Shown: piece by piece, positions 1 through 64,000 of the stretch
Position numbering within the stretch: the stretch's first letter is position 1
Layout: each line of letters starts with the position of its first letter
NCBI GenBank assembly: GCA_017643645.1
Contig: JAEPNB010000001.1
Span: forward strand, 450,049-514,048
Length of the DNA stretch: 64,000 bases
From: Balneola sp.
GTDB taxonomy: Bacteria; Bacteroidota; Rhodothermia; Balneolales; Balneolaceae
Reading direction: 5' to 3'
Notes under the pieces: generated by a model
Seen by the model: the letters and a program-made list of their open reading frames with translations, nothing else
Told to the model about the DNA's origin: nothing
The model's database searches: none
Translations under genes and position numbers: made by a program

Positions 1-2685
1 ACAAAAGTCGAAGAGAATGGCGGCTTTGACGCTACCGGCCTCGATCCCGATAATACAGCTTTTATAATTTTTCATGCGGGTATAGGAAGAGATATAGAAT
101 TAGTTGGTACCAGCTTAGACATTACTCCTCAGGATATTCCTTCAATAACACTAAAAAAAAATGATCTTGCTCAACTATTAAACCAACCATTATTTAATGG
201 TGTACCTGTGAATAACGGAAATTTCAGAATTACTAATTCCTTAATTATTCCAAGAACAGAATCCAGACGAGGCTTAGATATTCAAGATAATGAATTTGTA
301 TTTCCGCTTTCAATAAATGGTTTATTATGTGCATCAATTGGTAGCCATTTAGGACTTCCTGATCTTTTTAATACAGAAACGGGAGATTCAGGTATTGGTC
401 GATTTGGGCTAATGGATGGAGCCAGCTTTTTTGCATATCAAGGACTTTTTCCTCCCGAACCGTCAGCCTGGGAAAAAACTTTTCTGGGTTGGACAACTGC
501 ATTTGAGGTTTTTAATCAAACTGAAGGAGATATTTCTTTAACTGCTTCAAGCACAAATGATCAGAATAATATTGCCCGTTACAACCTTTCAGCTACCGAA
601 TATTTTCTAATTGAGAACCGGTACAGAGATATTGGAAATGATGGAGTCACTTTAACAATACGAAAGAATGACGGTAGTGAAGTTCAACAAACCTTCACAA
701 ATGATAATGACACATTTGTCTTTCAGGGTTCTGATTTTGATGACTTATTTGAGCAGGGTGTTCTTATTGATGTAAGTGATTTTGACTGGAGCTTGCCCGG
801 TGGATTAGATGTTGGACCTGATAACAATGAAGGGACTTCAGATGACCGGGAACTGAATGGTGGTATTTTGATCTGGCATATTGATGAATCCGTTATTAAC
901 AAAAAAATATCTCAAAACTCAGGAGTGAACAGTAATCCTGATCGCAGAGGTGTTGATCTGGAAGAAGCTGAAGGTTCTCAGGATATTGGTAAACCACTGG
1001 ATGGAGCTTTAGATAACAGTGCTGCATTCGGAATTCCTTTCGACTTCTGGTGGAGTGGCAACAATTTTACCGTTGTCAATCAGGGAAACCAGATTTCTCT
1101 TTATGAAAATCAATTTACCCCAAAAACTTTTCCGGATACAGACAGCAACTCTGGTGGAAAAACATTTGTACGTTTTTTTGATTTTTCTGACAACCTTCCA
1201 ACAGCTACTTTTAAAATTGAGAAGTTTACTGATTCAGAATTTGGTTACTCTGAAGTACTTTCAATCTCTCAGAATCAGCAAAACTATTTTACAGAATCAA
1301 ATCCTTACCACAACTTCTACCCTCTCTCTTTAGGCTTGTACACTCCCGGAACAGATAGCTTTCTAGTGATACCTAAAAATGAAAACATTGATGCTGTTAG
1401 AATAAATGAGCAAAACACCATCTTTGAAGTTACTTCTCCAAGTAATCAACAGCCTTTTATTGGAAACAATCTTGTTACAGCTTTAAATCCTGCAACAGCT
1501 CCGAATTTTTTGGTTACTGCTTTTGAGTGGGATCAGGGAGCTGAGACATTTAATCAAATCTGGCAAGTAGATACCACAGCTAATAAAGCTTTCATCAGCT
1601 CTCAATCAGGCGATTCACTTTTTCTGGACTTCACCTCTGTAGCTCTGGACCCTGCCACGGGTAACAATCTTCCGAAACAATCTCCTGTTCCATTCAGATC
1701 TGAAATATTCAATTCCGGAAATGCTTCCATAAATAGGCAAACAGTAACTTTTGAGGGTAGTACGATTATAGATTTCCTATCTGCTTCAACCAACAGGCTG
1801 TACTCAGGTGTTATAAAAGGAGAAGAACAAAATGTGTATTATATTTTTGAAGACGATGCGTTCATATTAGCTGATCCCTCAAAAACAGATCCTTTCACAA
1901 CTATATTTTCTGAGTTCGCATCAGAATGGCCTGCAATAAGTAAGAATTTTGAAATAATTCGTGTAGACAAGGCCAATAATCTTTTGATCGGTTATAATAG
2001 AAACGGAGCCATACTAAACAATATGCCCGTAGACGCTCCGGAAAATGTGAAATTTACGGGCACTCCACTTTTAGCTGACATTACCGGAGATACCAATCAG
2101 GATATTCTTGTAGTAGGTCAGGATGAATATTCATTAAACATATATGGATACCAAAAAGACGGCACACCACTTGAAGGTTTCCCTTTGTTTGTTGGCGAAG
2201 TAGCAGACCAGAATTTTCAACCTATCCATCCCGCCTTCATTGGTAATACACTTTACGCAGTAAGCCATATCGGTGATATTAAAGCCTGGAAATTTGACAA
2301 TTTTACTTCTTCAGAATGGCCTTCTCGCTATGGTAAAAATTCTTTTAATAAAGTATCTGCAGAGATTAACTCTGATGATCCTCAAAATGGAGATACTTCT
2401 TTTAAGATCCTGAATAAAAACGAAACATATAATTGGCCCAATCCCGCTGATCAGGAAACGAACTTAAGATTTCAGGTTGAGCAGGCCGGACAAGTAGAGA
2501 TCCATATAATTACTCAAAGCGGAAGACTGGTTTATAAGGATGTTATACAGGTAAACGGAGGTTCGCCCGAAGAAATAGCTATAAATACATCCGGTTGGGG
2601 AAGCGGTGCTTATTTCGCAATGGTGAAAGCTACTGTTAACGGAAATTCGGAATCTAAACTCGTTAAAATAGCGGTGGCTCATTAA
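1..2685 (+). CDS. M6-family (immune inhibitor A-like) metallopeptidase-domain protein with T9SS C-terminal sorting domain; 5' end lies upstream of the window
   Basis: Frame 1 is open from nt 1, so the GTG at 208 in the ORF track is internal. Motifs FIIFHAGIGRD, YFLIENRYRD, GGILIWHIDES and GVDLEEAEGSQDIG resemble the M6 peptidase domain. There is an FG-GAP/VCBS-like LADITGDTNQDILVVGQDE. The last ~80 aa (NWPNPADQETNLRF...YFAMVKATVNG...KLVKIAVAH) look like a Por/T9SS sorting domain. Confidence 0.65.
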   Translation, partial: TKVEENGGFDATGLDPDNTAFIIFHAGIGRDIELVGTSLDITPQDIPSITLKKNDLAQLLNQPLFNGVPVNNGNFRITNSLIIPRTESRRGLDIQDNEFVFPLSINGLLCASIGSHLGLPDLFNTETGDSGIGRFGLMDGASFFAYQGLFPPEPSAWEKTFLGWTTAFEVFNQTEGDISLTASSTNDQNNIARYNLSATEYFLIENRYRDIGNDGVTLTIRKNDGSEVQQTFTNDNDTFVFQGSDFDDLFEQGVLIDVSDFDWSLPGGLDVGPDNNEGTSDDRELNGGILIWHIDESVINKKISQNSGVNSNPDRRGVDLEEAEGSQDIGKPLDGALDNSAAFGIPFDFWWSGNNFTVVNQGNQISLYENQFTPKTFPDTDSNSGGKTFVRFFDFSDNLPTATFKIEKFTDSEFGYSEVLSISQNQQNYFTESNPYHNFYPLSLGLYTPGTDSFLVIPKNENIDAVRINEQNTIFEVTSPSNQQPFIGNNLVTALNPATAPNFLVTAFEWDQGAETFNQIWQVDTTANKAFISSQSGDSLFLDFTSVALDPATGNNLPKQSPVPFRSEIFNSGNASINRQTVTFEGSTIIDFLSASTNRLYSGVIKGEEQNVYYIFEDDAFILADPSKTDPFTTIFSEFASEWPAISKNFEIIRVDKANNLLIGYNRNGAILNNMPVDAPENVKFTGTPLLADITGDTNQDILVVGQDEYSLNIYGYQKDGTPLEGFPLFVGEVADQNFQPIHPAFIGNTLYAVSHIGDIKAWKFDNFTSSEWPSRYGKNSFNKVSAEINSDDPQNGDTSFKILNKNETYNWPNPADQETNLRFQVEQAGQVEIHIITQSGRLVYKDVIQVNGGSPEEIAINTSGWGSGAYFAMVKATVNGNSESKLVKIAVAH

Positions 2686-5600
2686 TGAAAAAGATTCTTT
2701 TCACAATAATTCTGTTCTTCGTTTTTGGCATTGTTTCTTTACAGGCTCAAACAAGCCCTCTTTACTATGATTATTCCCATAATCATCTGGAATGGTTTAC
2801 TATTGAAAGCGAACACTTCCTAATTCACTTTCAGGAAGGAAACAGCAGATCTGCAAAAGTTACTGCCCGTATTGCGGAGGAAATCTACGCTCCCATTACA
2901 GATTTATATCAGCTTGAACCTGATCAGAAAGTAAGTATCGTACTTAAAGACAGGGATGATTATTCAAACGGAGCAGCCTACTTTTTTGATAATAAGATCG
3001 ATATTTGGCTTCCGGCTTTAGATACTCCACTTCGTGGAACTCATAACTGGCTACGAAACGTAATTACACATGAGTTTACTCATATCGTTCAAATACAGAA
3101 AGCCATCAAAGGAAAACGCAAATATCCCATTTCGTACATTCAATGGTTAAGCTATGAAGATGTTCGAAGACCTGATGTGCTGTATGGTTTTCCGAATGGA
3201 ATTGCCACACTTCCCTTTGCTACTATCAATGTTCCTGCGTGGCTGGCAGAGGGTACAGCTCAGTATCAGCGGCAAGGCTTACTTTACGAAACATGGGATT
3301 CGCACCGCGATATGATTTTGCGGACAAGAATTTTATCTGATACATACTTCAGCTTGGAAGAAATGGGCACCTTCTCTTCTAAAACCAGTATTGAAAGGGA
3401 GACAGTATACAATCAAGGTTTTGCATTTGTGATCTATCTGGTAGATCGCTTCGGAGAAGAAGTAATCAGAGAAATATCAGCTGCACTTGCACAAAGGGGA
3501 GTATATAATGTTGCGGAAGCCATTGAAATTGCAACAGGAATTCCGGGCAAATTGGTATTTGTGGATTGGATAGTTGATCGAAAGCAATTCTATTCAAAAG
3601 CTATTGAAGGTTTAAACACTACCAAAAGTGACTATGTTGAAAAAGATGGTTTTTTCAATTTTTATCCAAAAGTTTCGCCTGATGGAAATTCAGTAGCATA
3701 TCTGTCTAATAAAGGGCGGGATTATAGTCTGGCTTCACTATATCTTAAAAATAAAAATGGAACTGAAGAAGTCGCTCAGGTTTCAAATCAACTTTTTGAT
3801 CAACATCAGCAACACACATCCGCAACTGAAAAGCCTTTAATTACATTTCTTGCTACCTCTTACTCTTTCTCTGCTGATGGAAATCAAATAGCTTATTCTG
3901 TTAACAAAGCTACCAGGTATGGGGAATCTTATCGTGATATTTTTATTTACAATCTGGAATCAAAAGATCATAAAAAGCTAACCCAAGCAGCCAGAATTGA
4001 AGCCCCGGCATGGAGCCCTGATGGAAGTGATATTGCAGCTATCCAGTATAACAAAGGAACACAAAACCTGATAATACTGGATCCTAAAACCAATGAAATA
4101 ACTAGTCTCACTTCTTATAAAAATGGAGAAACACTTTATACACCTGTTTGGAGTCCGGACGGAAACACTATCTACTTTGCATATGCAGACCGGGGCAATC
4201 GTTCGATCTTTAAATATAGTTTACTAACCAAAACTGTTGAACCTGTAATAGACAACGAGTTCGTTGATTCCAGAGATCCTTTTATATCACATGACGGGAA
4301 AAATTTATTTTACTCCAGTGATGAAAATGGAATATTTAATATCCACAGAATGGATATAGAAACCGAAACTTCTGTACAGATTACAAATGTAGTGGGTGGA
4401 GCTTTTATGCCTTTCGAGGACAATAGTGGAAACCTATATTATTCTGAATATGAAGCCGACGGATATAAGATCAAAAAGCATCTGCTCGATTCCACAAAAA
4501 GAGAACTCACAACTTACGACCCTGTATATTCTGAAACTGAAGCCTTTCCTGTTTCGGATTCTTTTACTCAGCTAAATAATTTCGATGACGAAGATCTTAC
4601 CGAATTCAGCTATGCAGAACATGCTGTTGCAGATACCGGCTCTTATAAGTTTGAAATGAAAACTGTTGGAGCAGATGATGACTATTCATACCGAGAGTAT
4701 GAAGACACTTTTACGGATTTTTCATTTTTCCCGATAATCCGTTTCGATAACTATTCAAAATTAAATGGTAGTAACGGATCTCTCATTAAAAACGGAAAGT
4801 TTGGAAAACTTGGGGAGAACTTGCTTCGTGATGTTAAACCGGGCGTCTATTTCGCTTCCCGTGATGTGTTAGACAAATTAAGTATTTTTGGTGGAGCCAT
4901 GCTTGGTGTCGGCTCTCTTCCTGCCGAAAGCATCGGAGGTTTTTTTAAGCCAAACCGTCTTTTTGAACTAGACCGAGATCTTTTTCTGATCGCAGAATAC
5001 CGAGGGCTTCCCTTTATTAAAAGAAGCTGGTCTCCTACTGTTTCTCTTGAACTGTATAATCTGCGTCGAAATGTTAAGGACGGTTTACAAATCGAGGAAT
5101 TTCCATGTACTTCTTGTGCCCAAAAAGATACTGTAAATGTTGATATAGCTTATCAGATTTGGGAGGCAAATTTGTTCTTCAGAAGTAAACTTAGTCGGCG
5201 TTCTTTGCTTGAACTTGGAATTGGTTATAGTCCATACAGAGTTGAAACGGACAATTTTTATTCTAACGAGTTACAGGCTTTTATAACCGGATCTTCATCA
5301 GAATACTTCAAAGGTACTACCTTATCTGCTTCTTACACGGTCGACTATTACGAATTTACTACTGATGCTGATATAGCTCCAACAGGTCTGAAGGGTTATT
5401 TACGCTATCAATATCAACCCGGAAAATTATTGGAAGAGTATGATATTGATGACGGTTCATTAGTTCCCATATTCAAAACTTCAAAAAACCATTCTGCAGA
5501 ATTTCATGGCCGATATGGGTTCAAGCTACCTTCCGGTCAGGCGCTTCAAGCCAGAGCAAGAGGCTTTGCTTATTTCAATAATCCGAATGATTCTTTTTAC

Positions 5601-6026
5601 ACTGATTATATTGGAGGGTTTCTTGGAATGCGAAGCTATCCTTATTTTGCTTTAGGTGGAGACAGAACAGCATTTACAAGTCTCTCGTATTTTGTTCCTA
5701 TATTCAAAAAGATCACAAAACAAGCAGGACCTTATACTTTAGATAAGCTTTATGCCAGAATGTTTTTTGAAGCCGGAAATGCATGGAATTCTCCTTTCGG
5801 AACAACTAATTCCCTTAAAACGGGTATTGGTACTGAACTCAGATTAGCAATGAACGGATATTATCTATTTCCATTAAAGCTTTTTGTAAGTGCTTCATAT
5901 GGATTCAATGAATTTCAGCTGACACTCCCTGATGAATTTGTAACAGGAACAGGAAATAATTCCGTTACTTATGGACGTGAACTCCTTTTCCATTTTGGAT
6001 TAACTTTTGATTTTGAGTTACTATGA
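2685..6026 (+). CDS. Large secreted protein: N-terminal HExxH zinc-peptidase-like region, TolB/PD40-type beta-propeller repeats, C-terminal beta-barrel-like region
   Basis: 1113-aa ORF whose ATG overlaps the upstream stop (TAATG). It has a signal peptide (MKKILFTIILFFVFGIVSLQAQ) and the motif VITHEFTHIVQ. PD40-like repeats are present (VSPDGNSVAYLSN, WSPDGSDIAAIQ, WSPDGNTIYFAYAD, ISHDGKNLFYSSD). The C-terminal third is rich in alternating aromatic/Gly segments and ends FHFGLTFDFELL. Confidence 0.6.
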   Translation: MKKILFTIILFFVFGIVSLQAQTSPLYYDYSHNHLEWFTIESEHFLIHFQEGNSRSAKVTARIAEEIYAPITDLYQLEPDQKVSIVLKDRDDYSNGAAYFFDNKIDIWLPALDTPLRGTHNWLRNVITHEFTHIVQIQKAIKGKRKYPISYIQWLSYEDVRRPDVLYGFPNGIATLPFATINVPAWLAEGTAQYQRQGLLYETWDSHRDMILRTRILSDTYFSLEEMGTFSSKTSIERETVYNQGFAFVIYLVDRFGEEVIREISAALAQRGVYNVAEAIEIATGIPGKLVFVDWIVDRKQFYSKAIEGLNTTKSDYVEKDGFFNFYPKVSPDGNSVAYLSNKGRDYSLASLYLKNKNGTEEVAQVSNQLFDQHQQHTSATEKPLITFLATSYSFSADGNQIAYSVNKATRYGESYRDIFIYNLESKDHKKLTQAARIEAPAWSPDGSDIAAIQYNKGTQNLIILDPKTNEITSLTSYKNGETLYTPVWSPDGNTIYFAYADRGNRSIFKYSLLTKTVEPVIDNEFVDSRDPFISHDGKNLFYSSDENGIFNIHRMDIETETSVQITNVVGGAFMPFEDNSGNLYYSEYEADGYKIKKHLLDSTKRELTTYDPVYSETEAFPVSDSFTQLNNFDDEDLTEFSYAEHAVADTGSYKFEMKTVGADDDYSYREYEDTFTDFSFFPIIRFDNYSKLNGSNGSLIKNGKFGKLGENLLRDVKPGVYFASRDVLDKLSIFGGAMLGVGSLPAESIGGFFKPNRLFELDRDLFLIAEYRGLPFIKRSWSPTVSLELYNLRRNVKDGLQIEEFPCTSCAQKDTVNVDIAYQIWEANLFFRSKLSRRSLLELGIGYSPYRVETDNFYSNELQAFITGSSSEYFKGTTLSASYTVDYYEFTTDADIAPTGLKGYLRYQYQPGKLLEEYDIDDGSLVPIFKTSKNHSAEFHGRYGFKLPSGQALQARARGFAYFNNPNDSFYTDYIGGFLGMRSYPYFALGGDRTAFTSLSYFVPIFKKITKQAGPYTLDKLYARMFFEAGNAWNSPFGTTNSLKTGIGTELRLAMNGYYLFPLKLFVSASYGFNEFQLTLPDEFVTGTGNNSVTYGRELLFHFGLTFDFELL

Positions 6027-6970
6027 AAAACCTAATTTTAATATTCTTTACTTCAGCCATGTTCTCGGGTGTTAACTTCGCTCAACTAAAATCCGATCTT
6101 GCCGGTAATATTGTAGTCGTTGAAGAATCTTCTGCTTCAAAAAATATTTCCATCGATGATTTTTCATTTCAACCAGCTTCTGAAGGATTCAGAGGTACAT
6201 TGCAGACACAATCTGGAATTGCATTCTTATCCTCTGCTATACTGCCCGGCTCTGCACAAGCAGCTAACGGCAAGTGGGCAAGAGCGGGAATTTATCTGGC
6301 TACCGAGGCTTTCAGTATTTTCTATTACATAAACCGAAACAATGTAGCCAAAGATCAGGAACGAGCTTATGAAGCTTTCACGCATAAAGAATGGAGCGTA
6401 GTTGCTTATGCTCAATGGCTGATTGGATATTATGATAATAATGGATTGTCACATGATAAGCTGGATCAACTCAGAACAATGGTTGGTGGTTTAAATCCTG
6501 ATTTTTCTGATACAAGAAATGACTGGAGTAAGGTAAATATCAGACTTCTTCAACAGATCGAAAGAGAAACTAAATTAGTTTGTGGGAATTGTGGAAACGG
6601 AGATTTCTCACACGTTCTTCCCTCTTACGGGTCTCAACAATATTATGAATTGATTAGCAAATACTATCAGTTTGAAGGTGGTTGGTCAGATTTTTATGCT
6701 GAAAATGTTGCGGTGAATAACCCAAATTATGATTATCTCTACGATAATGAAGGCGACCTTGCTTCTCCATTATTTTTACTTGGTACTGAACGAGCCGACC
6801 GTTTTAACAATAATTATCGTCGCGCAGGGAACATTTTGAATCTATTAGTGATAAACCATGTAGTTTCAGCCTTTGACGCTCTCTTTTCTGTGAAACTGAA
6901 AAATGCCAGAGTTCAAGCTTCGGCAGATATGATGCGAGCTGATTCATTTTCACTAACCTTACACTTTTAA
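6023..6970 (+). CDS. Hypothetical secreted/membrane-associated protein
   Basis: 315-aa ORF with a 4-nt ATGA overlap with the upstream gene and an N-terminal signal-like sequence. The segment ILPGSAQAANGKWARAGIYLATEAF is hydrophobic. I recognise no family. Confidence 0.6.
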   Translation: MKNLILIFFTSAMFSGVNFAQLKSDLAGNIVVVEESSASKNISIDDFSFQPASEGFRGTLQTQSGIAFLSSAILPGSAQAANGKWARAGIYLATEAFSIFYYINRNNVAKDQERAYEAFTHKEWSVVAYAQWLIGYYDNNGLSHDKLDQLRTMVGGLNPDFSDTRNDWSKVNIRLLQQIERETKLVCGNCGNGDFSHVLPSYGSQQYYELISKYYQFEGGWSDFYAENVAVNNPNYDYLYDNEGDLASPLFLLGTERADRFNNNYRRAGNILNLLVINHVVSAFDALFSVKLKNARVQASADMMRADSFSLTLHF

Positions 6971-6981
6971 CATCGTCTGTA

Positions 6982-7830
6982 ATGCCGTACTTTTCGAATA
7001 TGCTCAAACGGATATTCACAAGTAAAAAATTCTATTTTTCCATTCTGGGACTCGTTCTATTCGGCTCACTCTTTCTTCTCTTTTTTGATAAAGTGGTAAT
7101 GCCGGGCTACACGAACTATTATGAAGGATTAACAGTACCGGATTTAACAAGACTTACTCTCGAAGAAGCTGAACAAGAGTTAATCAGCATTGGTCTCAGA
7201 TATGAAGTAGCAGACAGACGTGCTAACTCTGCTTTTCCTGCAAACTATGTGATTGACCAACAACCTGCGGCCAATACTATTGTTAAGCCAAACCGAAAAA
7301 TTTATCTCACGGTTAATACAGAAGTAAAACCAGTAGTTGTGGTTCCAAATGTGGTAAGTCTTTCTATCAGAAACGCTCAGATTCAATTACAAAACTATGG
7401 GCTTGAAGTTGGGTCTACAAGTTATGAATCTTCCAGATTCAAAAATGTGATCTTACGTCAATCGATCCCTGAAGGTGATACAGTCGCTAAAGGAACTACT
7501 ATTGATCTTGTTGTAAGTGATGGTTTGGGTAATAAGATTGTTACTATTCCTGAAATTATTGGCTTAAGACTTCCACAAGCACAATTAACACTTCGCGAAG
7601 CAGGTCTCCGGTTAGGTGAAATAAGATTTCGTCCAACGAAAGATGTTACCCCGAATACTGTTCTGGAATATACGCCAAACGTTGCTGAAATTATAGAAGG
7701 GGAAACTATAAATCTGGTTATCTCTGAACGTTTTGAAGCTATTGAACCTGATGAAGGTGGAGTAGTGAATATTGATTCTACTGGTACTCCAATCCCACAA
7801 CAACTTCCACAACCAAATAAAAAAGACTAA
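6982..7830 (+). CDS. Stand-alone PASTA-domain protein (N-terminal TM helix plus three PASTA repeats)
   Basis: TM segment FYFSILGLVLFGSLFLLFF. There are three repeats of the PASTA pattern (VPDLTRLTLEEAEQELISIGLRYEV; VPNVVSLSIRNAQIQLQNYGLEVG; IPEIIGLRLPQAQLTLREAGLRLGEI). No kinase or transpeptidase domain is present. Confidence 0.75.
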   Translation: MPYFSNMLKRIFTSKKFYFSILGLVLFGSLFLLFFDKVVMPGYTNYYEGLTVPDLTRLTLEEAEQELISIGLRYEVADRRANSAFPANYVIDQQPAANTIVKPNRKIYLTVNTEVKPVVVVPNVVSLSIRNAQIQLQNYGLEVGSTSYESSRFKNVILRQSIPEGDTVAKGTTIDLVVSDGLGNKIVTIPEIIGLRLPQAQLTLREAGLRLGEIRFRPTKDVTPNTVLEYTPNVAEIIEGETINLVISERFEAIEPDEGGVVNIDSTGTPIPQQLPQPNKKD

Positions 7831-8501
7831 TGGATTTTCAACTTCCTATCCTAGCACCATCAATTCTGGCAGCAGATTTCACTCAACTTGGAAGTGATAT
7901 TAAAGACTGTGTAGATGGCGGTGTAACTTGGATTCATTGTGATATCATGGATGGTCATTTTGTACCAAATATTAGTTACGGTCCTAGTATCGTAAAAGCG
8001 GCAAAAAAGTCTGCTCCTGAAGCTTTTATGGATGTTCATTTAATGATTGAAGACCCCGATAAATTCGTGGATGATTATGTGCAAGCCGGAGCCGATCTTA
8101 TTTCTGTTCATTATGAAGCTTGTCCTCATTTACACCGATCCATTCAAAACATAAAGAAGCATGGAATTATGGCAGGAGTGGTTGTAAATCCAGCCACCTC
8201 TTTATTTAATATCGAACCCATTCTTGAATATGTTGATCTGGTTTTGATCATGAGTGTAAACCCGGGTTTTGGTGGACAAAGTTTTATTGAATCCAGCTAT
8301 GAAAAACTTCAGGAACTTGCTGATCTGAGAGATGCAGGTGGTCATGGTTTTTTAATCGAAATTGATGGTGGAGTCTCTCTAAAGAATATCCAAAAAGTAG
8401 CTGAAACCGGAGCCGATGTGCTTGTGGCAGGCAGTAGTGTATTTAAAGCAGACGATATTACAGCCAGAGTTAATGAGTTGATGGGTAAGCTTGAAAGCTG
8501 A
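7830..8501 (+). CDS. rpe: Ribulose-phosphate 3-epimerase
   Basis: 223 aa. Hallmarks are ILAPSILAADF, HCDIMDGHFVPNISYGP, DVHLMIEDP, MSVNPGFGGQSF and IEIDGG. Confidence 0.92.
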   Translation: MDFQLPILAPSILAADFTQLGSDIKDCVDGGVTWIHCDIMDGHFVPNISYGPSIVKAAKKSAPEAFMDVHLMIEDPDKFVDDYVQAGADLISVHYEACPHLHRSIQNIKKHGIMAGVVVNPATSLFNIEPILEYVDLVLIMSVNPGFGGQSFIESSYEKLQELADLRDAGGHGFLIEIDGGVSLKNIQKVAETGADVLVAGSSVFKADDITARVNELMGKLES

Positions 8502-8591
8502 TAGCGAGCTTTATTTTTCTTATCTTTACTGCTTAATTCTAACTCAATTCAAAGTTCCATCGAAGACGAACGCACCCTCTTAGAACAAGTC

Positions 8592-9539
8592 GTGGATATT
8601 TCCGACTCCGACCCGGTTTCACTATTCGGATTACACGATAAAAATATTCAGATTCTGGATAGATCATTCCCGGAAGTAAAGATCAATGCCCGCGGTAATC
8701 GTGTTAAAGTAATTGGCTCCAGCGAGGAAGTTGATCTGGTTAAGAATATCATTGAAGGCATGATAGGTGTTGCTGACCGCAAAGGCTCTGTTTCCGAAAA
8801 CGAAGTTAAAACGCTGATCACTCTTAAATCAGGTGAAAGAAAAGCCAGAACTCCTCTTCCTAAAAATATCAAGGAAGGCGACCTGATTCTTTATACGTAT
8901 GATGGGATTCCTGTTCATGCTAAAACTCCCGGACAGAAACGAATCGTTACCACATCAAACCAAAGTGATATTCTTTTTTCAATTGGTCCTGCCGGAACCG
9001 GAAAAACGTACACTTCTGTTGCTCTTGCTGTAAAAGCGATGAAGGAACAACGAGTAAAAAAAATCATACTTGCAAGACCTGCAGTGGAAGCCGGAGAAAG
9101 TTTAGGTTTCTTACCGGGCGACTTGAAGGAAAAAATCGATCCGTATCTTCGCCCACTTTATGATGCTTTGGAAGACATGATCGAGCCCGATAAACTCGAT
9201 TACTATCTTACCAAGAATATGATCGAAATTGCCCCATTGGCATATATGAGAGGTAGGACCTTGAACAATGCATTTGTGATCCTGGATGAAGCTCAGAATG
9301 CTACCAATGCTCAAATGAAGATGTTCTTGACCAGAATCGGGTTTAATAGTCGTGCGATCATTACCGGAGATGTTACCCAAACCGATCTTCCCAGAAAACA
9401 AGAGTCAGGTTTGATCACAGTTCAGGATATTTTAAAAGATGTGGACGGAATTGATTTCGTATATCTGAGTGAAGAAGATGTAGTACGTCATAAGTTGGTG
9501 AAGGATATTATCAACGCCTACGAAAAGTTTGAATCTTAG
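8592..9539 (+). CDS. PhoH-like ATPase (PhoH/YbeZ family)
   Basis: Walker A GPAGTGKTY, ILDEAQN, ITGDVTQTDLP, typical length. The listed GTG start is uncertain because the frame is open back to 8505. Confidence 0.85.
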   Translation: MDISDSDPVSLFGLHDKNIQILDRSFPEVKINARGNRVKVIGSSEEVDLVKNIIEGMIGVADRKGSVSENEVKTLITLKSGERKARTPLPKNIKEGDLILYTYDGIPVHAKTPGQKRIVTTSNQSDILFSIGPAGTGKTYTSVALAVKAMKEQRVKKIILARPAVEAGESLGFLPGDLKEKIDPYLRPLYDALEDMIEPDKLDYYLTKNMIEIAPLAYMRGRTLNNAFVILDEAQNATNAQMKMFLTRIGFNSRAIITGDVTQTDLPRKQESGLITVQDILKDVDGIDFVYLSEEDVVRHKLVKDIINAYEKFES

Positions 9540-9583
9540 GATTTATTGGTTACTAGTGATTGAGTGATTAGTTTAAATCATAT

Positions 9584-10396
9584 ATGAAAAATAAAATCAA
9601 TACGTACGCAGCTGCGCTCTACGAAGGTACTTTCTCGGTAGGATTAGATAAAAAATTCAATCGTATTTCTAGAGATGATAAACCTGCTAAAGGTGCGCTC
9701 AAAATTTCCTTGAATCCCTTTTTGATTTCTACTCCGGATAGAAAATTTCTTTTTGATTGCGGAATCGGAGTATTTGGAGAGGACACCGGACCTCATGTTA
9801 TTCGTGAAAACCTTGAAGCACATGATCTGACCGAGTTTGATATCACAGATGTCGTTTGCAGCCACTTGCATTATGATCACATCGGTGGACTGGCACACAA
9901 AGAGAATGGATATTGGGAGCTCACTTTTCCTGAAGCCAAGATCTGGGTTTCAAAAAAAGGTTGGGAAAAAGTGATGAACAAAGAAGTGTATTACGATGAA
10001 GAAAAAACGGAATTCGTTTCTTTCATTGATGCTAAAGCTGATCTTCATTTTTTGGATGCAGAAGATGAAGCTTATCCGGAATTAAAAGTGGAAAAGATCG
10101 GCGGTCATACAGAATTCCATCAGGTTCTTCTTTTTAATGATGGAGAGAACAAGTTCATGCAAGCCGGTGATGTGATCGCAACACGAAGCCAAGTGAACCG
10201 AAAATTTGCTGCGAAATACGATTTTGATCCTAAAACCAGTCAACAGCAACGCGAGCGATTAGCAAAACTGGCTTTTGATGAAGGTTATATTATTTTAGGC
10301 TACCATGACGACAGTACTCCAATTATTAAACTTACCGGTTACGACGATAAAACCGGTTACACTACTGAAGCAATAGATTCTTATGTCCCTGCCTGA
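9584..10396 (+). CDS. MBL-fold metallo-hydrolase
   Basis: 270 aa with the metallo-beta-lactamase signature CSHLHYDHIGGL, plus a later GGHTEFH. Confidence 0.75.
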   Translation: MKNKINTYAAALYEGTFSVGLDKKFNRISRDDKPAKGALKISLNPFLISTPDRKFLFDCGIGVFGEDTGPHVIRENLEAHDLTEFDITDVVCSHLHYDHIGGLAHKENGYWELTFPEAKIWVSKKGWEKVMNKEVYYDEEKTEFVSFIDAKADLHFLDAEDEAYPELKVEKIGGHTEFHQVLLFNDGENKFMQAGDVIATRSQVNRKFAAKYDFDPKTSQQQRERLAKLAFDEGYIILGYHDDSTPIIKLTGYDDKTGYTTEAIDSYVPA

Positions 10397-11177
10397 TCAT
10401 ATTTTTGAAATTAAAGACTTTCTTGTTGAAAAGGGATTTCCCGATAAGATCGAAGCCGTAGTAATATTAGGTTCCGGGCTAGGTGATTTTGGGGATGAAA
10501 TTCAGAATCAAACGGTTATTCCCTATTCAGAAATTCCGAACTTTCCGCAATCGACGGTACAAGGACATTCCGGAGCTTTGATATTTGGCGAAGTAGAAGG
10601 AAAAACCACATTAGCTTTTTCCGGCCGCTTCCATTTTTACGAAGGATATGGATTTGATAAAACGGTTATTCCTGTTCATTTGGCTTATGCATTTGATGCT
10701 GATAAACTGCTGGTCTCCAATGCCGCCGGTGGCATTAATCTCGATTTCAGAGTTGGCGATCTGATGGTGATAGAAGATATTATCAAACAGAATATGGATT
10801 TAAAAGCAGCTCCTTCTTCTAAAAAGTGGTCGCTTGATCTTTATCCGGTTGCAGATCGGGTTCAACAAATAGCTCATGATGTCGGGGTAGCTACCAAGCG
10901 CGGAACTTATCTTTACGTGAAAGGACCTAACTATGAGACCAAAGCAGAGATCAAAGCTTTCCGAATGATTGGTGGAGATTCAGTTGGAATGAGTACCGCT
11001 CCCGAATTGATGGAAGCTGCCCGACTTGGAATTAGATCAGCGGCTGTCTCACTAATTACTAATGCGGCTGCCGGAGTTACCGATCAGAAATTAGATCACG
11101 CAGAAGTAAAAGAAGCCGCCGAAATGAAGAAAGGCGAGTTTGCTGAGTTGGTTAAGGGTTTGATTAGGGAATTTTGA
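10383..11177 (+). CDS. Purine nucleoside phosphorylase (trimeric PNP type)
   Basis: GSGLG, GRFHFYEGY, SNAAGGIN, GPNYETKAEIKAFRMIGGDSVGMSTAPE, ITNAAAG. Confidence 0.88.
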   Translation: MSLPDHIFEIKDFLVEKGFPDKIEAVVILGSGLGDFGDEIQNQTVIPYSEIPNFPQSTVQGHSGALIFGEVEGKTTLAFSGRFHFYEGYGFDKTVIPVHLAYAFDADKLLVSNAAGGINLDFRVGDLMVIEDIIKQNMDLKAAPSSKKWSLDLYPVADRVQQIAHDVGVATKRGTYLYVKGPNYETKAEIKAFRMIGGDSVGMSTAPELMEAARLGIRSAAVSLITNAAAGVTDQKLDHAEVKEAAEMKKGEFAELVKGLIREF

Positions 11178-11750
11178 ATGATGTCAGAAATTAGCCTAGA
11201 TCTTTTATCTAATTTAAAGAAAAGTAGATCTATTCTATCTATTAGAAGAGATAACATAGATTCGCATAGAATTCAAGGGTTCTTGTTAGATTATTCTGAT
11301 GAGATAATTTTGTTACAATATATTAGTGATTTTAGAATGGACGGTCTAATGATTTTAAAAAGATCTGATATAACTGAAATCGAGTCTGATAAAACCGATT
11401 CTTTTCAAACTCAAATTTTAAAAGACGACGGTATCTTTGATAAAATTCAGTTTAATACTGTTTATAAAGTTGATAATCTGCATTGCTTCTTCTTGAGTCT
11501 AAAAAAAATTAATGAGAAAGAGTTGGTTATTCTGGAAAATGAAACTTCTGATCCACCTATTTTTTGTTTAGGAAGAGTTGAAATGATTGGAAGGAAATCA
11601 ATATCTATTAAAAGCTTTAGTGGTCGTGCAAAATGGAAAGAAGAATCAGAAATTTTCGATTTTAACGATATTAATTCTGTACAAATTCAAAGTAGCTATA
11701 TCAAAGGCTATCAACGCTATTTTGACAGAAATCCAGATTCTTGGATTTAG
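11178..11750 (+). CDS. Hypothetical protein (AT-rich orphan)
   Basis: 190-aa ORF starting at TGAATG directly after the PNP gene. By eye it is clearly more AT-rich than its neighbours. No motifs recognised. Confidence 0.5.
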   Translation: MMSEISLDLLSNLKKSRSILSIRRDNIDSHRIQGFLLDYSDEIILLQYISDFRMDGLMILKRSDITEIESDKTDSFQTQILKDDGIFDKIQFNTVYKVDNLHCFFLSLKKINEKELVILENETSDPPIFCLGRVEMIGRKSISIKSFSGRAKWKEESEIFDFNDINSVQIQSSYIKGYQRYFDRNPDSWI

Positions 11751-11819
11751 GACTCCTTGTCTATCATGATATCGACTTTGATTAAAAAATTAAGCTGGTA
11801 ATTAAGTTCTTTTCATTAC

Positions 11820-11917
11820 AGATCCTGAATCAAGTCCAGGATGACGTAATAGTGTAGTTTGTCTTAAACTTCTCGTCATGCTGAACAGCGAACGAAGTGA
11901 GTGTGATTCAGAATCTA
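11820..11917. repeat. Nested palindromic element, permuted variant (outer arms AGATCCTGAATCA/TGATTCAGAATCT, inner arms CAGGATGACG/CGTCATGCTG)
   Basis: Read directly. 11820-11832 pairs with 11905-11917, and 11837-11846 pairs with 11875-11884. It shares the GTCAT..CTGA and AGATC words with the 31557-31648 variant. Confidence 0.6.
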
Positions 11918-12040
11918 CAATTAAGACTCGATCCGTCAGTTCAACATTCAGAATATTTTAGTTCAGTATTCAATATTCAAAAACTTTCCCACCCTCTCCC
12001 ACTGCTCTTCTTAAAACATCAAAACAGCCTTTGAAATGAA

Positions 12041-12060
12041 TGTGGAAAACTTTTTCCACA
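12041..12060. promoter_or_regulatory. Perfect 9+2+9 palindrome TGTGGAAAA-CT-TTTTCCACA upstream of the dcw promoter
   Basis: Read directly. It lies 17 nt upstream of the TTGACA box. Its function is unknown and could be an operator, an upstream terminator or an RNA hairpin. Confidence 0.4.
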
Positions 12061-12076
12061 TTCATAAACAAATTTC

Positions 12077-12106
12077 TTGACACATATTATAAATTTAGGG
12101 TACATT
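12077..12106 (+). promoter_or_regulatory. Candidate dcw (Pmra-like) promoter TTGACA-N18-TACATT
   Basis: TTGACA at 12077-12082 and TACATT at 12101-12106, immediately upstream of the MraZ boxes and 78 nt upstream of the mraZ start. Confidence 0.45.
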
Positions 12107-12131
12107 GTGGGGTGATGTGGGAGATAGTGGG
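12107..12131 (+). promoter_or_regulatory. MraZ operator: three direct GTGGG repeats with exact 10-bp phasing
   Basis: GTGGG at 12107, 12117 and 12127 (GTGGGGTGAT GTGGGAGATA GTGGGG). This matches the TGGGN-N5 direct-repeat operator described for E. coli MraZ. Its position abuts the promoter upstream of mraZ. Confidence 0.7.
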
Positions 12132-12183
12132 GACTACTCCTTAATCACATAATTTAGCAATCTTCAATACCTCTGAGGGAATC

Positions 12184-12654
12184 GTGCCTAGTTTTAAAGG
12201 ACAATACGAGCATTCTATAGACGATAAAGGTCGTGTAGCCTTCCCTGCCAAACTACGCAAAAATCTCAGTCCGGACGCACAAGAAAAGTTCACAATTGTA
12301 CGCGGTCAATCTGAAGAATGCCTCTATCTATACCCCGAAAATGAATGGCAAGCTGTGGAAAAGAAACTTTCTACCGTAAATTCCTTCAGCAAAAAAGGCC
12401 GTTTAGTTAAAAGATATTTACTCCGTTTTGCAGAAGATCTATCCCTCGATAAGCAAAACCGTATCGCCCTCCCCTCCGATCATATAGAATATTCAGCCAT
12501 TGACTCAAAAGTAGTTTTTATCGGAATGGGTGAACATATAGAGATCTGGTCCCCAGCTAAATTAGATGAAGCCGACGAGAATGTAAGCGCTGAATCAATA
12601 GAAGAAATCTTTGAGCAAGTGCTCGGAGGAGATCTTGAAAATGATGGTGATTGA
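12184..12654 (+). CDS. mraZ: Transcriptional regulator MraZ
   Basis: GTG start. N-terminus FKGQYEHSIDDKGRVAFPAKLR, and a second SpoVT/AbrB-like repeat DKQNRIALPSDH. It is the first gene of the dcw cluster. Confidence 0.92.
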   Translation: MPSFKGQYEHSIDDKGRVAFPAKLRKNLSPDAQEKFTIVRGQSEECLYLYPENEWQAVEKKLSTVNSFSKKGRLVKRYLLRFAEDLSLDKQNRIALPSDHIEYSAIDSKVVFIGMGEHIEIWSPAKLDEADENVSAESIEEIFEQVLGGDLENDGD

Positions 12655-12655
12655 G

Positions 12656-13582
12656 ATGACTACATACCACGAGCATATTCCGGTAATGCTGAAAGAATGT
12701 ATGGAAGGCTTAATCACCGATGATAACGCTATATATATAGACGCAACTCTTGGTGGTGGCGGACATTCTAAAGAAATTCTCGCTCGTCTTGGCGAAAACG
12801 CAACACTTTATGGCATCGATCAGGATGATGAAGCTATTGCTGCAGCCACGGCTCGTATCGGAGAAGATGAACGTTTTAAAACGATAAAAGGCAATTTCGG
12901 CTATCTGTCAACACTTCTACCTCCCCCTGTAAAAGGACAGGTAGCCGGAATCCTACTTGATCTTGGAGTTTCAACGCATCAGATCAAAGAAGCAGAACGT
13001 GGATTCAGTTTTCAGGAAGATGGTCCTCTTGATATGAGAATGGGGAATCTTTCTGGTGTTTCAGCATATCAGGTGGTTAACAATTATGACTATGAAACAC
13101 TTCGCGACGTGATCTTCCATTATGGCGAAGAGCGTGCTAGTCGTCAGATAGCCAAAGAAATTATCAATAACAGACCTATTGAAACTACCGGTGAACTTGC
13201 AGCTATTATAAAGGAATTGGTTCCTGCTAAATTCGCTGTGAAATCGCTGGCTAGAGTATTTCAGGGAATACGAATTGAAGTAAACCGTGAATTAGATGTT
13301 TTAAAAGATGTTCTTACTCAATCTTTAGAAGTCTTAAAGCCAGGCGGTCGTATTGTGGTGATGTCTTATCATTCCCTGGAAGATCGTATTGTTAAAAAAT
13401 TCTTTAAAGCCGGAAATCTGGATGGAAAGCTCGAAAAAGATTTCTACGGCAACATAATTTCCCCACTAAAAGCTGTCAATCGACAGATCATAACCCCTTC
13501 ACCCGAAGAGGTTGCTAAAAACCCCGCTGCCCGGAGCGCTAAACTCCGGATAGCTGAGAAAAACAGCGGAGGTAGTCAATGA
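12656..13582 (+). CDS. rsmH: 16S rRNA (cytosine1402-N4)-methyltransferase RsmH
   Basis: MTTYHEHIPVMLKECMEGL..., DATLGGGGHS, LLDLGVSTHQ, SYHSLEDRIVK. I prefer the ATG at 12656, just after the mraZ stop, over the ORF-track start at 12611. Confidence 0.9.
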   Translation: MTTYHEHIPVMLKECMEGLITDDNAIYIDATLGGGGHSKEILARLGENATLYGIDQDDEAIAAATARIGEDERFKTIKGNFGYLSTLLPPPVKGQVAGILLDLGVSTHQIKEAERGFSFQEDGPLDMRMGNLSGVSAYQVVNNYDYETLRDVIFHYGEERASRQIAKEIINNRPIETTGELAAIIKELVPAKFAVKSLARVFQGIRIEVNRELDVLKDVLTQSLEVLKPGGRIVVMSYHSLEDRIVKKFFKAGNLDGKLEKDFYGNIISPLKAVNRQIITPSPEEVAKNPAARSAKLRIAEKNSGGSQ

Positions 13583-13998
13583 TCGTGCAATCCCCACTTA
13601 AAAAGCGCGAAACCCGACCTAACCTCCGTAAAGTTCCTTTACCTGACATAGAATCCCCATCTTCATCCCCAAAAGGAAACAGATCTTCAGGTAAAAAAGC
13701 AGGAAAGTCGGTAAGAAAAACTATTCGGGGTATTAAGCCCTGGAAAGTGATTCTTACAACTATTGCTATAGGCGTATTCGGATTTCTGTATCTGACACAT
13801 GTTTTTGCTACACAAAAACTGTTAGAAGAAGTCCAAAAGCTCGAAAGTGAATACAATAAAGTGCGCACTCAGCATGACGCCTTAAAATTACAGTATGATC
13901 GCATGGTTGGTCCCGCTGAAATCTACGAAAAAGCAGAAAAAGCCGGTTTTATAAACGGTGGTCCTGCTGACAAACTGATTGAGGTTAAAAGTAGATGA
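13579..13998 (+). CDS. ftsL: FtsL-like cell division protein
   Basis: 139 aa with one TM helix (ILTTIAIGVFGFLYLTHVF) followed by a coiled coil (LLEEVQKLESEYNKVRTQHDALKLQYDRM). It sits in the canonical slot between rsmH and ftsI with 4-nt overlaps on both sides. Confidence 0.65.
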   Translation: MIVQSPLKKRETRPNLRKVPLPDIESPSSSPKGNRSSGKKAGKSVRKTIRGIKPWKVILTTIAIGVFGFLYLTHVFATQKLLEEVQKLESEYNKVRTQHDALKLQYDRMVGPAEIYEKAEKAGFINGGPADKLIEVKSR

Positions 13999-16163
13999 CA
14001 GAAAGAACTTCCATATTAAGCAGGATGTTTTTGGTGTTCGGACTGTTGTTGCTCATACCTTGTGTATTGGCTTTTCAATTAGTTCGCATCAATTACCTGG
14101 AAGGAGAAGAATTGCGTTTGCTATGGAGTAAACAAGCGATCGATTCTATTCCTATCCCCGCACAACGTGGAAATATCTACGATGCTAACGGAACCTTGCT
14201 TGCTACTAATGCTGCTAATTACCTGATCGCGTTGGATCCTAAAGTAAAAGATGCGAGTGGAAAATCAGTTACACAAGAGCAGATTAACCAATTAGCAGTT
14301 ACTTTAGCTAAGCAAACCAATCAGTCTCCATCTTACTTCAAGAAAAGAATTAGTGAAGCTCCTTCACATTCTCAGTATATCATACTTGCAAAGAACCTGT
14401 CTCCTGTTTCAAGGGATGCCGTTCGCGAATTAGATATAAAAGGAGTCATCATTGAGGAGAGTTTCAGCAGAAAATACACCTTTGGTTCTCTGGCTGCTCA
14501 TTCCTTAGGTTTTGTAAATCATAATATGGATGGCAAAACAGGCCTGGAAGCCTATTATGATACAGAGTTAAAAGGTGAAAATGGAGTTCAGCAAGTTCGT
14601 CGTGACCCAAGAAATCAAATTTCTGCTTATGTAGGAGCTCCAAAAAAGCTTCCGGAGAATGGTCATTCCATACACACCACTATCGACTCCTACATTCAGG
14701 CCATTCTGGAAGATGAACTAAAGAAAGGTGTGGAAAAGCATCTTGCTGAATACGGAACCGGAATTATTATAGATCCTAAGACCGGAGCCATTAAAGCAAT
14801 GGCTAACTATCCGACTTATGATCCGAATTATCCGGGCAGTAACGAAAATGAAAATCGAAGAAATTTCGCCATTTCTGATATGGTGGAACCGGGTTCAACC
14901 TTTAAGTTAGTAACTGCAATCGCAGCTGTAGAGCAAAACAAGGTAGATTTTAATGAAATTTTTGAAACTCCTGAATCCGGCGAAGTGGAAATTCATGGAT
15001 TAACTCTCCGTGATCACGATCCACTTGGAAATATGACTTTTCAGGAAGTCATTCAGAAATCTTCAAATGTGGCTACCGCTGAAATTGCCATGCGGTTAAA
15101 GCCTGAAGTTTTTTATCAATATGCCAGAAATTTGGGTTTTGGTGCTGAAACCAATATTGATCTTTCCGGTGAAGTAGCAGGAATTCTGAACAAACCATAC
15201 GACTGGAGTTTGGTGAGCCTTCCATGGATGAGTCATGGGTACGAAGTTTTAGCAACACCATTACAAGTAACTCAGGCTTATGCTGCTTTTGCTAATGAAG
15301 GGATGTTGATGCGTCCTTATCTGGTCGACAAAATTGAAGACCAAAACGGAAATGTTGTTTTGGATAACACACCGGTTGAAATTCGTCGTGTTGCCAGAAA
15401 GAAAACACTTCAAAAAATACTTCCGATTTTTGAAAGCGTCGTAACAGATTCCGGAACAGGAGAATGGGCACAGATCGATGGTTTGAGAATCGCAGGAAAA
15501 ACAGGCACCGCTAAAAAAGTGTATCAAGGCCGTTATTCTAATAAATATCTCGCCTCTTTTGTAGGATTTTTCCCGACTGAGGATCCAAAGTATGTTTGTC
15601 TGATCATGTTGAATGAGCCAAAAACAAGTGGATACGGAGGCTATACTGCAGGTCCTATTTTCAGAGAAACAGCGAAAAGAATTGCAGGTTTAGATGGCGA
15701 TATACAACGAAGTATGTCACCACAAGAAGAACCTGAATTAATTACAAAAGCTCCATCACTCATAGGAATCGGAAAAGAAGAAAGCGAAGAGATCCTTAAG
15801 AAATTTGAAATCCCTTATACCATTGAGGGGAAATCAGGGTATGTAGTTTCACAAACTATTGAACCGGGCAGCCCTCTTCCCGGAAAAGACAAAATTATTC
15901 TCACTTTATCGGAAACCTATTTACCTGTTGACAGTTCGAAGGTTAAAGAAGGCTTTGCAGAAGTTCCCGAACTTCGAGGAATGAGCATGCGTCAGGCAAC
16001 CACCATTTTAGCGGAACTTGGATTAGATGTAAAATCATATCGTTCCGGTACTGTTGAGAGACAGTTTCCAAAAGCAGGTGACATGATGAGACTTGGCAGT
16101 TCTGTTACCATCCGCGGCAAAGCAAAATCACTTGAACTTGTAGCCATGGAGGACCGAGATTGA
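13995..16163 (+). CDS. ftsI: Penicillin-binding protein (FtsI/PBP3-type transpeptidase) with two C-terminal PASTA domains
   Basis: SxxK (GSTFK), SSN and KTGT motifs plus an N-terminal TM anchor. The C-terminal PASTA-like repeats are APSLIGIGKEESEEILKKFEIPYTIEG and VPELRGMSMRQATTILAELGLDVKS. Confidence 0.88.
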   Translation: MTERTSILSRMFLVFGLLLLIPCVLAFQLVRINYLEGEELRLLWSKQAIDSIPIPAQRGNIYDANGTLLATNAANYLIALDPKVKDASGKSVTQEQINQLAVTLAKQTNQSPSYFKKRISEAPSHSQYIILAKNLSPVSRDAVRELDIKGVIIEESFSRKYTFGSLAAHSLGFVNHNMDGKTGLEAYYDTELKGENGVQQVRRDPRNQISAYVGAPKKLPENGHSIHTTIDSYIQAILEDELKKGVEKHLAEYGTGIIIDPKTGAIKAMANYPTYDPNYPGSNENENRRNFAISDMVEPGSTFKLVTAIAAVEQNKVDFNEIFETPESGEVEIHGLTLRDHDPLGNMTFQEVIQKSSNVATAEIAMRLKPEVFYQYARNLGFGAETNIDLSGEVAGILNKPYDWSLVSLPWMSHGYEVLATPLQVTQAYAAFANEGMLMRPYLVDKIEDQNGNVVLDNTPVEIRRVARKKTLQKILPIFESVVTDSGTGEWAQIDGLRIAGKTGTAKKVYQGRYSNKYLASFVGFFPTEDPKYVCLIMLNEPKTSGYGGYTAGPIFRETAKRIAGLDGDIQRSMSPQEEPELITKAPSLIGIGKEESEEILKKFEIPYTIEGKSGYVVSQTIEPGSPLPGKDKIILTLSETYLPVDSSKVKEGFAEVPELRGMSMRQATTILAELGLDVKSYRSGTVERQFPKAGDMMRLGSSVTIRGKAKSLELVAMEDRD

Positions 16164-17620
16164 ATACAAATGATCTCATAGAATTTATCAACCCGTTAAA
16201 TACTTCCCGTTTTAAACCGGAAGGTGAAGTTGGTCCGCTTGTCCAGGATTCACGTCAGGTTACAGAAGGTTCTGTTTTCATAGCCATCCGAGGTACTGAG
16301 GTAGATGGACATATGTTTTTGGAAGATGCCATCCATCGCGGAGCAAAGGTAATTATCTGTGAAGAATCTTATTACACCGATGCTGAAGTGTGCGTAATTG
16401 AAGTTGAAAATACACGATCATTGATAGGACCTTTAGCTCAAAAAATGGCAGGGAACCCTGGTGATCAACTAAAGATAATTGGCATAACGGGTACCAACGG
16501 GAAAACCACAACTGCTACTTTAGTCTATCAGGCACTTACCGAACTCGGCGAGAAAGTTTCTCTTTTAGGAACTGTGGAAAAAAAGATCCTAACAGAATCT
16601 TTAGATAGCAGGTTAACTACTGCTGACCCAATTGAGCTTGCTGCCGATATGAAAAAGATGGTTGAAGCAGGTTCAGAATATTTGGTTATGGAAGTGTCTT
16701 CTCACGCTCTTCATCAGGCCCGGGTTGGTGGTTTTGATTTCAAAGTAGCTGCCTTCACTAATCTTTCGCAGGATCATCTCGATTATCACGAGACTATCGA
16801 AGAATATGCCGCTGCTAAGAAAATTCTATTTGATGGATTGAAACCGGAATCATCTGCAATCATCAACATGGATGATTCTTATGGATCTTTTATTGCTAAT
16901 GGGATCTCCGCTCATATTTCAGAACTTTCGTTCGGAAAAAACGCCCAAATCTTAAGTAATTCTGCACAAGGGCTAAAAATTTCAGTCGATGGATCCGAAA
17001 TTTCTTCGTCATTGGTGGGGCATTTTAATGCATTTAATCTGGCTGAGGCTTTTATGATCTGTATCGAACTTGGTCATGACAAGCAAGGAATTGCTTCAGC
17101 ACTTTCATCTGTGCCGGGCGCTCCGGGGAGAATGGAATCTGTAAGTTTAGATTTAGAAACAGCTCTGCCGAAAGTTATTGTTGATTACGCACACACGCCT
17201 CATGCACTTGAAAATGTTCTGAAAACATTATCCGAGTCTCGCATTACAAATCAGTTTATTTATTGTGTTTTTGGTGCCGGCGGTGACAGAGATTCAGGGA
17301 AGAGACCTAAAATGGCAAAAGCAGCTTCAGAATATGCGGATGAAATCATTGTAACCAGTGATAATCCAAGAACTGAAAATCCGGATCTGATCATCGCTGA
17401 TATTTTGCAGGGATTTGAAAATACTGACAATGTTGTAACTATCACTTCCCGAAAAGAAGCCATTTTTAAATCTATTGAACTGGCTTCTTCAAATGATATC
17501 ATTCTTATTGCCGGAAAAGGACATGAAGATTATCAGGAAATTGATGGAAAACGATATCCTTTTGATGACCGATTAGTTGCAAAAGAAGCTCTCGAACTTA
17601 AAGCCAAAGGAGGATTCTGA
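16160..17620 (+). CDS. murE: UDP-N-acetylmuramoyl-L-alanyl-D-glutamate--2,6-diaminopimelate ligase
   Basis: GITGTNGKTTT P-loop and the DNPR motif (SDNPRTENP), which is typical of meso-DAP-adding MurE. Position in dcw supports the call. Confidence 0.9.
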   Translation: MNTNDLIEFINPLNTSRFKPEGEVGPLVQDSRQVTEGSVFIAIRGTEVDGHMFLEDAIHRGAKVIICEESYYTDAEVCVIEVENTRSLIGPLAQKMAGNPGDQLKIIGITGTNGKTTTATLVYQALTELGEKVSLLGTVEKKILTESLDSRLTTADPIELAADMKKMVEAGSEYLVMEVSSHALHQARVGGFDFKVAAFTNLSQDHLDYHETIEEYAAAKKILFDGLKPESSAIINMDDSYGSFIANGISAHISELSFGKNAQILSNSAQGLKISVDGSEISSSLVGHFNAFNLAEAFMICIELGHDKQGIASALSSVPGAPGRMESVSLDLETALPKVIVDYAHTPHALENVLKTLSESRITNQFIYCVFGAGGDRDSGKRPKMAKAASEYADEIIVTSDNPRTENPDLIIADILQGFENTDNVVTITSRKEAIFKSIELASSNDIILIAGKGHEDYQEIDGKRYPFDDRLVAKEALELKAKGGF

Positions 17621-18756
17621 TGCTATACGAATTATTCTCCTGGCTTGATACTGCATTTGACTTCCCGGGAGCCGGAGCGTTTGAATATATCTCCACAAGA
17701 ACGGGATTGGCTGCTGTGACTTCCGTGATCATAAGCCTGATCATTGGACGAAGAATTATCAAATGGCTTAGTAATATGCAACTTAAAGAGGTGATCCGTG
17801 ACGATGTTGGATTGGATCATCACCAAGCTAAAGCCGGAACTCCTTCTATGGGTGGAGTCATTATTCTGCTTGCGGTGATCATTCCTTCTATCCTGTTCAT
17901 GAAAATGGATAGCGTATATGCCTGGCTCATTGTATTTGTGATAATTGCACTAGGGCTTGTTGGTTTTGTGGATGATTACATCAAAGTTGTGAAGAAAGAC
18001 AAAAGTGGACTGGCCGGACGATTTAAGATAGTTGGTCAAGTCAGCGTTGGAATTGTTGTAGGAGCTGTATTGTATTTCCATCCTGATTTTGCTGATGTGA
18101 ATACACTTTCAACAGTTCCTTTCCTCAAGAACGTGAATATTGATTACGCTTTCTTTGGAGAAGACCTTGGCTGGATGATATTTATCCCAGTTGCCGTATT
18201 TGTGATAACTGCAGTAAGCAATGCCACAAACTTAACAGACGGCCTAGACGGATTGGCTTCAGGTGTTTCTGCGATCTGCGGGTTTGTATTTGCAATTTTT
18301 GCTTATGTATCGGGCAGAACTGACTTGTCAGGGTATTTAGACATTATGTATTTACCGGGCGCCGGTGAACTCACTATTTTTTGTGCTGCACTGATCGGAG
18401 GCTGTATGGGGTTTTTGTGGTATAACACCAATCCCGCATCAGTATTTATGGGTGATACCGGTTCTTTGGCACTTGGTGGAGCTTTTGGAGCTTTGGGGCT
18501 GATGCTTCACAAAGAGCTGCTTCTCCCCTTCATTTGTGGTGTATTTTTCTTTGAAACGCTTTCTGTGATCATTCAAACTACCTACTTCAAGTACACTAAG
18601 AAGAAGTATGGCGTAGGAAAACGAGTGTTTTTAATGACTCCGATCCATCATCACTTTGAGAAAAAAGGATGGTCGGAACAAAAGATCGTAGTTCGATTCT
18701 GGATCATTACGGTGATGCTGGGAATTTTGAGCCTTCTAACATTGAAGATCAGATAA
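17620..18756 (+). CDS. mraY: Phospho-N-acetylmuramoyl-pentapeptide transferase
   Basis: Polytopic membrane protein with NATNLTDGLDGLA, MGDTGSLALGG and PIHHHFE motifs. Confidence 0.93.
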   Translation: MLYELFSWLDTAFDFPGAGAFEYISTRTGLAAVTSVIISLIIGRRIIKWLSNMQLKEVIRDDVGLDHHQAKAGTPSMGGVIILLAVIIPSILFMKMDSVYAWLIVFVIIALGLVGFVDDYIKVVKKDKSGLAGRFKIVGQVSVGIVVGAVLYFHPDFADVNTLSTVPFLKNVNIDYAFFGEDLGWMIFIPVAVFVITAVSNATNLTDGLDGLASGVSAICGFVFAIFAYVSGRTDLSGYLDIMYLPGAGELTIFCAALIGGCMGFLWYNTNPASVFMGDTGSLALGGAFGALGLMLHKELLLPFICGVFFFETLSVIIQTTYFKYTKKKYGVGKRVFLMTPIHHHFEKKGWSEQKIVVRFWIITVMLGILSLLTLKIR

Positions 18757-20108
18757 TGGATGTAGCTAACAAACATATCGTTGTTATTGGCGCTGCCAGA
18801 AGTGGTATTGCTGCAGCTATTCTTCTCAAGACAAAAGGAGCTGATGTTTTTGTGTCTGATTATGGAGTCATTAAAGATGACTGGAAACAGAATCTTGTAA
18901 ATGCCCAAATCGATTTTGAAGAAAACGGACATTCGGACAAAGCAAAACAAGCTGATTTTGTAGTACTAAGTCCGGGCGTTCCTACAGAATCACCAATAAT
19001 TCAGTTTTATCTGAATGCAGGGAAAAAAGTCTATTCCGAAATAGAAGCAGCAAGTTGGTTCACGGATCAAAGAATTATAGCAACAACCGGTAGCAATGGA
19101 AAAACCACCGTTACTAACTGGTTAGATTATGTATGGAAAACGGCTAAAAGAGATCATTCTGTTTCAGGAAATATAGGAGTAGCATTTTCGGATGTTGTTG
19201 ATGGATCAGATGGCGACTTCATACTTGAGATCAGCAGCTTTCAATTGGATCATATTGACACATTCAAGCCAACAATAAGTTTGTTGCTGAATATCACTCC
19301 GGATCATTTGAACAGATACGGTAACAGCGTTGAAGCTTATGCTGCTTCAAAATTCAGAATTACAGAAAATCAGACGGAAGAGGATTGGTTCATATTCAAT
19401 TATGATGATCCGATCATAAAAAGCCACGTGGAATCGCTTCAGAAAAAAGAAGACGCTCCAAAACTATGGGCTTTTTCATACAACAATGAAGTGCCGGAAG
19501 GTGCTTTTGTACGCGACGAACATATCATCTTCAAATTCAACAACAAGGAAGAAACGCTTATGCCGGTATATGAAGTAGGCCTTAGTGGAAATCACAACTT
19601 GAACAATGGATTAGCAACGGCTTTAGCTGCACGTGCGGCTGAAATTAAAAACGAAGCTATTCGCGAAAGTCTTCAATCTTTCATGGGCGTTGAACATCGC
19701 CTTGAGAAAGTAAGAGATGTAGACGGCGTGAAATATGTAAACGACAGCAAAGCTACTAACGTAAATGCTGTTTGGTTCGCTTTAGACAGTTTTCAGGTGC
19801 CAATGACATTGATTCTAGGCGGTCGGGACAAAGGAAATGATTACAGCGAGATCGTTGATCAGATCAAAGAAAAGGTTCATACGATCATTGCAATTGGAGA
19901 ATCAAAGGATCGGGTTGAAGATCAGCTGGGTGAAGTGGTTCCTAATTTTGTAAAAGCTGAAAGTATGATGAAAGCAGTGCGTGCAGCTCAAAAAGTAGCA
20001 AAACGAGGTGAAGTTGTATTACTGAGTCCTGCATGTGCCTCATTTGACATGTTCGATGATTACGAGCACAGAGGAAAAGTATTTAAAGAAGAAGTTTATA
20101 AGCTCTGA
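18756..20108 (+). CDS. murD: UDP-N-acetylmuramoylalanine--D-glutamate ligase
   Basis: The ATG at 18756 overlaps the mraY stop (TAATG). The protein starts MDVANKHIVVIGAARSGIAAA and contains TGSNGKTT. The ORF-track start at 18669 is an upstream extension inside mraY. Confidence 0.9.
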   Translation: MDVANKHIVVIGAARSGIAAAILLKTKGADVFVSDYGVIKDDWKQNLVNAQIDFEENGHSDKAKQADFVVLSPGVPTESPIIQFYLNAGKKVYSEIEAASWFTDQRIIATTGSNGKTTVTNWLDYVWKTAKRDHSVSGNIGVAFSDVVDGSDGDFILEISSFQLDHIDTFKPTISLLLNITPDHLNRYGNSVEAYAASKFRITENQTEEDWFIFNYDDPIIKSHVESLQKKEDAPKLWAFSYNNEVPEGAFVRDEHIIFKFNNKEETLMPVYEVGLSGNHNLNNGLATALAARAAEIKNEAIRESLQSFMGVEHRLEKVRDVDGVKYVNDSKATNVNAVWFALDSFQVPMTLILGGRDKGNDYSEIVDQIKEKVHTIIAIGESKDRVEDQLGEVVPNFVKAESMMKAVRAAQKVAKRGEVVLLSPACASFDMFDDYEHRGKVFKEEVYKL

Positions 20109-20223
20109 AGAGCTAAATGACAAAACCCAAAATTCAAATGACAAACAAATTTCAAATACCAAACGCTGAAAATCCTAATAAGGGGTTAACTGTGATTTGC
20201 TATTTGAACATTGAAATTTACGA

Positions 20224-21414
20224 GTGATATACACGAGTCCACATAGCAACTTATCTAATATCATAGGCACCAGCCCTGAAGATATTGACAACCGCAAGCA
20301 AGGCAGCGATCGCTTTTTGCTGATGGCCGTTGTTGCGCTTATGATGTTCGGGGTTCTTGCAGTGTATTCTTCTATCGCTTACTTCGCTGAATCTAAGTCT
20401 ACAACTGCATTTACTTTGATCACAGGACATATCATAAAGCTTGGAATTGCTTTTGTTGTGATGTTGATCGTTTCAAAGATCAATTATCATACGCTCGCTA
20501 AATTTAGTCGGTTGGGAATGGTAATTAGCTGGGTGCTCCTTGTTGCAGTATTGATGTTTGGAACTGAACAGTTTGGAGCCAAACGCTGGCTAAATCTTGG
20601 TGGTTTTACTTTCCAGCCTTCAACAGTGGCAACTGTTGCGCTTCTCCTTCATGTTTGTGTGCTTCTTTCTGAAAAACAGGATTATGTGAAAGACTTCAAA
20701 AGAAGTTTTGTCCCCATTATGGTATGGGTAAGTATTACTTGCGCTTTGATTGGCGTTCAGGATTTCAGCAGTGCGGGAATACTATTCGGAATTTGTTTGA
20801 TCGTCATGTTTATAGGCCGAGCCAGTACTTTACAATTAGGAACTCTTGTATTGATCGGTGTATTTGGTGGAATGTTACTCCTGAATCAATCTGAAAACAG
20901 GAAAAGTCGGATTGATGACTATATCACACAGGTAAAAGATATTGAAAGTACCAGAATCCTTCAGGGGTCCGGCTATCAGGCCCAACAGGCGCATATTGCT
21001 ATCGCTAAAGGAGAATTTTTTGGAGTAGGAATTGGTAAAAGCTCACAACGTGATTTCCTCCCTGCCCCTTATAATGACTTTATTTTTGCCATCATTGCTG
21101 AAGAATATGGCATTTTCGGAGCTATGAGTTTGATACTCATTTTCACTCTTATTTTATTCCGTGGAGTGGTTTTCATTTCCAAAAATGCGGAAGACACTCT
21201 TGGTTCTCTTCTGGCTATTGGCTGTACACTCACTATCGTTTTATATGGATTTGTAAATGCCGCTGTAGCAAGTGGTTTACTTCCTGTAACCGGACTTCCC
21301 ATGCCGTTTGTAAGTTATGGCGGTACAAGCATGCTTTTTGCAGGTTTGATGGTTGGAATTTTATTGAATATTTCGAAGCATCATAAAGATCGGAGGACTA
21401 TGTATTATGGATAA
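20224..21414 (+). CDS. ftsW: FtsW/RodA/SpoVE-family peptidoglycan glycosyltransferase
   Basis: About 10 TM segments. SEDS motifs are present (QPSTVATVAL, DFIFAIIAEEYG, PFVSYGGTSM). Position in dcw supports the call. Confidence 0.88.
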   Translation: MIYTSPHSNLSNIIGTSPEDIDNRKQGSDRFLLMAVVALMMFGVLAVYSSIAYFAESKSTTAFTLITGHIIKLGIAFVVMLIVSKINYHTLAKFSRLGMVISWVLLVAVLMFGTEQFGAKRWLNLGGFTFQPSTVATVALLLHVCVLLSEKQDYVKDFKRSFVPIMVWVSITCALIGVQDFSSAGILFGICLIVMFIGRASTLQLGTLVLIGVFGGMLLLNQSENRKSRIDDYITQVKDIESTRILQGSGYQAQQAHIAIAKGEFFGVGIGKSSQRDFLPAPYNDFIFAIIAEEYGIFGAMSLILIFTLILFRGVVFISKNAEDTLGSLLAIGCTLTIVLYGFVNAAVASGLLPVTGLPMPFVSYGGTSMLFAGLMVGILLNISKHHKDRRTMYYG

Positions 21415-22507
21415 TCCGAGAATCTTAATTGCTGCAGGCGGAACAGGTGGACATGTATATCCGGCCATTGCTATTGCTGATGCTATTAAACACGAAAATG
21501 CTGACTCTGAGATCTTATTTGTAGGAACTAAAGATCATATGGAATGGAAAGCTGTTCCAAAAGCCGGCTATAAGATCAAAAGTGTTTGGATCAGTGGATT
21601 TCACCGAAGACTTACTTTGAAGAACATGTTGTTTCCGCTTAAACTTGTGACAAGTATCGTTCAGAGTTTTGGGATAGTGAGCTCTTTCAAACCTCAGGTT
21701 ATGGTTTCTTGTGGTGGATATGCTGCCGGACCGGTTGGCTGGGTTGCAGGAAAGCGTGGAGTAAAAATTGTTATTCAGGAGCAAAACAGCTTTCCGGGAG
21801 TTACTAACCGAATGCTTGCAAAGTTCGCATCCAGGATATTCACAGCTTTCAAGGAAGCAGCAAAATATCTGCCTTCTGATAAGATCGTGGAATCCGGAAA
21901 TCCGACCAGAAATAGTTTGGATAAAGTAGAAAAGAAGGTTGGACTGCACTCTTTTGATTTCAATGATGCAAAACCGGTATTGATGGTTCTTGGTGGAAGC
22001 GGCGGAGCCAAAACTATAAACGATGCAGTAAAAGAAAACCTTGATAAACTTTCAGATCTGCAAGTGATCTGGCAGTGTGGAAGCCGATACATCGATGCTT
22101 TGATGAAAGAAATTGACTTAGAGAGCAACAAGAATATTCGTTTAACGGCTTTCATAGACAACATGCCTGAAGCTTATGCTGCTGCAGACTTAATTGTGAG
22201 CAGAGCCGGTGCAAGTTCCTGTTCTGAATTTATGATGACAGGAAAGCCCAGTGTATTGATTCCGTCTCCAAATGTAGCCGGAGACCATCAAACACAAAAC
22301 GCACAAAGCATGGTTGACGCCGGAGCGTCTGAACTATTGAAAGATGCCGATGCTGTAAATGCTTTACCTGAACTGGTTCATTCATTGATCAGAGATCAGG
22401 AAAAATTGAAGGAAATGAACAAAGCTGCACTAAGGCTTGCAAAACCGGATGCAGCAAAGATGATCGCAAAAGAAATTTTAGAACTCGCAAAATCGAAGAA
22501 CAGTTGA
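21407..22507 (+). CDS. murG: Undecaprenyldiphospho-muramoylpentapeptide beta-N-acetylglucosaminyltransferase
   Basis: GGTGGHVYPAIA N-terminal motif, GGSGGA, and SRAGASSCSE...DHQTQNA C-terminal motifs. Confidence 0.92.
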   Translation: MDNPRILIAAGGTGGHVYPAIAIADAIKHENADSEILFVGTKDHMEWKAVPKAGYKIKSVWISGFHRRLTLKNMLFPLKLVTSIVQSFGIVSSFKPQVMVSCGGYAAGPVGWVAGKRGVKIVIQEQNSFPGVTNRMLAKFASRIFTAFKEAAKYLPSDKIVESGNPTRNSLDKVEKKVGLHSFDFNDAKPVLMVLGGSGGAKTINDAVKENLDKLSDLQVIWQCGSRYIDALMKEIDLESNKNIRLTAFIDNMPEAYAAADLIVSRAGASSCSEFMMTGKPSVLIPSPNVAGDHQTQNAQSMVDAGASELLKDADAVNALPELVHSLIRDQEKLKEMNKAALRLAKPDAAKMIAKEILELAKSKNS

Positions 22508-23937
22508 TGGAAAACAGAATTCAAACACAACCTGTATTTGGACGAACCAAACATATTCATATGGTTGGAATCGGTGGAATTGGTATGAGCGGGATGGCTG
22601 AGATCTTGATACAAAGAGGTTATAAAGTAACCGGCTCTGATGGGGCTTCCAACGAAACTACAGATCGGTTAAAAGAACTTGGTGCGACTATTTATCTAGG
22701 ACATGCTCCCGAAAATATTGAAGGCGCCGATGTTGTAGTTTATACCAGCGCAGTTAAAGCCACAGAGAATGAAGAAACCAAAGCTGCTTTAGAAAATCGT
22801 ATTCCAACCATCAAAAGAGCGGAAATGCTTGCTGAGTTGATGAAAATGAAGTTCGGAATCGGCGTAGCAGGAACACATGGCAAAACCACCACAACGACAA
22901 TGATCGGTCATGTGACACAGGATGGAAATTACGATCCGACTATTATGGTTGGCGGAAAAGTGCACAGTTTTGATAAAACCAACGCTGTTGTAGGCAAAGG
23001 CGATGTAATCGTTGTGGAAGCAGACGAATTTGACCGAACATTCCTTCGCCTCACCCCTTCTATTGCTATTATTACCAATATTGAAGCTGAACACTTGGAC
23101 ATCTACGATGATCTGGAAGATGTGAAAGGAGCATTCATCGATTATGCTAACAAAGTTCCTTTTTACGGAGCTGTAATTGTTTGTCTTGATGATCCTAATG
23201 TTCGAAGCATCCTTCCTGATCTGGAAAGAAGAATTATCTCTTACGGATTGAGTCCACAAGCTCAGGTTCGTGCGGTTGATATTCAAATGAATCAATTTAC
23301 CAGCACTTTTACCGTGATGAATGATGATCAGAAACTTGGAGTGATCACTTTAAAAGCTCCGGGAGATCATAATGTGAAAAATGCGCTGGCCGCAGTAGCT
23401 ACAGGAATTGAGTTAAATATTGATTTTAAACTGATCAAGCAAGGATTAGAGCGATATGAAGGTGTGTTCAGAAGATTTCAGAAGAAAGTTGAAGAACAAG
23501 GCGTGATGGTAATCGATGACTATGCTCATCATCCAACAGAAGTTGCTGCTACATTGAACGCAGCTCGCAAAGGTTGGCCTGATCGTAGAATTGTAGCTGT
23601 TTTCCAACCTCACTTGTATTCCAGAACTCAGGATCTGTATAAGGAATTTGGTCTTTCATTCTCTGATGCAGAGGTATTGGTGATCACAGATGTATATCCA
23701 TCCAGAGAAAAACCAATTGAAGGCGTAACCGGAAAACTGATCTCTGACACAGCCGAACAATACGGTCATAAGAATGTGGTCTATGTTGAAGACAAAGCAG
23801 ATGTAACAGAGACGCTTAAAGAAATTTCTAAAGCCGGAGACATTATCATCACTATGGGTGCCGGTGATATCTATAAATACGGCGAAGAATTTGCAAATGA
23901 ATTGGAAAGCGGAAACTATAAAACAGGAGTTCAATAG
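22504..23937 (+). CDS. murC: UDP-N-acetylmuramate--L-alanine ligase
   Basis: HMVGIGGIGMSGMAE, GTHGKTTTT, DDYAHHPTE. Confidence 0.92.
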   Translation: MMENRIQTQPVFGRTKHIHMVGIGGIGMSGMAEILIQRGYKVTGSDGASNETTDRLKELGATIYLGHAPENIEGADVVVYTSAVKATENEETKAALENRIPTIKRAEMLAELMKMKFGIGVAGTHGKTTTTTMIGHVTQDGNYDPTIMVGGKVHSFDKTNAVVGKGDVIVVEADEFDRTFLRLTPSIAIITNIEAEHLDIYDDLEDVKGAFIDYANKVPFYGAVIVCLDDPNVRSILPDLERRIISYGLSPQAQVRAVDIQMNQFTSTFTVMNDDQKLGVITLKAPGDHNVKNALAAVATGIELNIDFKLIKQGLERYEGVFRRFQKKVEEQGVMVIDDYAHHPTEVAATLNAARKGWPDRRIVAVFQPHLYSRTQDLYKEFGLSFSDAEVLVITDVYPSREKPIEGVTGKLISDTAEQYGHKNVVYVEDKADVTETLKEISKAGDIIITMGAGDIYKYGEEFANELESGNYKTGVQ

Positions 23938-23940
23938 TTA

Positions 23941-24687
23941 GTGTCGGTCAACAGCACAAATAGCGACGTGAAAAAGAGTAAGCTTCTCCCCTGGGCAACA
24001 GCAATTATGCTGGTTGTTGGAGTTGCTGTGCTTGCGGCTGTCTATTGGAACAGAAATGTGACTGTTGATGAGTTATCATTTTCCGGAAATGTAATTACAG
24101 AGATCGAAGTGCTGACAGAAGCTGCAAATGTAGAATTTGGAGTGCATCCCGACAGTCTTGATCTGAGTGTGATCATTGAACGCATTGAAAAAGTAGATTA
24201 TGTAAAAAGTGCGACTCCTTACATAGAACCAAATGGCGATCTGAATATTGAAATTACAGAACGTACACCTGTCGCATTACTTATTAAAGATGAAAAAAGA
24301 GCTTATGTAGATGCGGAAGGCGTAAAGCTTCCGATCTTTGAAAATAAAACTTTCAATCTGCCTTTGGTTTATGGGTTTGATGCTTCCACAGATTCTGACA
24401 CACTTAAAAGTGAAGCTTTCAAGCAAATAAGCACTTTTTTAACGGAAGCAAAGCAAAACAAATTCGTATGGTTGACCATCAGCGAAGTGGCTTACAACAA
24501 AGAAGAAGGTGTTGTGGCACTGAGCCAGGAAAACGGAGTAAAGCTTTTATTCGGAAGTAATGACTTCAGGATCAAGCTTGAAAACTGGGAAGCTTTTTAC
24601 ACGGAAGTAATTCGGGTGAAAGGAATCCAAACCATGCAACAGGTAGATCTCAGATTTACCAATCAAGTGGTAACAAGGGAAGGTTAA
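23941..24687 (+). CDS. ftsQ: Cell division protein FtsQ (POTRA-containing)
   Basis: 248 aa with a GTG start, an N-terminal TM anchor (WATAIMLVVGVAVLAAVYW) and a POTRA-like segment. It sits in the slot between murC and ftsA. Confidence 0.75.
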   Translation: MSVNSTNSDVKKSKLLPWATAIMLVVGVAVLAAVYWNRNVTVDELSFSGNVITEIEVLTEAANVEFGVHPDSLDLSVIIERIEKVDYVKSATPYIEPNGDLNIEITERTPVALLIKDEKRAYVDAEGVKLPIFENKTFNLPLVYGFDASTDSDTLKSEAFKQISTFLTEAKQNKFVWLTISEVAYNKEEGVVALSQENGVKLLFGSNDFRIKLENWEAFYTEVIRVKGIQTMQQVDLRFTNQVVTREG

Positions 24688-24730
24688 GATATGAGTATCA
24701 ATCAATTTCGTATAGAACACACCCCTGTTT

Positions 24731-24819
24731 CCCCTCTCAAGAGGGGACTATTCACCTTTTCGCAATTCATTTTGCGAAGACTTAATGAACTTAAAGAGCT
24801 TCCCCTCCCACGGAGGGGA
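24731..24819 (+). repeat. Three consecutive short hairpins in the ftsQ-ftsA spacer
   Basis: CCCCTC-tcaa-GAGGGG (24731-24746), TTCGCAA-ttcatt-TTGCGAA (24759-24778) and TCCCCTCC-cac-GGAGGGGA (24801-24819). All were read directly. Confidence 0.6.
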
Positions 24820-24904
24820 TTGAGGGGTGGGTCAAAATTTGTCTCGATTTACTCTAAAAATCTGCAATCAATTTTAGCAATCAACAAACAAAGCGGTATC
24901 AATA

Positions 24905-26164
24905 ATGTCTGAACAAGAAAATATCATGGTCGGTCTCGATATTGGGACTACAAAAATTTGCGCAATCGTTGCTTCTATCGAGCACGAAAGAATCAACATC
25001 CTTGGAGTTGGTAAAGCTCCCAGCGATGGCTTAAATCGTGGCGTGGTTGTTAACATTGATAAGACCGTAAACGCAATCAAGGACGCCATTGCACAGGCTG
25101 AACTTGCATCCGGAATTCAGGTGAATTCTGTGAATGTGGGTATTGCGGGCGATCACATCCGAAGCATGAGAAGTAAAGGTGTGATCACCATCAACAACAA
25201 AGACAATGAGATCACCGCTCATGATGTGGAACGACTTTTGGAAGACTGTCAGCGCATTATGTTGCCTACTGATCAACAAATCCTTCATGTAATTCCTCAG
25301 GAGTTTGTGGTTGATGGGCAGGATGGAATCAGCGACCCGGTTGGAATGAGCGGAATGCGCATGGAAGCAGAAGTTCACATTATCACAGGTTTGGTTTCCG
25401 CAGCTAAAAACATGTATCGCTGTGTGGAACGTGCCGGATATCAGGTGGCAGATCTGATTCTGGAACCTTTAGCTTCTTCTTATTCAGTATTGGATGAAGA
25501 AGAAAAAGAAGCCGGAGTTGTGTTGGTAGATATCGGTGGTGGTACTACAGATGTAGCCATCTTCCAGGATAATACCATCCGACATACAGCAGTGGTTGCC
25601 ATAGCCGGACAGAAAGTAACGGACGATATACGTCTTGGTTTAAGTGTTCTTGACGATCAGGCCGAAATGCTGAAAAGAAAGCACGGCGAAAGCTATGCTG
25701 ATATGATCGAAGAAGACGAAGTGATCACTGTTCCGGGAATTGCCGGACGTCCACCAAAAGAAATTACAAAGAGCATTCTTTCCAAAATTATACAGGCAAG
25801 AATGGAAGAAATCATGGAAATAGTTGGGATCGAGATCAAACGCAGTGGCTACTCAGAAGCACTAAGTGCAGGAGTAGTTCTTACAGGCGGTGGATCTTTG
25901 ATCAAGAATATTTGTCCACTGGCTAACGAGATCTTAGGAATAGATGCCAAGATCGGGATTCCGTTAGGAATCACAGGCGGTTTAGTGGAAGAAGTAAACA
26001 GTCCAATTTACGCTACAGGTGTTGGTCTTGTGGTTCATGCTTTAAAAACGGGCATGGGCAACAATCAAACGATGATGCCATCATCACAAAAAGGCGGAAA
26101 AAATATGGAACAGGTGATGAACAAGATCGCCGACCGTATGAAAAGTTGGTTCAAAGAACTTTAG
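24905..26164 (+). CDS. ftsA: Cell division protein FtsA
   Basis: Actin-fold motifs VGLDIGTTKICAIV and VLVDIGGGTTDVAIF. C-terminal amphipathic tail MKSWFKEL. Confidence 0.93.
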   Translation: MSEQENIMVGLDIGTTKICAIVASIEHERINILGVGKAPSDGLNRGVVVNIDKTVNAIKDAIAQAELASGIQVNSVNVGIAGDHIRSMRSKGVITINNKDNEITAHDVERLLEDCQRIMLPTDQQILHVIPQEFVVDGQDGISDPVGMSGMRMEAEVHIITGLVSAAKNMYRCVERAGYQVADLILEPLASSYSVLDEEEKEAGVVLVDIGGGTTDVAIFQDNTIRHTAVVAIAGQKVTDDIRLGLSVLDDQAEMLKRKHGESYADMIEEDEVITVPGIAGRPPKEITKSILSKIIQARMEEIMEIVGIEIKRSGYSEALSAGVVLTGGGSLIKNICPLANEILGIDAKIGIPLGITGGLVEEVNSPIYATGVGLVVHALKTGMGNNQTMMPSSQKGGKNMEQVMNKIADRMKSWFKEL

Positions 26165-26224
26165 CAAACAGCAATCATCTACAAAAAACAATCCAGTAAA
26201 TAAATACAAAAACAAGGAGTAATC

Positions 26225-27568
26225 ATGGCTAACCATAATACTCGATTCTTTTTCGACGAACAAAGCCAGGAAAACGCAAAGATCAAAGTGGTCGGCGTAG
26301 GCGGCGGCGGCGGAAACGCAATCAACAATATGATAAATATGGGCCTCGACAGTGTGGAATACATCGCACTTAACACCGACGCCCAAGCACTGAAAAACAG
26401 TCAGGCTGATGTAAAGATTCAGGTTGGAACCTCACTTACTAACGGTTTAGGAGCAGGAGCTCGTCCGGAAGTTGGCAGAGAAGCGGTTGAAGAAAACCGA
26501 CACGAAATTGAAGAAGCCATCGAAACTGCGGATATGATATTCGTGACTGCAGGAATGGGTGGCGGTACCGGAACCGGAGGCGCACCTGTGGTTGCAGGAA
26601 TGGCCAAACGTAAAGGAATTCTTACAGTAGGAATTATTACTACTCCATTCGATTGCGAGGGTAAGATCCGTAAGAAATATGCACTGGAAGGAATCACAGA
26701 ACTCAAAAAGAACTGTGATACGGTTATCGTTATTCCAAATGAGCGGCTTCTGGACATCGCAGACGAAAACACCACATTGATGGATGCTTTCGCACTGGCA
26801 AATGAAGTTTTATATAACGCAACGCGCGGTATAAGCGACTTAATTCTAATGCCCGGCCTGATCAATCTTGATTTCGCGGATGTTAGAACTACAATGACCG
26901 ACGGTGGCGCAGCGATCATGGGATCGGCAACTGCTGAAGGTCCTGACAGAGCTGAAATTGCTGCCCGTTCTGCTATTAACTCTCCTTTATTGGATGGAGT
27001 TAGTATTCGCGGAGCTCGTAGCGTTCTTGTTAACATCAGCGCCGGTTCAGCTTTGGGTATGCGTGAAACCACTACCGCTACAAGTATTGTTCAGCAGGAA
27101 GCCGGTGACAATGCAGAGATCATCTTAGGTACTGTTCTTGACGAAACATTTACTGATGAGATCAGAGTTACCGTAATTGCTACCGGTTTTGACTTAGCTG
27201 AAGACAGAACTACAGCGAAAGTTGCACCGAATGCTTCTGCAGGTTTAAATAAAGCAGCGGAAAATGCTTTGAATAATCAGGAAATCAAACCTCAGGGAGT
27301 ACCAAGCAGAATTGCCCGTACTCCTAGTGATTATTACAAGGGAGAAGGGAATCTGAAGAAATTGGATACGCCTTCTTACTTGCGTCGTGATCTTTCTGTT
27401 CGACAAAAAGAACAAGAAAATGATGAGGAAGAAGAAAGTTACCGCGCTGAAGAACCAAAGCAGGAAACGAAAAGCAGAGATAATATCGCTCCGTTCCAAA
27501 GCAGAACCGAGCGAATTCAAAAAGACGATTCTGATCAGCCCGCATTCTTGCGCAAGATCATGGATTGA
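26225..27568 (+). CDS. ftsZ: Cell division GTPase FtsZ
   Basis: GVGGGGGNAINNM and the tubulin signature GGGTGTGGAPVVA. There is a long disordered linker and a C-terminal peptide DQPAFLRKIMD. AAGGAG lies 7 nt upstream of the ATG. Confidence 0.96.
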   Translation: MANHNTRFFFDEQSQENAKIKVVGVGGGGGNAINNMINMGLDSVEYIALNTDAQALKNSQADVKIQVGTSLTNGLGAGARPEVGREAVEENRHEIEEAIETADMIFVTAGMGGGTGTGGAPVVAGMAKRKGILTVGIITTPFDCEGKIRKKYALEGITELKKNCDTVIVIPNERLLDIADENTTLMDAFALANEVLYNATRGISDLILMPGLINLDFADVRTTMTDGGAAIMGSATAEGPDRAEIAARSAINSPLLDGVSIRGARSVLVNISAGSALGMRETTTATSIVQQEAGDNAEIILGTVLDETFTDEIRVTVIATGFDLAEDRTTAKVAPNASAGLNKAAENALNNQEIKPQGVPSRIARTPSDYYKGEGNLKKLDTPSYLRRDLSVRQKEQENDEEEESYRAEEPKQETKSRDNIAPFQSRTERIQKDDSDQPAFLRKIMD

Positions 27569-27690
27569 TCTGTTTTTTTTTACTGATTTTTTGAGTTGCC
27601 TTGGGAAAGGTGTCTCATGAATCATGATTTTTTTACTGGATTATAGTTGCTGCTCACTTTGTGAGACAGCTATAGATTGCTAACAACAAG

Positions 27691-27722
27691 AGAAGCCTCT
27701 GGATAAGGGGCTTCTTTTTTTT
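27691..27722 (+). terminator. Intrinsic terminator after ftsZ
   Basis: AGAAGCCTC-tggataa-GGGGCTTCT stem of 9 bp with one G.U, followed by T8 (27715-27722). A second imperfect hairpin lies at about 27643-27677. Confidence 0.75.
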
Positions 27723-27844
27723 GATCGCTGATTTCGGATCACTGATTATTTTGATTATTCGCTGATTTTCTTCGCCTCGGACTAGCGTCCTTGCTTGTTT
27801 ACTTTATCCCCCTTGTTCGGTATCAATTCAATATCCTCTCACTA

Positions 27845-27921
27845 CTAACGAATGTGAAAAGTCTATAGATTTAGATACAAGAAGAACAAACTCTAGATGT
27901 CTACATTTGATTCGACATAAC
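27845..27921. repeat. Nested palindromic element, copy E1 (alpha type, inverted orientation)
   Basis: AACGAATGTGAAAAGTCTATAG ... TAGATGTCT..TTCGACATAAC. It is the homologue of E3, and together with E2 it forms the left ~220-bp direct repeat. Confidence 0.6.
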
Positions 27922-27946
27922 AAAAAAGATAATATAAAAAGTCTCT

Positions 27947-28050
27947 GTCATTTCGAGATGAACGAAGGCATAGCCTAAGTGACCGAGAAATCTAAAAATT
28001 TATGAAACCTATTCCACTATTTGTAGATTTCTCCCTCTGGTCGAAATGAC
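27947..28050. repeat. Nested palindromic element, copy E2 (beta type)
   Basis: Outer arms GTCATTTCGA / TCGAAATGAC and inner arms GAGAAATCTA / TAGATTTCTC. Loop ...TATGAAACCTATTCCACTAT... Confidence 0.8.
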
Positions 28051-28086
28051 AAAGACGTTGTTTAATAAACCAAGCAATTATCAACT

Positions 28087-28428
28087 GTGTCATACTATGT
28101 CTACATAACAACCAATTCTAGCAAAACTACTTTGTATGTTGGCATGACTAATGATATTCCATCCAGAATATTGGAACATGGATTGAACGCTGGAAACCCC
28201 GAAACTTTTGCTGGAAAATATCATTGCTTTAATCTTCTTTATTACGAAGAGTTCCAATATGTAAATGATGCTATTGCAAGAGAAAAAGAGATCAAGAAAT
28301 GGCGCCGAGACAAGAAAGAGCAATTAATTAACTCTGTAAATCCTGAATGGAGATTTCTTAATAAGGAACTAGGCTTATACCCTTTTGGCGATTATGCTGA
28401 TGAACGTAACATCAAAAACAGAAGATAG
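28087..28428 (+). CDS. Small stand-alone GIY-YIG nuclease-family protein
   Basis: 113 aa with a GTG start. YYVYITTN...LYVGMTNDIPSRILEH, then ...Y.E...A..REKEIKKWRRDKK, which is the GIY-(10-11)-YVG, R, E and N-type layout of the GIY-YIG fold. There are no additional domains. Confidence 0.85.
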   Translation: MSYYVYITTNSSKTTLYVGMTNDIPSRILEHGLNAGNPETFAGKYHCFNLLYYEEFQYVNDAIAREKEIKKWRRDKKEQLINSVNPEWRFLNKELGLYPFGDYADERNIKNRR

Positions 28429-28439
28429 AAAACCACATT

Positions 28440-28523
28440 GTAACTTCGAACGAATGTGAGAAGTCTACAGATTTGGATACAAGAAGAACAATTCTTAGAT
28501 GTCTCCCTTCGGTTCGACATGAC
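28440..28523. repeat. Nested palindromic element, copy E3 (alpha type, inverted orientation)
   Basis: GTAACTTCGAACGAATGTGAGAAGTCTA ... TAGATGTCTCCCTTCGGTTCGACATGAC. The reverse complement of its left half closely matches the right arm of E5/E6 (TAGATTTCTCACATCCGTTCGAAATGAC). Confidence 0.7.
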
Positions 28524-28549
28524 AAAGGAGAATAATAGCTAACCAATTT

Positions 28550-28651
28550 GTCATTTCGAGATGAGTGAGATGAAATCGAACGACCGAGAAATCTAAAAAT
28601 CTATGAAACCTACTCCACTATCATTAGATTTCTCCCTCTGGTCGAAAAGAC
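28550..28651. repeat. Nested palindromic element, copy E4 (beta type)
   Basis: GTCATTTCGAGATGA...GACCGAGAAATCTAAAAATCTATGAAACCTACTCCACTAT..TAGATTTCTCCCTCTGGTCGAAAAGAC. It is near-identical to E2 outside one ~20-nt segment. Confidence 0.8.
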
Positions 28652-28738
28652 AAAAGCGTTGTTTAATAGTGACATAAATAACAAAGCACTATTGTATATA
28701 AACGTAGAATATATTTTATTTTATGGAAACAGCTTCTT

Positions 28739-29188
28739 ATGGAACCATTTGAACTTAAAACAGATACATCTACATTTTACATGAAGGCCCTGAAGGCATT
28801 GGGGTTCATTCTTTTAGGATTTACAATCGTAATAACTCTCCTTACTTATAAAAACGGTGAACCCATCAATTGGATGAATACTTTCACATTAACTGTTTGT
28901 AGTTTAGCTTTTGCACTTTTTCCGGGTTTCGCAACGATGTCAGAGATTCACTTCAATGAAGAAGGAATATTCCTCAAAAACCATTCCTATCACTGGGGTG
29001 AGAAAAAAGAAATAACGTGGGATAAAATTTCCAGTATTCGTGTAGATAAAAGTCAGCTTTCTATAAAAAATACGGTCGGGTCTTCAGAAAAAATCAAGCT
29101 CCCCATTTATACTAAAGACCAAATCGAAGGGTTGAAATCTTATCTCAAAGAAGTTGCTTCCCAAAAAGAAGTAGAGTATTTGGAATGA
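28739..29188 (+). CDS. Hypothetical membrane protein (two TM helices plus a small soluble domain)
   Basis: 149 aa. Hydrophobic segments LGFILLGFTIVITLLTY and FTLTVCSLAFALFPGF. It is flanked by E4 and E5. I recognise no family with confidence. Confidence 0.55.
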   Translation: MEPFELKTDTSTFYMKALKALGFILLGFTIVITLLTYKNGEPINWMNTFTLTVCSLAFALFPGFATMSEIHFNEEGIFLKNHSYHWGEKKEITWDKISSIRVDKSQLSIKNTVGSSEKIKLPIYTKDQIEGLKSYLKEVASQKEVEYLE

Positions 29189-29198
29189 ATGAGTTTTT

Positions 29199-29303
29199 GT
29201 AATTTCGAGATGAACAAAGGCGCAGCCAGAATAACCAAGAAATCTAAACATCTACGAAACCTACTCCACTATTTGTTGATTTCTCACATCCGTTCGAAAT
29301 GAC
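29199..29303. repeat. Nested palindromic element, copy E5 (beta type)
   Basis: GTAATTTCGAGATGAAC...CCAAGAAATCTAAACATCTACGAAACCTACTCCACTATTTGTTGATTTCTCACATCCGTTCGAAATGAC. Confidence 0.75.
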
Positions 29304-29468
29304 AAGAACGTTGCCTGCTTCCCGACCCTAAAGGGTCTCCTTGTTTAAGGTTTAAATCAATTGTGAAATTACAACGAAAAACTAAGTTAGCCGCTACCAC
29401 ACCTATTACTTATTCCATTATCCACCAATAACTAATCCACTTTGTTACTTTGCCACTCAACAACTCTG

Positions 29469-31286
29469 TCACTTCTTCAACCCCAACCAAGCATTTCTTC
29501 TCTCCACCTCTTTTCTACCAGCATTTTCATCAATCGTAGTTTGTAGTGTTTTGGAAGCTTCCAGCGTCACATCAAAGGTTTTTTCCTGTCCCCATCTTTC
29601 GATCACTACTTTAATTACATCGCCCGGTTTGTGATTTGCTAAGATCTCATCAACATTTTGTACTGAATTCAGATCCGTTCCTGAAATAGAGATAAACACA
29701 TCTTCTGATTCTATTCCTGCTTTGTAGATCGGACTGCCAACCGTTGCGTTTGAAGTCATTTTCCATTCATCATTTCGCTTTCGGATGGTTTCGCCTAAAC
29801 TCGCTTTGTTCGGTTCCGCTAATTCTAGCTTCACTCCTACTTCCGCAAATAATGATTCGTAATCAGGAAGTTTGCTGTCAAAGATGTAATTCTCAAAATA
29901 GTTGTCAGCGAATTCTTTGCCGGCATACTCTGCCAAAGCAACCTGCAGATCTTTAACCGTGTACGGAACTTCTGTCTTGCCGTATTTCATCCAAACGGAT
30001 TTCATAAAGTCGTCGAGATTTAGTCCTTTGTCTAAAGTTCTGAGAGAAAGATCTAATCCCAATCCAAGAACACTTCCGTATGTATAATATGACACAAACG
30101 TATTCGAGCGATTCACAGGATCTACTGATCGCGCCGCATCTACAAACGGAGCTTGATAACTCATTTCGATCGGATTAAAGTAATTTCTCCCCGGAGAATT
30201 GATCACGTAATTCAATCCGCCGTCTAATCCTTCTACATATTGCTTATCTGTTCTGATGTCAGCTCTGGCAAGTGTCAAGCCGGTGTAATAGCTCGTAAAT
30301 CCTTCGGCAAACCATAGCTCACCGCTCATATTCGCTTCTTCAAAATCGAAAGGCTCCAGGCTTGCCGGACGAATACGCTCTACATTCCATGCATGAAAAA
30401 ATTCGTGAGAGATAGTTCCGATACTGGTTTCTCCCAAAGGTCGGTCTAAGGGTTTTGAACTCACTACGTATGTAGAATTTCTATGCTCCATTCCATCTCC
30501 GCTGGCGTTGGGCATATAGCACGACAAAAATGTGTACTCATCGTAATCAAACTTCAGCAACTCGCCATAAATATCTCTCTGCGCTTTTACGATCGCCATC
30601 ACCTTGCCAAAATATTCATCCACTTCTTTATCTGAAGCCGGAGTGTGTAAAGCCAATCGGATATTCTGTCCGTCTACTTTTTCTTCACGGAAATGCATAT
30701 CTGCAATTTCGGTCGGACTGTCTAAAAAGTACTGAAGATCTTCAGCGTAATAGGTATTTCCTTCCACATGTTTTAGCTGTGTAGCGATTTCCCAGTTCAG
30801 ATCGTCTCTTTTGTTGAAAGTGATCTCGATCGGACGGTATTCATAGTTTCGTGCCCATGCAAAAGTCGCCGGCATGTTCATATGCGCATGCGTTTCGTCA
30901 ATTCCGGTGTACGTCCCTCCTCCTCTGTTCGCGTATAAAGTGTAGCTGAACTTCACGGTTCCATGATGACCGCTTACATTCCATTGATGTGGATTTGGTC
31001 GTGTTATTTCCAACTCATTTCCGTTTCCGTCTACGGCAGTTACATTGTACACGTTCTTGGCAAATTCATGAAGTGCATATCGTCCCGGAGACGTTCTGCT
31101 CATTCTAACTTCCAGCACTTTCTTTTCTACATTCGGAAAGGTGACTGAGATTTCTGCTTCGTGATGAACCGCATTTTCGAATGAGATCTCGTACTGATTA
31201 TGGGTTTGGGCAGAAGCCACATTCGTGGCGAATATTAAATATCCAACAAGGAATATTGAATAATGAAGTGCTAGAACTTTTTTCAT
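29469..31286 (-). CDS. M61-family (glycyl aminopeptidase-like) metallopeptidase with C-terminal PDZ-like domain
   Basis: HEFFHAWNVERIRP zinc motif, with a downstream ...WFAEGFTSYY. I prefer the start at 31286 (MKKVLALHYSIFLVGYLIFATNVASAQ signal peptide) over the track start at 31379. The C-terminal ~90 aa are PDZ-like (GSPIYKAGIESEDVFISISG). Confidence 0.8.
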   Translation of the reverse strand: MKKVLALHYSIFLVGYLIFATNVASAQTHNQYEISFENAVHHEAEISVTFPNVEKKVLEVRMSRTSPGRYALHEFAKNVYNVTAVDGNGNELEITRPNPHQWNVSGHHGTVKFSYTLYANRGGGTYTGIDETHAHMNMPATFAWARNYEYRPIEITFNKRDDLNWEIATQLKHVEGNTYYAEDLQYFLDSPTEIADMHFREEKVDGQNIRLALHTPASDKEVDEYFGKVMAIVKAQRDIYGELLKFDYDEYTFLSCYMPNASGDGMEHRNSTYVVSSKPLDRPLGETSIGTISHEFFHAWNVERIRPASLEPFDFEEANMSGELWFAEGFTSYYTGLTLARADIRTDKQYVEGLDGGLNYVINSPGRNYFNPIEMSYQAPFVDAARSVDPVNRSNTFVSYYTYGSVLGLGLDLSLRTLDKGLNLDDFMKSVWMKYGKTEVPYTVKDLQVALAEYAGKEFADNYFENYIFDSKLPDYESLFAEVGVKLELAEPNKASLGETIRKRNDEWKMTSNATVGSPIYKAGIESEDVFISISGTDLNSVQNVDEILANHKPGDVIKVVIERWGQEKTFDVTLEASKTLQTTIDENAGRKEVERRNAWLGLKK

Positions 31287-31463
31287 AGATAAAATTTTTG
31301 AATTGAACATCTGAAGATGAGGAGCTTTATGGATTGGTGCAACTGATGTTACATCTCTTTGCGTATTCATTGCCATCATAAAGAAGTCGTCCTGATCCCG
31401 AAATATCGGGTCGAAGAATCTGCACTAATAGCTAAGTACCTTCGCTGATAATTCAAAGATTTT

Positions 31464-31541
31464 GTCATATCGATTGTAGCGAGATATCTAAAAATTGCCT
31501 TTAAAAGTATGTTTAGATTTCTCACATCCGTTCGAAATGAC
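31464..31541. repeat. Nested palindromic element, copy E6
   Basis: GTCATATCGATTGTAGCGAGATATCTAAAA...TTTAGATTTCTCACATCCGTTCGAAATGAC. Confidence 0.75.
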
Positions 31542-31556
31542 AAGGTTTGGAAGCAT

Positions 31557-31648
31557 GTCATCCTGAGGATGCTTCCGAAAGATCTGCGCAAATTCATACA
31601 TGTTCAGATTAACAAATATGCAGATTCTTCGCTTTCGCTCTGAATGAC
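31557..31648. repeat. Nested palindromic element, variant copy E7
   Basis: GTCATCCTGAGG...AGATCTGC ... GCAGATTCT...CTCTGAATGAC. It has the same two-tier palindrome architecture built from different words. Confidence 0.6.
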
Positions 31649-31657
31649 AATATTGCT

Positions 31658-31804
31658 GTCATCCCGAAGTGGAAATGCTTAGTTGAAGGAATAGCTTTTA
31701 ACACGAGGGATCTCAAATGATAGATCTGTCCACATTTTTGATTTGAGACCCTTCGGCGTATTACACTTTTGGAACATTATTAAATTTGGACCGCTCAGGG
31801 TGAC
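31658..31804. repeat. Degenerate variant copy or copies, E8
   Basis: GTCATCCCGAAG ... GGGATCTCAAAT / ATTTGAGACCC ... CTTCGG, and a detached right arm CTCAGGGTGAC at 31794-31804. The boundaries are uncertain. Confidence 0.4.
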
Positions 31805-31876
31805 AGCACACGTCTGACATTTACCTCGATACCTCGTTCTTCTATCAAGTGGATTTAACTCAGCATCATTAGTTTT

Positions 31877-31971
31877 GTCATTTCGAAGGAGCTTTCCGAC
31901 TGAGAAATCTAAAGATCGTCTTTAATACTGATTCTTAGATTTCTCTCCCGAATTATCGGGAGAGAAATGAC
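31877..31971. repeat. Nested palindromic element, copy E9
   Basis: GTCATTTCGAAGGAGCTTTCCGACTGAGAAATCTAAAG ... TTAGATTTCTCTCCCGAATTATCGGGAGAGAAATGAC. Confidence 0.75.
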
Positions 31972-32059
31972 AGCCTCGTGGACATTCAAGACTTTTCTAC
32001 GCTATAGCTTTTTGTAACATATAATTTTATCAGCTACATTCGTGTATTAAATAAATAGA

Positions 32060-32647
32060 ATGTATATACGCAATGCGTGTATGCATAAGTTGTGCTCAAT
32101 TAAAATGACCAAACTGACAGACATATTAAAAGAAACTATTCCTCTCCAAGAACACTCTTGGAAATGGATGTTTGAAAATGAAGACGGTCATTTACCGACA
32201 ACTGAACATCTTGACCAAATTTTCCCATTGGACTCTAAGGCTTCGAATTACCTATGGAAATTTGAGAATGAAATAAAGCTTAACACATTCGACCCTGAAA
32301 CCAAACGATATTTTAAGGACTTTGAGAAATTTAGTTTCGGTGACAACATGGAGAAAGAAGTCAAAAAATGGCTTTTCAATCGACAAGTCAAATTTGACAA
32401 CATTGTTTACATGACCTTTCAACCGACAGTTGCTTTTGCAATGACATGGAAAATGGCAATCCATTATTCAGCGAATTTATTCTTTGGACACGATACGACC
32501 ATTTGGGACAGGACATTAAATTGGGCATTGTACTATGACCACAATGACGTATTCTATTTTGCCAAGAACAGAATTTACGATGGACAAGAAGAAAAACTAA
32601 AATTGGACAGACTAATAAAAGAAATAACTGTGCACAACAACACCTAA
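32060..32647 (+). CDS. Hypothetical protein (orphan)
   Basis: 195-aa ORF. An alternative start at 32105 (MTKLTDILKE...) seems more likely. It is Trp/Phe-rich and has no recognisable motifs. It lies between repeat-rich DNA and the 3' end of hmgA. Confidence 0.5.
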   Translation: MYIRNACMHKLCSIKMTKLTDILKETIPLQEHSWKWMFENEDGHLPTTEHLDQIFPLDSKASNYLWKFENEIKLNTFDPETKRYFKDFEKFSFGDNMEKEVKKWLFNRQVKFDNIVYMTFQPTVAFAMTWKMAIHYSANLFFGHDTTIWDRTLNWALYYDHNDVFYFAKNRIYDGQEEKLKLDRLIKEITVHNNT

Positions 32648-32754
32648 AGCTAATGTGGCTAGTACGTCTTCGGCAGACACTGACGCGGTACACGATAACG
32701 ATCTCGGTTCTTTAGAAACTTACGAAAAGCCGCACTAGCTTTAGCCAAACCGTT

Positions 32755-33912
32755 TCACTTCCCCTCTAACCAAGAATACGGATAGCTCGGATCGTCTAAT
32801 CGCATTGCTTCTTCAGTGACGTACATCGGCTTAAAGGTATCGATCATCACTGCATATTCATCTGTTTCTTCAGCGCCGATGCTGGCTTCTGCTTTTCCGG
32901 GATGTGGTCCATGTGGAATTCCTCCGGGATGAAGCGTGATGCTTGCGTAATCCATTCCTTTTCTGCTCATGAAATCGCCTTCCACATAGTACAGCATTTC
33001 ATCTGAATCTACATTTGAATGATTATATGGCGCCGGAATAGCATCCGGATGATAATCGAATTTCCTTGGACAGAAACTGCAAACCACATAATTATGTCCA
33101 CGGAAAGTTTGATGTACCGGTGGCGGTTGGTGAACGCGTCCGGTGATCGGCTCAAAATCCTTGATATTGAAGATCCACGGATATAAATATCCATCCCAGC
33201 CAACTACATCTAACGGATGATGATCAAAAGTATAATGATGCATTCTTCCGCCCTTCTTGATACGGACTTCAAACTCTCCATCGCCTTCAAAGAACAATTG
33301 TTCTTGTGGTAAGCGGAAATCACGTTCGCAAAATGGTGAGTTTTCCATGAACTGTCCCATTTCTGATAAATAGCGTTTTGGGAAATCAATGGGTCCGGTA
33401 GAATCTACGGTCAGTACACGGTTCTTATCCGTATCAAAATTCATTTGGTAGGTCGTTCCACGCGGGATGTAAATGTAATCTCCGTATCCGAAATCCAATC
33501 TCCCAAAGTTGGTTTGCAGATGTCCTGTTCCTTCATGAATGAACAACAACTCATCATGTTCTCCATTTCGATAGAAATAATTCATGGCGTCGGTTGGTCT
33601 CATCACTCCGATCTGAAGATCGTTATTGAACATCAAAACCTTCCTTCCGGTAATGGCATCTCCGCCTGTTGGAATATCTTTGGTCTTCAAATGACGATGA
33701 CGAAGCGTTTGATCATCCGCCGCTTTTACTTCGATCTTTGCTCCTTGCTCGATCTTGGTAACTCGTGTCGGCATATGATAATGGTACAGCAATGAGCTGT
33801 TTCCATGAAAACCTTCAGCTCCGAATAATTCTTCCGTAAACAATTCTCCGTCCGGTCGGCGAAAAACCGTATGACGTTTATGCGGGATGGTTCCTAATGC
33901 GTGGTAGTACAT
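32755..33912 (-). CDS. hmgA: Homogentisate 1,2-dioxygenase
   Basis: 385 aa. Family-typical stretches are MYYHALGTIPHKRHT, EELFG.EGF, HQPPPVHQTF and SITLHPGGIPHGPHPG. Confidence 0.9.
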   Translation of the reverse strand: MYYHALGTIPHKRHTVFRRPDGELFTEELFGAEGFHGNSSLLYHYHMPTRVTKIEQGAKIEVKAADDQTLRHRHLKTKDIPTGGDAITGRKVLMFNNDLQIGVMRPTDAMNYFYRNGEHDELLFIHEGTGHLQTNFGRLDFGYGDYIYIPRGTTYQMNFDTDKNRVLTVDSTGPIDFPKRYLSEMGQFMENSPFCERDFRLPQEQLFFEGDGEFEVRIKKGGRMHHYTFDHHPLDVVGWDGYLYPWIFNIKDFEPITGRVHQPPPVHQTFRGHNYVVCSFCPRKFDYHPDAIPAPYNHSNVDSDEMLYYVEGDFMSRKGMDYASITLHPGGIPHGPHPGKAEASIGAEETDEYAVMIDTFKPMYVTEEAMRLDDPSYPYSWLEGK

Positions 33913-33961
33913 TTTAATGAATTAAGAATGAAAAATTTAAAATTAAGAATTCTTCTTTTTT

Positions 33962-34046
33962 GTCATATCGAGCAAAGCGAGATATCTAAAGATAGCTTTT
34001 AAGTAACTCTTTAGATTTCTCAGTCGACAAGCTCTTTCGAAATGAC
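33962..34046. repeat. Nested palindromic element, copy E10
   Basis: GTCATATCGAGCAAAGCGAGATATCTAAAG ... CTTTAGATTTCTCAGTCGACAAGCTCTTTCGAAATGAC. By my alignment, 80 of 85 nt are identical to the reverse complement of E11. Confidence 0.85.
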
Positions 34047-34084
34047 AAATCATTCTTAATTTTTCATTTTGAATTTTGAATTTC

Positions 34085-35221
34085 TTACAAGTTTCCTCGT
34101 AATTCTTGTTCGCGTTCGATGGCTTCAAAAAGTGCTTTGAAGTTTCCTTTTCCGAATCCACGAGCACCTTTTCGCTGAATGATCTCATAAAACAATGTTG
34201 GACGATCTACTACAGGTTTCGTAAATATCTGAAGCAAATATCCTTCATCATCTCGATCAACCAGAATTCCAAGATCAGCGAGTACATCAATGGGCTCATC
34301 GATCTTCCCTACTCTTTCTTCCAGTTCTTCGTAATAGGTTGTTGGCACTTTAAGAAAGTCCACTCCCCTGTCACGAAGTTTGGTCACCGTATCAATAATA
34401 TCTGCTGTGAGTAAAGCTACGTGTTGAACTCCAGGTCCTTCAAAGAAATCCAGATATTCTTCGATTTGTGATTTCTTCACACCATCAGCCGGCTCATTGA
34501 TCGGAAATTTTATCATTCCCCTACCGCCTGCCATCACTTTACTCATCAAAGCGGTGTATTCGGTAGAAATATCTTTGTCATCAAAACTGATGTATTGCGT
34601 GAAACCAAGAACATCTCTGTAAAAAGCTACCCAGGTGTCCATTTCACCTAATTCTACGTTTCCAACACAGTGATCCACAAACTGAACACCCACAGGTTCG
34701 GTCTTGATCAGACTTTCTTTAGCAACAAATTTCGGAAAGAAAATACCATCGTATTCTGTTCTGTTTATGAAAGAGTGAATTACATCACCGTAGGTTCTGA
34801 TGGCTGCTTTTCTGATCGTTCCGTCGCCGTCAGTTATGGAATGCGGCTCTTCAACAACTTCCGCTCCTCTTTTAACGCTTTCCTTGAATGCACGATCTAC
34901 ATCTTCCACATGCATTGCAATATCTTTGATCCCATCTCCATGTTTATGCACAAACTCCGAAATGGGTGACTTACTGCTTAACGGAGCTGTTATCACAAAT
35001 CGAATATTTCCTTGCTCCAGATAATAAGAAGATCTATCCCGAACTCCGGTTTCCAAACCTGAGTAAGCTTTTAGTTGAAATCCGAAAGTGGTTATGTAGT
35101 AGTGAGCGGTCTGCTTAGCATTGCTGACATAGTGCTCCACATAATCCACGTCCTGTAATCCCAAATGGTCATCAAATTCTTCTTCTATTTCTCTTTCCAG
35201 TACGTTGTCTTGATCTTTCAT
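34085..35221 (-). CDS. hppD: 4-hydroxyphenylpyruvate dioxygenase
   Basis: 378 aa with two VOC-fold halves. Motifs are HGDGIKDIA, FVDHCVGNVE, GVQHVAL, LLQIFTKP, RPTLFYEIIQR and GFGKGNFKALFEAIE. Confidence 0.92.
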   Translation of the reverse strand: MKDQDNVLEREIEEEFDDHLGLQDVDYVEHYVSNAKQTAHYYITTFGFQLKAYSGLETGVRDRSSYYLEQGNIRFVITAPLSSKSPISEFVHKHGDGIKDIAMHVEDVDRAFKESVKRGAEVVEEPHSITDGDGTIRKAAIRTYGDVIHSFINRTEYDGIFFPKFVAKESLIKTEPVGVQFVDHCVGNVELGEMDTWVAFYRDVLGFTQYISFDDKDISTEYTALMSKVMAGGRGMIKFPINEPADGVKKSQIEEYLDFFEGPGVQHVALLTADIIDTVTKLRDRGVDFLKVPTTYYEELEERVGKIDEPIDVLADLGILVDRDDEGYLLQIFTKPVVDRPTLFYEIIQRKGARGFGKGNFKALFEAIEREQELRGNL

Positions 35222-35592
35222 CGTTATATTTTTACAAACTGTTCAGGTTGGCATTCAACAGTACTGCAAAATATTGAGTTGCTGTAGCTCTTGAATGAAA
35301 TTTCGGTCTACCCAACTACTACTTTTATCCGATTATTGAAAATAAATGACTGCTTTGCCTTTTACTAGATAATTATACTTCATTGAGTAGAACTATTAAT
35401 GTTGCTAAGCACGTCATTTTTGATCCATTTTATCTCCGGATATCTAAATTTGGAATGATGTTTAATAATAACTTTATAAAATGTATGAAAGGAAATGAAT
35501 AAACAAAAATCAATAGTCTGCTTTTATTATATTCAAGGAATGTAATTCTTTTAAAGGATGTTATGCTACTGAAATAAAAAAGCGCTTACACC

Positions 35593-36537
35593 ATGGAAAC
35601 ACAACAGCAATTAGACGACTTTCAAGCCCGAATTGACGCCGGCGAAAAGATAGAACCCAAAGACTGGATGCCTGAGCGCTATCGGGAACAGATCATTCGC
35701 ATGGGTAGCCAGCACGCACATTCTGAGATCGTAGGTATGCTTCCTGAAGGAAATTGGATCTCCAGAGCTCCATCACTTAAAAGAAAATTAGTACTTCTTG
35801 CTAAAGTTCAGGATGAAGCCGGACACGGATTATATTTATACAGCGCTATTGAAACTCTTGGAGTGAGACGCAGTGAACTTATCGATCAATATCTGTACGG
35901 GAACGCTAAATATTCCAGTATTTTCAATTATCCGACCTTAAGCTATGCGGATGTTTGCGTGATCGGTTGGCTGGTTGATGGTGCGGCTATTGTAAACCAA
36001 ACTAAGTTAGCGCATTCCAGTTATGGACCATACGCAAGAGCGAACCTTAGAATTTGTAAAGAAGAAAGTTTCCACAAAAAGCAGGGTTACGAAATGGTAG
36101 CCAAGCTTGCTGAAGGAACTCCGGCTCAACGCAAAATGGTGCAAAGTGCTGTTGATCGTTTTTGGTGGCCAACTTTGATGATGTTTGGACCAAATGATTC
36201 TAACTCTCCAAACAGTGCTGAATTACTGAAATGGCAAGTTAAACTTAATACCAACGACGAGCTTCGTCAACATTTCGTAGACAGAGTGGTTATGGAAGCT
36301 GAAGCAGTTGGGTTAACGCTTCCTGATCCGGATCTGAAATTTAATGAAGAAACCGGTCACTGGGAATTTGGTGAAATTCCGTGGGATGAATTTTGGGACG
36401 TAGTAAAAGGAAATGGCGTTATGAACCGCGAGAGAATTAAATCACGAAGAAAAGCACATGAAGATGGAGCTTGGGTTCGTGAAGCTGCACAAGCGTACGC
36501 CAGAAAGAAAAATTTAAGCCGCGAAAAGGCTTCTTAA
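35593..36537 (+). CDS. paaA: 1,2-phenylacetyl-CoA epoxidase, catalytic subunit A
   Basis: 314 aa. Di-iron ferritin-like motifs are present ([29 protein letters not shown]). It is followed by paaB, paaC and paaD. Confidence 0.9.
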
Positions 36538-36556
36538 GATAATTAAACAAAGAATT

Positions 36557-36641
36557 GTCATTTCGAAGGAGCTTGTCGACAGAGAAATCTAAAGAGCTAT
36601 TTAAAAGCAATCTTTAGATATCTCGCTTTGCTCGATATGAC
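36557..36641. repeat. Nested palindromic element, copy E11 (inverted relative to E10)
   Basis: GTCATTTCGAAGGAGCTTGTCGACAGAGAAATCTAAAG ... CTTTAGATATCTCGCTTTGCTCGATATGAC in the paaA-paaB spacer. Confidence 0.85.
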
Positions 36642-36654
36642 AAAATCCAAATTA

Positions 36655-36954
36655 ATGAGCGAAAACAACGAAAAAGATTGGCCTCTGTGGGAGGTTTTTT
36701 ATCAACCTAAAAATGGCAAGCCTTATGAGCATGCCGGAAGCTTACACGCTTCTGATGCAGAAAATGCACTACAAAATGCCCGAGATGTGTATGCGCGAAG
36801 AAATGAAGGAATCGGAATCTGGGTAGTTCCGTCTGATCAGATCACTGCTTCCACGCCGGAAGATATGGGATCATTTTTTGATCCGGCATCTGATAAGCCG
36901 TACAGACATCCACAATTTTATAGTGTACCAAGAGCCGTAAAGAAAAGAAGCTAA
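36655..36954 (+). CDS. paaB: 1,2-phenylacetyl-CoA epoxidase subunit B
   Basis: MSENNEKDWPLWEVFYQPKNGKPYEHAGSLHA.DAE.AL.NARDVY.RR. The ~99-aa size fits PaaB. The track start at 36628 reads into repeat E11. Confidence 0.88.
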   Translation: MSENNEKDWPLWEVFYQPKNGKPYEHAGSLHASDAENALQNARDVYARRNEGIGIWVVPSDQITASTPEDMGSFFDPASDKPYRHPQFYSVPRAVKKRS

Positions 36955-36964
36955 TTCGTTAATT

Positions 36965-37001
36965 GTTATTAGTGTATTTGTGAAACCAAATAACTAATAA
37001 C
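36965..37001. repeat. Empty word-hairpin, class 1 (GTTATTAGT.TATTTG / CAAATAACTAATAAC), paaB|paaC spacer
   Basis: 15-bp stem with one bulged G and a 6-nt loop TGAAAC. The upstream extension GTTAATTGTTATT (36958-36970) is identical to the first 13 nt of the reverse complement of the right arm at 44109-44127. Confidence 0.75.
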
Positions 37002-37014
37002 CAATAACTATCAA

Positions 37015-37797
37015 ATGAATACAACGAAAGAATTATCAGTTAAAGAATCTAAAATAGCTTACCTGCTCAGGTTGGCCGATGATAGATTAATACTAGGACA
37101 GCGAATGTCAGAGTGGTGCGGTCATGGTCCGGTTTTGGAAGAAGATCTTGCTTTAGCGAACATGGCTCTCGATCTGATCGGACACGCTTCTTCACTATAC
37201 GCATACGCTGCAGAAGTTGAAGATGAAGGACGTGATGAAGATCACTTTGCCTATTTCAGAGATGACTACGAATTTACAAATCTCCAGCTGTATGAACTCC
37301 CGAAAGGGGATTTCGCTTTTACCATTGCCCGACAATTTTTGTTCAGTTCTTTCAGCTATTTTCAATATCAGCAACTTAAAGAAGCTAAAGACGAACAGTT
37401 TGCCGGAATGATCGACAAGCATTTTAAAGAGATCAAATATCATTTGAGACACTCCAGAGACTGGGTACTCAAGCTTGGAGATGGAACAGAAGAAAGCAAA
37501 AAAAGAATGCAAGAAGCTTTCGATGAACTTTGGATGTATACTGGAGAATTATTTTACATAGACGCCGTTGATGAAATGATGTTGGCTGAAGGAAATGGAG
37601 CTGATCTGTTATCATTCAAAGATGAGTGGAAGAAATTAGTGGAAGATACTTTAACTGAAGCCACATTAAGCGTTCCGGATTGGGATCAGTTTATGATGAG
37701 AGGAAGTCGAACGGGAATGCATACGGAGCATTTAGGTCATATGCTTGCTCAGATGCAGTTTTTAAGACGCTCGCATCCTGATGCTGATTGGAAGTAG
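37015..37797 (+). CDS. paaC: 1,2-phenylacetyl-CoA epoxidase subunit C
   Basis: 260 aa. LRLADDRLILGQRMSEWCGHGP.LEEDLALAN.ALDLIG is typical of PaaC. Gene order supports the call. Confidence 0.88.
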   Translation: MNTTKELSVKESKIAYLLRLADDRLILGQRMSEWCGHGPVLEEDLALANMALDLIGHASSLYAYAAEVEDEGRDEDHFAYFRDDYEFTNLQLYELPKGDFAFTIARQFLFSSFSYFQYQQLKEAKDEQFAGMIDKHFKEIKYHLRHSRDWVLKLGDGTEESKKRMQEAFDELWMYTGELFYIDAVDEMMLAEGNGADLLSFKDEWKKLVEDTLTEATLSVPDWDQFMMRGSRTGMHTEHLGHMLAQMQFLRRSHPDADWK

Positions 37798-37801
37798 GAA
37801 C

Positions 37802-37863
37802 AGTACTTAGTATTGAGATGTTAGATTTTAGCGTCGCTTAAATTAAGCTCAATACTAAGTACT
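37802..37863. repeat. Empty word-hairpin, class 2 (AGTACTTAGTATTGAG / CTCAATACTAAGTACT), paaC|paaD spacer
   Basis: 16-nt perfect inverted repeat, 37802-37817 with 37848-37863. The loop contains GTTAGATTTTAG. An extra CTCAATACTA copy lies at 37869-37878. Confidence 0.8.
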
Positions 37864-37882
37864 AATATCTCAATACTAAAAA

Positions 37883-38392
37883 ATGTCAACTCAAACCCTA
37901 CATACCGAAGAGCAAATTTGGGATTATATCCGCGAGGTAACAGATCCGGAGATTCCTGTTCTCAATATTATCGAAATGGGTATCGCGCGTAGTGTTGATA
38001 TAGATCGTTCAGGAAAAGTGACCGTAAAAATCACTCCGACTTATTCCGGTTGTCCGGCTATGAATGCCATCGAAAAAATGGTGAAAGAAAAACTGGAAGA
38101 AAAAGACATCGAAGATTTTGAAGTAAAACTGGATTTTTCTGAAGCCTGGACTACTGACTGGATGACGGATGAAGCCAAAGTTAAGCTTAAAGACTATGGT
38201 ATTGCTCCTCCTGAAAAATCTGTGACCGATGATGACTTTTTAAAGAGCTTGTCAGGAACTAAGATTGTCCCCTGCCCTTTTTGCGATTCTTTTGAGACTG
38301 AACTTCAAAGTCAGTTTGGTTCCACGGCTTGTAAATCACAATATTTTTGTAATTCTTGTCATCAACCCTTTGAACATTTTAAATGCATATGA
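37883..38392 (+). CDS. paaD: Phenylacetate-CoA oxygenase subunit PaaD (DUF59/SUF-like plus C-terminal Cys-rich ribbon)
   Basis: 169 aa. DPEIPVLNIIEMGI, TPTYSGCPAM, and the C-terminal CPFC...CNSC motif. Confidence 0.85.
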   Translation: MSTQTLHTEEQIWDYIREVTDPEIPVLNIIEMGIARSVDIDRSGKVTVKITPTYSGCPAMNAIEKMVKEKLEEKDIEDFEVKLDFSEAWTTDWMTDEAKVKLKDYGIAPPEKSVTDDDFLKSLSGTKIVPCPFCDSFETELQSQFGSTACKSQYFCNSCHQPFEHFKCI

Positions 38393-38745
38393 AACGTAAA
38401 TTTTTCATCCTGACTTTATTTCTTTGTTTAATATCTCTTTCAGCAACTGCTCAGGTTCTTGAAAAAGAGAATAATCATACTGAAGATGCAACGATCTCAT
38501 TTAATTTTATTCCTGACTATAATCATCAGTTTCAGCAGATAAAGCCTCTTCAAGTTAAATCGAATAAACTTTTAATTGGAACCGGCTTTTTACTTCAAGG
38601 ATTAAAATTCAGCTCACCTATCGATCAGTTTAACGCCGTTGTTCCATTCGATTTCAGAGCTTATGAGCCGCTGAATTTCAGTTCTTTTTCAAAGACTATT
38701 CAAACAAATTATCTACTTCAAAATTCTATACAGCCTATAAAATGA
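38383..38745 (+). CDS. Hypothetical small secreted protein inside the paa cluster
   Basis: 120 aa with the signal peptide MKRKFFILTLFLCLISLSATAQ. It overlaps the paaD end by 10 nt and the paaG start by 4 nt. Confidence 0.5.
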   Translation: MHMKRKFFILTLFLCLISLSATAQVLEKENNHTEDATISFNFIPDYNHQFQQIKPLQVKSNKLLIGTGFLLQGLKFSSPIDQFNAVVPFDFRAYEPLNFSSFSKTIQTNYLLQNSIQPIK

Positions 38746-39533
38746 GTCTACAGTTTATTGAAACCAATTTAGAAGAAGGCGTTTTAACCATAACATTAAA
38801 TCGCCCTGATGTATTAAACAGTTTCAACTACGGAATGGCTGAAGAAGTACAGGATGCTTTTAAGGAAGCGGAATCAAATGACGCAATCCGTTGTGTTTTA
38901 CTCACTGCAAACGGCAAAGGATTTTGCGCTGGTCAGGATCTGAAAGAAGTAACCGAAATTGCTAAAGATCCGGATCGCGAGCTTGGTGAAGTTGTTCATC
39001 ATACTTATAACCCGATCATCAGAGCCATTCGGAATTTAGAAAAACCTGTTATTTGTGCCGTTAACGGGACTGCTGCCGGAGCGGGAGCTAATATTGCAAT
39101 AGCTTGTGATATGGTTTTTGCTGCTGAAGAAGCCAAGTTTATTCAATCATTTTCAAATATTGGATTAATTCCTGATAGTGGTGGAACGTACATTCTTCCC
39201 AGACTAATTGGACTTGCCAGAGCGACTGAACTCACTTTTACCGGTCGACCTGTTAAAGCACCTGAAGCGGTTGAAATGGGAATGATCTACAAGTCAGTTC
39301 CTGCCGATGAATTACTGAATGAAGCGATGGGTCTATGCAAGAAATTCGCAAAAATGCCTACTCGTGGCTACGGACTTACCAAAAAAGGATTTAATGAAGG
39401 GTTTAATAATGACCTGGAAACCCAGTTGAAACTGGAAGCTGACCTGCAAGCGGAAGCAGGCAGCACGGAAGATTATCATGAAGGAGTTGCTGCTTTTCTT
39501 GAGAAGAGAAAACCTGAGTTTAAGGGGAAGTGA
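38742..39533 (+). CDS. paaG: 1,2-epoxyphenylacetyl-CoA isomerase (crotonase family)
   Basis: 263 aa, colinear with E. coli PaaG as I recall it. Shared stretches are GVLTITLNRPDVLNSFN, IRCVLLT..GKGFCAGQDL, KPVICAVNG.AAGAGA and the C-terminus DY.EGVAAFLEKRKPEFKGK. Confidence 0.85.
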   Translation: MSLQFIETNLEEGVLTITLNRPDVLNSFNYGMAEEVQDAFKEAESNDAIRCVLLTANGKGFCAGQDLKEVTEIAKDPDRELGEVVHHTYNPIIRAIRNLEKPVICAVNGTAAGAGANIAIACDMVFAAEEAKFIQSFSNIGLIPDSGGTYILPRLIGLARATELTFTGRPVKAPEAVEMGMIYKSVPADELLNEAMGLCKKFAKMPTRGYGLTKKGFNEGFNNDLETQLKLEADLQAEAGSTEDYHEGVAAFLEKRKPEFKGK

Positions 39534-39552
39534 ATTTCAAATCCTACAACTT

Positions 39553-39972
39553 TTATAACTCATTTATTGATGTAACAAACTCTTTATAAGCTGTCTTTTT
39601 TATTCCATTAGACATTCGAATATCAGCTGTAAATAAATTTCCTTCATAATTGACAGCTACTGCAAGATAACAAGCATCATATAAAGTAATTGAGAACCGA
39701 GTAGATATAAAAAATGCTTCCGTCTTAATTTCGTCGAATGCTACTGTAACAAAATTCATACTCTCCAGAATTTGAATAATACTCTCAGCCTCTTTTATAG
39801 AAAGTTCTCTCTTCCTTACTTTTTTTGAGATAATGTTACTCGTTTCTATCCAAAAAAGATCCGGTACTACAAAATGATTTTTTTCAGATAAAAAGCTTCT
39901 GGCAATTTCACTGTATTCTTCAGGAAAGAACCACTTTAAAGCAACTGAAACATCAATAACCGGGACTTTCAT
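39553..39972 (-). CDS. vapC: PIN-domain ribonuclease toxin (VapC-like)
   Basis: 139 aa. Conserved acidic positions fit PIN (VIDVSV.., IETSN, LYDACY, TADIR). There is a 4-nt overlap with the upstream antitoxin gene. Confidence 0.8.
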   Translation of the reverse strand: MKVPVIDVSVALKWFFPEEYSEIARSFLSEKNHFVVPDLFWIETSNIISKKVRKRELSIKEAESIIQILESMNFVTVAFDEIKTEAFFISTRFSITLYDACYLAVAVNYEGNLFTADIRMSNGIKKTAYKEFVTSINEL

Positions 39973-40205
39973 CGATCCCTATCTTCACGAATATCTTTTA
40001 CGCTATCTGAAAATACCCGACCCTCAGCTTTGAATTTCTCATATATTTCCCGAACCATATCCTTAGCTTCATCCATATTCATAGATGCTTCATTTTCAAG
40101 CAATATTTTTAGCTCTGCTTGTAGGGAGCGATTATTCTTTTCTGCTCTTTTTTTGAGCTTATTCAGTGTTTTCTCATCGATATTTCTGATTAGTACATCA
40201 GGCAT
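39969..40205 (-). CDS. vapB: Ribbon-helix-helix antitoxin (VapB/FitA-like)
   Basis: 78 aa. The N-terminal RHH pattern is MPDVLIRNIDEKTLNKLKKRAEKNNRSLQAELKILLE. It is coupled to the PIN gene. Confidence 0.78.
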   Translation of the reverse strand: MPDVLIRNIDEKTLNKLKKRAEKNNRSLQAELKILLENEASMNMDEAKDMVREIYEKFKAEGRVFSDSVKDIREDRDR

Positions 40206-40222
40206 AACAACTGTGTTTGTTA

Positions 40223-40234
40223 TATGATATCATA
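40223..40234. promoter_or_regulatory. Candidate VapB operator: perfect 12-nt palindrome TATGATATCATA
   Basis: Read directly, 18 nt upstream of the vapB start codon in the vapB/paaH divergent spacer. Confidence 0.4.
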
Positions 40235-40333
40235 ATGATAGCAAATTGTAGTGATGTTTACAATGCTATACTCAAATTCCCCTTAAGATTTGTTATCTTG
40301 AATTCGACTTTAATGTAAAAGAACTTATTGGGA

Positions 40334-41494
40334 ATGATAAATACAGATTCTGTAGTAGGAATTATTGGCGCAGGAACTATGGGCGCCGGAATCGCACAAA
40401 TAGCATCCACAAATGGTCATGAAGTTTATCTGTACGATGCTTACGCCGAACAGCTTCCAAAAGCTAAATCAGGCTTAGAAAAGATCCTGAACCGTCAGGT
40501 TGAAAAAGGGAGAATGTCACAAGATAAAGTAGATGGCATTCTTTCCCGAATTCATTTTGTAGAAGACATTACAGAATTTGGCAAGTGTGGTTTTGTGATT
40601 GAAGCTATCGTCGAAAATATTGATATCAAAAAAGATGCTTTTCAAAGATTGGAAGGAATTGTTTCTAAAGATTGTATTCTTGCTTCCAATACCTCTTCCC
40701 TTTCCATTGCTTCGATCTCTTCGGCATTAAAAAAACCTGAACGGTTCTTGGGAGTTCATTTTTTCAATCCTGCACCGCTGATGAAGTTGGTGGAGATCAT
40801 CCCAAGTGTAGCCACTGATTCTGATCTGGCACAATCAACCAAAGAGTTTATTTCCGGCTGGGGAAAGATCACTGTACTGGCAAAAGATACTCCCGGATTT
40901 ATCGTGAATCGTGTGGCTCGACCTTTTTATTCTGAAGCACTAAGGATTTTAGAAGAAGGCGTCGCTGATGTTCCAACCATTGATTGGGCAATGAAAGAGA
41001 TCGGTGGATTCAGAATGGGGCCTTTTGAGCTAATGGATCTTATCGGTCATGATGTGAATTATGAAGTGACATCAAGCGTATTCAAAGAGTTTTACTACGA
41101 CCCAAGATTCAAACCTTCATTCACTCAAAAACGATTGGTAGAAGCGGGATGGTTAGGCAGAAAATCGGGTAAAGGATTTTATAATTACGGAGAGGATGCT
41201 AAAAATCCTGATCCAAATACTGACAAAGAATTAGGCGAAGAAATCCTACACAGAATACTCGTAATGCTGATCAACGAAGCTTTCGATGCCGTATTTATGA
41301 ATATCGGTTCAGCGGAGGATGTTGACCTTGCAATGCAAAATGGAGTGAATTATCCGAAAGGATTACTTGCATGGGCGGAAGAAATAGGATTAGAAAAAGT
41401 CTTAGGCCGAATGAACGCGCTTTATGAGGAATATCAGGAAGATCGATATCGACCAAATCCGCTTTTGAAAAGAACGGTAAGGGGGAAGAAGTAG
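40334..41494 (+). CDS. paaH: 3-hydroxyacyl-CoA (3-hydroxyadipyl-CoA) dehydrogenase
   Basis: Rossmann motif VGIIGAGTMGAGIAQ plus NTSSLSI and HFFNPAP motifs. I prefer the ATG at 40334 to the TTG at 40328. Confidence 0.85.
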   Translation: MINTDSVVGIIGAGTMGAGIAQIASTNGHEVYLYDAYAEQLPKAKSGLEKILNRQVEKGRMSQDKVDGILSRIHFVEDITEFGKCGFVIEAIVENIDIKKDAFQRLEGIVSKDCILASNTSSLSIASISSALKKPERFLGVHFFNPAPLMKLVEIIPSVATDSDLAQSTKEFISGWGKITVLAKDTPGFIVNRVARPFYSEALRILEEGVADVPTIDWAMKEIGGFRMGPFELMDLIGHDVNYEVTSSVFKEFYYDPRFKPSFTQKRLVEAGWLGRKSGKGFYNYGEDAKNPDPNTDKELGEEILHRILVMLINEAFDAVFMNIGSAEDVDLAMQNGVNYPKGLLAWAEEIGLEKVLGRMNALYEEYQEDRYRPNPLLKRTVRGKK

Positions 41495-41495
41495 A

Positions 41496-41571
41496 CAGTA
41501 ATCAGAATTCAGGAGTTCAGGAGTTCAGAATATGAGTAGAACTCTGCTGAATTCTGAACTCCTGATTACTG
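41496..41571. repeat. Empty word-hairpin, class 3 (CAGTAATCAG..GAGTTCAGAAT / ATTCTGAACTCCTGATTACTG), paaH|paaI spacer
   Basis: 41496-41505 pairs with 41562-41571, and 41521-41531 pairs with 41551-41561. The left arm carries an extra tandem GGAGTTCA word as a bulge. Confidence 0.7.
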
Positions 41572-41587
41572 ACAACTAAATTGAGAC

Positions 41588-41995
41588 ATGAGCAAAGACT
41601 ATAAAAACATAATTCAATCCATGATGGAAAAAGATGCCTTTTCCAAGTGGATGGGAATTGAGATATTGGAATCAGAACCGGGATATGTGAAATTATCCAT
41701 GAAAGTCCGCCAAGAAATGTGCAATGGGTTTGGGATTTGTCATGGCGGAATTACGTTCTCTTTAGCTGACAGTGCTTTAGCTTTTGCATCAAACTCCAGA
41801 GGATCTGTATCTGTCGCTCTGGAAAATAATATCAACTACACTAAAAAGGTAGAAGTAGGTGATACACTAATTGCCGAAACAGAAGAAATTCAAAACGGAA
41901 GAACCATCGGTGTGTATAAGATCAGGGTTTTGAATCAGAATGATGATCTAGTGGCCGATTTTAGGGGAACGGTTTATAGAACTGGGAAGCATTAG
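41588..41995 (+). CDS. paaI: Hydroxyphenylacetyl-CoA thioesterase (hotdog fold)
   Basis: 135 aa. FSKWMGIEILE...G, N..G.CHGG..FSLADSA. Context supports the call. Confidence 0.85.
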   Translation: MSKDYKNIIQSMMEKDAFSKWMGIEILESEPGYVKLSMKVRQEMCNGFGICHGGITFSLADSALAFASNSRGSVSVALENNINYTKKVEVGDTLIAETEEIQNGRTIGVYKIRVLNQNDDLVADFRGTVYRTGKH

Positions 41996-41999
41996 ATTT

Positions 42000-42431
42000 T
42001 AGTATTGAGTAGTTAGATTTTTAGTATCGATAGTAGGAGTATTTTTATGCATCAATTTAAAGAATTAAAGGTTTGGCAGAAATCTGTAGAATTAGCTACT
42101 GAAGTTTATAATTCTACCAAAAATTTTCCATCTGAAGAAAAGTTTGGGATAACTTCTCAAATTAGAAGAAGCGTTGTTTCTATAGGCTCAAATATTGCTG
42201 AAGGTGCTGGAAGAAAATCAAAAAAAGAGTTCAAACTGTTTCTCAATTATGCATATGGATCATGTTCTGAACTCGAAACTCAACTTATTATCTCAAAAAA
42301 TTTAGGATTTGTAAATCCAGACTCATTGCCTGTTTTATCTGAATCAATTAATGAAATTCAAAAAATGATCTACTCTCTGTCTAACAGTTTGAACTAGGTG
42401 ATGAAAACTAATTTCTAAATACTCAATACTA
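42000..42431 (+). other. Inverted-repeat-bounded cassette, class 2 arms, carrying a four-helix-bundle gene
   Basis: TAGTATTGAGTA (42000-42011) and TACTCAATACTA (42420-42431) form a perfect 12-nt inverted repeat. The left flank TTTAGTATTGAGTAGTTAGATTTTTAG matches the empty hairpin left arm at 37807-37832 in ~23 of 26 nt. Confidence 0.65.
42047..42397 (+). CDS. Four-helix-bundle protein (23S rRNA intervening-sequence protein / Avd-like family)
   Basis: 116 aa. FKELKVWQKS.EL..EVY..T..FP.EEKFGITSQIRRS.VSIGSNIAEG.GR.S.KEF..FL..A.GS..ELETQL is the family signature as I know it (PF05635/TIGR02436). AGGAG lies 9 nt upstream. Confidence 0.85.
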   Translation: MHQFKELKVWQKSVELATEVYNSTKNFPSEEKFGITSQIRRSVVSIGSNIAEGAGRKSKKEFKLFLNYAYGSCSELETQLIISKNLGFVNPDSLPVLSESINEIQKMIYSLSNSLN

Positions 42432-42438
42432 CCATCTC

Positions 42439-43656
42439 ATGTCTAAAAGCGAAGCGTACATAATCGACGGAATCAGAACTCCAATTGGAAAATTGAAAGG
42501 ATCTCTTTCTTCTATCAGGGCGGATGATCTTGCAGCAATCCCTATTAAAGAACTTTTGAAAAGAAATCCGGAATTAGATCCTGCTTCAGTCGAAGATGTG
42601 ATCTTGGGTTGTGCGAATCAGGCCGGGGAAGATAACAGAAATGTTGCTCGGATGGCTGCTTTACTTGCAGGACTTCCGGTATCAGTTCCAGGCGAAACCG
42701 TGAATCGTTTATGCGCATCAGGAATGAGTGCCACAATTCGTGCTTTTCATGCAATAAAAGCCGGTGAAGGCGATGTCTTTATCACCGGAGGTGTAGAACA
42801 TATGACTCGTGGTCCTATTGTCCTCGGAAAAGGAAGTTCTCCATATTCAGGAACTACTGAAATGCATGATTCAACTTTCGGATGGAGATTTGTAAATCCA
42901 AAAATGCATGAGATGCATGGAACAGACGGCATGGGAATGACTGCTGAAAATGTAGTTGAAATTCATAAGATATCTCGGGAAGATCAGGACAAATTTGCGG
43001 CATGGAGTCAACAAAAAGCCGGTGCAGCAAGAGATTCAGAACGATTGGCCAAGGAAATTGTGAAAGTCGAAATCCCGCAAAGAAAAGGCGATCCAATCGT
43101 TTTTGAACATGATGAATTTATGCGTCCGGACTCAACTGCTGAAATTCTTGGAAAACTCAGACCTGCTTTCAGAAAAGATGGTTCAGTAACTGCCGGTAAT
43201 GCATCGGGCTTGAATGACGGAGCCGGAGCTTTATTGATAGCTTCTTCTGATGCTGTTGAGAAATACGGTTTTAAACCGAAAGCCAGAATTGTTGCTTCAG
43301 CAGTTTCCGGAATAGAGCCTAGAATTATGGGACTTGGCCCTGTGGAAGCAACTCAGAAAGCTTTGAAACGCGCCGGGCTTTCTTTAGACGATATGGACAT
43401 CATTGAGCTGAATGAAGCTTTCGCCGGACAATCTCTTGGAGTTACCAGAAAGCTGGGGCTAAAAGACAATGATTCGAGACTAAATCCGAATGGTGGTGCA
43501 ATTGCAATCGGACATCCATTAGGAATGACCGGACAAAGATTACTTCAAACTGCTACCATCGAACTACATGAAAACTCAGATAGAAAATACGCACTTTGTA
43601 CTTTATGTGTAGGAGTCGGGCAGGGATTTGCTGTTGTTTTGGAGAAGGTAAGTTAA
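42439..43656 (+). CDS. paaJ: 3-oxoadipyl-CoA/acetyl-CoA C-acyltransferase (thiolase)
   Basis: 405 aa. Active-site regions are NRLCASGM, NEAFA, NPNGGAIAIGHPLG and CVGVGQG. Confidence 0.9.
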   Translation: MSKSEAYIIDGIRTPIGKLKGSLSSIRADDLAAIPIKELLKRNPELDPASVEDVILGCANQAGEDNRNVARMAALLAGLPVSVPGETVNRLCASGMSATIRAFHAIKAGEGDVFITGGVEHMTRGPIVLGKGSSPYSGTTEMHDSTFGWRFVNPKMHEMHGTDGMGMTAENVVEIHKISREDQDKFAAWSQQKAGAARDSERLAKEIVKVEIPQRKGDPIVFEHDEFMRPDSTAEILGKLRPAFRKDGSVTAGNASGLNDGAGALLIASSDAVEKYGFKPKARIVASAVSGIEPRIMGLGPVEATQKALKRAGLSLDDMDIIELNEAFAGQSLGVTRKLGLKDNDSRLNPNGGAIAIGHPLGMTGQRLLQTATIELHENSDRKYALCTLCVGVGQGFAVVLEKVS

Positions 43657-44127
43657 TAGTTATTGGTTATGAGTGATAAGAAAGAAATAGTAAGAACTTT
43701 TGAAGACTTAAAAGTTTGGCAGATTGCTCATAAAATTAGTATTGACATCTTTGAACTAACAAATAGATTTCCTCCTGATGAAAAGTACCTCTTGAAAGAT
43801 CAAATGATCAGATCTTCTAGATCTATTTCAGATAATATAGCAGAAGGATATGGTCGTTTCCACTATCAGGAAAATACTCAATACTGTAGACAAAGCAGAG
43901 GTTCAGCCTACGAGTTAATCAATCAGCTTATCACTGCGTTCGATTGTAAATACATTAACGAAGAAGAATTGAGTAACAAAAAGTTATTGGTTTCTGAATG
44001 TGTTAAACTTTTAAATGGATACATTAGATATCTTCAAAAAGCCAAAAATGATAATACTATCAGAGAAGATGAAATATTCTACAATCCGAAAGTTGATAAA
44101 GAAACCGAATAACCAATAACAATTAAC
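43652..44127 (+). other. Inverted-repeat-bounded cassette, class 1 arms, carrying a four-helix-bundle gene
   Basis: GTTAATAGTTATTGGTTAT (43652-43670) against ATAACCAATAACAATTAAC (44109-44127) gives 18 of 19 complementary. The left arm contains the paaJ stop (43654-43656) and the first 2 nt of the cassette ATG (43669-43671). The right arm contains the cassette stop (44110-44112). Confidence 0.75.
43669..44112 (+). CDS. Four-helix-bundle protein (23S rRNA IVS protein / Avd-like family), long form
   Basis: FEDLKVWQIAHK....IF.LT..FP.DEKY.L.DQM.RSSRSISDNIAEGYGR....E...Y...S.GS..EL. I prefer the ATG at 43669 to the TTG at 43663. Confidence 0.85.
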   Translation: MSDKKEIVRTFEDLKVWQIAHKISIDIFELTNRFPPDEKYLLKDQMIRSSRSISDNIAEGYGRFHYQENTQYCRQSRGSAYELINQLITAFDCKYINEEELSNKKLLVSECVKLLNGYIRYLQKAKNDNTIREDEIFYNPKVDKETE

Positions 44128-44143
44128 CACCAATCTGAGCCAA

Positions 44144-44743
44144 ATGGCGATCTACTCATACAAAGGATATAAACCTGTAATTCACGAAAGTGCCTACATC
44201 CATCCGCTTGCGGCTGTGACCGGAAATGTAATTATTGGCAAAGACGTGTATATCGGACCGGGAGCTGCTATTCGGGGTGATTGGGGAAAGATCGTAATTA
44301 AGGATGGCTGTAATGTTCAAGAAAACTGTACCATTCATATGTTTCCGGGAGTTACGGTTACTCTGGAAGAAGGAGCACATGTTGGACATGGAGCTATTAT
44401 TCACGGTTCGCATCTTGGTAAGAACTGTTTGATCGGAATGAATGCTGTAATCATGGATAATGTGAAAATTGGTTCCGGCTGTATTATAGGTGCTTTAACA
44501 TTTATCAAAGAAGGAATGGAAATTCCGGATCGTAAAGTGGTAGTTGGGAATCCTGCTAAAATCGTAAAAGATGTTTCGGATGAAATGCTGAACTGGAAAA
44601 CAGAAGGCACCGGTTGGTATCAAAGACTGCCTAATGAACTTCATGAAACTTTGAAAGAGTGTGAACCGTTGAGAGAAACACCTGAAGATAGAAAAGATCA
44701 GTACTCTGACTATGAGACTTGGGGCAAATCGAAGGATAGTTAA
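44144..44743 (+). CDS. paaY: PaaY-like hexapeptide-repeat protein (gamma-carbonic-anhydrase-like thioesterase/acyltransferase)
   Basis: 199 aa. The left-handed beta-helix repeats begin IYSYKGYKPVIHESAYIHPLAAVTGNVIIGKDVYIGPGAAIRGD. Context supports the call. Confidence 0.82.
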   Translation: MAIYSYKGYKPVIHESAYIHPLAAVTGNVIIGKDVYIGPGAAIRGDWGKIVIKDGCNVQENCTIHMFPGVTVTLEEGAHVGHGAIIHGSHLGKNCLIGMNAVIMDNVKIGSGCIIGALTFIKEGMEIPDRKVVVGNPAKIVKDVSDEMLNWKTEGTGWYQRLPNELHETLKECEPLRETPEDRKDQYSDYETWGKSKDS

Positions 44744-44827
44744 TAGTGATTAGTTATTTGGAGAGTCTTTGCTTTACGTTATTTTCTACTCTGCCCATAA
44801 AACCATCTATAACTAATCATTATTAAC
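44739..44827. repeat. Class 1 word-hairpin with 51-nt loop, after paaY
   Basis: GTTAATAGTGATTAGTTAT (44739-44757) against ATAACTAATCATTATTAAC (44809-44827) gives 18 of 19 complementary. The left arm contains the paaY stop TAA (44741-44743). Confidence 0.75.
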
Positions 44828-44834
44828 CAATTAC

Positions 44835-45278
44835 ATGGGATTTTTTAAGAACGATAAAAAAGGAAAGCCACCTCATACTTGGTATCCGGAAATATTACAC
44901 TGGCGAGAAGGTGATAAGATCTTTTGCTGGAATATTGCAAAAGCATTGGGTTATTTGAATGCTAAATCCAAGGATTTGTACAAGTATATGTCTGCTACTG
45001 AACAAATGAGTGGTGGTTTTGGCAAAGCTAATTTTTTCTATAAATCAGTTGATGAAACCGGCAATATCTATCTGGAATATGAAGGTGAAACAGTACAATT
45101 TGAGTTTTGGAGATTTATTAAATCGTCTGAAAATGAAAGCTTAAAGTCTCGAAATTTGCAAGACGATTTAAAAAACTCTAAGAAATACATGGAATTGATG
45201 TCTACCTTTCAGCATGCATTTGATGAATTACAGGAAGCGGATGATCACCCAAAAAGACTCGGCCAAAAAAACTCATAA
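44835..45278 (+). CDS. Hypothetical protein (orphan inside the paa cluster)
   Basis: 147-aa ORF with no recognised motifs. It starts 8 nt after the class 1 hairpin. Confidence 0.5.
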   Translation: MGFFKNDKKGKPPHTWYPEILHWREGDKIFCWNIAKALGYLNAKSKDLYKYMSATEQMSGGFGKANFFYKSVDETGNIYLEYEGETVQFEFWRFIKSSENESLKSRNLQDDLKNSKKYMELMSTFQHAFDELQEADDHPKRLGQKNS

Positions 45279-45314
45279 CTGGTTACTCGTTTCTTTTAAC
45301 TTAGAAATATAATC

Positions 45315-45521
45315 ATGAGCTACCGTAATTCAGAGATCTGGCAACTTGCAAAGGAGCAATCAAATAAAATTCATTTTATGAGTTTAAAACTTCCAAAATT
45401 TGAGCTATATGAAACTCAATCATTAAAGAGCAAAGAACTTTATCTTGAACTGATAGAATTAAATGATAAACTTGGGAAAAAATTGAACCTCTTCATCCAA
45501 TCGGTAGAAAGAACACAATAA
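45315..45521 (+). pseudogene. Internally deleted four-helix-bundle gene remnant
   Basis: The 68-aa ORF keeps helix 1 (YRNSEIWQLAKEQSNKIHFMSLKLPKFELYE) and a C-terminal helix (KELYLELIELNDKLGKKLNLFIQSVE). It lacks the central ...Q.RR...SI..NIAEG... core found in the three intact copies. Confidence 0.5.
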
Positions 45522-45526
45522 TAATT

Positions 45527-47602
45527 ATGGAAACTGATAACCAGAATCGAGAAACGAGTAGCGAGCTAAAAGTACAAAGCTATATACAGGGCAAATGGTT
45601 AACAGAAGGATCTGAGACCGATCTTATTAGTGCTATTAACGAAAAACCAGTTGCTCAATTAGTCGAAGCTGATATCGATTATCAATCTGCACTGGAATAC
45701 GGACGAACTGTCGGCGGACCTGCTCTTCGAAAACTCACTATCCACGAGCGTGCATTCAAAATTAAGTTTTTGGCTGCTTATTTGATGGAAAGAAAGGAAA
45801 ACCATTACAAACTTTCTTCTCATACCGGCGCCACCCGTAAAGATTCATGGATAGATATTGAAGGTGGATATGGATCTATGTTCGTTCTTTCAAGCAAAGC
45901 CCGTCGTGAACTGTCCGATCTTCCCTTTCATGTTGAAGGTGGAACTGAACGACTTTCCAGAGGAGGAACGTTTGTAGGCCAACATATTTGCGTTCCAAAG
46001 CATGGAATCGCCGTTCATATCAATGCATTCAATTTCCCGGTTTGGGGAATGGTTGAAAAATTAGCACCGGCAATTATGGCGGGACAGCCATGTATCATCA
46101 AGCCTTCACCGGTTGGATCATACTTGGCTTACGAAGTCTTTAAAGATATTATTGAATCTGAAATTCTTCCTGAAGGTAGTGTACAGTTTATTGCCGCTGA
46201 TAAACCAGGCGATCTTCTGGATCGCCTGAACAGTCAGGATTCTGTTTCTTTTACAGGTTCGGCTACCACGGGTAAGAAATTGAAATCTCATCCCAATATT
46301 GTAGCGAATTCCATTCAATTTAATATGGAAGCCGATTCATTGAACGCTTCTATTCTTGGTCCGGATGTAACTCCTGATATGGAAGAATTCAATCTTTTTA
46401 TTAAGGAAGTCGGCATGGAAATGACTGTGAAAACAGGTCAAAAATGTACCGCCATTCGTCGAACCATCGTTCCAAGAGAAAGACTTGAAGATGTATCCGA
46501 AGCACTAAAGAATTTTCTTTCGAAAACGACCATCGGCGATCCGACTGATAAAAATACAAGAATGGGCCCCTTAGCATCCAGCCTTCAATCTCAAAGATTT
46601 GATGAACAACTTGCAGTGCTTGAGGATGTGACAGATTCAATTTTTTCTAACGGAACTCATGAAGGAGCTTTCACTAGCCCGAAAGTTTTGGTTTGTCATC
46701 AACCGATGAAAGTTGATAAAGTACATGAAATAGAAGCTTTCGGACCAATGACTACAATTATGCCTTATGATTCTACCGAAGAAGCTATTCAATTAGCTAA
46801 TAAATCTGATGGCTCTTTAGTCGCATCTCTTTTTACTGCAGATGATGATATTGCTGCTGAAATAACTTTAGGATGTGCGCCTTATCACGGACGTTTTATG
46901 GTGATCAATAAACACTCTGCCGGTGAGTCAACAGGACATGGATCTCCGATGCCGCATATGGTACATGGTGGTCCGGGAAGAGCCGGAGGCGGAGAAGAAC
47001 TTGGTGGAGCCAGAGCTGTGCTTCATAACATGCAGCGAATAGCTCTACAAGGTTCACCTACAACATTAATGAACATCGTTAAACAACATATCAAAGGAGC
47101 AGAAACGAAAGAAGCGCCGAAGCATCCATTCCAAATGTATTTTGAGGAATTGGAAGTTGGACAATCGCTACTTTCTGATGTTCGAAAAGTTAAAGATCAG
47201 GATGTGGAAGATTTTGCGAATCTTTCCGGTGATCACTTCTATGCACATACAGATCCAGATGCAGCTTCAAGATCTCTATTTGGTAAAATTGTAGCTCATG
47301 GATATTTCGTACTTTCCGCAGCTGCCGGACAGTTTGTTCATCCGGATGAAGGGCCTGTACTACTTAATTATGGATTAGAAAATCTGGCTTTTCTAGCTCC
47401 TGTTGCACCCGGTGATTCCATCCAAACCAAACTCATTGTAAAACGGAAAACAGTTCGTCAGCAACGGGAAATGGACCTATTCCCCTTTGGAGTAGTCTTT
47501 TGGGATGTAGAAGTAAAAAATCAGGAAGACGTTTTGGTGGCGGAGTATACCATACTAACTTTAGTGAAAAGAAAGAATAAATTAGATATTGATCTGGTTT
47601 AG
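45527..47602 (+). CDS. paaZ: Bifunctional oxepin-CoA hydrolase / 3-oxo-5,6-dehydrosuberyl-CoA semialdehyde dehydrogenase
   Basis: 691 aa with an N-terminal aldehyde dehydrogenase domain (FTGS..TG, ...GQKCTAIRR) and a C-terminal MaoC-type hydratase (FA.LSGD.FYAHTDP). Size and layout match PaaZ. Confidence 0.88.
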   Translation: METDNQNRETSSELKVQSYIQGKWLTEGSETDLISAINEKPVAQLVEADIDYQSALEYGRTVGGPALRKLTIHERAFKIKFLAAYLMERKENHYKLSSHTGATRKDSWIDIEGGYGSMFVLSSKARRELSDLPFHVEGGTERLSRGGTFVGQHICVPKHGIAVHINAFNFPVWGMVEKLAPAIMAGQPCIIKPSPVGSYLAYEVFKDIIESEILPEGSVQFIAADKPGDLLDRLNSQDSVSFTGSATTGKKLKSHPNIVANSIQFNMEADSLNASILGPDVTPDMEEFNLFIKEVGMEMTVKTGQKCTAIRRTIVPRERLEDVSEALKNFLSKTTIGDPTDKNTRMGPLASSLQSQRFDEQLAVLEDVTDSIFSNGTHEGAFTSPKVLVCHQPMKVDKVHEIEAFGPMTTIMPYDSTEEAIQLANKSDGSLVASLFTADDDIAAEITLGCAPYHGRFMVINKHSAGESTGHGSPMPHMVHGGPGRAGGGEELGGARAVLHNMQRIALQGSPTTLMNIVKQHIKGAETKEAPKHPFQMYFEELEVGQSLLSDVRKVKDQDVEDFANLSGDHFYAHTDPDAASRSLFGKIVAHGYFVLSAAAGQFVHPDEGPVLLNYGLENLAFLAPVAPGDSIQTKLIVKRKTVRQQREMDLFPFGVVFWDVEVKNQEDVLVAEYTILTLVKRKNKLDIDLV

Positions 47603-47619
47603 TCAGTGGTCAGAACTCA

Positions 47620-48069
47620 GAATTTCAGGAGTTCAGAATTGATCTTTTTTTGTAAGGAATTGCTTTGAATTGGTCTTACTAGATAACATTTGAAATAATT
47701 TTTATCTATGAAACCAGCACGAACATTTAAAGACCTTTTAGTTTGGCAGAAAGCGCACAAATTTGTTCTTGAAAGCTATGCTTATTCAAAAGGTTTCCCC
47801 AAAGAAGAAATTTATGGTCTTACTTCGCAGTATAGAAGAGCCTCTGTATCAATAGCCGCAAATATCGCTGAAGGATTCAAGAAAAGAGGCCAAAAAGATA
47901 AAGCAAGATTCATGAATATCGCACAAGGATCATTGGAAGAATGTAGATATTACCTTATACTCGCACAAGATTTAGGATATGGATCATCTCAAAACTTGAA
48001 CAATCTCCTTGAAGAAGTAAGTAAAATGCTTTCAAGTTATGGAAGATCAATTCTGAACTCCTGAAATTC
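47620..48069 (+). other. Inverted-repeat-bounded cassette, class 3 arms, carrying a four-helix-bundle gene
   Basis: GAATTTCAGGAGTTCAGAATTG (47620-47641) is the exact reverse complement of CAATTCTGAACTCCTGAAATTC (48048-48069), a perfect 22-nt inverted repeat. The gene's stop codon (48062-48064) lies inside the right arm. Confidence 0.85.
47708..48064 (+). CDS. Four-helix-bundle protein (23S rRNA IVS protein / Avd-like family)
   Basis: 118 aa. FKDLLVWQKAHKFVLESY.....FPKEEIYGLTSQYRRASVSIAANIAEGF.KR...DKARF.NIAQGSLEE. Confidence 0.88.
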   Translation: MKPARTFKDLLVWQKAHKFVLESYAYSKGFPKEEIYGLTSQYRRASVSIAANIAEGFKKRGQKDKARFMNIAQGSLEECRYYLILAQDLGYGSSQNLNNLLEEVSKMLSSYGRSILNS

Positions 48070-48096
48070 TGAACTCCTGAAATTCTGAACTCCTGA
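48049..48096 (+). repeat. Perfect 3x tandem repeat of the 16-mer AATTCTGAACTCCTGA
   Basis: The units at 48049-48064, 48065-48080 and 48081-48096 are identical. The first unit forms the right arm of the class 3 cassette and contains the stop codon. Confidence 0.95.
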
Positions 48097-48109
48097 AGAA
48101 CTAATAAAT

Positions 48110-48874
48110 ATGTCTAAAGACGGAAACGTAGAACTAACGATCTCAAACAATATCGGAACCATCGAGTTTTCTCATCCAAAGGGGAATTCATTACCGGGAG
48201 CTATACTCAGAAAACTGGCTTCAACAATTGATGAAGCAGGAAAAGATAACGACATAAAAGTGATCGTAATTAAAAGTTCAGGAGAAGGAGCATTTTGCGC
48301 CGGAGCTTCTTTTGATGAATTAATTGCCATTGAAGACTTCGAAGCAGGTAAACAATTTTTTATGGGATTTGCATTGGTCTTAAACGCCATGCGACAATCA
48401 CCTAAACTGATCATCGTCCGAGTTCACGGAAAAACAGTAGGTGGTGGAGTTGGAATCGCATCGGCAGGAGACTATACTTTTGCCAAAAAAGGCGCTTCTG
48501 TAAAACTAAGTGAGCTGGCTTTAGGAATTGGTCCATTTGTAGTAGGACCGGCTGTTGAAAGAGCTGTTGGCACTTCTGCTTTTTCAACAATGGCTGTTGA
48601 TGCCACTACTTGGTATGACTCAACTTGGGCAACCCAAAAGGGATTATTCAATAAGGAATTTGATACCACACAAGAACTTGACGAAGCTGTATCAAATTTA
48701 GCTGAACAACTCTCCAAGAGCAGCCCCAAAGCGATGCAGGAATTAAAGCAGGTACTTTGGAAGGGCACTGAGAAGTGGGAAGACCTTTTAGACCAAAGAG
48801 CGGAAGTGAGCGGACGATTAGTTTTATCGGATTACACAAAAAACTTTATCAAGAAATTTAAGTCGAAAAGCTAG
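48110..48874 (+). CDS. Enoyl-CoA hydratase/isomerase-family protein
   Basis: 254 aa with the crotonase fold (GAFCAGASFDE, VHGKTVGGGVGIASAGD). It could act as the PaaF step, but it is not close enough to assign. Confidence 0.75.
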   Translation: MSKDGNVELTISNNIGTIEFSHPKGNSLPGAILRKLASTIDEAGKDNDIKVIVIKSSGEGAFCAGASFDELIAIEDFEAGKQFFMGFALVLNAMRQSPKLIIVRVHGKTVGGGVGIASAGDYTFAKKGASVKLSELALGIGPFVVGPAVERAVGTSAFSTMAVDATTWYDSTWATQKGLFNKEFDTTQELDEAVSNLAEQLSKSSPKAMQELKQVLWKGTEKWEDLLDQRAEVSGRLVLSDYTKNFIKKFKSKS

Positions 48875-51864
48875 TTCTTTTTATATGGGATAACTATCTC
48901 AAAAAGAGCTCCGTTTTCATTTTTAACGTTAAATTTTGCGTTTAACTGTGCTACCAATGATTCGATTAAGGTAATTCCTAGTGAAGATTTTGTGGATCCC
49001 AATATATTTTCGTCAATTCCCTTTCCATTATCTCTAACCATCAGTCTCAAATTTTCATTGTTTTCTTTAAACTTGATAATGACCCTGCCATCTTTTCTTC
49101 CATTGAAAGCATGTTTGAATGCATTGGTTAAGAGCTCATTTATTATTAAGCCACAAGGAATAGCATATTCGAGACCAATCAAGTTTGAATCAACATCTAA
49201 ATCAACTTCAATATTCTTGTCTTTTGATTTCAGACTTACAACAATTCCGTTTCGGAGTTCTTCAAGGAAATCCTCAAAATTGATCTTGCCGAGATTTTTA
49301 TTCTGATATAAATTTTCGTGTATCTTCGCAATAGCTAAAACTCTTAGTCTGGAATCATTCAGAGCTTTTTGAGCTTCTTCATTTTCTAAGGACCAACTTT
49401 GCATCTCTAACAATCCTGATATAACTGCCAGGTTATTTTTAACCCGATGGTGAATTTCTTTTATAAGGACTTCCTTTTCTTCTAAAGCTCCTTGAAGTTC
49501 TACCGTTTGCTCGTCTACTAAAATCTTCAGCTTCTTTTTTTCAAGATGAGCTACTCTGAATTTAACAATCAAATAAAGTGCTGTTATTAACAGTATCAAC
49601 GATAGAGTAATAAACCACCATTGCAACCAATAAGGCTGTTTGATAAAAAAGTTAATACTCAAAGGTTCCTTATTCCAGTCTGAGCCAGGGGATTTAGCAT
49701 AAACCTGAAAAGTATATTGTCCGGGCTCTAAATTTGTATACAATCTTGTATTATCATCTCCATCCGATACAAATTCTGTATCAAACCCTTCTAATTTGTA
49801 CTTAAAAGTCACTCTTTCAGGGTCTTTAAAGTTTAGTACTCCAAAATCTATTTCAATATTATTTTCATCAAAATTTAGTTCAATAGGTTCTTGGCCTGAA
49901 TTACTTATATCAAGTGCCTCTCCATTCACAAGTATTTCATTAAAAAACAATTTTGGAGCTTCTTCTTGTTTTAAAACGCCTGTAATTTGAGGGAAGTTAT
50001 ACTTAACCACCCCGTTTTCTGCTGTTCCAAACCATAAATCTCCCTCATCATCAATTAAGCTGGATGAACCGTTAAACTCTATTCCTCTTCCATATCCTTG
50101 TAGTGAAAAGTGAATGCTTTTTGTTTTTCCTGACTCATCCCAATCATGCAAGTTGTAGTAATTTAATCCGGCATTGGTACCCTGCCATAATCCCCCATAA
50201 GAATCAAACTGGATAAACATAGTTTCCGTGAGGTAATTTTTATCTGTCTCAAAAGTTTTGATTAAATATGGGCTTTCTGGATCCTCTAATTTTATAAAAG
50301 CTGTAATTCCCTTATTAGTACCAAACCAAATATTCCCCAACTCATCTTCTTTAATTTCGTAGACACTAGCTCCCTCCACCCCTTCTTTTTTGCTGTATCG
50401 AGTTTGTTTTCCATCTTTATATTCAACAATTCCGTTTTCAGTACCTAACCAGTAAATTCCCTCTTTATCTTTATAAATGATATTTACGTATCTATCCCAA
50501 TATCCCTTTCCGATTGTTACTACTGTATCTACTTTATTGCCCTGAATAAATAAAAGCCCCTCTTCTCCTGAAAGAACCAACGTTCCGTCTTCTTCTATTA
50601 AAATATCGGTGTTATAAACGGGTATTTGTTCAGTCTCGAATTTATAATCTGAGAAAGTGTTCCCATCAAAAGTAAGCAAACTCCTTTCGTATGAAAGTAA
50701 AACAAGTGTACCGTTTTTTAATTCTTCTATATCCCAAATTTCAGCGTTTTCATATTTCTTTGGAAATTCGAAAGACTCAAATGTCCCATTCTTATAACTT
50801 GTTAAGCCTTTACTGTTAGCAAACCAAAGTGTTCCATTTTCCGCTTTATGAATTCCGTAAACCTCATTGGCTCTGTAATTAGAATTTGAATCAAATATCT
50901 GAAAACGCATATCTTTAAAAATAGTAATACCATCTCCGTCGGTTGCTACCCAAACATCTCCGTGCTCATCTTTTGCGAAGCGATAGACAAAATTGCTACT
51001 CAATCCATTTTTTTTGGTGATATGTCTTGATTCCTCTTTTGTATACCAAAAAACTCCATCTCTCTCTGTACCGATCCAAATATGACCTTGATCGTCTTCA
51101 ATAATATTATAGACATAGTTTAGTTTTGCACCGTTTAGTTCTGAAATATTTTCCGTCGAGAAATCAGGTTTTACAATGGTCACTCCTTTTGTAGAAGCGA
51201 TCCATTTATTTCCATTCGTGGTTTCATAGGTTTGATATGCAGCGAAACCGTTCAGACCATTTTCTTCTGTAAAAGTTATTTTTTGCTTCAATTCGTGATC
51301 TAAAACAACCAGACCAGACTGAGTTGAAATCCAAATAAATCCCGAATCATCAAAATAGATATCCCAAACGGTATTTGATGGAAGAGACGAGTTTGAACGA
51401 TTGAGAGAATCTAACTTATTGAGTTCCTTTTCCCAGGAATAAATTCCTGAATTACCGGTTCCAAACCATAATTTCCCGGCAGAAGATTCTGTGATATAAT
51501 TCACATCTTTGTCATTCAGAAAGTTCAGTTCATCTAAATAAACAACAGTGTCTTCTTGAATTAATCCTACTCCCTGCCCTACTGAAGCCACCCAAAAATT
51601 GCCATCGCTATCTATGAAAAGATCAGATATTGTTTCTTCTTTTAGCCCTTGCTCTTCTCCAATCGTGAAAAAATTGATACCATCAGTTCTGACAACACCA
51701 TAAGCGGTAGCTAACCACGCAAAACCTGCCTTATCAAATTCAATATCATAAATCTGACCCGAAGGCATTCCTTCATTTACAGAGTATCTTTTTACATCAT
51801 ATCTCTGTGCGGTAACAGCGTTCGTAAATCCCCAAAAAAATATAATGAATAAACCGTATTTCAT
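48871..51864 (-). CDS. Sensor histidine kinase with periplasmic two-component-regulator-propeller repeats, Y_Y_Y domain, TM helix, HisKA_2 and HATPase domains
   Basis: 997 aa. There are many G.(L/I)W.GT..G repeats, then FKYKLEGFD...YTNLEPGQYTFQVYAK, the TM segment WWFITLSLILLITALYLIV, EIHHRVKNNLAVISGLLEMQ, and NAFKHAF...DNGKGI. Confidence 0.85.
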   Translation of the reverse strand: MKYGLFIIFFWGFTNAVTAQRYDVKRYSVNEGMPSGQIYDIEFDKAGFAWLATAYGVVRTDGINFFTIGEEQGLKEETISDLFIDSDGNFWVASVGQGVGLIQEDTVVYLDELNFLNDKDVNYITESSAGKLWFGTGNSGIYSWEKELNKLDSLNRSNSSLPSNTVWDIYFDDSGFIWISTQSGLVVLDHELKQKITFTEENGLNGFAAYQTYETTNGNKWIASTKGVTIVKPDFSTENISELNGAKLNYVYNIIEDDQGHIWIGTERDGVFWYTKEESRHITKKNGLSSNFVYRFAKDEHGDVWVATDGDGITIFKDMRFQIFDSNSNYRANEVYGIHKAENGTLWFANSKGLTSYKNGTFESFEFPKKYENAEIWDIEELKNGTLVLLSYERSLLTFDGNTFSDYKFETEQIPVYNTDILIEEDGTLVLSGEEGLLFIQGNKVDTVVTIGKGYWDRYVNIIYKDKEGIYWLGTENGIVEYKDGKQTRYSKKEGVEGASVYEIKEDELGNIWFGTNKGITAFIKLEDPESPYLIKTFETDKNYLTETMFIQFDSYGGLWQGTNAGLNYYNLHDWDESGKTKSIHFSLQGYGRGIEFNGSSSLIDDEGDLWFGTAENGVVKYNFPQITGVLKQEEAPKLFFNEILVNGEALDISNSGQEPIELNFDENNIEIDFGVLNFKDPERVTFKYKLEGFDTEFVSDGDDNTRLYTNLEPGQYTFQVYAKSPGSDWNKEPLSINFFIKQPYWLQWWFITLSLILLITALYLIVKFRVAHLEKKKLKILVDEQTVELQGALEEKEVLIKEIHHRVKNNLAVISGLLEMQSWSLENEEAQKALNDSRLRVLAIAKIHENLYQNKNLGKINFEDFLEELRNGIVVSLKSKDKNIEVDLDVDSNLIGLEYAIPCGLIINELLTNAFKHAFNGRKDGRVIIKFKENNENLRLMVRDNGKGIDENILGSTKSSLGITLIESLVAQLNAKFNVKNENGALFEIVIPYKKN

Positions 51865-52029
51865 TATTCTCCATCTCTTTATAAAACCTGTTCAATATGC
51901 ACATAATTATCGTCCTTATTAATTAATAATGATTAAGCTAAACTTATACTTTTGTAAAATTGCTTCAATCACTGAAATTTTAAGTATATATATACTATTA
52001 TCGCTGTAACTATAAATCATTGAAGTATT

Positions 52030-55000
52030 ATGAACTATCTTTACACTATTCTTCTAGCTCTACTATTTATTTCAACATCTTCTGCCCAGGATAAATGGGA
52101 TGTTTCCAATCCTGATCTCGGTGAGTCAACCAGCCACTCATTTACAACTTCTGAAGGAACATGGATGAATCTTGATGTAAGTCCCGATGGAAAACAAATT
52201 GTCTTCGATCTTTTGGGTGATATTTACATTATGCCGATAAAAGGAGGAAATGCAACCTTATTGAGAGGCGGACATGCTTTTGAAGTTCAGCCTCGGTTCA
52301 GCCCTGATGGAAATCATATTTCATTTACAAGTGATGCCGGAGGTGGAGATAACATATGGATTATGGATAGAAATGGGGAAAACGCAACTCAGGTAACCAA
52401 AGAGAACTTCCGCTTACTCAATAACTCAACCTGGATGCCGGATGGAGAGTATATCATTGCAAAAAAACACTTTTCATCCACACGTTCATTAGGTGCCGGT
52501 GAAATATGGATGTATCATAAATCGGGTGGTTCCGGTATTCAGTTGGTAGAAAAGAAAAATGAGCAACAGGACATCGGAGAGCCTTCTGTTTCTCCGGATG
52601 GAAGATATATTTACTATAGCGAAGACAATTATCCGGGTGGATTTTTCCAGTACAACAAAGATCCAAATAGTCAGATCTATGTAATCCGCAGATATGATAC
52701 AAAAGAAGGTGATATCGAAACGGTTACAGGTGGAAATGGCGGTGCCGCAAGACCTCAAATATCTCCTGATGGCAAACACCTGGCTTTTGTTCGAAGAGTA
52801 AGAACAAAAAGTGTGCTTTATCTTCGAGATCTTTCTTCAGGAAAAGAATGGCCGATCTACGAGAATCTTAGTAAAGATCAGCAAGAAGCCTGGGCAATTT
52901 TTGGAGTGTATACCAACTTTAATTGGATGCCTGATGGAAAAGAGATCATCATTTGGGCAAACGGTAAGATCAATAAAATAAATGTAGAATCCAGAGAAGC
53001 TTCTGTAATACCGTTTGAAGTAGAGTCCAGCCATACTATTTATAATGCGGCCAGATTTAAACAAGAAGTTGCTCCTGATAAGTTTACCGTAAAAGCCATC
53101 AGAAATGCAGTTACTTCTCCCGATGGGAAAACCTTAGCGTTTAGCGCTGCCGGTTATTTATGGACCAAAGCTTTGCCGAATGGTACACCAAACCGCCTTA
53201 CCAGAGCAACTGATTTCGAGTTTGAGCCTGCTTTTTCTCCGGATGGAAAGTTACTCGCTTATGTAAGTTGGAGCGATGAAGATATGGGCGCTTTGAATGT
53301 GGTAAATCTTCTTACAAAAGATCGTTTCAAGAGACCAACAGTACTTACAAAAGAAAAAGGAATTTTCAGAGAACCATCTTTCTCTCCTGATGGAAAAACA
53401 ATTGTATTCAGAAGAGAAAGCGGAAACGGTCAACAAGGTTTTGTTCATACTTTGAATCCCGGAATTTACACTATTCCGACTACGGGAGGTGAACCAACAA
53501 ATCTAGATGTAAATGGTTCTTTTCCAAGATTCAATGCAGCCGGTGATAGAATAATGTATCAATCCGGAGGATATATCTTCGGAGCTATAAACAAGTCTTA
53601 CAATAGTGTAGATTTAGATGGAGAAGATCAAAAAACACTATTCACCTCCAGCTATGGGCATGAATTTGTTCCAAGCCCGGACGGTAAATGGATGGCATTT
53701 TCGAATTTATACAAAGTGTATATCGCTCCAATGACCTATCCCGGAAAAACAATTGAGCTTTCACCAAATACAAAATCTATCCCGGTTTCTTTAGTTGCAT
53801 CAGAAGGTGGTTATCATATGCATTGGTCAGCAGACAGTAAAAAACTGATGTGGACTTTGGGTGAAGAGTATTTCAGTGTAGACCTTAAAGACAGTTTCAA
53901 ATTTGTTGAAGGCGCACCTGATAGTTTGCCGGAGCCTCCCAAAACAGGATTGAATATCGGTTTGGAACTAGATACTTATGTTCCTGAAGGAACAATCGCA
54001 TTTACCAATGCCAGAATTATCACCATGAATGGTGACGAAGTTATAGAAAATGGGACCATCGTAGTTGAAGCAAATAAGATCAAAGCTATCGGGGCAAACG
54101 TTTCTGTTCCAGATGGAGCAAAAGTAATTGATGCTTCGGGCAAAACTATAATGCCCGGAATTGTTGATGCTCATGCTCATTTAGGAAATTTCAGACTAGG
54201 ATTAAGCCCACAACAGCAATGGGAATACTTTGCAAATCTGGCTTATGGAGTTACTACTGCTCACGATCCTTCTTCAAATTCTGAAATGGTATTTTCTCAT
54301 TCAGAAGCTATTAAAGCAGGAAATATGATCGGGCCAAGAGTCTTTTCAACCGGAGTTATCCTATATGGTGCCGATGGTGCTTTTAAAGCCACAGTAAACA
54401 GTTATGACGATGCTCTTTTTGCATTAAAGCGTACAAAAGCTTTTGGCGCTTTTTCGGTAAAAAGCTACAATCAGCCACGAAGAGAGCAGCGCCAACAGAT
54501 CATGAAAGCAGCTAAGGAATTGGAAATGATGGTTGTTCCTGAAGGCGGTTCATTCTTTTTTCATAATATGAGTATGATTCTTGATGGGCATACAGGAATA
54601 GAACATAACATTCCGGTAGTTCCTCTTTATAAAGATGTTCAGGAATTATGGAGCAATAGTGGCACGGGCTACACTCCAACGCATATTGTAAATTATGGAA
54701 GTATGAGTGGAGAATACTACTTCTACCAAAAAGACAATGTTTGGGAAAATGAGAAGCTACTCACCTTTACTCCGCGAAGTGTGATCGATCCCCGTTCTCG
54801 TCACAGAACAATGATTCCTGATGAGGAATATGAGCATGGTCACATAAAGACTGCTGAATCCTCTAAACTATTAACTGATGCCGGAGTGAAAGTTAATCTA
54901 GGTGCACATGGTCAGCTTCAGGGACTAGGTGCTCACTGGGAGCTATGGATGATGTCGCAAGGTGGAATGACCAATATGGAAGCGCTGAGAGTTGCAACCT

Positions 55001-55302
55001 TAAACGGAGCTCATTATCTGGGACTGGATGATGATATTGGTTCTTTAGAAGTTGGGAAACTCGCTGATCTTATTGTTTTGGACAAAAATCCTTTAGATGA
55101 TATCCGGAATACAAATTCGGTTCATTACACTATGGTAAATGGTCGTTTATTTGATGCTTCGACTATGAATGAGGTTGGCAACCAAACCAAAAACCGACTG
55201 CCATTTTGGTGGGAGCGCAATGATTATGGTGATGAATTCGATTGGCATGCCATTTCTCTGGAAGCTGCAGGACTGCAGTGTACTTGTTTTGGAGATCAAT
55301 AG
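52030..55302 (+). CDS. Secreted PD40/TolB-type beta-propeller protein fused to an amidohydrolase domain
   Basis: 1090 aa with a signal peptide and at least 8 SPDGK-type repeats. The C-terminal metal-dependent hydrolase has IMPGIVDAHAHLG and later HTGIEHN and DLIVLD motifs. Confidence 0.85.
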   Translation: MNYLYTILLALLFISTSSAQDKWDVSNPDLGESTSHSFTTSEGTWMNLDVSPDGKQIVFDLLGDIYIMPIKGGNATLLRGGHAFEVQPRFSPDGNHISFTSDAGGGDNIWIMDRNGENATQVTKENFRLLNNSTWMPDGEYIIAKKHFSSTRSLGAGEIWMYHKSGGSGIQLVEKKNEQQDIGEPSVSPDGRYIYYSEDNYPGGFFQYNKDPNSQIYVIRRYDTKEGDIETVTGGNGGAARPQISPDGKHLAFVRRVRTKSVLYLRDLSSGKEWPIYENLSKDQQEAWAIFGVYTNFNWMPDGKEIIIWANGKINKINVESREASVIPFEVESSHTIYNAARFKQEVAPDKFTVKAIRNAVTSPDGKTLAFSAAGYLWTKALPNGTPNRLTRATDFEFEPAFSPDGKLLAYVSWSDEDMGALNVVNLLTKDRFKRPTVLTKEKGIFREPSFSPDGKTIVFRRESGNGQQGFVHTLNPGIYTIPTTGGEPTNLDVNGSFPRFNAAGDRIMYQSGGYIFGAINKSYNSVDLDGEDQKTLFTSSYGHEFVPSPDGKWMAFSNLYKVYIAPMTYPGKTIELSPNTKSIPVSLVASEGGYHMHWSADSKKLMWTLGEEYFSVDLKDSFKFVEGAPDSLPEPPKTGLNIGLELDTYVPEGTIAFTNARIITMNGDEVIENGTIVVEANKIKAIGANVSVPDGAKVIDASGKTIMPGIVDAHAHLGNFRLGLSPQQQWEYFANLAYGVTTAHDPSSNSEMVFSHSEAIKAGNMIGPRVFSTGVILYGADGAFKATVNSYDDALFALKRTKAFGAFSVKSYNQPRREQRQQIMKAAKELEMMVVPEGGSFFFHNMSMILDGHTGIEHNIPVVPLYKDVQELWSNSGTGYTPTHIVNYGSMSGEYYFYQKDNVWENEKLLTFTPRSVIDPRSRHRTMIPDEEYEHGHIKTAESSKLLTDAGVKVNLGAHGQLQGLGAHWELWMMSQGGMTNMEALRVATLNGAHYLGLDDDIGSLEVGKLADLIVLDKNPLDDIRNTNSVHYTMVNGRLFDASTMNEVGNQTKNRLPFWWERNDYGDEFDWHAISLEAAGLQCTCFGDQ

Positions 55303-55315
55303 AATAAGAAGACCA

Positions 55316-55345
55316 GAGCAGAAACAAATTTCCTTGTTTCTGCTC
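55316..55345. terminator. Strong hairpin between convergent transcription units (possible bidirectional terminator)
   Basis: GAGCAGAAACAA-atttcc-TTGTTTCTGCTC is a perfect 12-bp stem. There is no clean T-tract on the plus strand, while the minus-strand side is followed by TGGTCTTCTTATTCT. Confidence 0.5.
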
Positions 55346-55377
55346 ACTAATCATAGTAATTGCTTTCTTATTCTACT

Positions 55378-55771
55378 CTAATCTTCTTCTCGCTTATCTA
55401 CTACCAATCCTTTGAACGTACCGTTTCTTACTTTTACGGTGTCCGAATAAGATCTTAAATGATCAGCCCGGGGATTTCTATCTATCAAAAAGGTTGCCGA
55501 AAAAGTTCCTCGTATAATCCACTCATCCTTTTCATTACGGTCATGAAAAATTTCCACATAACCCGAATCTCCTTCATATACAATAGGCCTGTAAGTTGCG
55601 ATAGTGACGTCATAATCATTTTCTCTAAATGCTCCACCTGAACGCCTCTTTTTGATCGTTCTCCAATACCTGCACCGTTTGCCCCACCATATTGTACAAT
55701 GTTACCGTAACTTGTTGAGAAGTTTTCAACTCATAGGGTGTGACGAGAGGCGGGAAATCAGGATCCAAAAG
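55378..55771 (-). pseudogene. Probable decayed or frameshifted gene downstream of the kinase gene
   Basis: Two overlapping minus-strand reading frames lack proper starts. Frame B (55625-55768) reads ...DPDFPPLVTPYELKTSQQVTVTLYNMVGQTVQVLENDQKEAFRWSI*, which resembles a T9SS sorting-domain core. Frame A (55378-55701) reads ...GGAFRENDYDVTIATYRPIVYEGDSGYVEIFHDRNEKDEWIIRGTFSATF...KREED*. Confidence 0.35.
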
Positions 55772-55816
55772 TTAAAAACCAAAACGGCAATTTTATCTGC
55801 AGGGATGAAGAGGTTT

Positions 55817-57604
55817 TTAGCGATGTTCTTTTTTGAATGAAAGCTTAAATATGGTGCCACTTTGATCTTCTCTGTTTTCAAATAAATAGGTACCATCCAA
55901 CTGTCCGGTTAACGTTTTCATCAGTGTAAAACCCAGAGAGTTGATTTTTTTCTTTCCCTTTTTTACTTCCTTTAAACCTTTTCCACTGTCTGTTACCTCT
56001 ACTTCAATTCTGCCTTCTCTTTCTGTTATATAAATTGAAATCTCCCCTTCTACCGCTTCAGTGAATGCGTGCTTATACGCATTTACAAGTACTTCATTTA
56101 TTAACAATGAACATGGGATGGCTTGGTTTACATTCAGAGATACATCCTTCACATGGGTCTTTACATTCACCGTTTTCTTTTCCGAGAAGTAAGTAGAATT
56201 AATATTCTGAACCAAGTCTTTTATATATTTTTCATAATCTATATACGCTAATGAATCGCTCCCATAGAGTTTCTCATGAATCAATGCTATTGACTTTACT
56301 CTAAGTTGGCTTTCTGTCAATACCTTGTTTACTTCCTCACTCTTAGTTTGCATGATCTGCAATTGTAACAAACCGGAAACCACCGCAAGATTATTCTTCA
56401 CTCGGTGATGAATTTCAGCAAGCATTACGTTTTTCTCTTCAAGCGACTTTTTTATCTCATTTTCAGCATTTTTAAGTTCAGAAATATCCCGAACTACTAT
56501 TACACTTCCCTTTTTTTCTCCATCTTCAATTAGTGCAGATTCAGAAAATAAAACAGGTACTTTTTTATCTCTGATTGTCTGCAGCTGATATTCTTCCTTT
56601 CTTGTTTCATTAGATGCTTCTTTGGGCTCAATAAGGTTAAAAAAAGCAGATATCGGCTTTCCAACCAATTCACTTTTTTTCAGTTCCAGCATTTCTACTC
56701 CGGCTTCATTCAATCTCTTCAAAATACCGTTGTTATCTATAACAAAAATACCCTCACTTATAGATTCCATTAAATTATCAAGGTATGTGCTGGAAATTGT
56801 TTGTTCCTGCAAATTTTCAGCCATGGTATTAAATGCTTTGGCTACATAGCTGAATTCATCCTTACTTCCAACTTCAACTCGTTGATCAAGATCTCCCTCA
56901 CCTACTTTTTTTACTGAATACGACAGTGCCTGAAGAGGATTAATTATTGAGCGATACAAAAACATCGCTATAACTACTCCAATAACTAATATGACGAAAG
57001 TAGCGAAATAGTTTATTATTCGTCCTCTCCTTAACTTTTCATCCAGATCATTAATCATCAAATCCTGTCGCTCAATCGTCATCGTCCTGATTTCTTCGAA
57101 CTTTGGGATAATATTATTCAGGAAATATGGTGCAATTGAAGACAGAAAAAGCACGTTTGATTTGGTTACTAAATCCTCTTCCATATCCAGCCAATCCTTA
57201 GACAAGCTTTCATATAAAACCACCCTTTGCTTTAGTTCAAATACTTCTTCAGTAAGCATTGGTCTGTCGGCAATTATTTTTTGTAGTTCCTCGCTTGAGG
57301 AATAAAAAGCTTTAATCCCTTTTTCATATCCTGATTTTGATTTACTGTGAAGAGGAACATCTCTGATATCTCTTATTTTCTCTCTCGATGTTCGTGTTTC
57401 ATGGATCAGATTCAAATAGATCAAAGTCTGATATAGCCCTACTTCCATCTGGTTGGTATAATCAACAACCGCAGTAGCATTTTTACTCTCCAGAAACTGC
57501 TCATTATTAATATCTGTGTAGTAAAACTCCCACACGAAACCAATTCCAATAAGTAAAACAGCTAAAAATATAAAGCTGGATATTATTTTACGTTCTAAAG
57601 TCAA
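55817..57604 (-). CDS. Sensor histidine kinase (TM, HAMP, PAS, HisKA_2, HATPase)
   Basis: 595 aa. TM segments at the N-terminus and at ~200 aa, HAMP-like PLQALSYSVKKVGEGDLDQRVEV, a PAS-like segment, EIHHRVKNNLAVVSGLLQLQ, and NAYKHAF...DSGKGL. Confidence 0.85.
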   Translation of the reverse strand: MTLERKIISSFIFLAVLLIGIGFVWEFYYTDINNEQFLESKNATAVVDYTNQMEVGLYQTLIYLNLIHETRTSREKIRDIRDVPLHSKSKSGYEKGIKAFYSSSEELQKIIADRPMLTEEVFELKQRVVLYESLSKDWLDMEEDLVTKSNVLFLSSIAPYFLNNIIPKFEEIRTMTIERQDLMINDLDEKLRRGRIINYFATFVILVIGVVIAMFLYRSIINPLQALSYSVKKVGEGDLDQRVEVGSKDEFSYVAKAFNTMAENLQEQTISSTYLDNLMESISEGIFVIDNNGILKRLNEAGVEMLELKKSELVGKPISAFFNLIEPKEASNETRKEEYQLQTIRDKKVPVLFSESALIEDGEKKGSVIVVRDISELKNAENEIKKSLEEKNVMLAEIHHRVKNNLAVVSGLLQLQIMQTKSEEVNKVLTESQLRVKSIALIHEKLYGSDSLAYIDYEKYIKDLVQNINSTYFSEKKTVNVKTHVKDVSLNVNQAIPCSLLINEVLVNAYKHAFTEAVEGEISIYITEREGRIEVEVTDSGKGLKEVKKGKKKINSLGFTLMKTLTGQLDGTYLFENREDQSGTIFKLSFKKEHR

Positions 57605-57699
57605 AATTCTGTAACCCGTTTTTCCATCTTCGGAATTTATTCAAACACATGAGCAATAACCATTTCTGAAGGTTATAAAATCCTCATGTAACAATTGGG

Positions 57700-59769
57700 T
57701 CAGTAATTACTCAGATAATCTAACTTCTTTTTGATCTTATCTACTGTAGGCAATACAGATTCCATTAAGCCAACATTATAGGGAACCGGGATATCAGGCA
57801 TTGTCAGTCGTTCAACAGGGGCATCTAAATCACTAAATCCTTCTTGTGAGAGTATTGCCGAAATTTCAGCTCCAAAACCAGCTGTTTTATTATCTTCATG
57901 AACAATTAAACATTTATTGGTTTTAGCCAAAGATTTCAGACAGGCTGCTTTATCCCAAGGCATAAGCGTTCTGAGATCCAGAATATCTGCTGAAATTCCA
58001 GTCTCTTCCACAGCCTGTTCACTACGTTCACACATGGCACCCCAGGTTATTATAGTCACCTCACTTCCTTCTTTTAAAAGCTTAGCTTTTCCAAATGGAA
58101 CTACAAACTCATTTCCGGGATATGGCTTCCTTGCATATTTAGCGTCTAACAAGTTTCTGTGCTCAAAGAACATGGTTGGGTTGTTTGATCGCATTGCACT
58201 TCTCAGGAGTCCAACAGCGTCTTCAGCATTGCTCGGCATTGCTACCTGCCACCCAATAGCGTGAGTGAAAAATACTTCGTTACTCATACTGTGCCATGGA
58301 TCTCCACATTTAGCAAATCCCCCGGGCATTCTAACTACAATTGGAGCTGCAAACCGATTCGCTGTTCTCCATCTTGTTGTTCCACAATTGTTCAACTGTT
58401 CGGTAGCAGGATCAGCGTATTTTCTGAACTGGATTTCTGCCACGGGCATCAAGCCGGCATATGCCATTCCTACCGAACGTCCTATAATTCCTTCCTCTGA
58501 TAAACTGGTATCGAAAACACGATCTTCACCGAATTTGGACTGTAGATCCATTGTGGCGGCATGAACCCCGCCTTTCAATCCAACATCTTCTCCAAAAACC
58601 AGAAGTTTTTTGTTGGTTTCAAGCTCATAAGCCAATGTCCTTCTGATGGCTTCAACAATATTAATCCGTTGCTTTTCGGGAGTAGGTGTTTCGCTTTCTT
58701 CCGGGAATTCATGCCCTTCAACTGCTAAACCGCCAATTGTTTGTAGTTCTTCAGCAAATGCATGCTTCTCTGTGGTTGAAGCATCCGGTTCTGGACGGGC
58801 AAGTGCAGCTTTAGCTGTTTCGTCAATAGTTTCTTTAGCTTTTTTCTCCAGATTATTCCAAACTCTTTCCGTTAAAGTATCAGGAACAAGATATTTTTTC
58901 AGAGTATCTAAAGGATCATTTTGCTTTTCCTTCTCAACCAGTTCTTCGGGCTTGTAAGCTTGGTTATCCTGGTAAGAATGGCCATTCAACCTTGGAACCT
59001 TTAATCGGATCATGGTTGGTCCTTTTCGGTCTCTGACTGATTTCACTGCTTCTTCCATAAGTTCAGCAGCTTCTTCAGGATCTGTTCCATCACCTTCAAT
59101 AATTCTGAGGTTTTTGAAGGATTGAAGATTATCAGTTATTACACCTCCGGGTGTTTGAAATTCACTGGTTACAGAAATTCCGTAACCATTATCCTCAATA
59201 TAAAATAGAACCGGAAGATTCTGAGTTGTAGCAATTGTTAAAGCAGACCAAAAGCCATTGGTAGCAACAGAACCATCTCCACCCAAAATTACTGCAATGG
59301 CTCCTTCATACTTCTTCTCTTTTAAAACTTTCCTTCTGTACTCAATTGCCTGAGCCCAACCAATTGCCGGAGTGTATTGGGAACCTACATCGCCTGCCAT
59401 CGGCAATACTTTTACAGAGTTTTCATCCGGTTTATTACACACCACTCCAATATCTCTTCCGTCACTATAGCTACCGGATTTACCCATTGGCGCTGCCATA
59501 GCATCTTCAAGATCCAACCCCAATGAAAGTAAAAGTGGCCTGGAACGATAGTAGGCACTTGCTGCATCATTATTGTTGGTTAATAGTTTACCTAAAAGAA
59601 TTTGACCAAGTTCATGACCACGAGCTGAAAATTGATACAATACATCTTTATTCGGAACTAATTCTGTCTCTTCTTTCTCGTCCATTGCCCTCGATGTAAG
59701 CATCAAACTTGCAACATCACGCCAATCAACTTTAGTATTACCTTTACCTTTTTTCTTTTTGGTAGCCAT
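57700..59769 (-). CDS. 2-oxoacid (branched-chain-type) dehydrogenase E1 component, fused alpha and beta subunits
   Basis: 689 aa. The N-terminal half is a TPP-binding alpha-like region (ILGGDGSVATNGFWSALT, YIEDNGYGIS). The C-terminal half is a beta-like transketolase pyrimidine-binding region (FGEDVG..GGVH, EEGIIG...G.A..G). Confidence 0.82.
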   Translation of the reverse strand: MATKKKKGKGNTKVDWRDVASLMLTSRAMDEKEETELVPNKDVLYQFSARGHELGQILLGKLLTNNNDAASAYYRSRPLLLSLGLDLEDAMAAPMGKSGSYSDGRDIGVVCNKPDENSVKVLPMAGDVGSQYTPAIGWAQAIEYRRKVLKEKKYEGAIAVILGGDGSVATNGFWSALTIATTQNLPVLFYIEDNGYGISVTSEFQTPGGVITDNLQSFKNLRIIEGDGTDPEEAAELMEEAVKSVRDRKGPTMIRLKVPRLNGHSYQDNQAYKPEELVEKEKQNDPLDTLKKYLVPDTLTERVWNNLEKKAKETIDETAKAALARPEPDASTTEKHAFAEELQTIGGLAVEGHEFPEESETPTPEKQRINIVEAIRRTLAYELETNKKLLVFGEDVGLKGGVHAATMDLQSKFGEDRVFDTSLSEEGIIGRSVGMAYAGLMPVAEIQFRKYADPATEQLNNCGTTRWRTANRFAAPIVVRMPGGFAKCGDPWHSMSNEVFFTHAIGWQVAMPSNAEDAVGLLRSAMRSNNPTMFFEHRNLLDAKYARKPYPGNEFVVPFGKAKLLKEGSEVTIITWGAMCERSEQAVEETGISADILDLRTLMPWDKAACLKSLAKTNKCLIVHEDNKTAGFGAEISAILSQEGFSDLDAPVERLTMPDIPVPYNVGLMESVLPTVDKIKKKLDYLSNY

Positions 59770-59786
59770 GTAACTTTTATAAATTC

Positions 59787-60902
59787 TTAACTATTAATCA
59801 TTACTTTTTTGAAACACTTTTCAAAGTGATCCATTTCTTCTTCAATTCCTACAGTAATCCGTACACAATTTGGTAAACCAAATGCATTGATCCTTCTTAA
59901 AATAACACCTTGTTCTAACATTTTTTGAGTAAAATCCACGGCTGCTTCTTCTGTGGGTAAAATCATCATCACTGAATTCGAAATTGATTTTTTGTAATCA
60001 ACCTCATGCTCATCAAAGAACTTATAAAGTCGTTCTTTTCCTTCGTTTACAACCCTTACGCTTTTTTTCAAAAAATCTTCGTCATTAAAAGCGGCCAATG
60101 CAGCTGCTTGCCCTAATGTTGTCGGTTCAAACGTGAGCTTTGTCTTTAGCAGATTATTAATAATCTCTTCCTTAGCAATACCGTAGCCTACTCTGAAACC
60201 CGCAAGTCCGTATGCTTTTGAAAAAGTCCTGAGCACAATCACATTATCATGATTATAATCCAGAGCTTTAGGGTAATCCTCCACTTCTTCAGCAAATTCA
60301 TAATAAGCCTCGTCAGCAATTACCAGAACCTCTTTGGGAACTTGCTCCATCAACCATTCATATTCTTTCTTGTTGATGTAAGTTCCTGTTGGGTTATTTG
60401 GATTTGCAAGATAAATCATTTTTGTTTGATCATCTATCGCATTTACGATCGCTTTTACATCGAATCTGTAATCCGAAGTCATTGGAATCTTCTTAAGGTG
60501 AATTCCCCTCACACCGGCCTGAACAAAAAATCCAACGAAAGTTGCTTCAGCGGTTATTGCATTTTGTTTATTCAGGAAGAAAGTTCGGCACAACATGGAA
60601 AGCAGACTCTCAGAACCTGAAGCTAAAATCACTTCGGTTTCTTTAACATTATTCTTTTGAGCAATAGCTTTTCTTAACTTGCGCGCAATTGGATCCGGAT
60701 AGTCCTGAATTTCTTTCAAAGCTTCCAGTACAGCCGGCTCAACTTTAGGACTACACCCCAAGCGGTTTTCATTAGACGCCAGCTTCGAAATCTTTTCAGG
60801 ATTATAAGCTTCTTTTACTTCAGCGATCGTTTTTCCTGCTATATACCTTTTCAACTGTTCTATATTTTTTGGTACAAGAGGTTGTATTCGATTTTCGCTC
60901 AT
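59787..60902 (-). CDS. Histidinol-phosphate/aromatic aminotransferase (class II PLP aminotransferase)
   Basis: 371 aa. LASNENRLG, NPNNPTG, DEAY.EF, and the PLP lysine region RTFSKAYGLAGFRVGY. The substrate (hisC-type or aromatic) cannot be decided from sequence by eye. Confidence 0.82.
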   Translation of the reverse strand: MSENRIQPLVPKNIEQLKRYIAGKTIAEVKEAYNPEKISKLASNENRLGCSPKVEPAVLEALKEIQDYPDPIARKLRKAIAQKNNVKETEVILASGSESLLSMLCRTFFLNKQNAITAEATFVGFFVQAGVRGIHLKKIPMTSDYRFDVKAIVNAIDDQTKMIYLANPNNPTGTYINKKEYEWLMEQVPKEVLVIADEAYYEFAEEVEDYPKALDYNHDNVIVLRTFSKAYGLAGFRVGYGIAKEEIINNLLKTKLTFEPTTLGQAAALAAFNDEDFLKKSVRVVNEGKERLYKFFDEHEVDYKKSISNSVMMILPTEEAAVDFTQKMLEQGVILRRINAFGLPNCVRITVGIEEEMDHFEKCFKKVMINS

Positions 60903-61039
60903 TAAATGAATTTTATTCTGGTTTTATAGGACTCCAAAGATATTCAGAAAAAGCGCTTTTTCTAAACTCCTTTTCCCTAAAAAGTAAATGTTTTGTAAAC
61001 AAACAGCATTCCTTAACTTCGGGAAAACAAAATATTGGA

Positions 61040-61732
61040 ATGAAAACTATTGTAATTACAGGAGCCAGTAAAGGAATTGGATTTGAAACAGCGCTAAGCC
61101 TGTTAGAGCAAGACATTAATGTTGTGGCTATAGCCAGATCAACGGATCAGTTGAAACAACTTAAGTCTGAGGCTTCTTCACCAAATTTAACACTTATCAC
61201 TGCTGATGTAACCAATGCGGAAGATTTAAAAAAAATTATTGCCGAAATCGAAGATATAGGTATGGTTGACGGGTTAATTAATAATGCCGGGATGGTATTA
61301 AATAAGCCTTTTTCGGAAACTACTTCCAAAGAGTGGAAGGCTGTTTTCGATGTTAATTTTTTTGCACCAGTTCATCTTATAAAATTAATGAAGCCCTTTT
61401 TCAGAAAAGATTCTCATATTGTAAATATCAGTAGTATGGGAGGGTTTCAGGGAAGTGACAAATTCTCTGGCTTATCTGCTTACTCTACAGCTAAAGGTGC
61501 TCTGGCAATTTTATCAGAATGTTTAAGTACAGAATTTTCTTCTAGCCGAATTGCTGTCAACTGCCTGTGCCTCGGTGCAGTACAAACAAAAATGCTTGAA
61601 AAAGCTTTCCCGGGATATCAGGCTCCTGTTCAACCGAATGAGATGGGATCTTTCATATCTGATTTCGTTTTGAACGCCCACAGATTTATGAATGGCAAAG
61701 TAATTCCGGTATCATTAAATAATCCTGAATAG
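61040..61732 (+). CDS. Short-chain dehydrogenase/reductase (SDR)
   Basis: MKTIVITGASKGIG (TGxxxGxG), NNAG, and the S...Y..AK catalytic pattern (SAYSTAKGAL). I prefer the ATG at 61040. The track start at 60869 overlaps the divergent aminotransferase gene. Confidence 0.85.
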   Translation: MKTIVITGASKGIGFETALSLLEQDINVVAIARSTDQLKQLKSEASSPNLTLITADVTNAEDLKKIIAEIEDIGMVDGLINNAGMVLNKPFSETTSKEWKAVFDVNFFAPVHLIKLMKPFFRKDSHIVNISSMGGFQGSDKFSGLSAYSTAKGALAILSECLSTEFSSSRIAVNCLCLGAVQTKMLEKAFPGYQAPVQPNEMGSFISDFVLNAHRFMNGKVIPVSLNNPE

Positions 61733-61785
61733 CTTTGGAATCGCACTTCAAGAATCGTTAAATTTGTTTAACCAAATCACTACAG

Positions 61786-62451
61786 ATGAATAAAGTTTTT
61801 TTACTAATTGCAGCCCTCTTTTTGAGTTTAAGTATAACAACCAGCTCTTCGAAAGCCCAAACCGTAGAACTGCTTGCAGGTAATACTTTAAATGGTGCCG
61901 TGCAGGGAACTTTGCTCGGAGGAGCATCAATGGCCCTATCTAATTCTGATGACTTCTCAGCTTTAAGAATCGGAGTTGGTCTAGGAACACTTTACGGTGT
62001 TGGTATGGGTGCGTATGACATCACAACCGGAGGCGGACAAGAAGTACTGGTTTCAGGCTTATTCAATGATGGAAACAATAGCAGTATCATTGTTTTGCTC
62101 GATACTTTTTATGGCGCTGCTTTGGGATCAGTAGTTGTAGTAGCTGTGACACTGGTTGCCAACGAGAGAATTACAACAGGGCTCCAATATGGAGCAGGAA
62201 TAGGTGCATGGGCCGGATTTGGATTTGGGATTTTTGATACCTTTGTGCTTGCTGAAAGAACTTTTGCTCCTGTTGTTGCAGCAAATGTAAATCAAAATGC
62301 CAGTGGCTTAATCGGAATGAACTTTGAAAATAAATCTAGCTTTGGTTTTATTAACCCAATTTTTATCCGAACTTCTGAAATTACCAAAACTGACTTCAAT
62401 TCTATTCTAAGTCCTGCCGTAGAAGTCGTTAATTTCAGACTGAATTTTTAA
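61786..62451 (+). CDS. Hypothetical Gly-rich secreted/membrane protein
   Basis: 221 aa with a signal peptide and Gly/Ala-rich hydrophobic stretches. The C-terminus is ...VVNFRLNF. No family recognised. Confidence 0.55.
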   Translation: MNKVFLLIAALFLSLSITTSSSKAQTVELLAGNTLNGAVQGTLLGGASMALSNSDDFSALRIGVGLGTLYGVGMGAYDITTGGGQEVLVSGLFNDGNNSSIIVLLDTFYGAALGSVVVVAVTLVANERITTGLQYGAGIGAWAGFGFGIFDTFVLAERTFAPVVAANVNQNASGLIGMNFENKSSFGFINPIFIRTSEITKTDFNSILSPAVEVVNFRLNF

Positions 62452-63308
62452 TCGGTCGCAACTTTAGATTCTGATAATTTCTTAAGCACCAGACGAACCG
62501 TATTCATATGGCCTGTTAATGAATGATGTAAGCCATCGGCAACATAATTCCAGGCTTCGGGTCCTTCTTTACCCATTCTGCTTCCTAAGGAATCTATAAT
62601 TACACCATCTTTACCGGCAACCAGCTGTCTAACCTGTTGTAGATCTTCCTCTTGAATTGTGTATTGATATAAAGGGTTCTCTGCAAGCAATTCTAAAATT
62701 ACCGGTGTTGGAGTAATCCAAATAACCGGATTGGAAACGTATTCACCTACAATATTTTGGATGGATTCCAGATTTTCCCATGTAACTGACAGAGGAGTTA
62801 TAGTTCTGTCAGGAACAATATTCAATCTCTGGGCATCATAAGTTCCTAAAGCAACAAATACCCAGTCCGGCTCATTGATAAGAACATCTCTGTCCAATCT
62901 TTTTAAAGCTTCTGAAGATGTTTCTTCTCCGATAGCAGCATTAATAAAAGTAAAGTCTGCCTTTTCAACCGAAAGCTCCAGAACTTGTTTTAAAATTTCG
63001 AACCATCCTTGCCCGTCTTCGGTTATTGAGTCACCTAATACAGCGATTGTCTCGGAGCCATCAAGAGGTAAAGAATCAAGACAATCAATTATGGCATCTT
63101 CCTTCAGCAGTTCCAGTGCAGCTTGCTTTGCATTCTGAGTTATATTTTCTCTGTAGCTTTTTAATTCTTCTTCTGAAATACCTAACAATAAAGACTCGGC
63201 CTTTTTATCTGCTTTTCCCGGAAGTAATGGGAATCTCTTTTCAAGATGAAAGAATGGAATAGTAAACTGTTCCAGTATTGCTTTAATTTCTTCTGAGGTC
63301 TTAGCCAT
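62448..63308 (-). CDS. SGNH/GDSL-family hydrolase
   Basis: 286 aa. Block I is IAVLGDSITEDG, and the C-terminal D..H block is ADGLHHS. Confidence 0.72.
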   Translation of the reverse strand: MAKTSEEIKAILEQFTIPFFHLEKRFPLLPGKADKKAESLLLGISEEELKSYRENITQNAKQAALELLKEDAIIDCLDSLPLDGSETIAVLGDSITEDGQGWFEILKQVLELSVEKADFTFINAAIGEETSSEALKRLDRDVLINEPDWVFVALGTYDAQRLNIVPDRTITPLSVTWENLESIQNIVGEYVSNPVIWITPTPVILELLAENPLYQYTIQEEDLQQVRQLVAGKDGVIIDSLGSRMGKEGPEAWNYVADGLHHSLTGHMNTVRLVLKKLSESKVATD

Positions 63309-64000
63309 GTTCTTTCTCTAATTCTGTAATTAATTTTTCTATTCCTGAAGTCGCCCGCTCTTTTATATGTGTCCATCCATAAAATGAAAAGAGCTCAGGG
63401 TTTGATGGATCTATAATATATTTCTTACAATAGTCAGGAGCGTAATCAATTAAGCTTGCTGCAGGATATACAACCAATGAAGTTCCTATTACTACCAAAA
63501 TATCAGCTTTTTCAACTAACCGAGCTGCTTTTTCAAGCATAGGTACCATTTCTCCGAACCAAACTACATGAGGTCTCAACTGCTTTCCATCAGGCCCAAC
63601 ATCTCCTAAGTGAATTGGGTTCGTCCCAATCTCAACAATCAAGTTCTCATTGTCTACACTTCTTGCTTTGGTTAACTCACCATGCAAATGCAAAATCTTA
63701 CTTGATCCGGCTCTCTCATGTAAGTCATCTACATTTTGTGTAATAATCTCTACATCAAATAAAGACTCTAAGTTTACAAGCTTTAGGTGAGCCTTATTTG
63801 GCATTGCTTTACCTGCTTGCTCTCTTCTCAGATTATAAAAGTCTAAAACCTGTTCCGGGTTTCTGTTCCAGCCTTCAGGTGTAGCTACCTCATTGATGTT
63901 GTAACCTTCCCATAAACCACCCGAATCTCTGAAAGTTGATAACCCGCTTTCAGCACTTATACCCGAACCGGATAAAATAACCAGTTTCTTTTTATTCGGC
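63301..64000 (-). CDS. cobB: NAD-dependent protein deacylase (sirtuin, CobB-type); 5' end just beyond the window
   Basis: The minus-strand frame stays open to nt 64000. It reads ...KKKLVILSGSGISAESGLSTFRDSGGLWEGY...ITQNVDDLHERAGS...HLHGEL...VWFGE...IGTSL.VYPAA. The track start at 63804 is internal. Confidence 0.88.
   Translation of the reverse strand, partial: PNKKKLVILSGSGISAESGLSTFRDSGGLWEGYNINEVATPEGWNRNPEQVLDFYNLRREQAGKAMPNKAHLKLVNLESLFDVEIITQNVDDLHERAGSSKILHLHGELTKARSVDNENLIVEIGTNPIHLGDVGPDGKQLRPHVVWFGEMVPMLEKAARLVEKADILVVIGTSLVVYPAASLIDYAPDYCKKYIIDPSNPELFSFYGWTHIKERATSGIEKLITELEKEHG

Follow-up and report, generated by a model that had tools for sequence, protein, structure and literature searches.

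A small GIY-YIG nuclease gene among tagged hairpin repeats of Balneola: a probable divergent member of the Ssn family

In the 64,000-nucleotide stretch of DNA from a marine Balneola sp. analyzed here (the window), a gene for a 113-aa GIY-YIG nuclease lies between the two copies of a direct repeat of about 220 bp that is itself built of palindromes. The question raised by this locus is whether the enzyme and the palindromes belong together, as REP elements belong with RAYT transposases, and what the enzyme does to the repeats. A sequence-only reading had proposed such a partnership, in which the nuclease mobilises the palindromes or the palindromes receive a mobile gene, and had known of no description of it. 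We examined the gene, the structure of the repeats, their association in other genomes and the differences between related strains.

The nuclease gene and the elements around it

The segments at 27845-28068 and 28445-28667 are identical in 186 of the 232 columns of a global alignment (80.2%), and a repeat finder returned sub-blocks with 91% identity over 87 nt and 82% over 89 nt, spaced by 601-603 nt. The 113-aa gene is the sole open reading frame with a family match between the two copies, which confirms the bracketing direct repeat described from the sequence. Its Pfam GIY-YIG domain spans residues 3-78 with no second domain, and the protein is 100% identical to a Balneola sp. MAG protein. 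No transposase or integrase was called from ftsA to paaB in the gene and Pfam list of the locus, also in agreement with that description. PADLOC defence-system models had no match at the locus, and an exact-protein look-up with the HPPD gene returned none. The 149-aa ORF that follows has no match in Pfam, NCBIfam or PADLOC and occurs in the same context every time it is found. One strain (L087) carries a single E4-type unit where the window has 28655-29195. This ORF is probably a passenger, outside the system.

By using an nhmmer model, we located the palindrome family in the window (Table 1). Seven more copies lie within 9 kb. The copies fold far better than shuffled controls (z from -2 to -5.3), with E2 reaching -19.4 kcal/mol as DNA (z -5.3) and E4 a z of -3.3. 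A gapless palindrome scan with 14-nt arms gave no match because the arms bear bulges. Rfam returned no match in the whole window at gathering thresholds and none at E-values up to 1 over 27700-29400; the palindromes are therefore not a described RNA family.

Table 1. Positions of the genes and hairpin elements at the locus, numbered from the first letter of the window
Feature	Positions	Strand	Description and evidence
ssn-like gene	28087..28428	+	single-domain GIY-YIG nuclease, 113 aa, GTG start; Pfam PF01541, E 4.7e-15
149-aa ORF	28739..29188	+	predicted membrane segments; between E4 and E5
E1	27842..27925	-	degenerate head-to-head hairpin doublet, alpha type; nhmmer 2e-12, alignment
E2	27946..28051		complete doublet; sense hairpins 27946-27993 on +, 28025-28051 on -
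E3	28438..28527		doublet; halves with different, internally compensated stems
E4	28549..28652		doublet, direct-repeat partner of E2; + sense hairpin 28549-28594
E5	29198..29304		doublet, beta-type, after the 149-aa ORF; adjoins 3' end of M61 peptidase gene
E6	31463..31542		short doublet; left stem ATATC/GATAT, right ATTTC/GAAAT; fold z -4.6
Hairpin cluster	31557..31805		related tagged hairpins of other stem subfamilies; sequence reading, structure-only scan
E7	31876..31972		doublet; nhmmer model, structure-only scan
E8	33961..34047		doublet between hgmA and HPPD genes; nhmmer model, structure-only scan
E9	36556..36642		doublet between paaA and paaB; nhmmer model, structure-only scan

Single copies depart from one another to different degrees. 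The arms first read in the sequence, GTCATTTCGA/TCGAAATGAC and GAGAAATCTA/TAGATTTCTC, are exact in E2, where the + strand hairpin reads TGTC-ATTTC-GA-[28-nt block with its own AGGC/GCCT hairpin]-GA-GAAAT-CT; the right outer arm of E4 has one mismatch, with the right half of this element carrying one stem mismatch (TCGAAAAGAC). E1 and E3 do belong to the same family, as had been assumed, but they have diverged and have different stems. The two share 82% identity by the repeat finder; the left tag and stem of E1 have decayed, and E3 has ACTTC/GAAGT at 28439-28466 (+) and ATGTC/GACAT at 28497-28524 (-). The third beta-type copy, E5, lies where it had been placed, and a decayed remnant persists at its position in strain L002. 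The family is not limited to the nuclease: E6, E7, E8 and E9 adjoin unrelated genes. The members of the hairpin cluster include TGTC-ATCCTGA..., TGTC-ATCCC-GA...GA-GGGAT-CT at 31657-31713 (+) and TGTC-ACCCT-GA...GA-AGGGT-CT at 31746-31805 (-).

The half-element hairpin as the selected unit

The palindromes had been read as two-tier structures in which outer arms pair with outer arms and inner arms with inner arms. Covariation does not agree with this anatomy. Of 69 informative elements, 62 have the outer arm paired with the inner arm of its own half, and none has it paired with the opposite outer arm. Over 109 distinct half-elements, 96.9% of cells are paired and five of the seven pairs show compensatory changes, a degree of covariation that none of 500 shuffles matched. 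The same-half pairing also overturns a four-way junction fold with outer-outer and inner-inner stems and two mini-hairpins. The selected unit is therefore a half-element hairpin of about 27 nt, composed of a TGTC tag, 5 bp, a tandem G.A, a mini-stem and then C, and each two-tier palindrome (about 85-110 nt) is two such hairpins placed head to head. This arrangement of doublets with outward tags is found in all nine window elements and in 218 unique elements from other loci.

The stem, nine positions long and opening with A-T then T-A, includes two G.A mismatches; loops are mostly of 3 nt, and CT[T/A] forms the tail. In a structure-only scan, the tag was TGTC in 14 of 15 hairpins and TGTA in one. 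Among the 109 half-elements, there is almost no variation in the GTC of the tag (G3, T4 and C5, each at least 90% conserved) or in the C that follows the stem. These are the bases found critical by mutagenesis in the cognate hairpin of SsnA, the post-stem C for binding and the tag GTC for cutting (PMC11893778).

Association with the nuclease and relation to the Ssn family

We measured the co-occurrence of elements and nuclease genes in 80 Bacteroidota loci. An element was present in 81 of 137 intergenic regions adjacent to a GIY-YIG gene (59%) and in 10 of 489 others (2%), so that the association holds after intergenic control (odds ratio 69, P-value 1e-52). Overall, 156 of 178 element matches lie no more than 500 nt from a GIY-YIG gene. 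The signal is still detectable with a model made from the window copies that do not adjoin the nuclease (138 of 160 matches within the same distance), also outside Balneolaceae (122 of 140). The gene sits within one doublet or between doublets, and we found no other recurrent protein family near the elements. About a quarter of the 80 loci have no element within 500 nt of the gene, and elsewhere the majority of elements lie away from any nuclease gene. In S. meliloti, N. aromaticivorans, A. lipoferum and N. gonorrhoeae, homologous genes are flanked by canonical CGTC hairpins. These data, together with the cutting of such hairpins by homologous enzymes (PMC11893778), strongly support a specific partnership between the small GIY-YIG nuclease and the palindromic family, analogous to that of REP elements and RAYT transposases.

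A partnership of this form has been described. Ssn enzymes, which correspond to cd10448 (GIY-YIG_unchar_3) in CDD and have 150 aa or fewer, are nucleases with a GIY-YIG domain only; they cleave single-stranded DNA next to tagged hairpins that flank their genes (Chenal et al., Nat Commun 2025, PMC11893778). They bind and cut at these hairpins in experiments, act on single-stranded DNA only with no cleavage of double-stranded DNA, and in Neisseria have a demonstrated role in restriction of single-stranded DNA (PMC11893778). Our literature searches pairing GIY-YIG with REP, MITE, TIR or Bacteroidetes found nothing, and GIY-YIG with CGTC gave the Ssn paper. The claim that no such partnership was described is thus outdated, since the Ssn/NTS-SRM system was published in 2025.

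The 113-aa protein shares 38% identity with the 94-aa N. gonorrhoeae SsnA orthologue (E 5e-18, pairwise BLASTP). In a 7.3-Gb database, tblastn reached Neisseria at 4e-9, just short of the homology threshold to Neisseria SsnA of the Ssn authors (E below 1e-10; PMC11893778), and rhizobial homologues at 1e-17 to 6e-19. Residues Y6, Y17 and E66 align with Y6, Y17 and E64 of SsnA, which the N. gonorrhoeae orthologue bears exactly as published and whose mutation abolishes cleavage by Nm SsnA (PMC11893778). Ssn homologues also have in common a C-terminal KKW.R..K..LI...NP[DE]W..L, absent from BH0048, the closest UPF0213 protein of solved structure. Solved UPF0213 proteins match the 113-aa protein less well (E 2e-4), and we downgraded the UPF0213/YhbQ (Slx1-like) label derived from the nearest solved structures because the match to Neisseria SsnA is much stronger.

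Oriented hairpins with an nGTC tag and a C tail flank the gene on both sides, E1/E2 upstream and E3/E4 downstream, which is the NTS-ssnA-NTS architecture. The published SRM search sequence does find its proteobacterial controls, but has no match in the whole window, because of the A/T-rich stem and the G.A tandem. The window therefore lacks the flanks by which the Ssn authors operationally select loci, that is, at least one match to this sequence on each side, no farther than 500 bp from the gene (PMC11893778). The same pattern has a match in one of the 80 Bacteroidota loci and on both sides of the gene in none of them. The Bacteroidota branch therefore uses a divergent hairpin, and the published numbers of Ssn genes lacking flanking motifs are probably overestimates, as the published motif misses a branch at the level of a phylum.

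Overall, the gene at 28087-28428 very probably encodes an Ssn-family enzyme, with the surrounding palindromes as its cognate, Ssn-related hairpin repeats. Since the pairing is already published, the window holds a divergent new member and reveals no new kind of element or system. If true, this would join the Ssn literature to that on CGTC-REPs, whose open question is the enzyme dedicated to the repeats. It would also offer a new specificity, TGTC-ATTTC-GA...GA-GAAAT-C, for tools that act on single-stranded DNA, the applications that prompted the Ssn work (PMC11893778).

On this reading, the functional unit is a hairpin of about 27 nt, 5'-TGTC-[ATTTC]-GA-[NN xxx NN]-GA-[GAAAT]-C-T, and the repeats around the gene correspond to the CGTC/TGTC-tagged REPs of the older literature, with doublets arrayed on both sides in the NTS-ssnA-NTS manner. 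The putative target in single-stranded DNA is TGTCATTTCGA-NNxxxNN-GAGAAATCT, and the putative cognate hairpin sequence is TGTCATTTCGAGCAAAGCGAGAAATCTA. The protein would bind the folded hairpin only in single-stranded DNA, with the post-stem C critical. Hydrolysis of that strand, for which the tag GTC would be critical, would follow a few nucleotides 5' to the hairpin, and the protein would spare RNA, double-stranded DNA and the complementary strand. We infer this activity from homology with the characterised SsnA enzymes. In the cell, the protein may modulate single-stranded DNA recombination around a strain-variable region.

Mobility of gene and repeats, and comparison with known systems

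Near-identical strains have one, two or three tandem 117-nt units upstream of the gene, and one strain (L088) has a 424-nt duplication with breakpoints within the loops of two elements. Such duplication and recombination within repeat arrays account better for the direct repeat around the gene: its two copies would be copies of a two-doublet array module, produced by duplication or unequal recombination among array units rather than by an insertion that generated a target duplication. No target-site duplication of 2-8 nt exceeded permutation levels in 218 elements. E8 is missing from the syntenic spacer of strain L002, which is too diverged to define the boundaries of the element, and this comparison yielded no clean pair of filled and empty sites. 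No recently copied nuclease unit was found. DNA identity between paralogues of one genome is only about 73%, and several loci keep their synteny from species to species, so there is no sign of recent jumps of the gene unit. Neither mobilisation of the repeats by the nuclease nor homing of the gene, both suggested from the sequence, is proven by these data.

A gene bounded by inverted hairpins may nonetheless be a miniature insertion sequence, with the short doublets as non-autonomous derivatives spread by the nuclease, an idea also raised by the Ssn authors (PMC11893778) that we hold as possible but doubtful. It would tentatively resemble REPIN-RAYT, the HUH transposase being replaced by a GIY-YIG nuclease. 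In about 30 of the 80 loci the ORF lies nested inside one doublet, between its left and right halves, Mucilaginibacter has perfect inverted repeats of about 35 bp, and the stop codon lies inside the right arm in Tenacibaculum and Ekhidna. In S. meliloti, an internally deleted unit (REP, 45-nt leader, 3' end of the gene, REP) lies beside an intact one. The elements are mostly dispersed, with a nuclease nearby in none of 55 element-seeded loci; E6-E9 are absent from L002 although its FtsZ is identical, and the lack of any other recurrent protein near the elements points the same way. Against this reading, GIY-YIG enzymes are hydrolytic and form no covalent intermediate for strand transfer. The lack of target-site duplications and of a clean filled/empty pair, the divergence and synteny of the paralogues, and the recombination between repeats that explains strain differences in copy number also argue against it.

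The fixed position of the gene, always in the loop of a doublet or at the junction between doublets, is what would be expected of a free-standing homing endonuclease that cuts empty doublets and has its gene pasted in by repair from an occupied copy. Its sporadic presence (it is missing from L002), its location between sufB and sufC, inside an operon, in A. lipoferum, and a weak match to a group I intron endonuclease model are consistent with this. However, homing is improbable here: differently from I-TevI/Seg-type GIY-YIG homing endonucleases, the 113-aa protein has no joined DNA-binding domain and scores 17.8 bits with TIGR01453, far under the cutoff of 56. Moreover, characterised homologues do not cut double-stranded DNA (PMC11893778), only 2 of 89 element-seeded loci hold the gene, and the paralogues are old. 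We give even less credit to the gene being a bystander in a repeat-rich spacer, with the hairpins as terminators or as ordinary REPs moved by a distant RAYT-type Y1 transposase. In its favour, RAYT subclass 2.6 is reported mostly from Bacteroidetes, with atypical secondary structures on its flanks (PMC6006769), the elements occupy intergenic regions, often those between convergent genes, and the inspected portion of the host genome is 64 kb only. The association is nevertheless kept across phyla and survives intergenic control, no transposase recurs near the elements, Di Nocera et al. have no RAYT flanked by CGTC REPs (PMC3733652), and biochemistry links Ssn enzymes to such hairpins (PMC11893778).

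On the preferred reading, that of an Ssn-family enzyme with its cognate repeats, a wider possibility may be put forward as speculation. CGTC/TGTC-tagged REPs were reported without a transposase (Di Nocera et al. 2013, PMC3733652), and Ssn-type nucleases might be the missing dedicated enzyme of this whole superfamily, with the doublet-nested gene as an autonomous unit of about 0.45 kb and the dispersed doublets as its non-autonomous progeny. If true, it would be a second, independently evolved REPIN-RAYT-like system, based on a hydrolytic single-strand nuclease and including a Bacteroidota/Balneolota branch, not recognised before, whose hairpin has a G.A tandem. The doublet-nested gene, the internally deleted copy, the copy-number polymorphism of the array and the duplication by repeat recombination are natural examples that bear on past or present mobility.

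Among known systems, integron attC cassettes, in which genes alternate with imperfect palindromes, were rejected as a model: the elements also separate housekeeping genes, an integrase is lacking and the arms pair by a different scheme. Classical TIR transposons with MITEs differ in that the window elements have neither target-site duplication nor transposase gene. IS200/IS605 elements likewise recognise subterminal hairpins in single-stranded DNA and leave no target duplication; the window unit, however, has no TnpA or TnpB gene, measures only about 0.45 kb and gives no evidence of excision or insertion. REP/REPIN-RAYT systems and BIMEs, reportedly the work of Nunvar (2010), Bertels and Rainey (2011) and Ton-Hoang (2012), are closer. 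They have tagged hairpins, inverted doublets that form long hairpins, arrays of alternating orientation, no target duplication and an enzyme gene of low copy number that is inherited mostly by vertical descent and bordered by its own repeats, but the window enzyme is a hydrolytic GIY-YIG nuclease and not an HUH Y1 transposase, and the tag is TGTC and not GTAG.

In their classical description, CGTC/TGTC-tagged REPs pair without interruption over 8-9 bp, the loop has 4-5 nt and the tail is CCA, and the CGTC-1 family of Neisseria is dRS3, the core of the NTS repeat (Di Nocera, De Gregorio and Rocco, BMC Genomics 2013, PMC3733652). They share with the window elements the unpaired TGTC tag, the A-T then T-A start of the stem, a short tail, mostly head-to-head dimers, occurrence in Bacteroidetes and no associated tyrosine transposase (PMC3733652). 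The window elements, however, have a stem broken by the tandem G.A, a loop that is mostly 3 nt long (or a long inserted hairpin) and a CT[T/A] tail. Compared to the Ssn NTS/SRM repeats, the Balneola hairpin is rich in A and T and combines a stem of 5 bp, an invariant tandem G.A/A.G, a mini-stem of 2 bp and a loop of 3 nt, and its host lies outside the Pseudomonadati emphasised in that work (PMC11893778). What the two have in common is a single-domain GIY-YIG protein of about 100 aa with equivalents of Y6, Y17 and E64, oriented hairpins on both sides whose stem is preceded by an unpaired nGTC tag and followed by a conserved C, repeats that are also dispersed and clustered genome-wide, and an association that holds across phyla (PMC11893778).

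The nuclease gene and its flanking repeats

Alignment bears out the direct repeats of ~220 bp that the sequence-only reading had placed around a GIY-YIG gene. The two copies share 80.2% identity over 232 columns; their best sub-blocks, set ~602 nt apart, are 87 nt long with 91% identity and 89 nt long with 82%. The single ORF with a family match between them is the nuclease gene, which lies directly downstream of ftsA-ftsZ. The third copy claimed beyond the next gene was also recovered (E5). We trained a nucleotide HMM on the copies and detected exactly nine palindromic elements (E1-E9) in the 64-kb window, spanning 27842-36647; four of them (E6-E9) separate unrelated housekeeping genes. Compared with shuffled controls, the window copies are more stably folded by 2 to 5.3 standard deviations. 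Rfam gave zero matches for the window, and likewise for 27700-29400 at E up to 1.

Features of the nuclease locus and its surroundings (window coordinates)
Feature	Position	Strand	Remarks
Direct repeat, upstream copy	27845-28068		
GIY-YIG nuclease ORF	28087-28428	+	113 aa, GTG start, Pfam GIY-YIG E 4.7e-15
Direct repeat, downstream copy	28445-28667		
149-aa ORF	28739-29188		within 28655-29195; predicted membrane segments, no family match
E5, third copy	29198-29304		after the ORF that follows the nuclease gene
Hairpin cluster, other stems	31557-31805		between E6 and E7; TGTC-ATCCTGA..., ATCCC/GGGAT, ACCCT/AGGGT
A/T-rich inverted repeat	33920-34095		encloses E8

The partnership between GIY-YIG nuclease and palindromes that the sequence-only reading proposed is already known: Chenal et al. 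2025 describe it, giving the name Ssn to single-domain GIY-YIG proteins of CDD cd10448, and 71% of the homologues carry one or more Ssn-related motifs in their vicinity (PMC11893778). Binding by SsnA requires the hairpin to be in single-stranded DNA, and the cut falls a few nucleotides upstream of it; cutting depends critically on the three nucleotides that precede the palindrome, and binding on the C that follows it. SsnA is inactive on double-stranded DNA, RNA and the reverse strand (PMC11893778). The window protein is 38% identical (E 5e-18) to the 94-aa N. gonorrhoeae protein, whose retrieved gene has Y6, Y17 and E64 as published for SsnA; it carries Y6, Y17 and E66, and shares with other homologues a C-terminal NP[DE]W..L motif that the nearest solved UPF0213 protein lacks. 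The published degenerate hairpin motif (SRM), a pattern that does match the proteobacterial controls, has zero matches in the window; among 80 Bacteroidota loci it occurs within 500 bp in one and on both sides in none. It misses the Balneola hairpin because it needs a G/C-rich stem, whereas the stem here is A/T-rich with a G.A tandem. From these sequence features, we file the window locus as a putative new Ssn member with a divergent cognate hairpin.

Association of nuclease genes and elements

The 80 loci, taken from Bacteroidota reference genomes, contain relatives of the window protein with 10-kb flanks each. The element model matched 178 times in them, and 156 of these matches lie within 500 nt of the gene. 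When the model was rebuilt from E5-E9 alone, the copies away from the nuclease, to avoid circularity, the figure was 138 out of 160 (122 out of 140 outside Balneolaceae). Elements are present in 81 of 137 gene-adjacent intergenic regions versus 10 of 489 others (odds ratio 69, P 1e-52), which upholds the specific link between nuclease and palindromes proposed earlier. For the reverse test, the element DNA pattern alone served as seed and yielded 89 loci on viral and metagenomic contigs. Just two have a GIY-YIG gene, none of the 55 loci with at least 700 nt on either side has one within 500 nt, and no other protein family recurs close to the elements in the element-seeded loci. The gene is usually accompanied by repeats, and most repeats lie far from any gene copy.

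Nine IMG/VR contigs classed as viral (L097-L105) carry complete elements of the family (doublets of two head-to-head tagged hairpins), one of them with a weak GIY-YIG match 7.6 kb from the doublet. In the metagenomic doublet of L104 (4020-4125), the right terminus GGTCGAAATGACAGAGAA is tandem-duplicated 9 nt downstream, which could be the footprint of slippage or repair at the cleavage-proximal end.

When the arms flanking the gene were mapped at the 80 loci, two recurrent layouts emerged. In the nested one, the ORF lies within one element, with a half on either side; the halves are ~35-bp perfect inverted repeats in Mucilaginibacter, and the right arm contains the stop codon in Tenacibaculum and Ekhidna. 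In the other, exemplified by the window locus, complete elements flank the ORF. Switches between the layouts are seen among orthologous loci.

Queried with the window protein, a tblastn search of annotated plasmids and megaplasmids found homologues, flanked by canonical CGTC hairpins, in Sinorhizobium, Rhizobium, Sphingobium, Novosphingobium, Azospirillum and Neisseria. S. meliloti and N. aromaticivorans have the nested layout, and dRS3-type repeats form the flanks in N. gonorrhoeae. On the A. lipoferum 4B plasmid AZO_p3 (L227, 4989-5282), the gene and the two complete head-to-head hairpin dimers that flank it lie between sufB and sufC, within the operon for Fe-S cluster assembly, a placement that looks like an insertion. 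In S. meliloti (L226, CP090106.1), an internally deleted unit (4667-4863) lies immediately upstream of the intact one (gene 5001-5285), to which it is 93% identical; a CGTC hairpin and 45-nt leader are fused to the gene's last ~80 nt and downstream hairpin. The deleted unit has the look of a MITE-like derivative in the making. Several PLSDB "plasmids" are chromosome-sized (NZ_CP119140.1, NZ_AP026896.1, CP090106.1 and L229, 2.2-4.9 Mb; N. gonorrhoeae, 2.17 Mb); they are evidently chromosomes or chromids filed under the wrong label, a caveat for plasmid statistics.

The hairpin unit and its proposed cleavage

The 218 unique complete elements, 95 nt long in the median, have termini TGTCAT...ATGACA; target-site duplications at their ends do not exceed the level given by permutation. 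In 211 of them, the variable base of the outer arm (GTCATnTCGA) pairs with the inner-arm base of the same half (GAGAnATCT), and all four Watson-Crick pair types are found. Of the 69 elements with unlike halves, 62 keep the same-half pairing and none pairs one outer arm with the other. In 41 of 48 cases, the short block between the arms folds into a mini-hairpin of 2 bp, with ~13 expected by permutation. Across 109 distinct half-elements (single hairpins of ~27 nt), the proposed structure is 96.9% paired with compensatory changes at 5 of 7 pairs, a level of covariation reached by none of 500 shuffles. Arm pairing, mini-hairpin and covariation therefore identify the half-element hairpin as the selected unit, 5'-TGTC-[ATTTC]-GA-[NN xxx NN]-GA-[GAAAT]-C-T, in which the tandem G.A/A.G is invariant. 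What the sequence-only reading called a "two-tier palindrome" is a head-to-head dimer of two of these hairpins. A structure-only scan found 15 such hairpins in the window (27946-36642), two of them a further stem variant.

Several hairpin subfamilies occur in the window alongside the single Ssn-like gene. The tagged hairpins between E6 and E7 share the architecture of the element hairpins, differ in their stems and form a BIME-like cluster of ~0.5 kb, and the related strain L002 has further variants, such as GTCATTCCGGA. The larger inverted repeat around E8 (AAGAATGAAAAATT... / ...ATCATTCTTAATTTTTCATT), which separates two co-oriented genes, may have been there first, as a hairpin or terminator, with the doublet inserted later.

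In the Balneola hairpin, the GTC tag and the tail C are conserved, and they are the counterparts of the bases critical for cutting and binding by SsnA. By analogy, the best-supported reading is that the window protein would bind each half-element hairpin in single-stranded DNA and then cut immediately 5' of it. A doublet would offer one cleavable hairpin per strand, at that strand's outer end.

Array plasticity and a possible spread of repeats by the nuclease

The window sequence is identical to the Balneola sp. metagenome-assembled genome GCA_017643005.1. Strain L002, with an identical FtsZ protein, has at the position of 27721-29468 a 1026-aa Laminin_G_3/Por_Secre_tail gene instead, a type IX secretion substrate. 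Its counterpart interval (11496-14819) is without the nuclease, the 149-aa ORF and complete copies of E1-E5, of which only a decayed remnant remains at the E5 position, and its syntenic spacers are without E6-E9. The whole ftsZ-M61 interval (27721-29468) is a strain-variable island. In near-identical strains (L087-L096), the number of tandem 117-nt units is three downstream of the gene and varies from one to three upstream of it, and the 149-aa ORF is absent. The segment containing this ORF fills the exact slot of one extra E4-type unit in L087, a cassette-like placement with a doublet on either side. Strain L088 carries a 424-nt tandem duplication (~9032-9455, compared with L087 and window 31463-31972); one end falls in the E6 loop and the other in the loop of an E7-like element, which creates a hybrid doublet. 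This is unequal recombination between repeats, and direct evidence that they are recombination substrates. Variable unit counts and this duplication show that the arrays are plastic.

Recombination between repeats is thus a directly observed route to direct repeats that bracket intervening DNA. In our view, duplication or recombination in the array, and not transposition, produced the 220-bp bracket; we base this on these strain polymorphisms, the absence of target duplications and the absence of recent copies of the nuclease gene unit among the examined loci. The nuclease may also spread the repeats: the nested architecture, the internally deleted S. meliloti unit and the fact that E6-E9 were gained or lost from strain to strain speak for this, while the hydrolytic chemistry of the enzyme and the age of the gene copies, which are often syntenic, speak against it.

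The ftsZ-M61 island echoes Neisseria, where NTS repeats cluster near variable surface-protein genes. A gene with repeats, and repeats mostly alone, is also the pattern of REP/RAYT, and the Ssn authors point out the likeness of their system to insertion sequences and REP/RAYT (PMC11893778). CGTC-tagged REPs, often tagged TGTC, were defined by Di Nocera et al. 2013 in Bacteroidetes and other phyla as mostly head-to-head dimers, with A-T pairs opening the stem, a short loop and a 3-nt tail; the authors stressed that a dedicated transposase is absent (PMC3733652). Chenal et al. 2025 do not cite that work (PMC11893778), and we infer here the link between Ssn nucleases and these "orphan" CGTC REPs.

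Follow-up and report, generated by a model that had tools for sequence, protein, structure and literature searches.

The paa operon (phenylacetate degradation) of a marine Balneola lies within the 64-kb stretch of DNA that we analysed, hereafter the window. It contains small genes of the "23S rRNA intervening-sequence protein" family, each between inverted arrays of 7-8-base words (a cassette), together with gene-less hairpins made of the same words. The first-pass annotation had placed three such genes, their inverted arms and four gene-less hairpins in this operon; these positions were borne out, and the observation is real and understated. It had also described a hairpin at nearly every paa junction, and we found a hairpin or cassette at 9/9 non-overlapping co-directional paa junctions, compared with 2/10 elsewhere in the window (Fisher p = 7e-4). 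The elements are listed below, with h1, h2 and h3 denoting the four-helix-bundle (4HB) protein genes of the intact cassettes:

36557..36641, + strand: different, 85-nt palindromic element (GTCAT...GAGAAATCTAAAG...ATGAC) at paaA-paaB, outside the three word classes
36958..37008, + strand: gene-less class-1 hairpin at paaB-paaC, words GTTAAT / GTTATT; inverted repeat, fold z = -4.9
37800..37886, + strand: gene-less class-2 hairpin at paaC-paaD, words AGTACTT / AGTATTG / AGATGTT; inverted repeats, fold z = -6.1
41490..41577, + strand: gene-less class-3 hairpin at paaH-paaI, words TCAGAATT / TCAGGAGT; inverted repeats, fold z = -5.9
41990..42017, + strand: h1 5' arm, class 2, 28 nt, 86%; paired in the whole-cassette fold
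42047..42397, + strand: h1, 116-aa 4HB protein gene (PF05635 / TIGR02436)
42414..42441, + strand: h1 3' arm, inverted repeat with 41990-42017, 28 nt, 86%
43652..43670, + strand: h2 5' arm, class 1, 19 nt, 95%; overlaps the h2 start
43669..44112, + strand: h2, 147-aa 4HB protein gene (PF05635 / TIGR02436); ATG at 43669, alternative TTG at 43663
44109..44127, + strand: h2 3' arm, including the h2 stop codon; paired in the whole-cassette fold
44739..44827, + strand: class-1 hairpin after paaY, 51-nt loop, 19-nt arms; inverted repeat, fold z = -3.8
45271..45294, + strand: 5' arm remnant of a fourth cassette, 24 nt, 79% with 45550-45573; same flank in L089 and L090
45315..45521, + strand: decayed fourth 4HB gene, aligned with intact 120-aa genes (L089 13231-13593, L090 14069-14431)
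45550..45573, + strand: 3' arm remnant of the fourth cassette, now within the annotated 5' end of paaZ
47617..47646, + strand: h3 5' arm, class 3, 30 nt, 100%; paired in the whole-cassette fold
47708..48064, + strand: h3, 118-aa 4HB protein gene (PF05635 / TIGR02436)
48043..48097, + strand: h3 3' arm and array, AAGATC then (AATTCTGAACTCCTGA) x 3, 12 nt upstream of the enoyl-CoA hydratase start codon

A second copy of the palindromic element at paaA-paaB was present in inverse orientation at 33960-34045.

The 4HB genes were identified with the PF05635 and TIGR02436 profiles. PF05635 E-values were 3e-41 for h1, 4e-33 for h2 (43663/43669-44112) and 9e-38 for h3, and TIGR02436 scores were 132, 103 and 122 bits, respectively, against a cut-off of 24 bits. 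The closest solved relative of h3 is 2gsc (E = 4e-17). The h1 5' arm includes the paaI stop codon (TAG, 41993-41995) and its 3' arm ends on the thiolase start codon (ATG, 42439-42441); likewise, the h2 5' arm includes the thiolase stop codon (TAA, 43654-43656). The h3 arms, first described as perfect and 22 nt long, are indeed perfect but span 30 nt (47617-47646 and 48043-48072, 100% complementary). The last seven codons and the stop codon of h3 are encoded by its 3' arm, and a 16-nt tandem repeated three times occupies this side (48049-48097). When each whole cassette RNA was folded, the minimum-free-energy structure had the arms paired, closing a domain of ~400 nt.

Downstream of paaY we also detected a fourth 4HB gene that had been overlooked: a 68-aa ORF (45315-45521) with an in-frame internal deletion of 52 codons between two LYET repeats, which removed the conserved SQ.RR..NIAEG core. 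This ORF has no Pfam match left, and the intact copy in L089 scores 89.8 bits on TIGR02436. At the position equivalent to the 3' arm remnant, L091 carries (ACGAGAA) x 8. The called length of paaZ is 691 aa in the window and 679-682 aa in L091-L094.

When the four gene-less hairpins were folded as RNA, z-scores ranged from -3.8 to -6.1 and 0/200 shuffles folded equally well. The paaC-paaD stem showed compensatory double changes in 7/21 consensus pairs across five Balneolaceae. The paaB-paaC hairpin was kept in L089-L092, and in L093 and L094 this junction is an overlapping ATGA. The paaH-paaI hairpin occupied the same junction in L090-L094, with its 3' half deleted in L089. The hairpin after paaY, whose 5' arm provides the paaY stop codon, was kept in L089, L090 and L093 and was missing in L091 and L092. 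Gene-less hairpins had been suggested to be solo scars of lost cassettes. Decay by deletion does occur, at 45315-45521 in the window, at paaZ-ECH in L093 and at paaH-paaI in L089, and at paaJ-paaY the full cassette of Balneola corresponds to a gene-less hairpin of class-1-like words in Gracilimonas (L094). However, gene-less hairpins persist across genera and carry compensatory changes, so they are maintained elements and not decaying scars.

Could these similarities be chance resemblance in AT-rich spacers, where short words recur easily, or could the hairpins be ordinary intrinsic terminators? We consider this negligible. Each of the three arm consensuses had 5-8 matches in the window compared with 0.04-1.3 expected, counts reached in 0/100 shuffles, and all matches with at most two mismatches fell within the paa operon, upholding the division into three sequence classes. 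None of the junction hairpins fitted the terminator pattern, and the number of terminators was at the shuffle level. Together with the fold z-scores, the conserved covariation and replication in hundreds of kilobases of unrelated loci, this refutes both chance similarity and intrinsic terminators. An Rfam search found no rRNA and no other family among these elements, in agreement with the host being an mRNA operon.

The association of 4HB genes with inverted repeats extended well beyond the window. Using an inverted-repeat score of at least 12 as threshold, flanking repeats were found for 16/19 4HB genes and 3/72 size-matched control genes in Balneolaceae (Fisher p = 3e-12), for 7/10 and 18/417 in other paa loci (Fisher p = 1e-7), and for 50/68 and 5/102 in metagenome loci (Fisher p = 6e-22). 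Arms are arrays of heptamers (lag-7 autocorrelation 0.39 vs 0.28 in controls), and CAGGAG was present in 34/74 5' flanks compared with 18/309 controls. In 80 metagenome loci and on Nostoc plasmids, relatives of the h3 protein (59-96% identity) again lay between inverted arrays of CAGGAGT/CAGAAGT. Arm similarity also followed protein similarity: the share of cassette pairs with at least three common hexamers in the 5' arm was 94% at protein identities of at least 80%, 46% at 60-80% (the bin tested; value reached by 0/500 permutations), 13% at 45-60% and 2% below 45%. Moreover, the stop codon lies within the 3' array in 32/74 cassettes, giving protein tails such as ...AILNS* and ...AILTSDS*. An earlier proposal, in which the gene inserts into pre-existing hairpin loops, is disfavoured by arms that travel with the protein, by arm similarity that tracks protein identity and by ORFs whose stop and last codons lie in the 3' array; these patterns indicate that the arms are part of the cassette rather than host hairpins that were invaded. 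In the longest arms (132 nt, L105), the order of word variants was mirrored, which points to templated copying or gene conversion at the DNA level.

Cassettes lodge directly after a co-directional gene, with the base of the stem fitted closely between the stop codon of the host gene upstream and the start codon of the one downstream. The upstream gene was co-directional in 52/57 cassettes (p = 1e-4 vs an expectation of 0.7); the median distance was 1.5 nt from the host stop codon to the start of the stem and 9 nt from the end of the stem to the next host start codon. Other small genes in these operons (GIY-YIG, a RAYT-like gene) likewise lay between inverted repeats.

A presence/absence matrix over seven Balneolaceae genomes revealed polymorphism of cassettes at identical junctions, together with cassette-precise allele replacement and decay. 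Orthologues of h1 occupied the same junction in L090, L092 and L093 (88-98% aa), and L089 and L091 had a 59%-identical allele; h2 had an 88% orthologue in L092 and a 52-55% allele of 122 aa in L089-L091; h3 had orthologues in L091, L092, L094 and L014 (96-65% identity). Between the window and L089, identity fell from at least 0.9 to 0.2-0.65 exactly over the cassette and its arms, and array copy number differed between strains. The h1, h2 and h3 proteins share 36-42% pairwise identity, each junction holds its own 4HB lineage and dS was similar to that of the adjacent thiolase, confirming that these are distant relatives and not recent copies. The dN/dS ratios of 4HB proteins (0.02-0.12; 0.03-0.06 for h1), compared with 0.04-0.05 for thiolase, indicate purifying selection as strong as on this neighbouring enzyme. 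The comparison thus indicates old cassettes that pass vertically with the operon over long periods and are occasionally lost, decay by deletion or are replaced as a precise unit.

Judged by protein and words together, the same cassette is found in distant phyla, from Cyanobacteria to Bacteroidota. Balneola, Nostoc punctiforme and Trichormus variabilis share the same arm words; Nostoc plasmids encode proteins ~70% identical to h3 with the same arrays; and cassettes of ~70% identity occur in Balneolota, Cyanobacteria and one Firmicute-like contig, implying horizontal spread. The pairing of the same arms with the same protein clade holds across phyla and over loci whose GC content ranges between 0.32 and 0.62.

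In Coxiella, 2-3 tandem GACAGAT heptamers precede the S23p ORF of the 23S rRNA intervening sequence (IVS), and RNase III excises the IVS, cutting at the first of these heptamers (PMC4990558). The analogy drawn at the outset holds: rRNA IVS and paa cassettes share the protein family, inverted arms and short tandem words beside the ORF, but the paa cassettes reside in an mRNA operon. The S23p structure of X. campestris is described as a homopentamer (PMC4990558). Such gene-less word pairs are already known from Geobacter, where they were reported as orphan paired heptamer "regulator sites" and proposed to bind an unidentified protein (PMC2700814).

We favour, as probable if only by a little, IVS-type cassettes residing in mRNA operons. 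The unit would comprise a promoterless 4HB gene of the PF05635 family between an inverted array of 7-8-nt words and the complementary array, and would presumably rely on read-through from the host operon for its transcription. Once transcribed, the two arrays would pair as a long stem and loop out the insert, bringing the host stop and start codons together, and this apposition may limit the polar cost of a 450-nt insertion. By likeness to 23S rRNA IVS, stems of 28-30 bp are likely RNase III substrates, and the gene-less hairpins may be ORF-less, miniature derivatives that retained the stem. Several points sit less easily with this reading. A conserved 60-nt spacer between the h3 arm and ATG might hold the cassette's own promoter, so that not every cassette need depend on read-through. 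The host operon would be expected to suffer from RNase III cleavage at an mRNA junction, which counts against the favoured view, and a purely selfish model does not account for strong purifying selection on a 4HB protein without known activity. Arm mismatches showed no sense-strand G·U excess (A·C vs G·U = 73 vs 64, p = 0.49), nor did gene-less hairpins show G·U strand asymmetry (9/5, 21/31, 18/15); since A·C is as frequent as G·U in arm mismatches, pairing could be maintained at the DNA level, and the mirrored word order of very long arms is a further point against the favoured view. No transposase or integrase was associated with the cassettes, and allele swaps could be ordinary homologous recombination via flanking genes.

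A rather unlikely but possible alternative is that each 4HB clade forms a sequence-specific nucleic-acid-binding ring recognising its own word arrays, both its own arms and gene-less pairs in the same or other operons. Such a protein could regulate operon junctions, post-transcriptionally or at the DNA level, or, like the RAYT of a REPIN population, could maintain or spread the gene-less hairpins. One operon with three word classes and a 4HB gene for each would fit, as would Chryseobacterium L009, where AATTTGAAAAT words occur at five junctions and in the 4HB arms, and L128, which shows the same cassette/solo-word pattern and has the array on another repeated element too. Solo arrays of cassette words lay near cassettes in L122, L125, L128, L137 and L167, compared with 1 in ~1.5 Mb of unrelated paa loci. 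Selection on the protein equal to that on a core enzyme, gene-less hairpins kept with covariation, protein-arm co-divergence and the Geobacter proposal point the same way. So do the pentameric X. campestris protein, the five chains in the entry of each of the relatives 2gsc and 2rld, and the accessory protein Avd of diversity-generating retroelements, which binds nucleic acid. However, bAvd is reported to do so without sequence specificity. Shared ancestry alone would yield co-divergence, and word conservation is explicable without binding, as the first 3' word encodes the conserved C-terminal ...IL residues and the 5' array must complement it; furthermore, L090 and L093 keep gene-less class-3 hairpins with no h3 cassette in the operon.

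It seems improbable, and we disfavour the idea, that REP-like host elements serving mRNA stability or processing sit at the junctions and that a separate selfish 4HB gene targets their loops. Many Bacteroidota loci, and Geobacter, commonly have gene-less word hairpins at their co-directional junctions, the paaJ-paaY hairpin holds a gene in Balneola and none in L094, and GIY-YIG and RAYT-like genes also lie between inverted repeats; yet the same arms accompany the same protein clade across phyla, ORFs end inside the arm, the h2 start overlaps its own arm and allele swaps take arms together with the gene. We give equally little credence to a foldback-type mobile element, in which a factor encoded at another locus uses the arrays as recognition or structural elements for DNA transposition or hairpin-mediated recombination and RNA structure is irrelevant. 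Symmetric G·U and A·C mismatches, near-perfect mirrored arrays of up to 132 nt, cassette-precise replacement, the implied horizontal spread and varying array copy number are consistent with it, but there is no transposase, no target-site duplication was noted and there are no near-identical copies at different sites. Balneolaceae junctions each keep their own lineage with dS like that of the flanking gene. The strict sense orientation, and a stem that fits flush to the stop and start codons of the host, speak for transcript-level constraints.

The range of this one cassette type, from Cyanobacteria to Bacteroidota, suggests that rRNA intervening sequences, long a curiosity of rRNA, form one family of elements with several heptamer repeats that had no explanation.

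The first-pass annotation had named three open reading frames of the phenylacetate-degradation (paa) operon, which spans 35593–48874 on the plus strand, as four-helix-bundle (4HB) genes. Profile searches bore this out, with h1, h2 and h3 scoring 140, 114 and 129 bits against PF05635 (cut-off 33.8) and 132, 103 and 122 bits against TIGR02436 (cut-off 24). Sequence similarity links them to two structures, 2gsc (E = 4e-17) and 2rld, whose entries contain five chains apiece. Invariant residues of the 4HB proteins are Q38, R41, N49, E52 and E75. The three proteins are mutually 36–42% identical and their genes are the sole intact 4HB genes in the 64 kb. The inverted arms proposed around all three genes were likewise found, with lengths of 30 nt (perfect complementarity), 28 nt (86%) and 19 nt (95%). 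The arms pair and enclose the gene in the predicted fold of every whole cassette RNA (3/3), a cassette being a 5' word array, a 4HB gene and the complementary 3' array; those of h1 include the stop codon of paaI and the start codon of the thiolase gene. Four gene-less hairpins at other junctions are made of the same three word sets (fold z −3.8 to −6.1). In pattern searches of the window, the three word classes were far above chance and restricted to the paa operon, so they are real classes and not AT-rich coincidence. A hairpin or cassette was present at 9/9 non-overlapping co-directional paa junctions, compared with 2/10 elsewhere in the window.

The operon also holds a decayed fourth cassette, of which the following parts were located:

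45315–45521, plus strand: decayed fourth 4HB gene, a 68-aa open reading frame recognised by alignment with intact 120-aa genes of two close relatives
45271–45294 and 45550–45573, plus strand: arm remnants of the fourth cassette, recognised by inverted-repeat search

The flanks and the N- and C-termini of this frame match the intact genes at the same junction in the two relatives, and it lacks 52 codons between two LYET repeats, the family's conserved core included; the intact orthologue scores 89.8 bits on TIGR02436. The 3' arm remnant now lies within the called paaZ start. Called paaZ is 691 aa long (window 45527–45573 region), compared with 679–682 aa in relatives without an upstream cassette remnant; as its additional N-terminal codons share sequence with the old 3' arm, the true start may be further downstream. 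At the h3 cassette, several short-read assemblies of the same organism (L002, L003, L005) terminate exactly in the 3' word array, suggesting either that the genome has further copies of this array or that it is difficult to assemble.

A thiolase identical to that of the window is encoded on contig JAEPOI010000001.1 of GCA_017643005.1, and the nearest homologues (96–98% identical) are labelled Balneola sp. We compared the window with six orthologous operons, reached through a homologous-protein search and then their encoding contigs, whose thiolases are 97, 97, 94, 91, 89 and 87% identical to the window's. Across the seven aligned Balneolaceae operons, the presence/absence polymorphism that the first-pass annotation had suggested looking for at identical junctions was evident.

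Cassettes at four paa junctions, in the order paaI–paaJ, paaJ–paaY, x–paaZ, paaZ–ECH (+, cassette; −, no cassette)
Window: +, +, decayed, +
L089: +, +, +, −
L090: +, +, +, −
L091: +, +, +, +
L092: +, +, −, +
L093: +, −, −, −
L094 (Gracilimonas): −, −, −, +

Every junction has a separate 4HB protein lineage, which together with the low identity among h1, h2 and h3 upholds the earlier view that these genes are distant relatives and not recent copies. Cassette orthologues and the adjacent thiolase show synonymous divergence of a similar order, with dN/dS values of 0.02–0.12 for the cassette proteins and 0.04–0.05 for the thiolase. Junction-specific lineages, thiolase-like synonymous divergence and low dN/dS indicate that the cassettes are old, vertically inherited residents encoding selected proteins. 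At two junctions we found deep alleles (59% and 52–55% amino acid identity; 147 versus 122 aa) between flanking genes that are 97% identical. Nucleotide identity there falls from 0.9 or more to 0.2–0.65 exactly across cassette and arms and recovers beyond, and the arms are unlike between alleles, yet complementary inside each allele. The copy number of the word arrays varies among strains, with examples being (TCAGGAG) x 5, (ACTACTGA) x 4 and (ACGAGAA) x 8.

Gene-less hairpins persist from Balneola to Gracilimonas, each at the corresponding junction. The hairpin at paaC–paaD retains 21 pairs, 7 of them by compensatory double changes, as its sequence drifts. In Gracilimonas, paaJ–paaY carries a class-1-like gene-less hairpin in place of Balneola's full cassette. 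In our reading, the gene-less forms are derivatives lacking the ORF and are maintained in their own right. Decay without maintenance has a different look, as shown by the remnant that L093 has at paaZ–ECH and by the half-hairpin of L089 at paaH–paaI. The suggestion that the hairpins are solo scars of cassette loss is supported in part, as decay by deletion does occur, but the conserved gene-less hairpins are maintained. A candidate mini-ORF remnant in the class-3 gene-less hairpin was dropped, as the loops differ between genomes.

Other small genes and repeat elements were observed in or near the same operons. A PIN-domain toxin gene (139 aa, PF01850) and a FitA-like antitoxin gene (78 aa) lie on the minus strand at 39553–40205, antisense in the paa operon between an enoyl-CoA hydratase gene and paaH; L089, L090, L091 and L094 have this pair, L092 and L093 lack it, and it is another polymorphic small insert of the operon. 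After paaY (window 44835–45278) is a member of a 130–150-aa family (MGFFKNDKKGKPPHTWYPEILHWREGD...) without a Pfam or NCBIfam match, with one copy in the window, two in L089 (12352–13194) and four each in L090 (12349–14032) and L091 (12258–13936), the copies following one another head-to-tail, the stop codon of one overlapping the start codon of the next. An 85-nt palindromic element (GTCAT..GAGAAATCTAAAG..CTTTAGATATCTC..ATGAC) has two window copies in opposite orientations, in 33925–34085 and 36557–36641. The copy at 33960–34045 is nested within inverted arms whose words (TTAAGAAT / TTCAAAAT) form a fourth class, and the words of that class occupy the otherwise empty paaZ–ECH junction of L089, L090 and L093. 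At paaA–paaB, L090 (CP051255, 3742–3860) carries a different, GC-rich repeat element (CCCCCTTCAAAGGGGGATTT...CCCCTCTTGAGAGGGG), and L092 and L093 carry a GTCATCCTGAG...CTCAGAATGAC element. Since the window, L090 and L092/L093 elements differ, three unrelated palindromic elements occupy one junction in one genus.

Outside the Balneolaceae, 80 independent paa loci of other taxa, taken from a thiolase search of genome contigs in which no relative closer than 70% was among the matches listed, served as controls. They held ten more 4HB genes, all co-oriented with the operon and most with flanking inverted repeats. A large metagenome census, restricted to the h3 clade, yielded 80 loci with proteins 59–96% identical and locus GC of 0.32–0.62, and inverted arrays flanked the gene in 50/68 testable cases. 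These metagenome arrays have a period of 7 nt, with the 5' words CAGGAGT, CAGAAGT and CAGAATT and their complements on the 3' side, and the longest reach 132 nt per arm. Measured against size-matched control genes, called with a simple longest-ORF caller, flanking repeats were enriched in all three data sets (Fisher p 1e-7 to 6e-22), as the first-pass annotation would have it. For the PF05635 family, a search with h3 alone returned 20,161 clusters (50% identity) at E of 1e-3 or better.

Proteins ~70% identical to Balneola h3 are encoded on cyanobacterial plasmids (Nostoc punctiforme pNPUN02, Trichormus variabilis plasmid C, Nostoc sp. C052), in cassettes that sit between co-directional genes, carry the same arrays as Balneola h3 and are flush with the upstream stop and downstream start. 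In more distant relatives the words differ. A Picosynechococcus relative (63% identity) has GGAGATA words and lies between cas10 and cmr3 (PCC 7003; L180, 1495–1851). One from Anabaena sp. 90 (45%) has ~45 GGTGACA/GGGAACA heptamers upstream of the 4HB gene, between cas6 and cas4 (L183, 1489–1857); both of these cas-operon cassettes are on plasmids. The '23S rRNA IVP' has been reported as statistically associated with CRISPR loci, and passive insertion of cassettes in cas operons may be the source of this association. The h2 clade uses the words GTTATTG/AGTTATT, found also in one Saprospiraceae locus, and an Aquimarina/Flavobacteriaceae clade uses TTTGAGG; evidence on class-1 and class-2 words outside the Balneolaceae comes from few loci (L024, L025, L017). 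A cassette occurs together with gene-less arrays of its own words in Chryseobacterium (L009), in a Firmicute-like contig (L128) and around several other metagenomic cassettes.

These loci yielded further observations. In L128 (260–710, 1100–1200, 3979–4310), where insertion of the h3-like gene has separated an ECF sigma factor gene from its anti-sigma partner, the heptamer array of the cassette is also on a repeated ~430-nt non-coding element, one copy of which holds a TwoAYGGAY RNA (RF01731, 50.8 bits). Small GIY-YIG nuclease genes (94–130 aa, PF01541) lie inside other Bacteroidota paa operons within GC-rich inverted repeats of up to 57 nt (Hymenobacter L053, 9612–9902; also L011, 11844–12164; L015, 13946–14230; L025, 5124–5516 and 14397–14714). 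These repeats resemble REP-like elements that are gene-less at other junctions, and the nuclease genes are a second, unrelated family with a gene-in-a-hairpin layout. In Chryseobacterium pennipullorum (L009, 16021–16774), a 208-aa gene with a weak match to IS200-like Y1 transposases and REP-type palindromes (ACCGTGTCAAGGTTTTAAACCTTGACACGGT) on its flanks resembles a classical RAYT/REP unit; its detection gave the flank scan a positive control that had not been planned.

The cassettes share a consistent anatomy. The upstream neighbour was co-directional in 52/57 cases and the downstream neighbour in 34/47, with the stem starting a median of 1.5 nt past the host stop and ending a median of 9 nt ahead of the next host start. 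In 32/74 cassettes the 4HB stop codon falls within the 3' array, and C-terminal tails such as ...AILNS and ...AILTSDS, each ending at the stop, are translated words. The share of cassette pairs with three or more common hexamers was 94% at protein identities of at least 80%, 46% at 60–80%, 13% at 45–60% and 2% below 45%; none of 500 label permutations matched the observed share in the 60–80% bin, the only bin tested. With regard to a possible MITE or insertion-sequence nature, the cassettes have inverted ends, no transposase was found in or beside them, nor an integrase or reverse transcriptase among the neighbour genes examined, and replaced segments end at the arms. The tracking of arms with proteins, the stop codons and tails within arrays, and the allele swaps that include the arms argue against the earlier proposal of a gene that invades pre-existing host hairpins, and indicate that the arms are part of the cassette and owned by the element.

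We then considered the level at which the arms act. That cassettes keep strictly to the sense orientation and lie flush with the stop and start codons of the host points to transcript-level constraints, and the mirrored order of word variants between very long arms suggests that arms were copied from each other at the DNA level. On the sense strand, a comparison that might have revealed selection on the transcript was negative, with no excess of G·U over A·C mismatches in the arms (73 vs 64), and likewise in the gene-less hairpins. The alternative that the hairpins are ordinary intrinsic terminators (a short GC-rich stem with a T-run) was ruled out: the window holds 12 terminator-like sites, against 9.8 ± 2.7 in shuffles, and 0/12 overlap a junction hairpin. 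A sigma-70 promoter scan of the window was likewise at shuffle level with no site coinciding with a hairpin, and by eye the h3 spacer gave only imperfect matches to the Bacteroidetes-type promoter (TTTG ... TAnnTTTG).

The cassette is a unit of array, 4HB gene and inverted array, with long residence, purifying selection and cross-phylum spread, which is occasionally replaced as a unit, is lost or decays. We propose that it is transcribed by read-through of the host operon, that its stem would loop the insert out of the polycistronic RNA and rejoin the host stop and start codons, thereby limiting polarity, that RNase III would presumably process the 28–30-bp stems, and that the gene-less hairpins would be miniature derivatives of cassettes. 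We lean slightly towards this package as a whole. The processing step taken alone, put forward by the first-pass annotation and argued here by analogy, we advance only tentatively. Stems of 28–30 bp would fit the general need of RNase III for about two helical turns. For the Coxiella 23S rRNA intervening sequence (IVS), experiments have established that RNase III excises it at the first heptamer (PMC4990558). In the main rival reading, the proteins of a 4HB clade would bind that clade's own words, and cassettes and gene-less arrays together would form a cognate protein–site system, regulatory or REPIN/RAYT-like. The data are compatible with such a system, but C-terminus coding and the requirement for complementarity also explain word conservation, and we regard it as unlikely. 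The 4HB proteins share a homologous fold and family with Avd of diversity-generating retroelements (DGRs), with weak hits to bAvd (PF22296) and NF033474; we rejected a DGR reading because the Avd equivalog NF033474 gave 28.6 and 27.4 bits, below its cut-off of 80, and no hit for h2, and because no reverse transcriptase or template/variable repeats lie near the cassettes, whose neighbours are paa genes, the PIN/FitA pair and small unknown genes. A phage origin was also rejected, since among 2.9 million viral contigs h1 had no more than 1 weak relative and h2 no more than 2, and anti-phage defence models (PADLOC) gave no match.

To our knowledge, the sole PF05635 architecture described outside DGRs is the 23S rRNA IVS. 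The likeness to it noted in the first-pass annotation held for the family and for an ORF within stem-forming inverted repeats, and the heptamers are a further shared feature; as that annotation also had it, the location is not rRNA: searches with known RNA families (Rfam) found none, rRNA included, in the window or 11 related loci, where the cassette flanks are paa protein genes, and the sole match elsewhere was the TwoAYGGAY RNA of L128. Like the IVS with an S23p ORF (Coxiella, Leptospira, Xanthomonas; PMC4990558), the cassettes carry a PF05635 ORF within inverted repeats that form a long stem, oriented as the host transcript, and their distribution is sporadic and suggestive of horizontal transfer. 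Coxiella has two to three GACAGAT copies beside the ORF in strain-variable number, and window-type arrays vary likewise. In contrast to the IVS, which lies in helix 25 or 45 of 23S rRNA, the cassettes occupy stop/start junctions of protein genes in a polycistronic mRNA, one operon can hold several divergent cassettes with gene-less partner hairpins, and the cassette proteins are under strong purifying selection, whereas that of Coxiella is reported as decaying and untranslated (PMC4990558). RNase III excision has been demonstrated for the IVS; for the cassettes, we infer it. Apart from the defining location of the IVS, the cassette architecture is that of the S23p-bearing 23S rRNA IVS. When the Coxiella element was studied in 2016, more than 25 years after the IVS was discovered, neither the function nor the origin of the IVS was clear (PMC4990558).

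Gene-less counterparts have also been described. Geobacter metallireducens has paired tandem octa/heptanucleotide sites of classes 1–3, termed 'predicted global regulator binding sites' (PMC2700814), which resemble cassette arms in forming opposite-strand tandem word pairs between consecutive operon genes (proB–proA, moaA–mosC, hdrB–hdrA) and in having multiple sequence classes per genome. The class 3 consensus MTYCTGA is the 3'-arm word of the h3 class; unlike the cassettes, the Geobacter sites were described as gene-less and meant for an unidentified protein (IHF/HU suggested), with no 4HB or IVS link made (PMC2700814). The h3-class arrays conform to the definition of MTYCTGA paired sites, the window 3' words being ATTCTGA / ACTCCTGA with an 8-nt period and the metagenome and Nostoc copies having a 7-nt one. 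Cyanobacterial STRR heptamers were reportedly described by Mazel et al. in 1990. TAACTGA heptamer direct repeats are found in Beggiatoaceae, Cyanobacteria and Bacteroidetes, in arrays that end just ahead of start codons (PMC4679880). TAACTGA and STRR arrays are, like the cassette arrays, intergenic tandem heptamers of variable copy number in the same phyla, typically ending a few nucleotides 5' of a start codon as the cassette 3' arrays do, but in their descriptions the repeats are direct, with neither an inverted partner nor an associated gene, and their words differ; we infer that they may be related to the cassettes. REPIN-RAYT systems (REPtrons) likewise place a gene between inverted repeat copies, with the repeat also gene-less as hairpins in transcribed intergenic spacers, and share vertical inheritance, purifying selection on the gene and class-specific gene–repeat pairing. 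However, RAYT is an HUH/Y1 transposase with known cleavage chemistry, whereas the 4HB protein has no known catalytic activity and the cassette arms are tandem word arrays and not a single REP palindrome; h1, h2 and h3 gave no match to IS200-like Y1 (HUH) transposases, their domain hits being only PF05635 and bAvd. We found no paper linking heptamer repeats to 4HB genes or the IVS in the open-access literature, a search that covered few subscription journals.

PF05635 is a very large family whose members are labelled "four helix bundle protein" or "S23 ribosomal protein" wherever they are annotated, with no function given. With hairpin-framed, heptamer-armed cassettes common at ordinary operon stop/start junctions, strongly held by purifying selection and having words in common with gene-less junction hairpins, the rRNA IVS would be a special case of a general element, and cassette insertion would explain spurious PF05635 "associations" with cas operons and other systems. 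The 4HB cassettes are also a concrete candidate partner or origin for orphan tandem-word repeats (Geobacter, TAACTGA, STRR). Should each PF05635 clade be the cognate, sequence-specific partner of its own tandem heptamer/octamer word class, for which we give rather low odds, the cassettes would be 'master copies', with the gene-less arrays, inverted or direct, as sites that depend on them or as their offspring, among them the window junction hairpins, the Geobacter class 1–3 'regulator sites', the TAACTGA arrays and the cyanobacterial STRR repeats. Orphan repeats known since 1990 would then gain a protein partner, the 23S rRNA IVS would count as a particular insertion site of this system, and a REPIN/RAYT-like or operon-junction regulatory system would be built around a non-enzymatic ring protein. 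RNase III dependence, translational coupling over the looped-out insert and word-specific binding are now tractable experiments, for example in Nostoc punctiforme and Anabaena. If the stem truly restores stop–start proximity, this would reveal a new mode of hiding an inserted gene within an operon.
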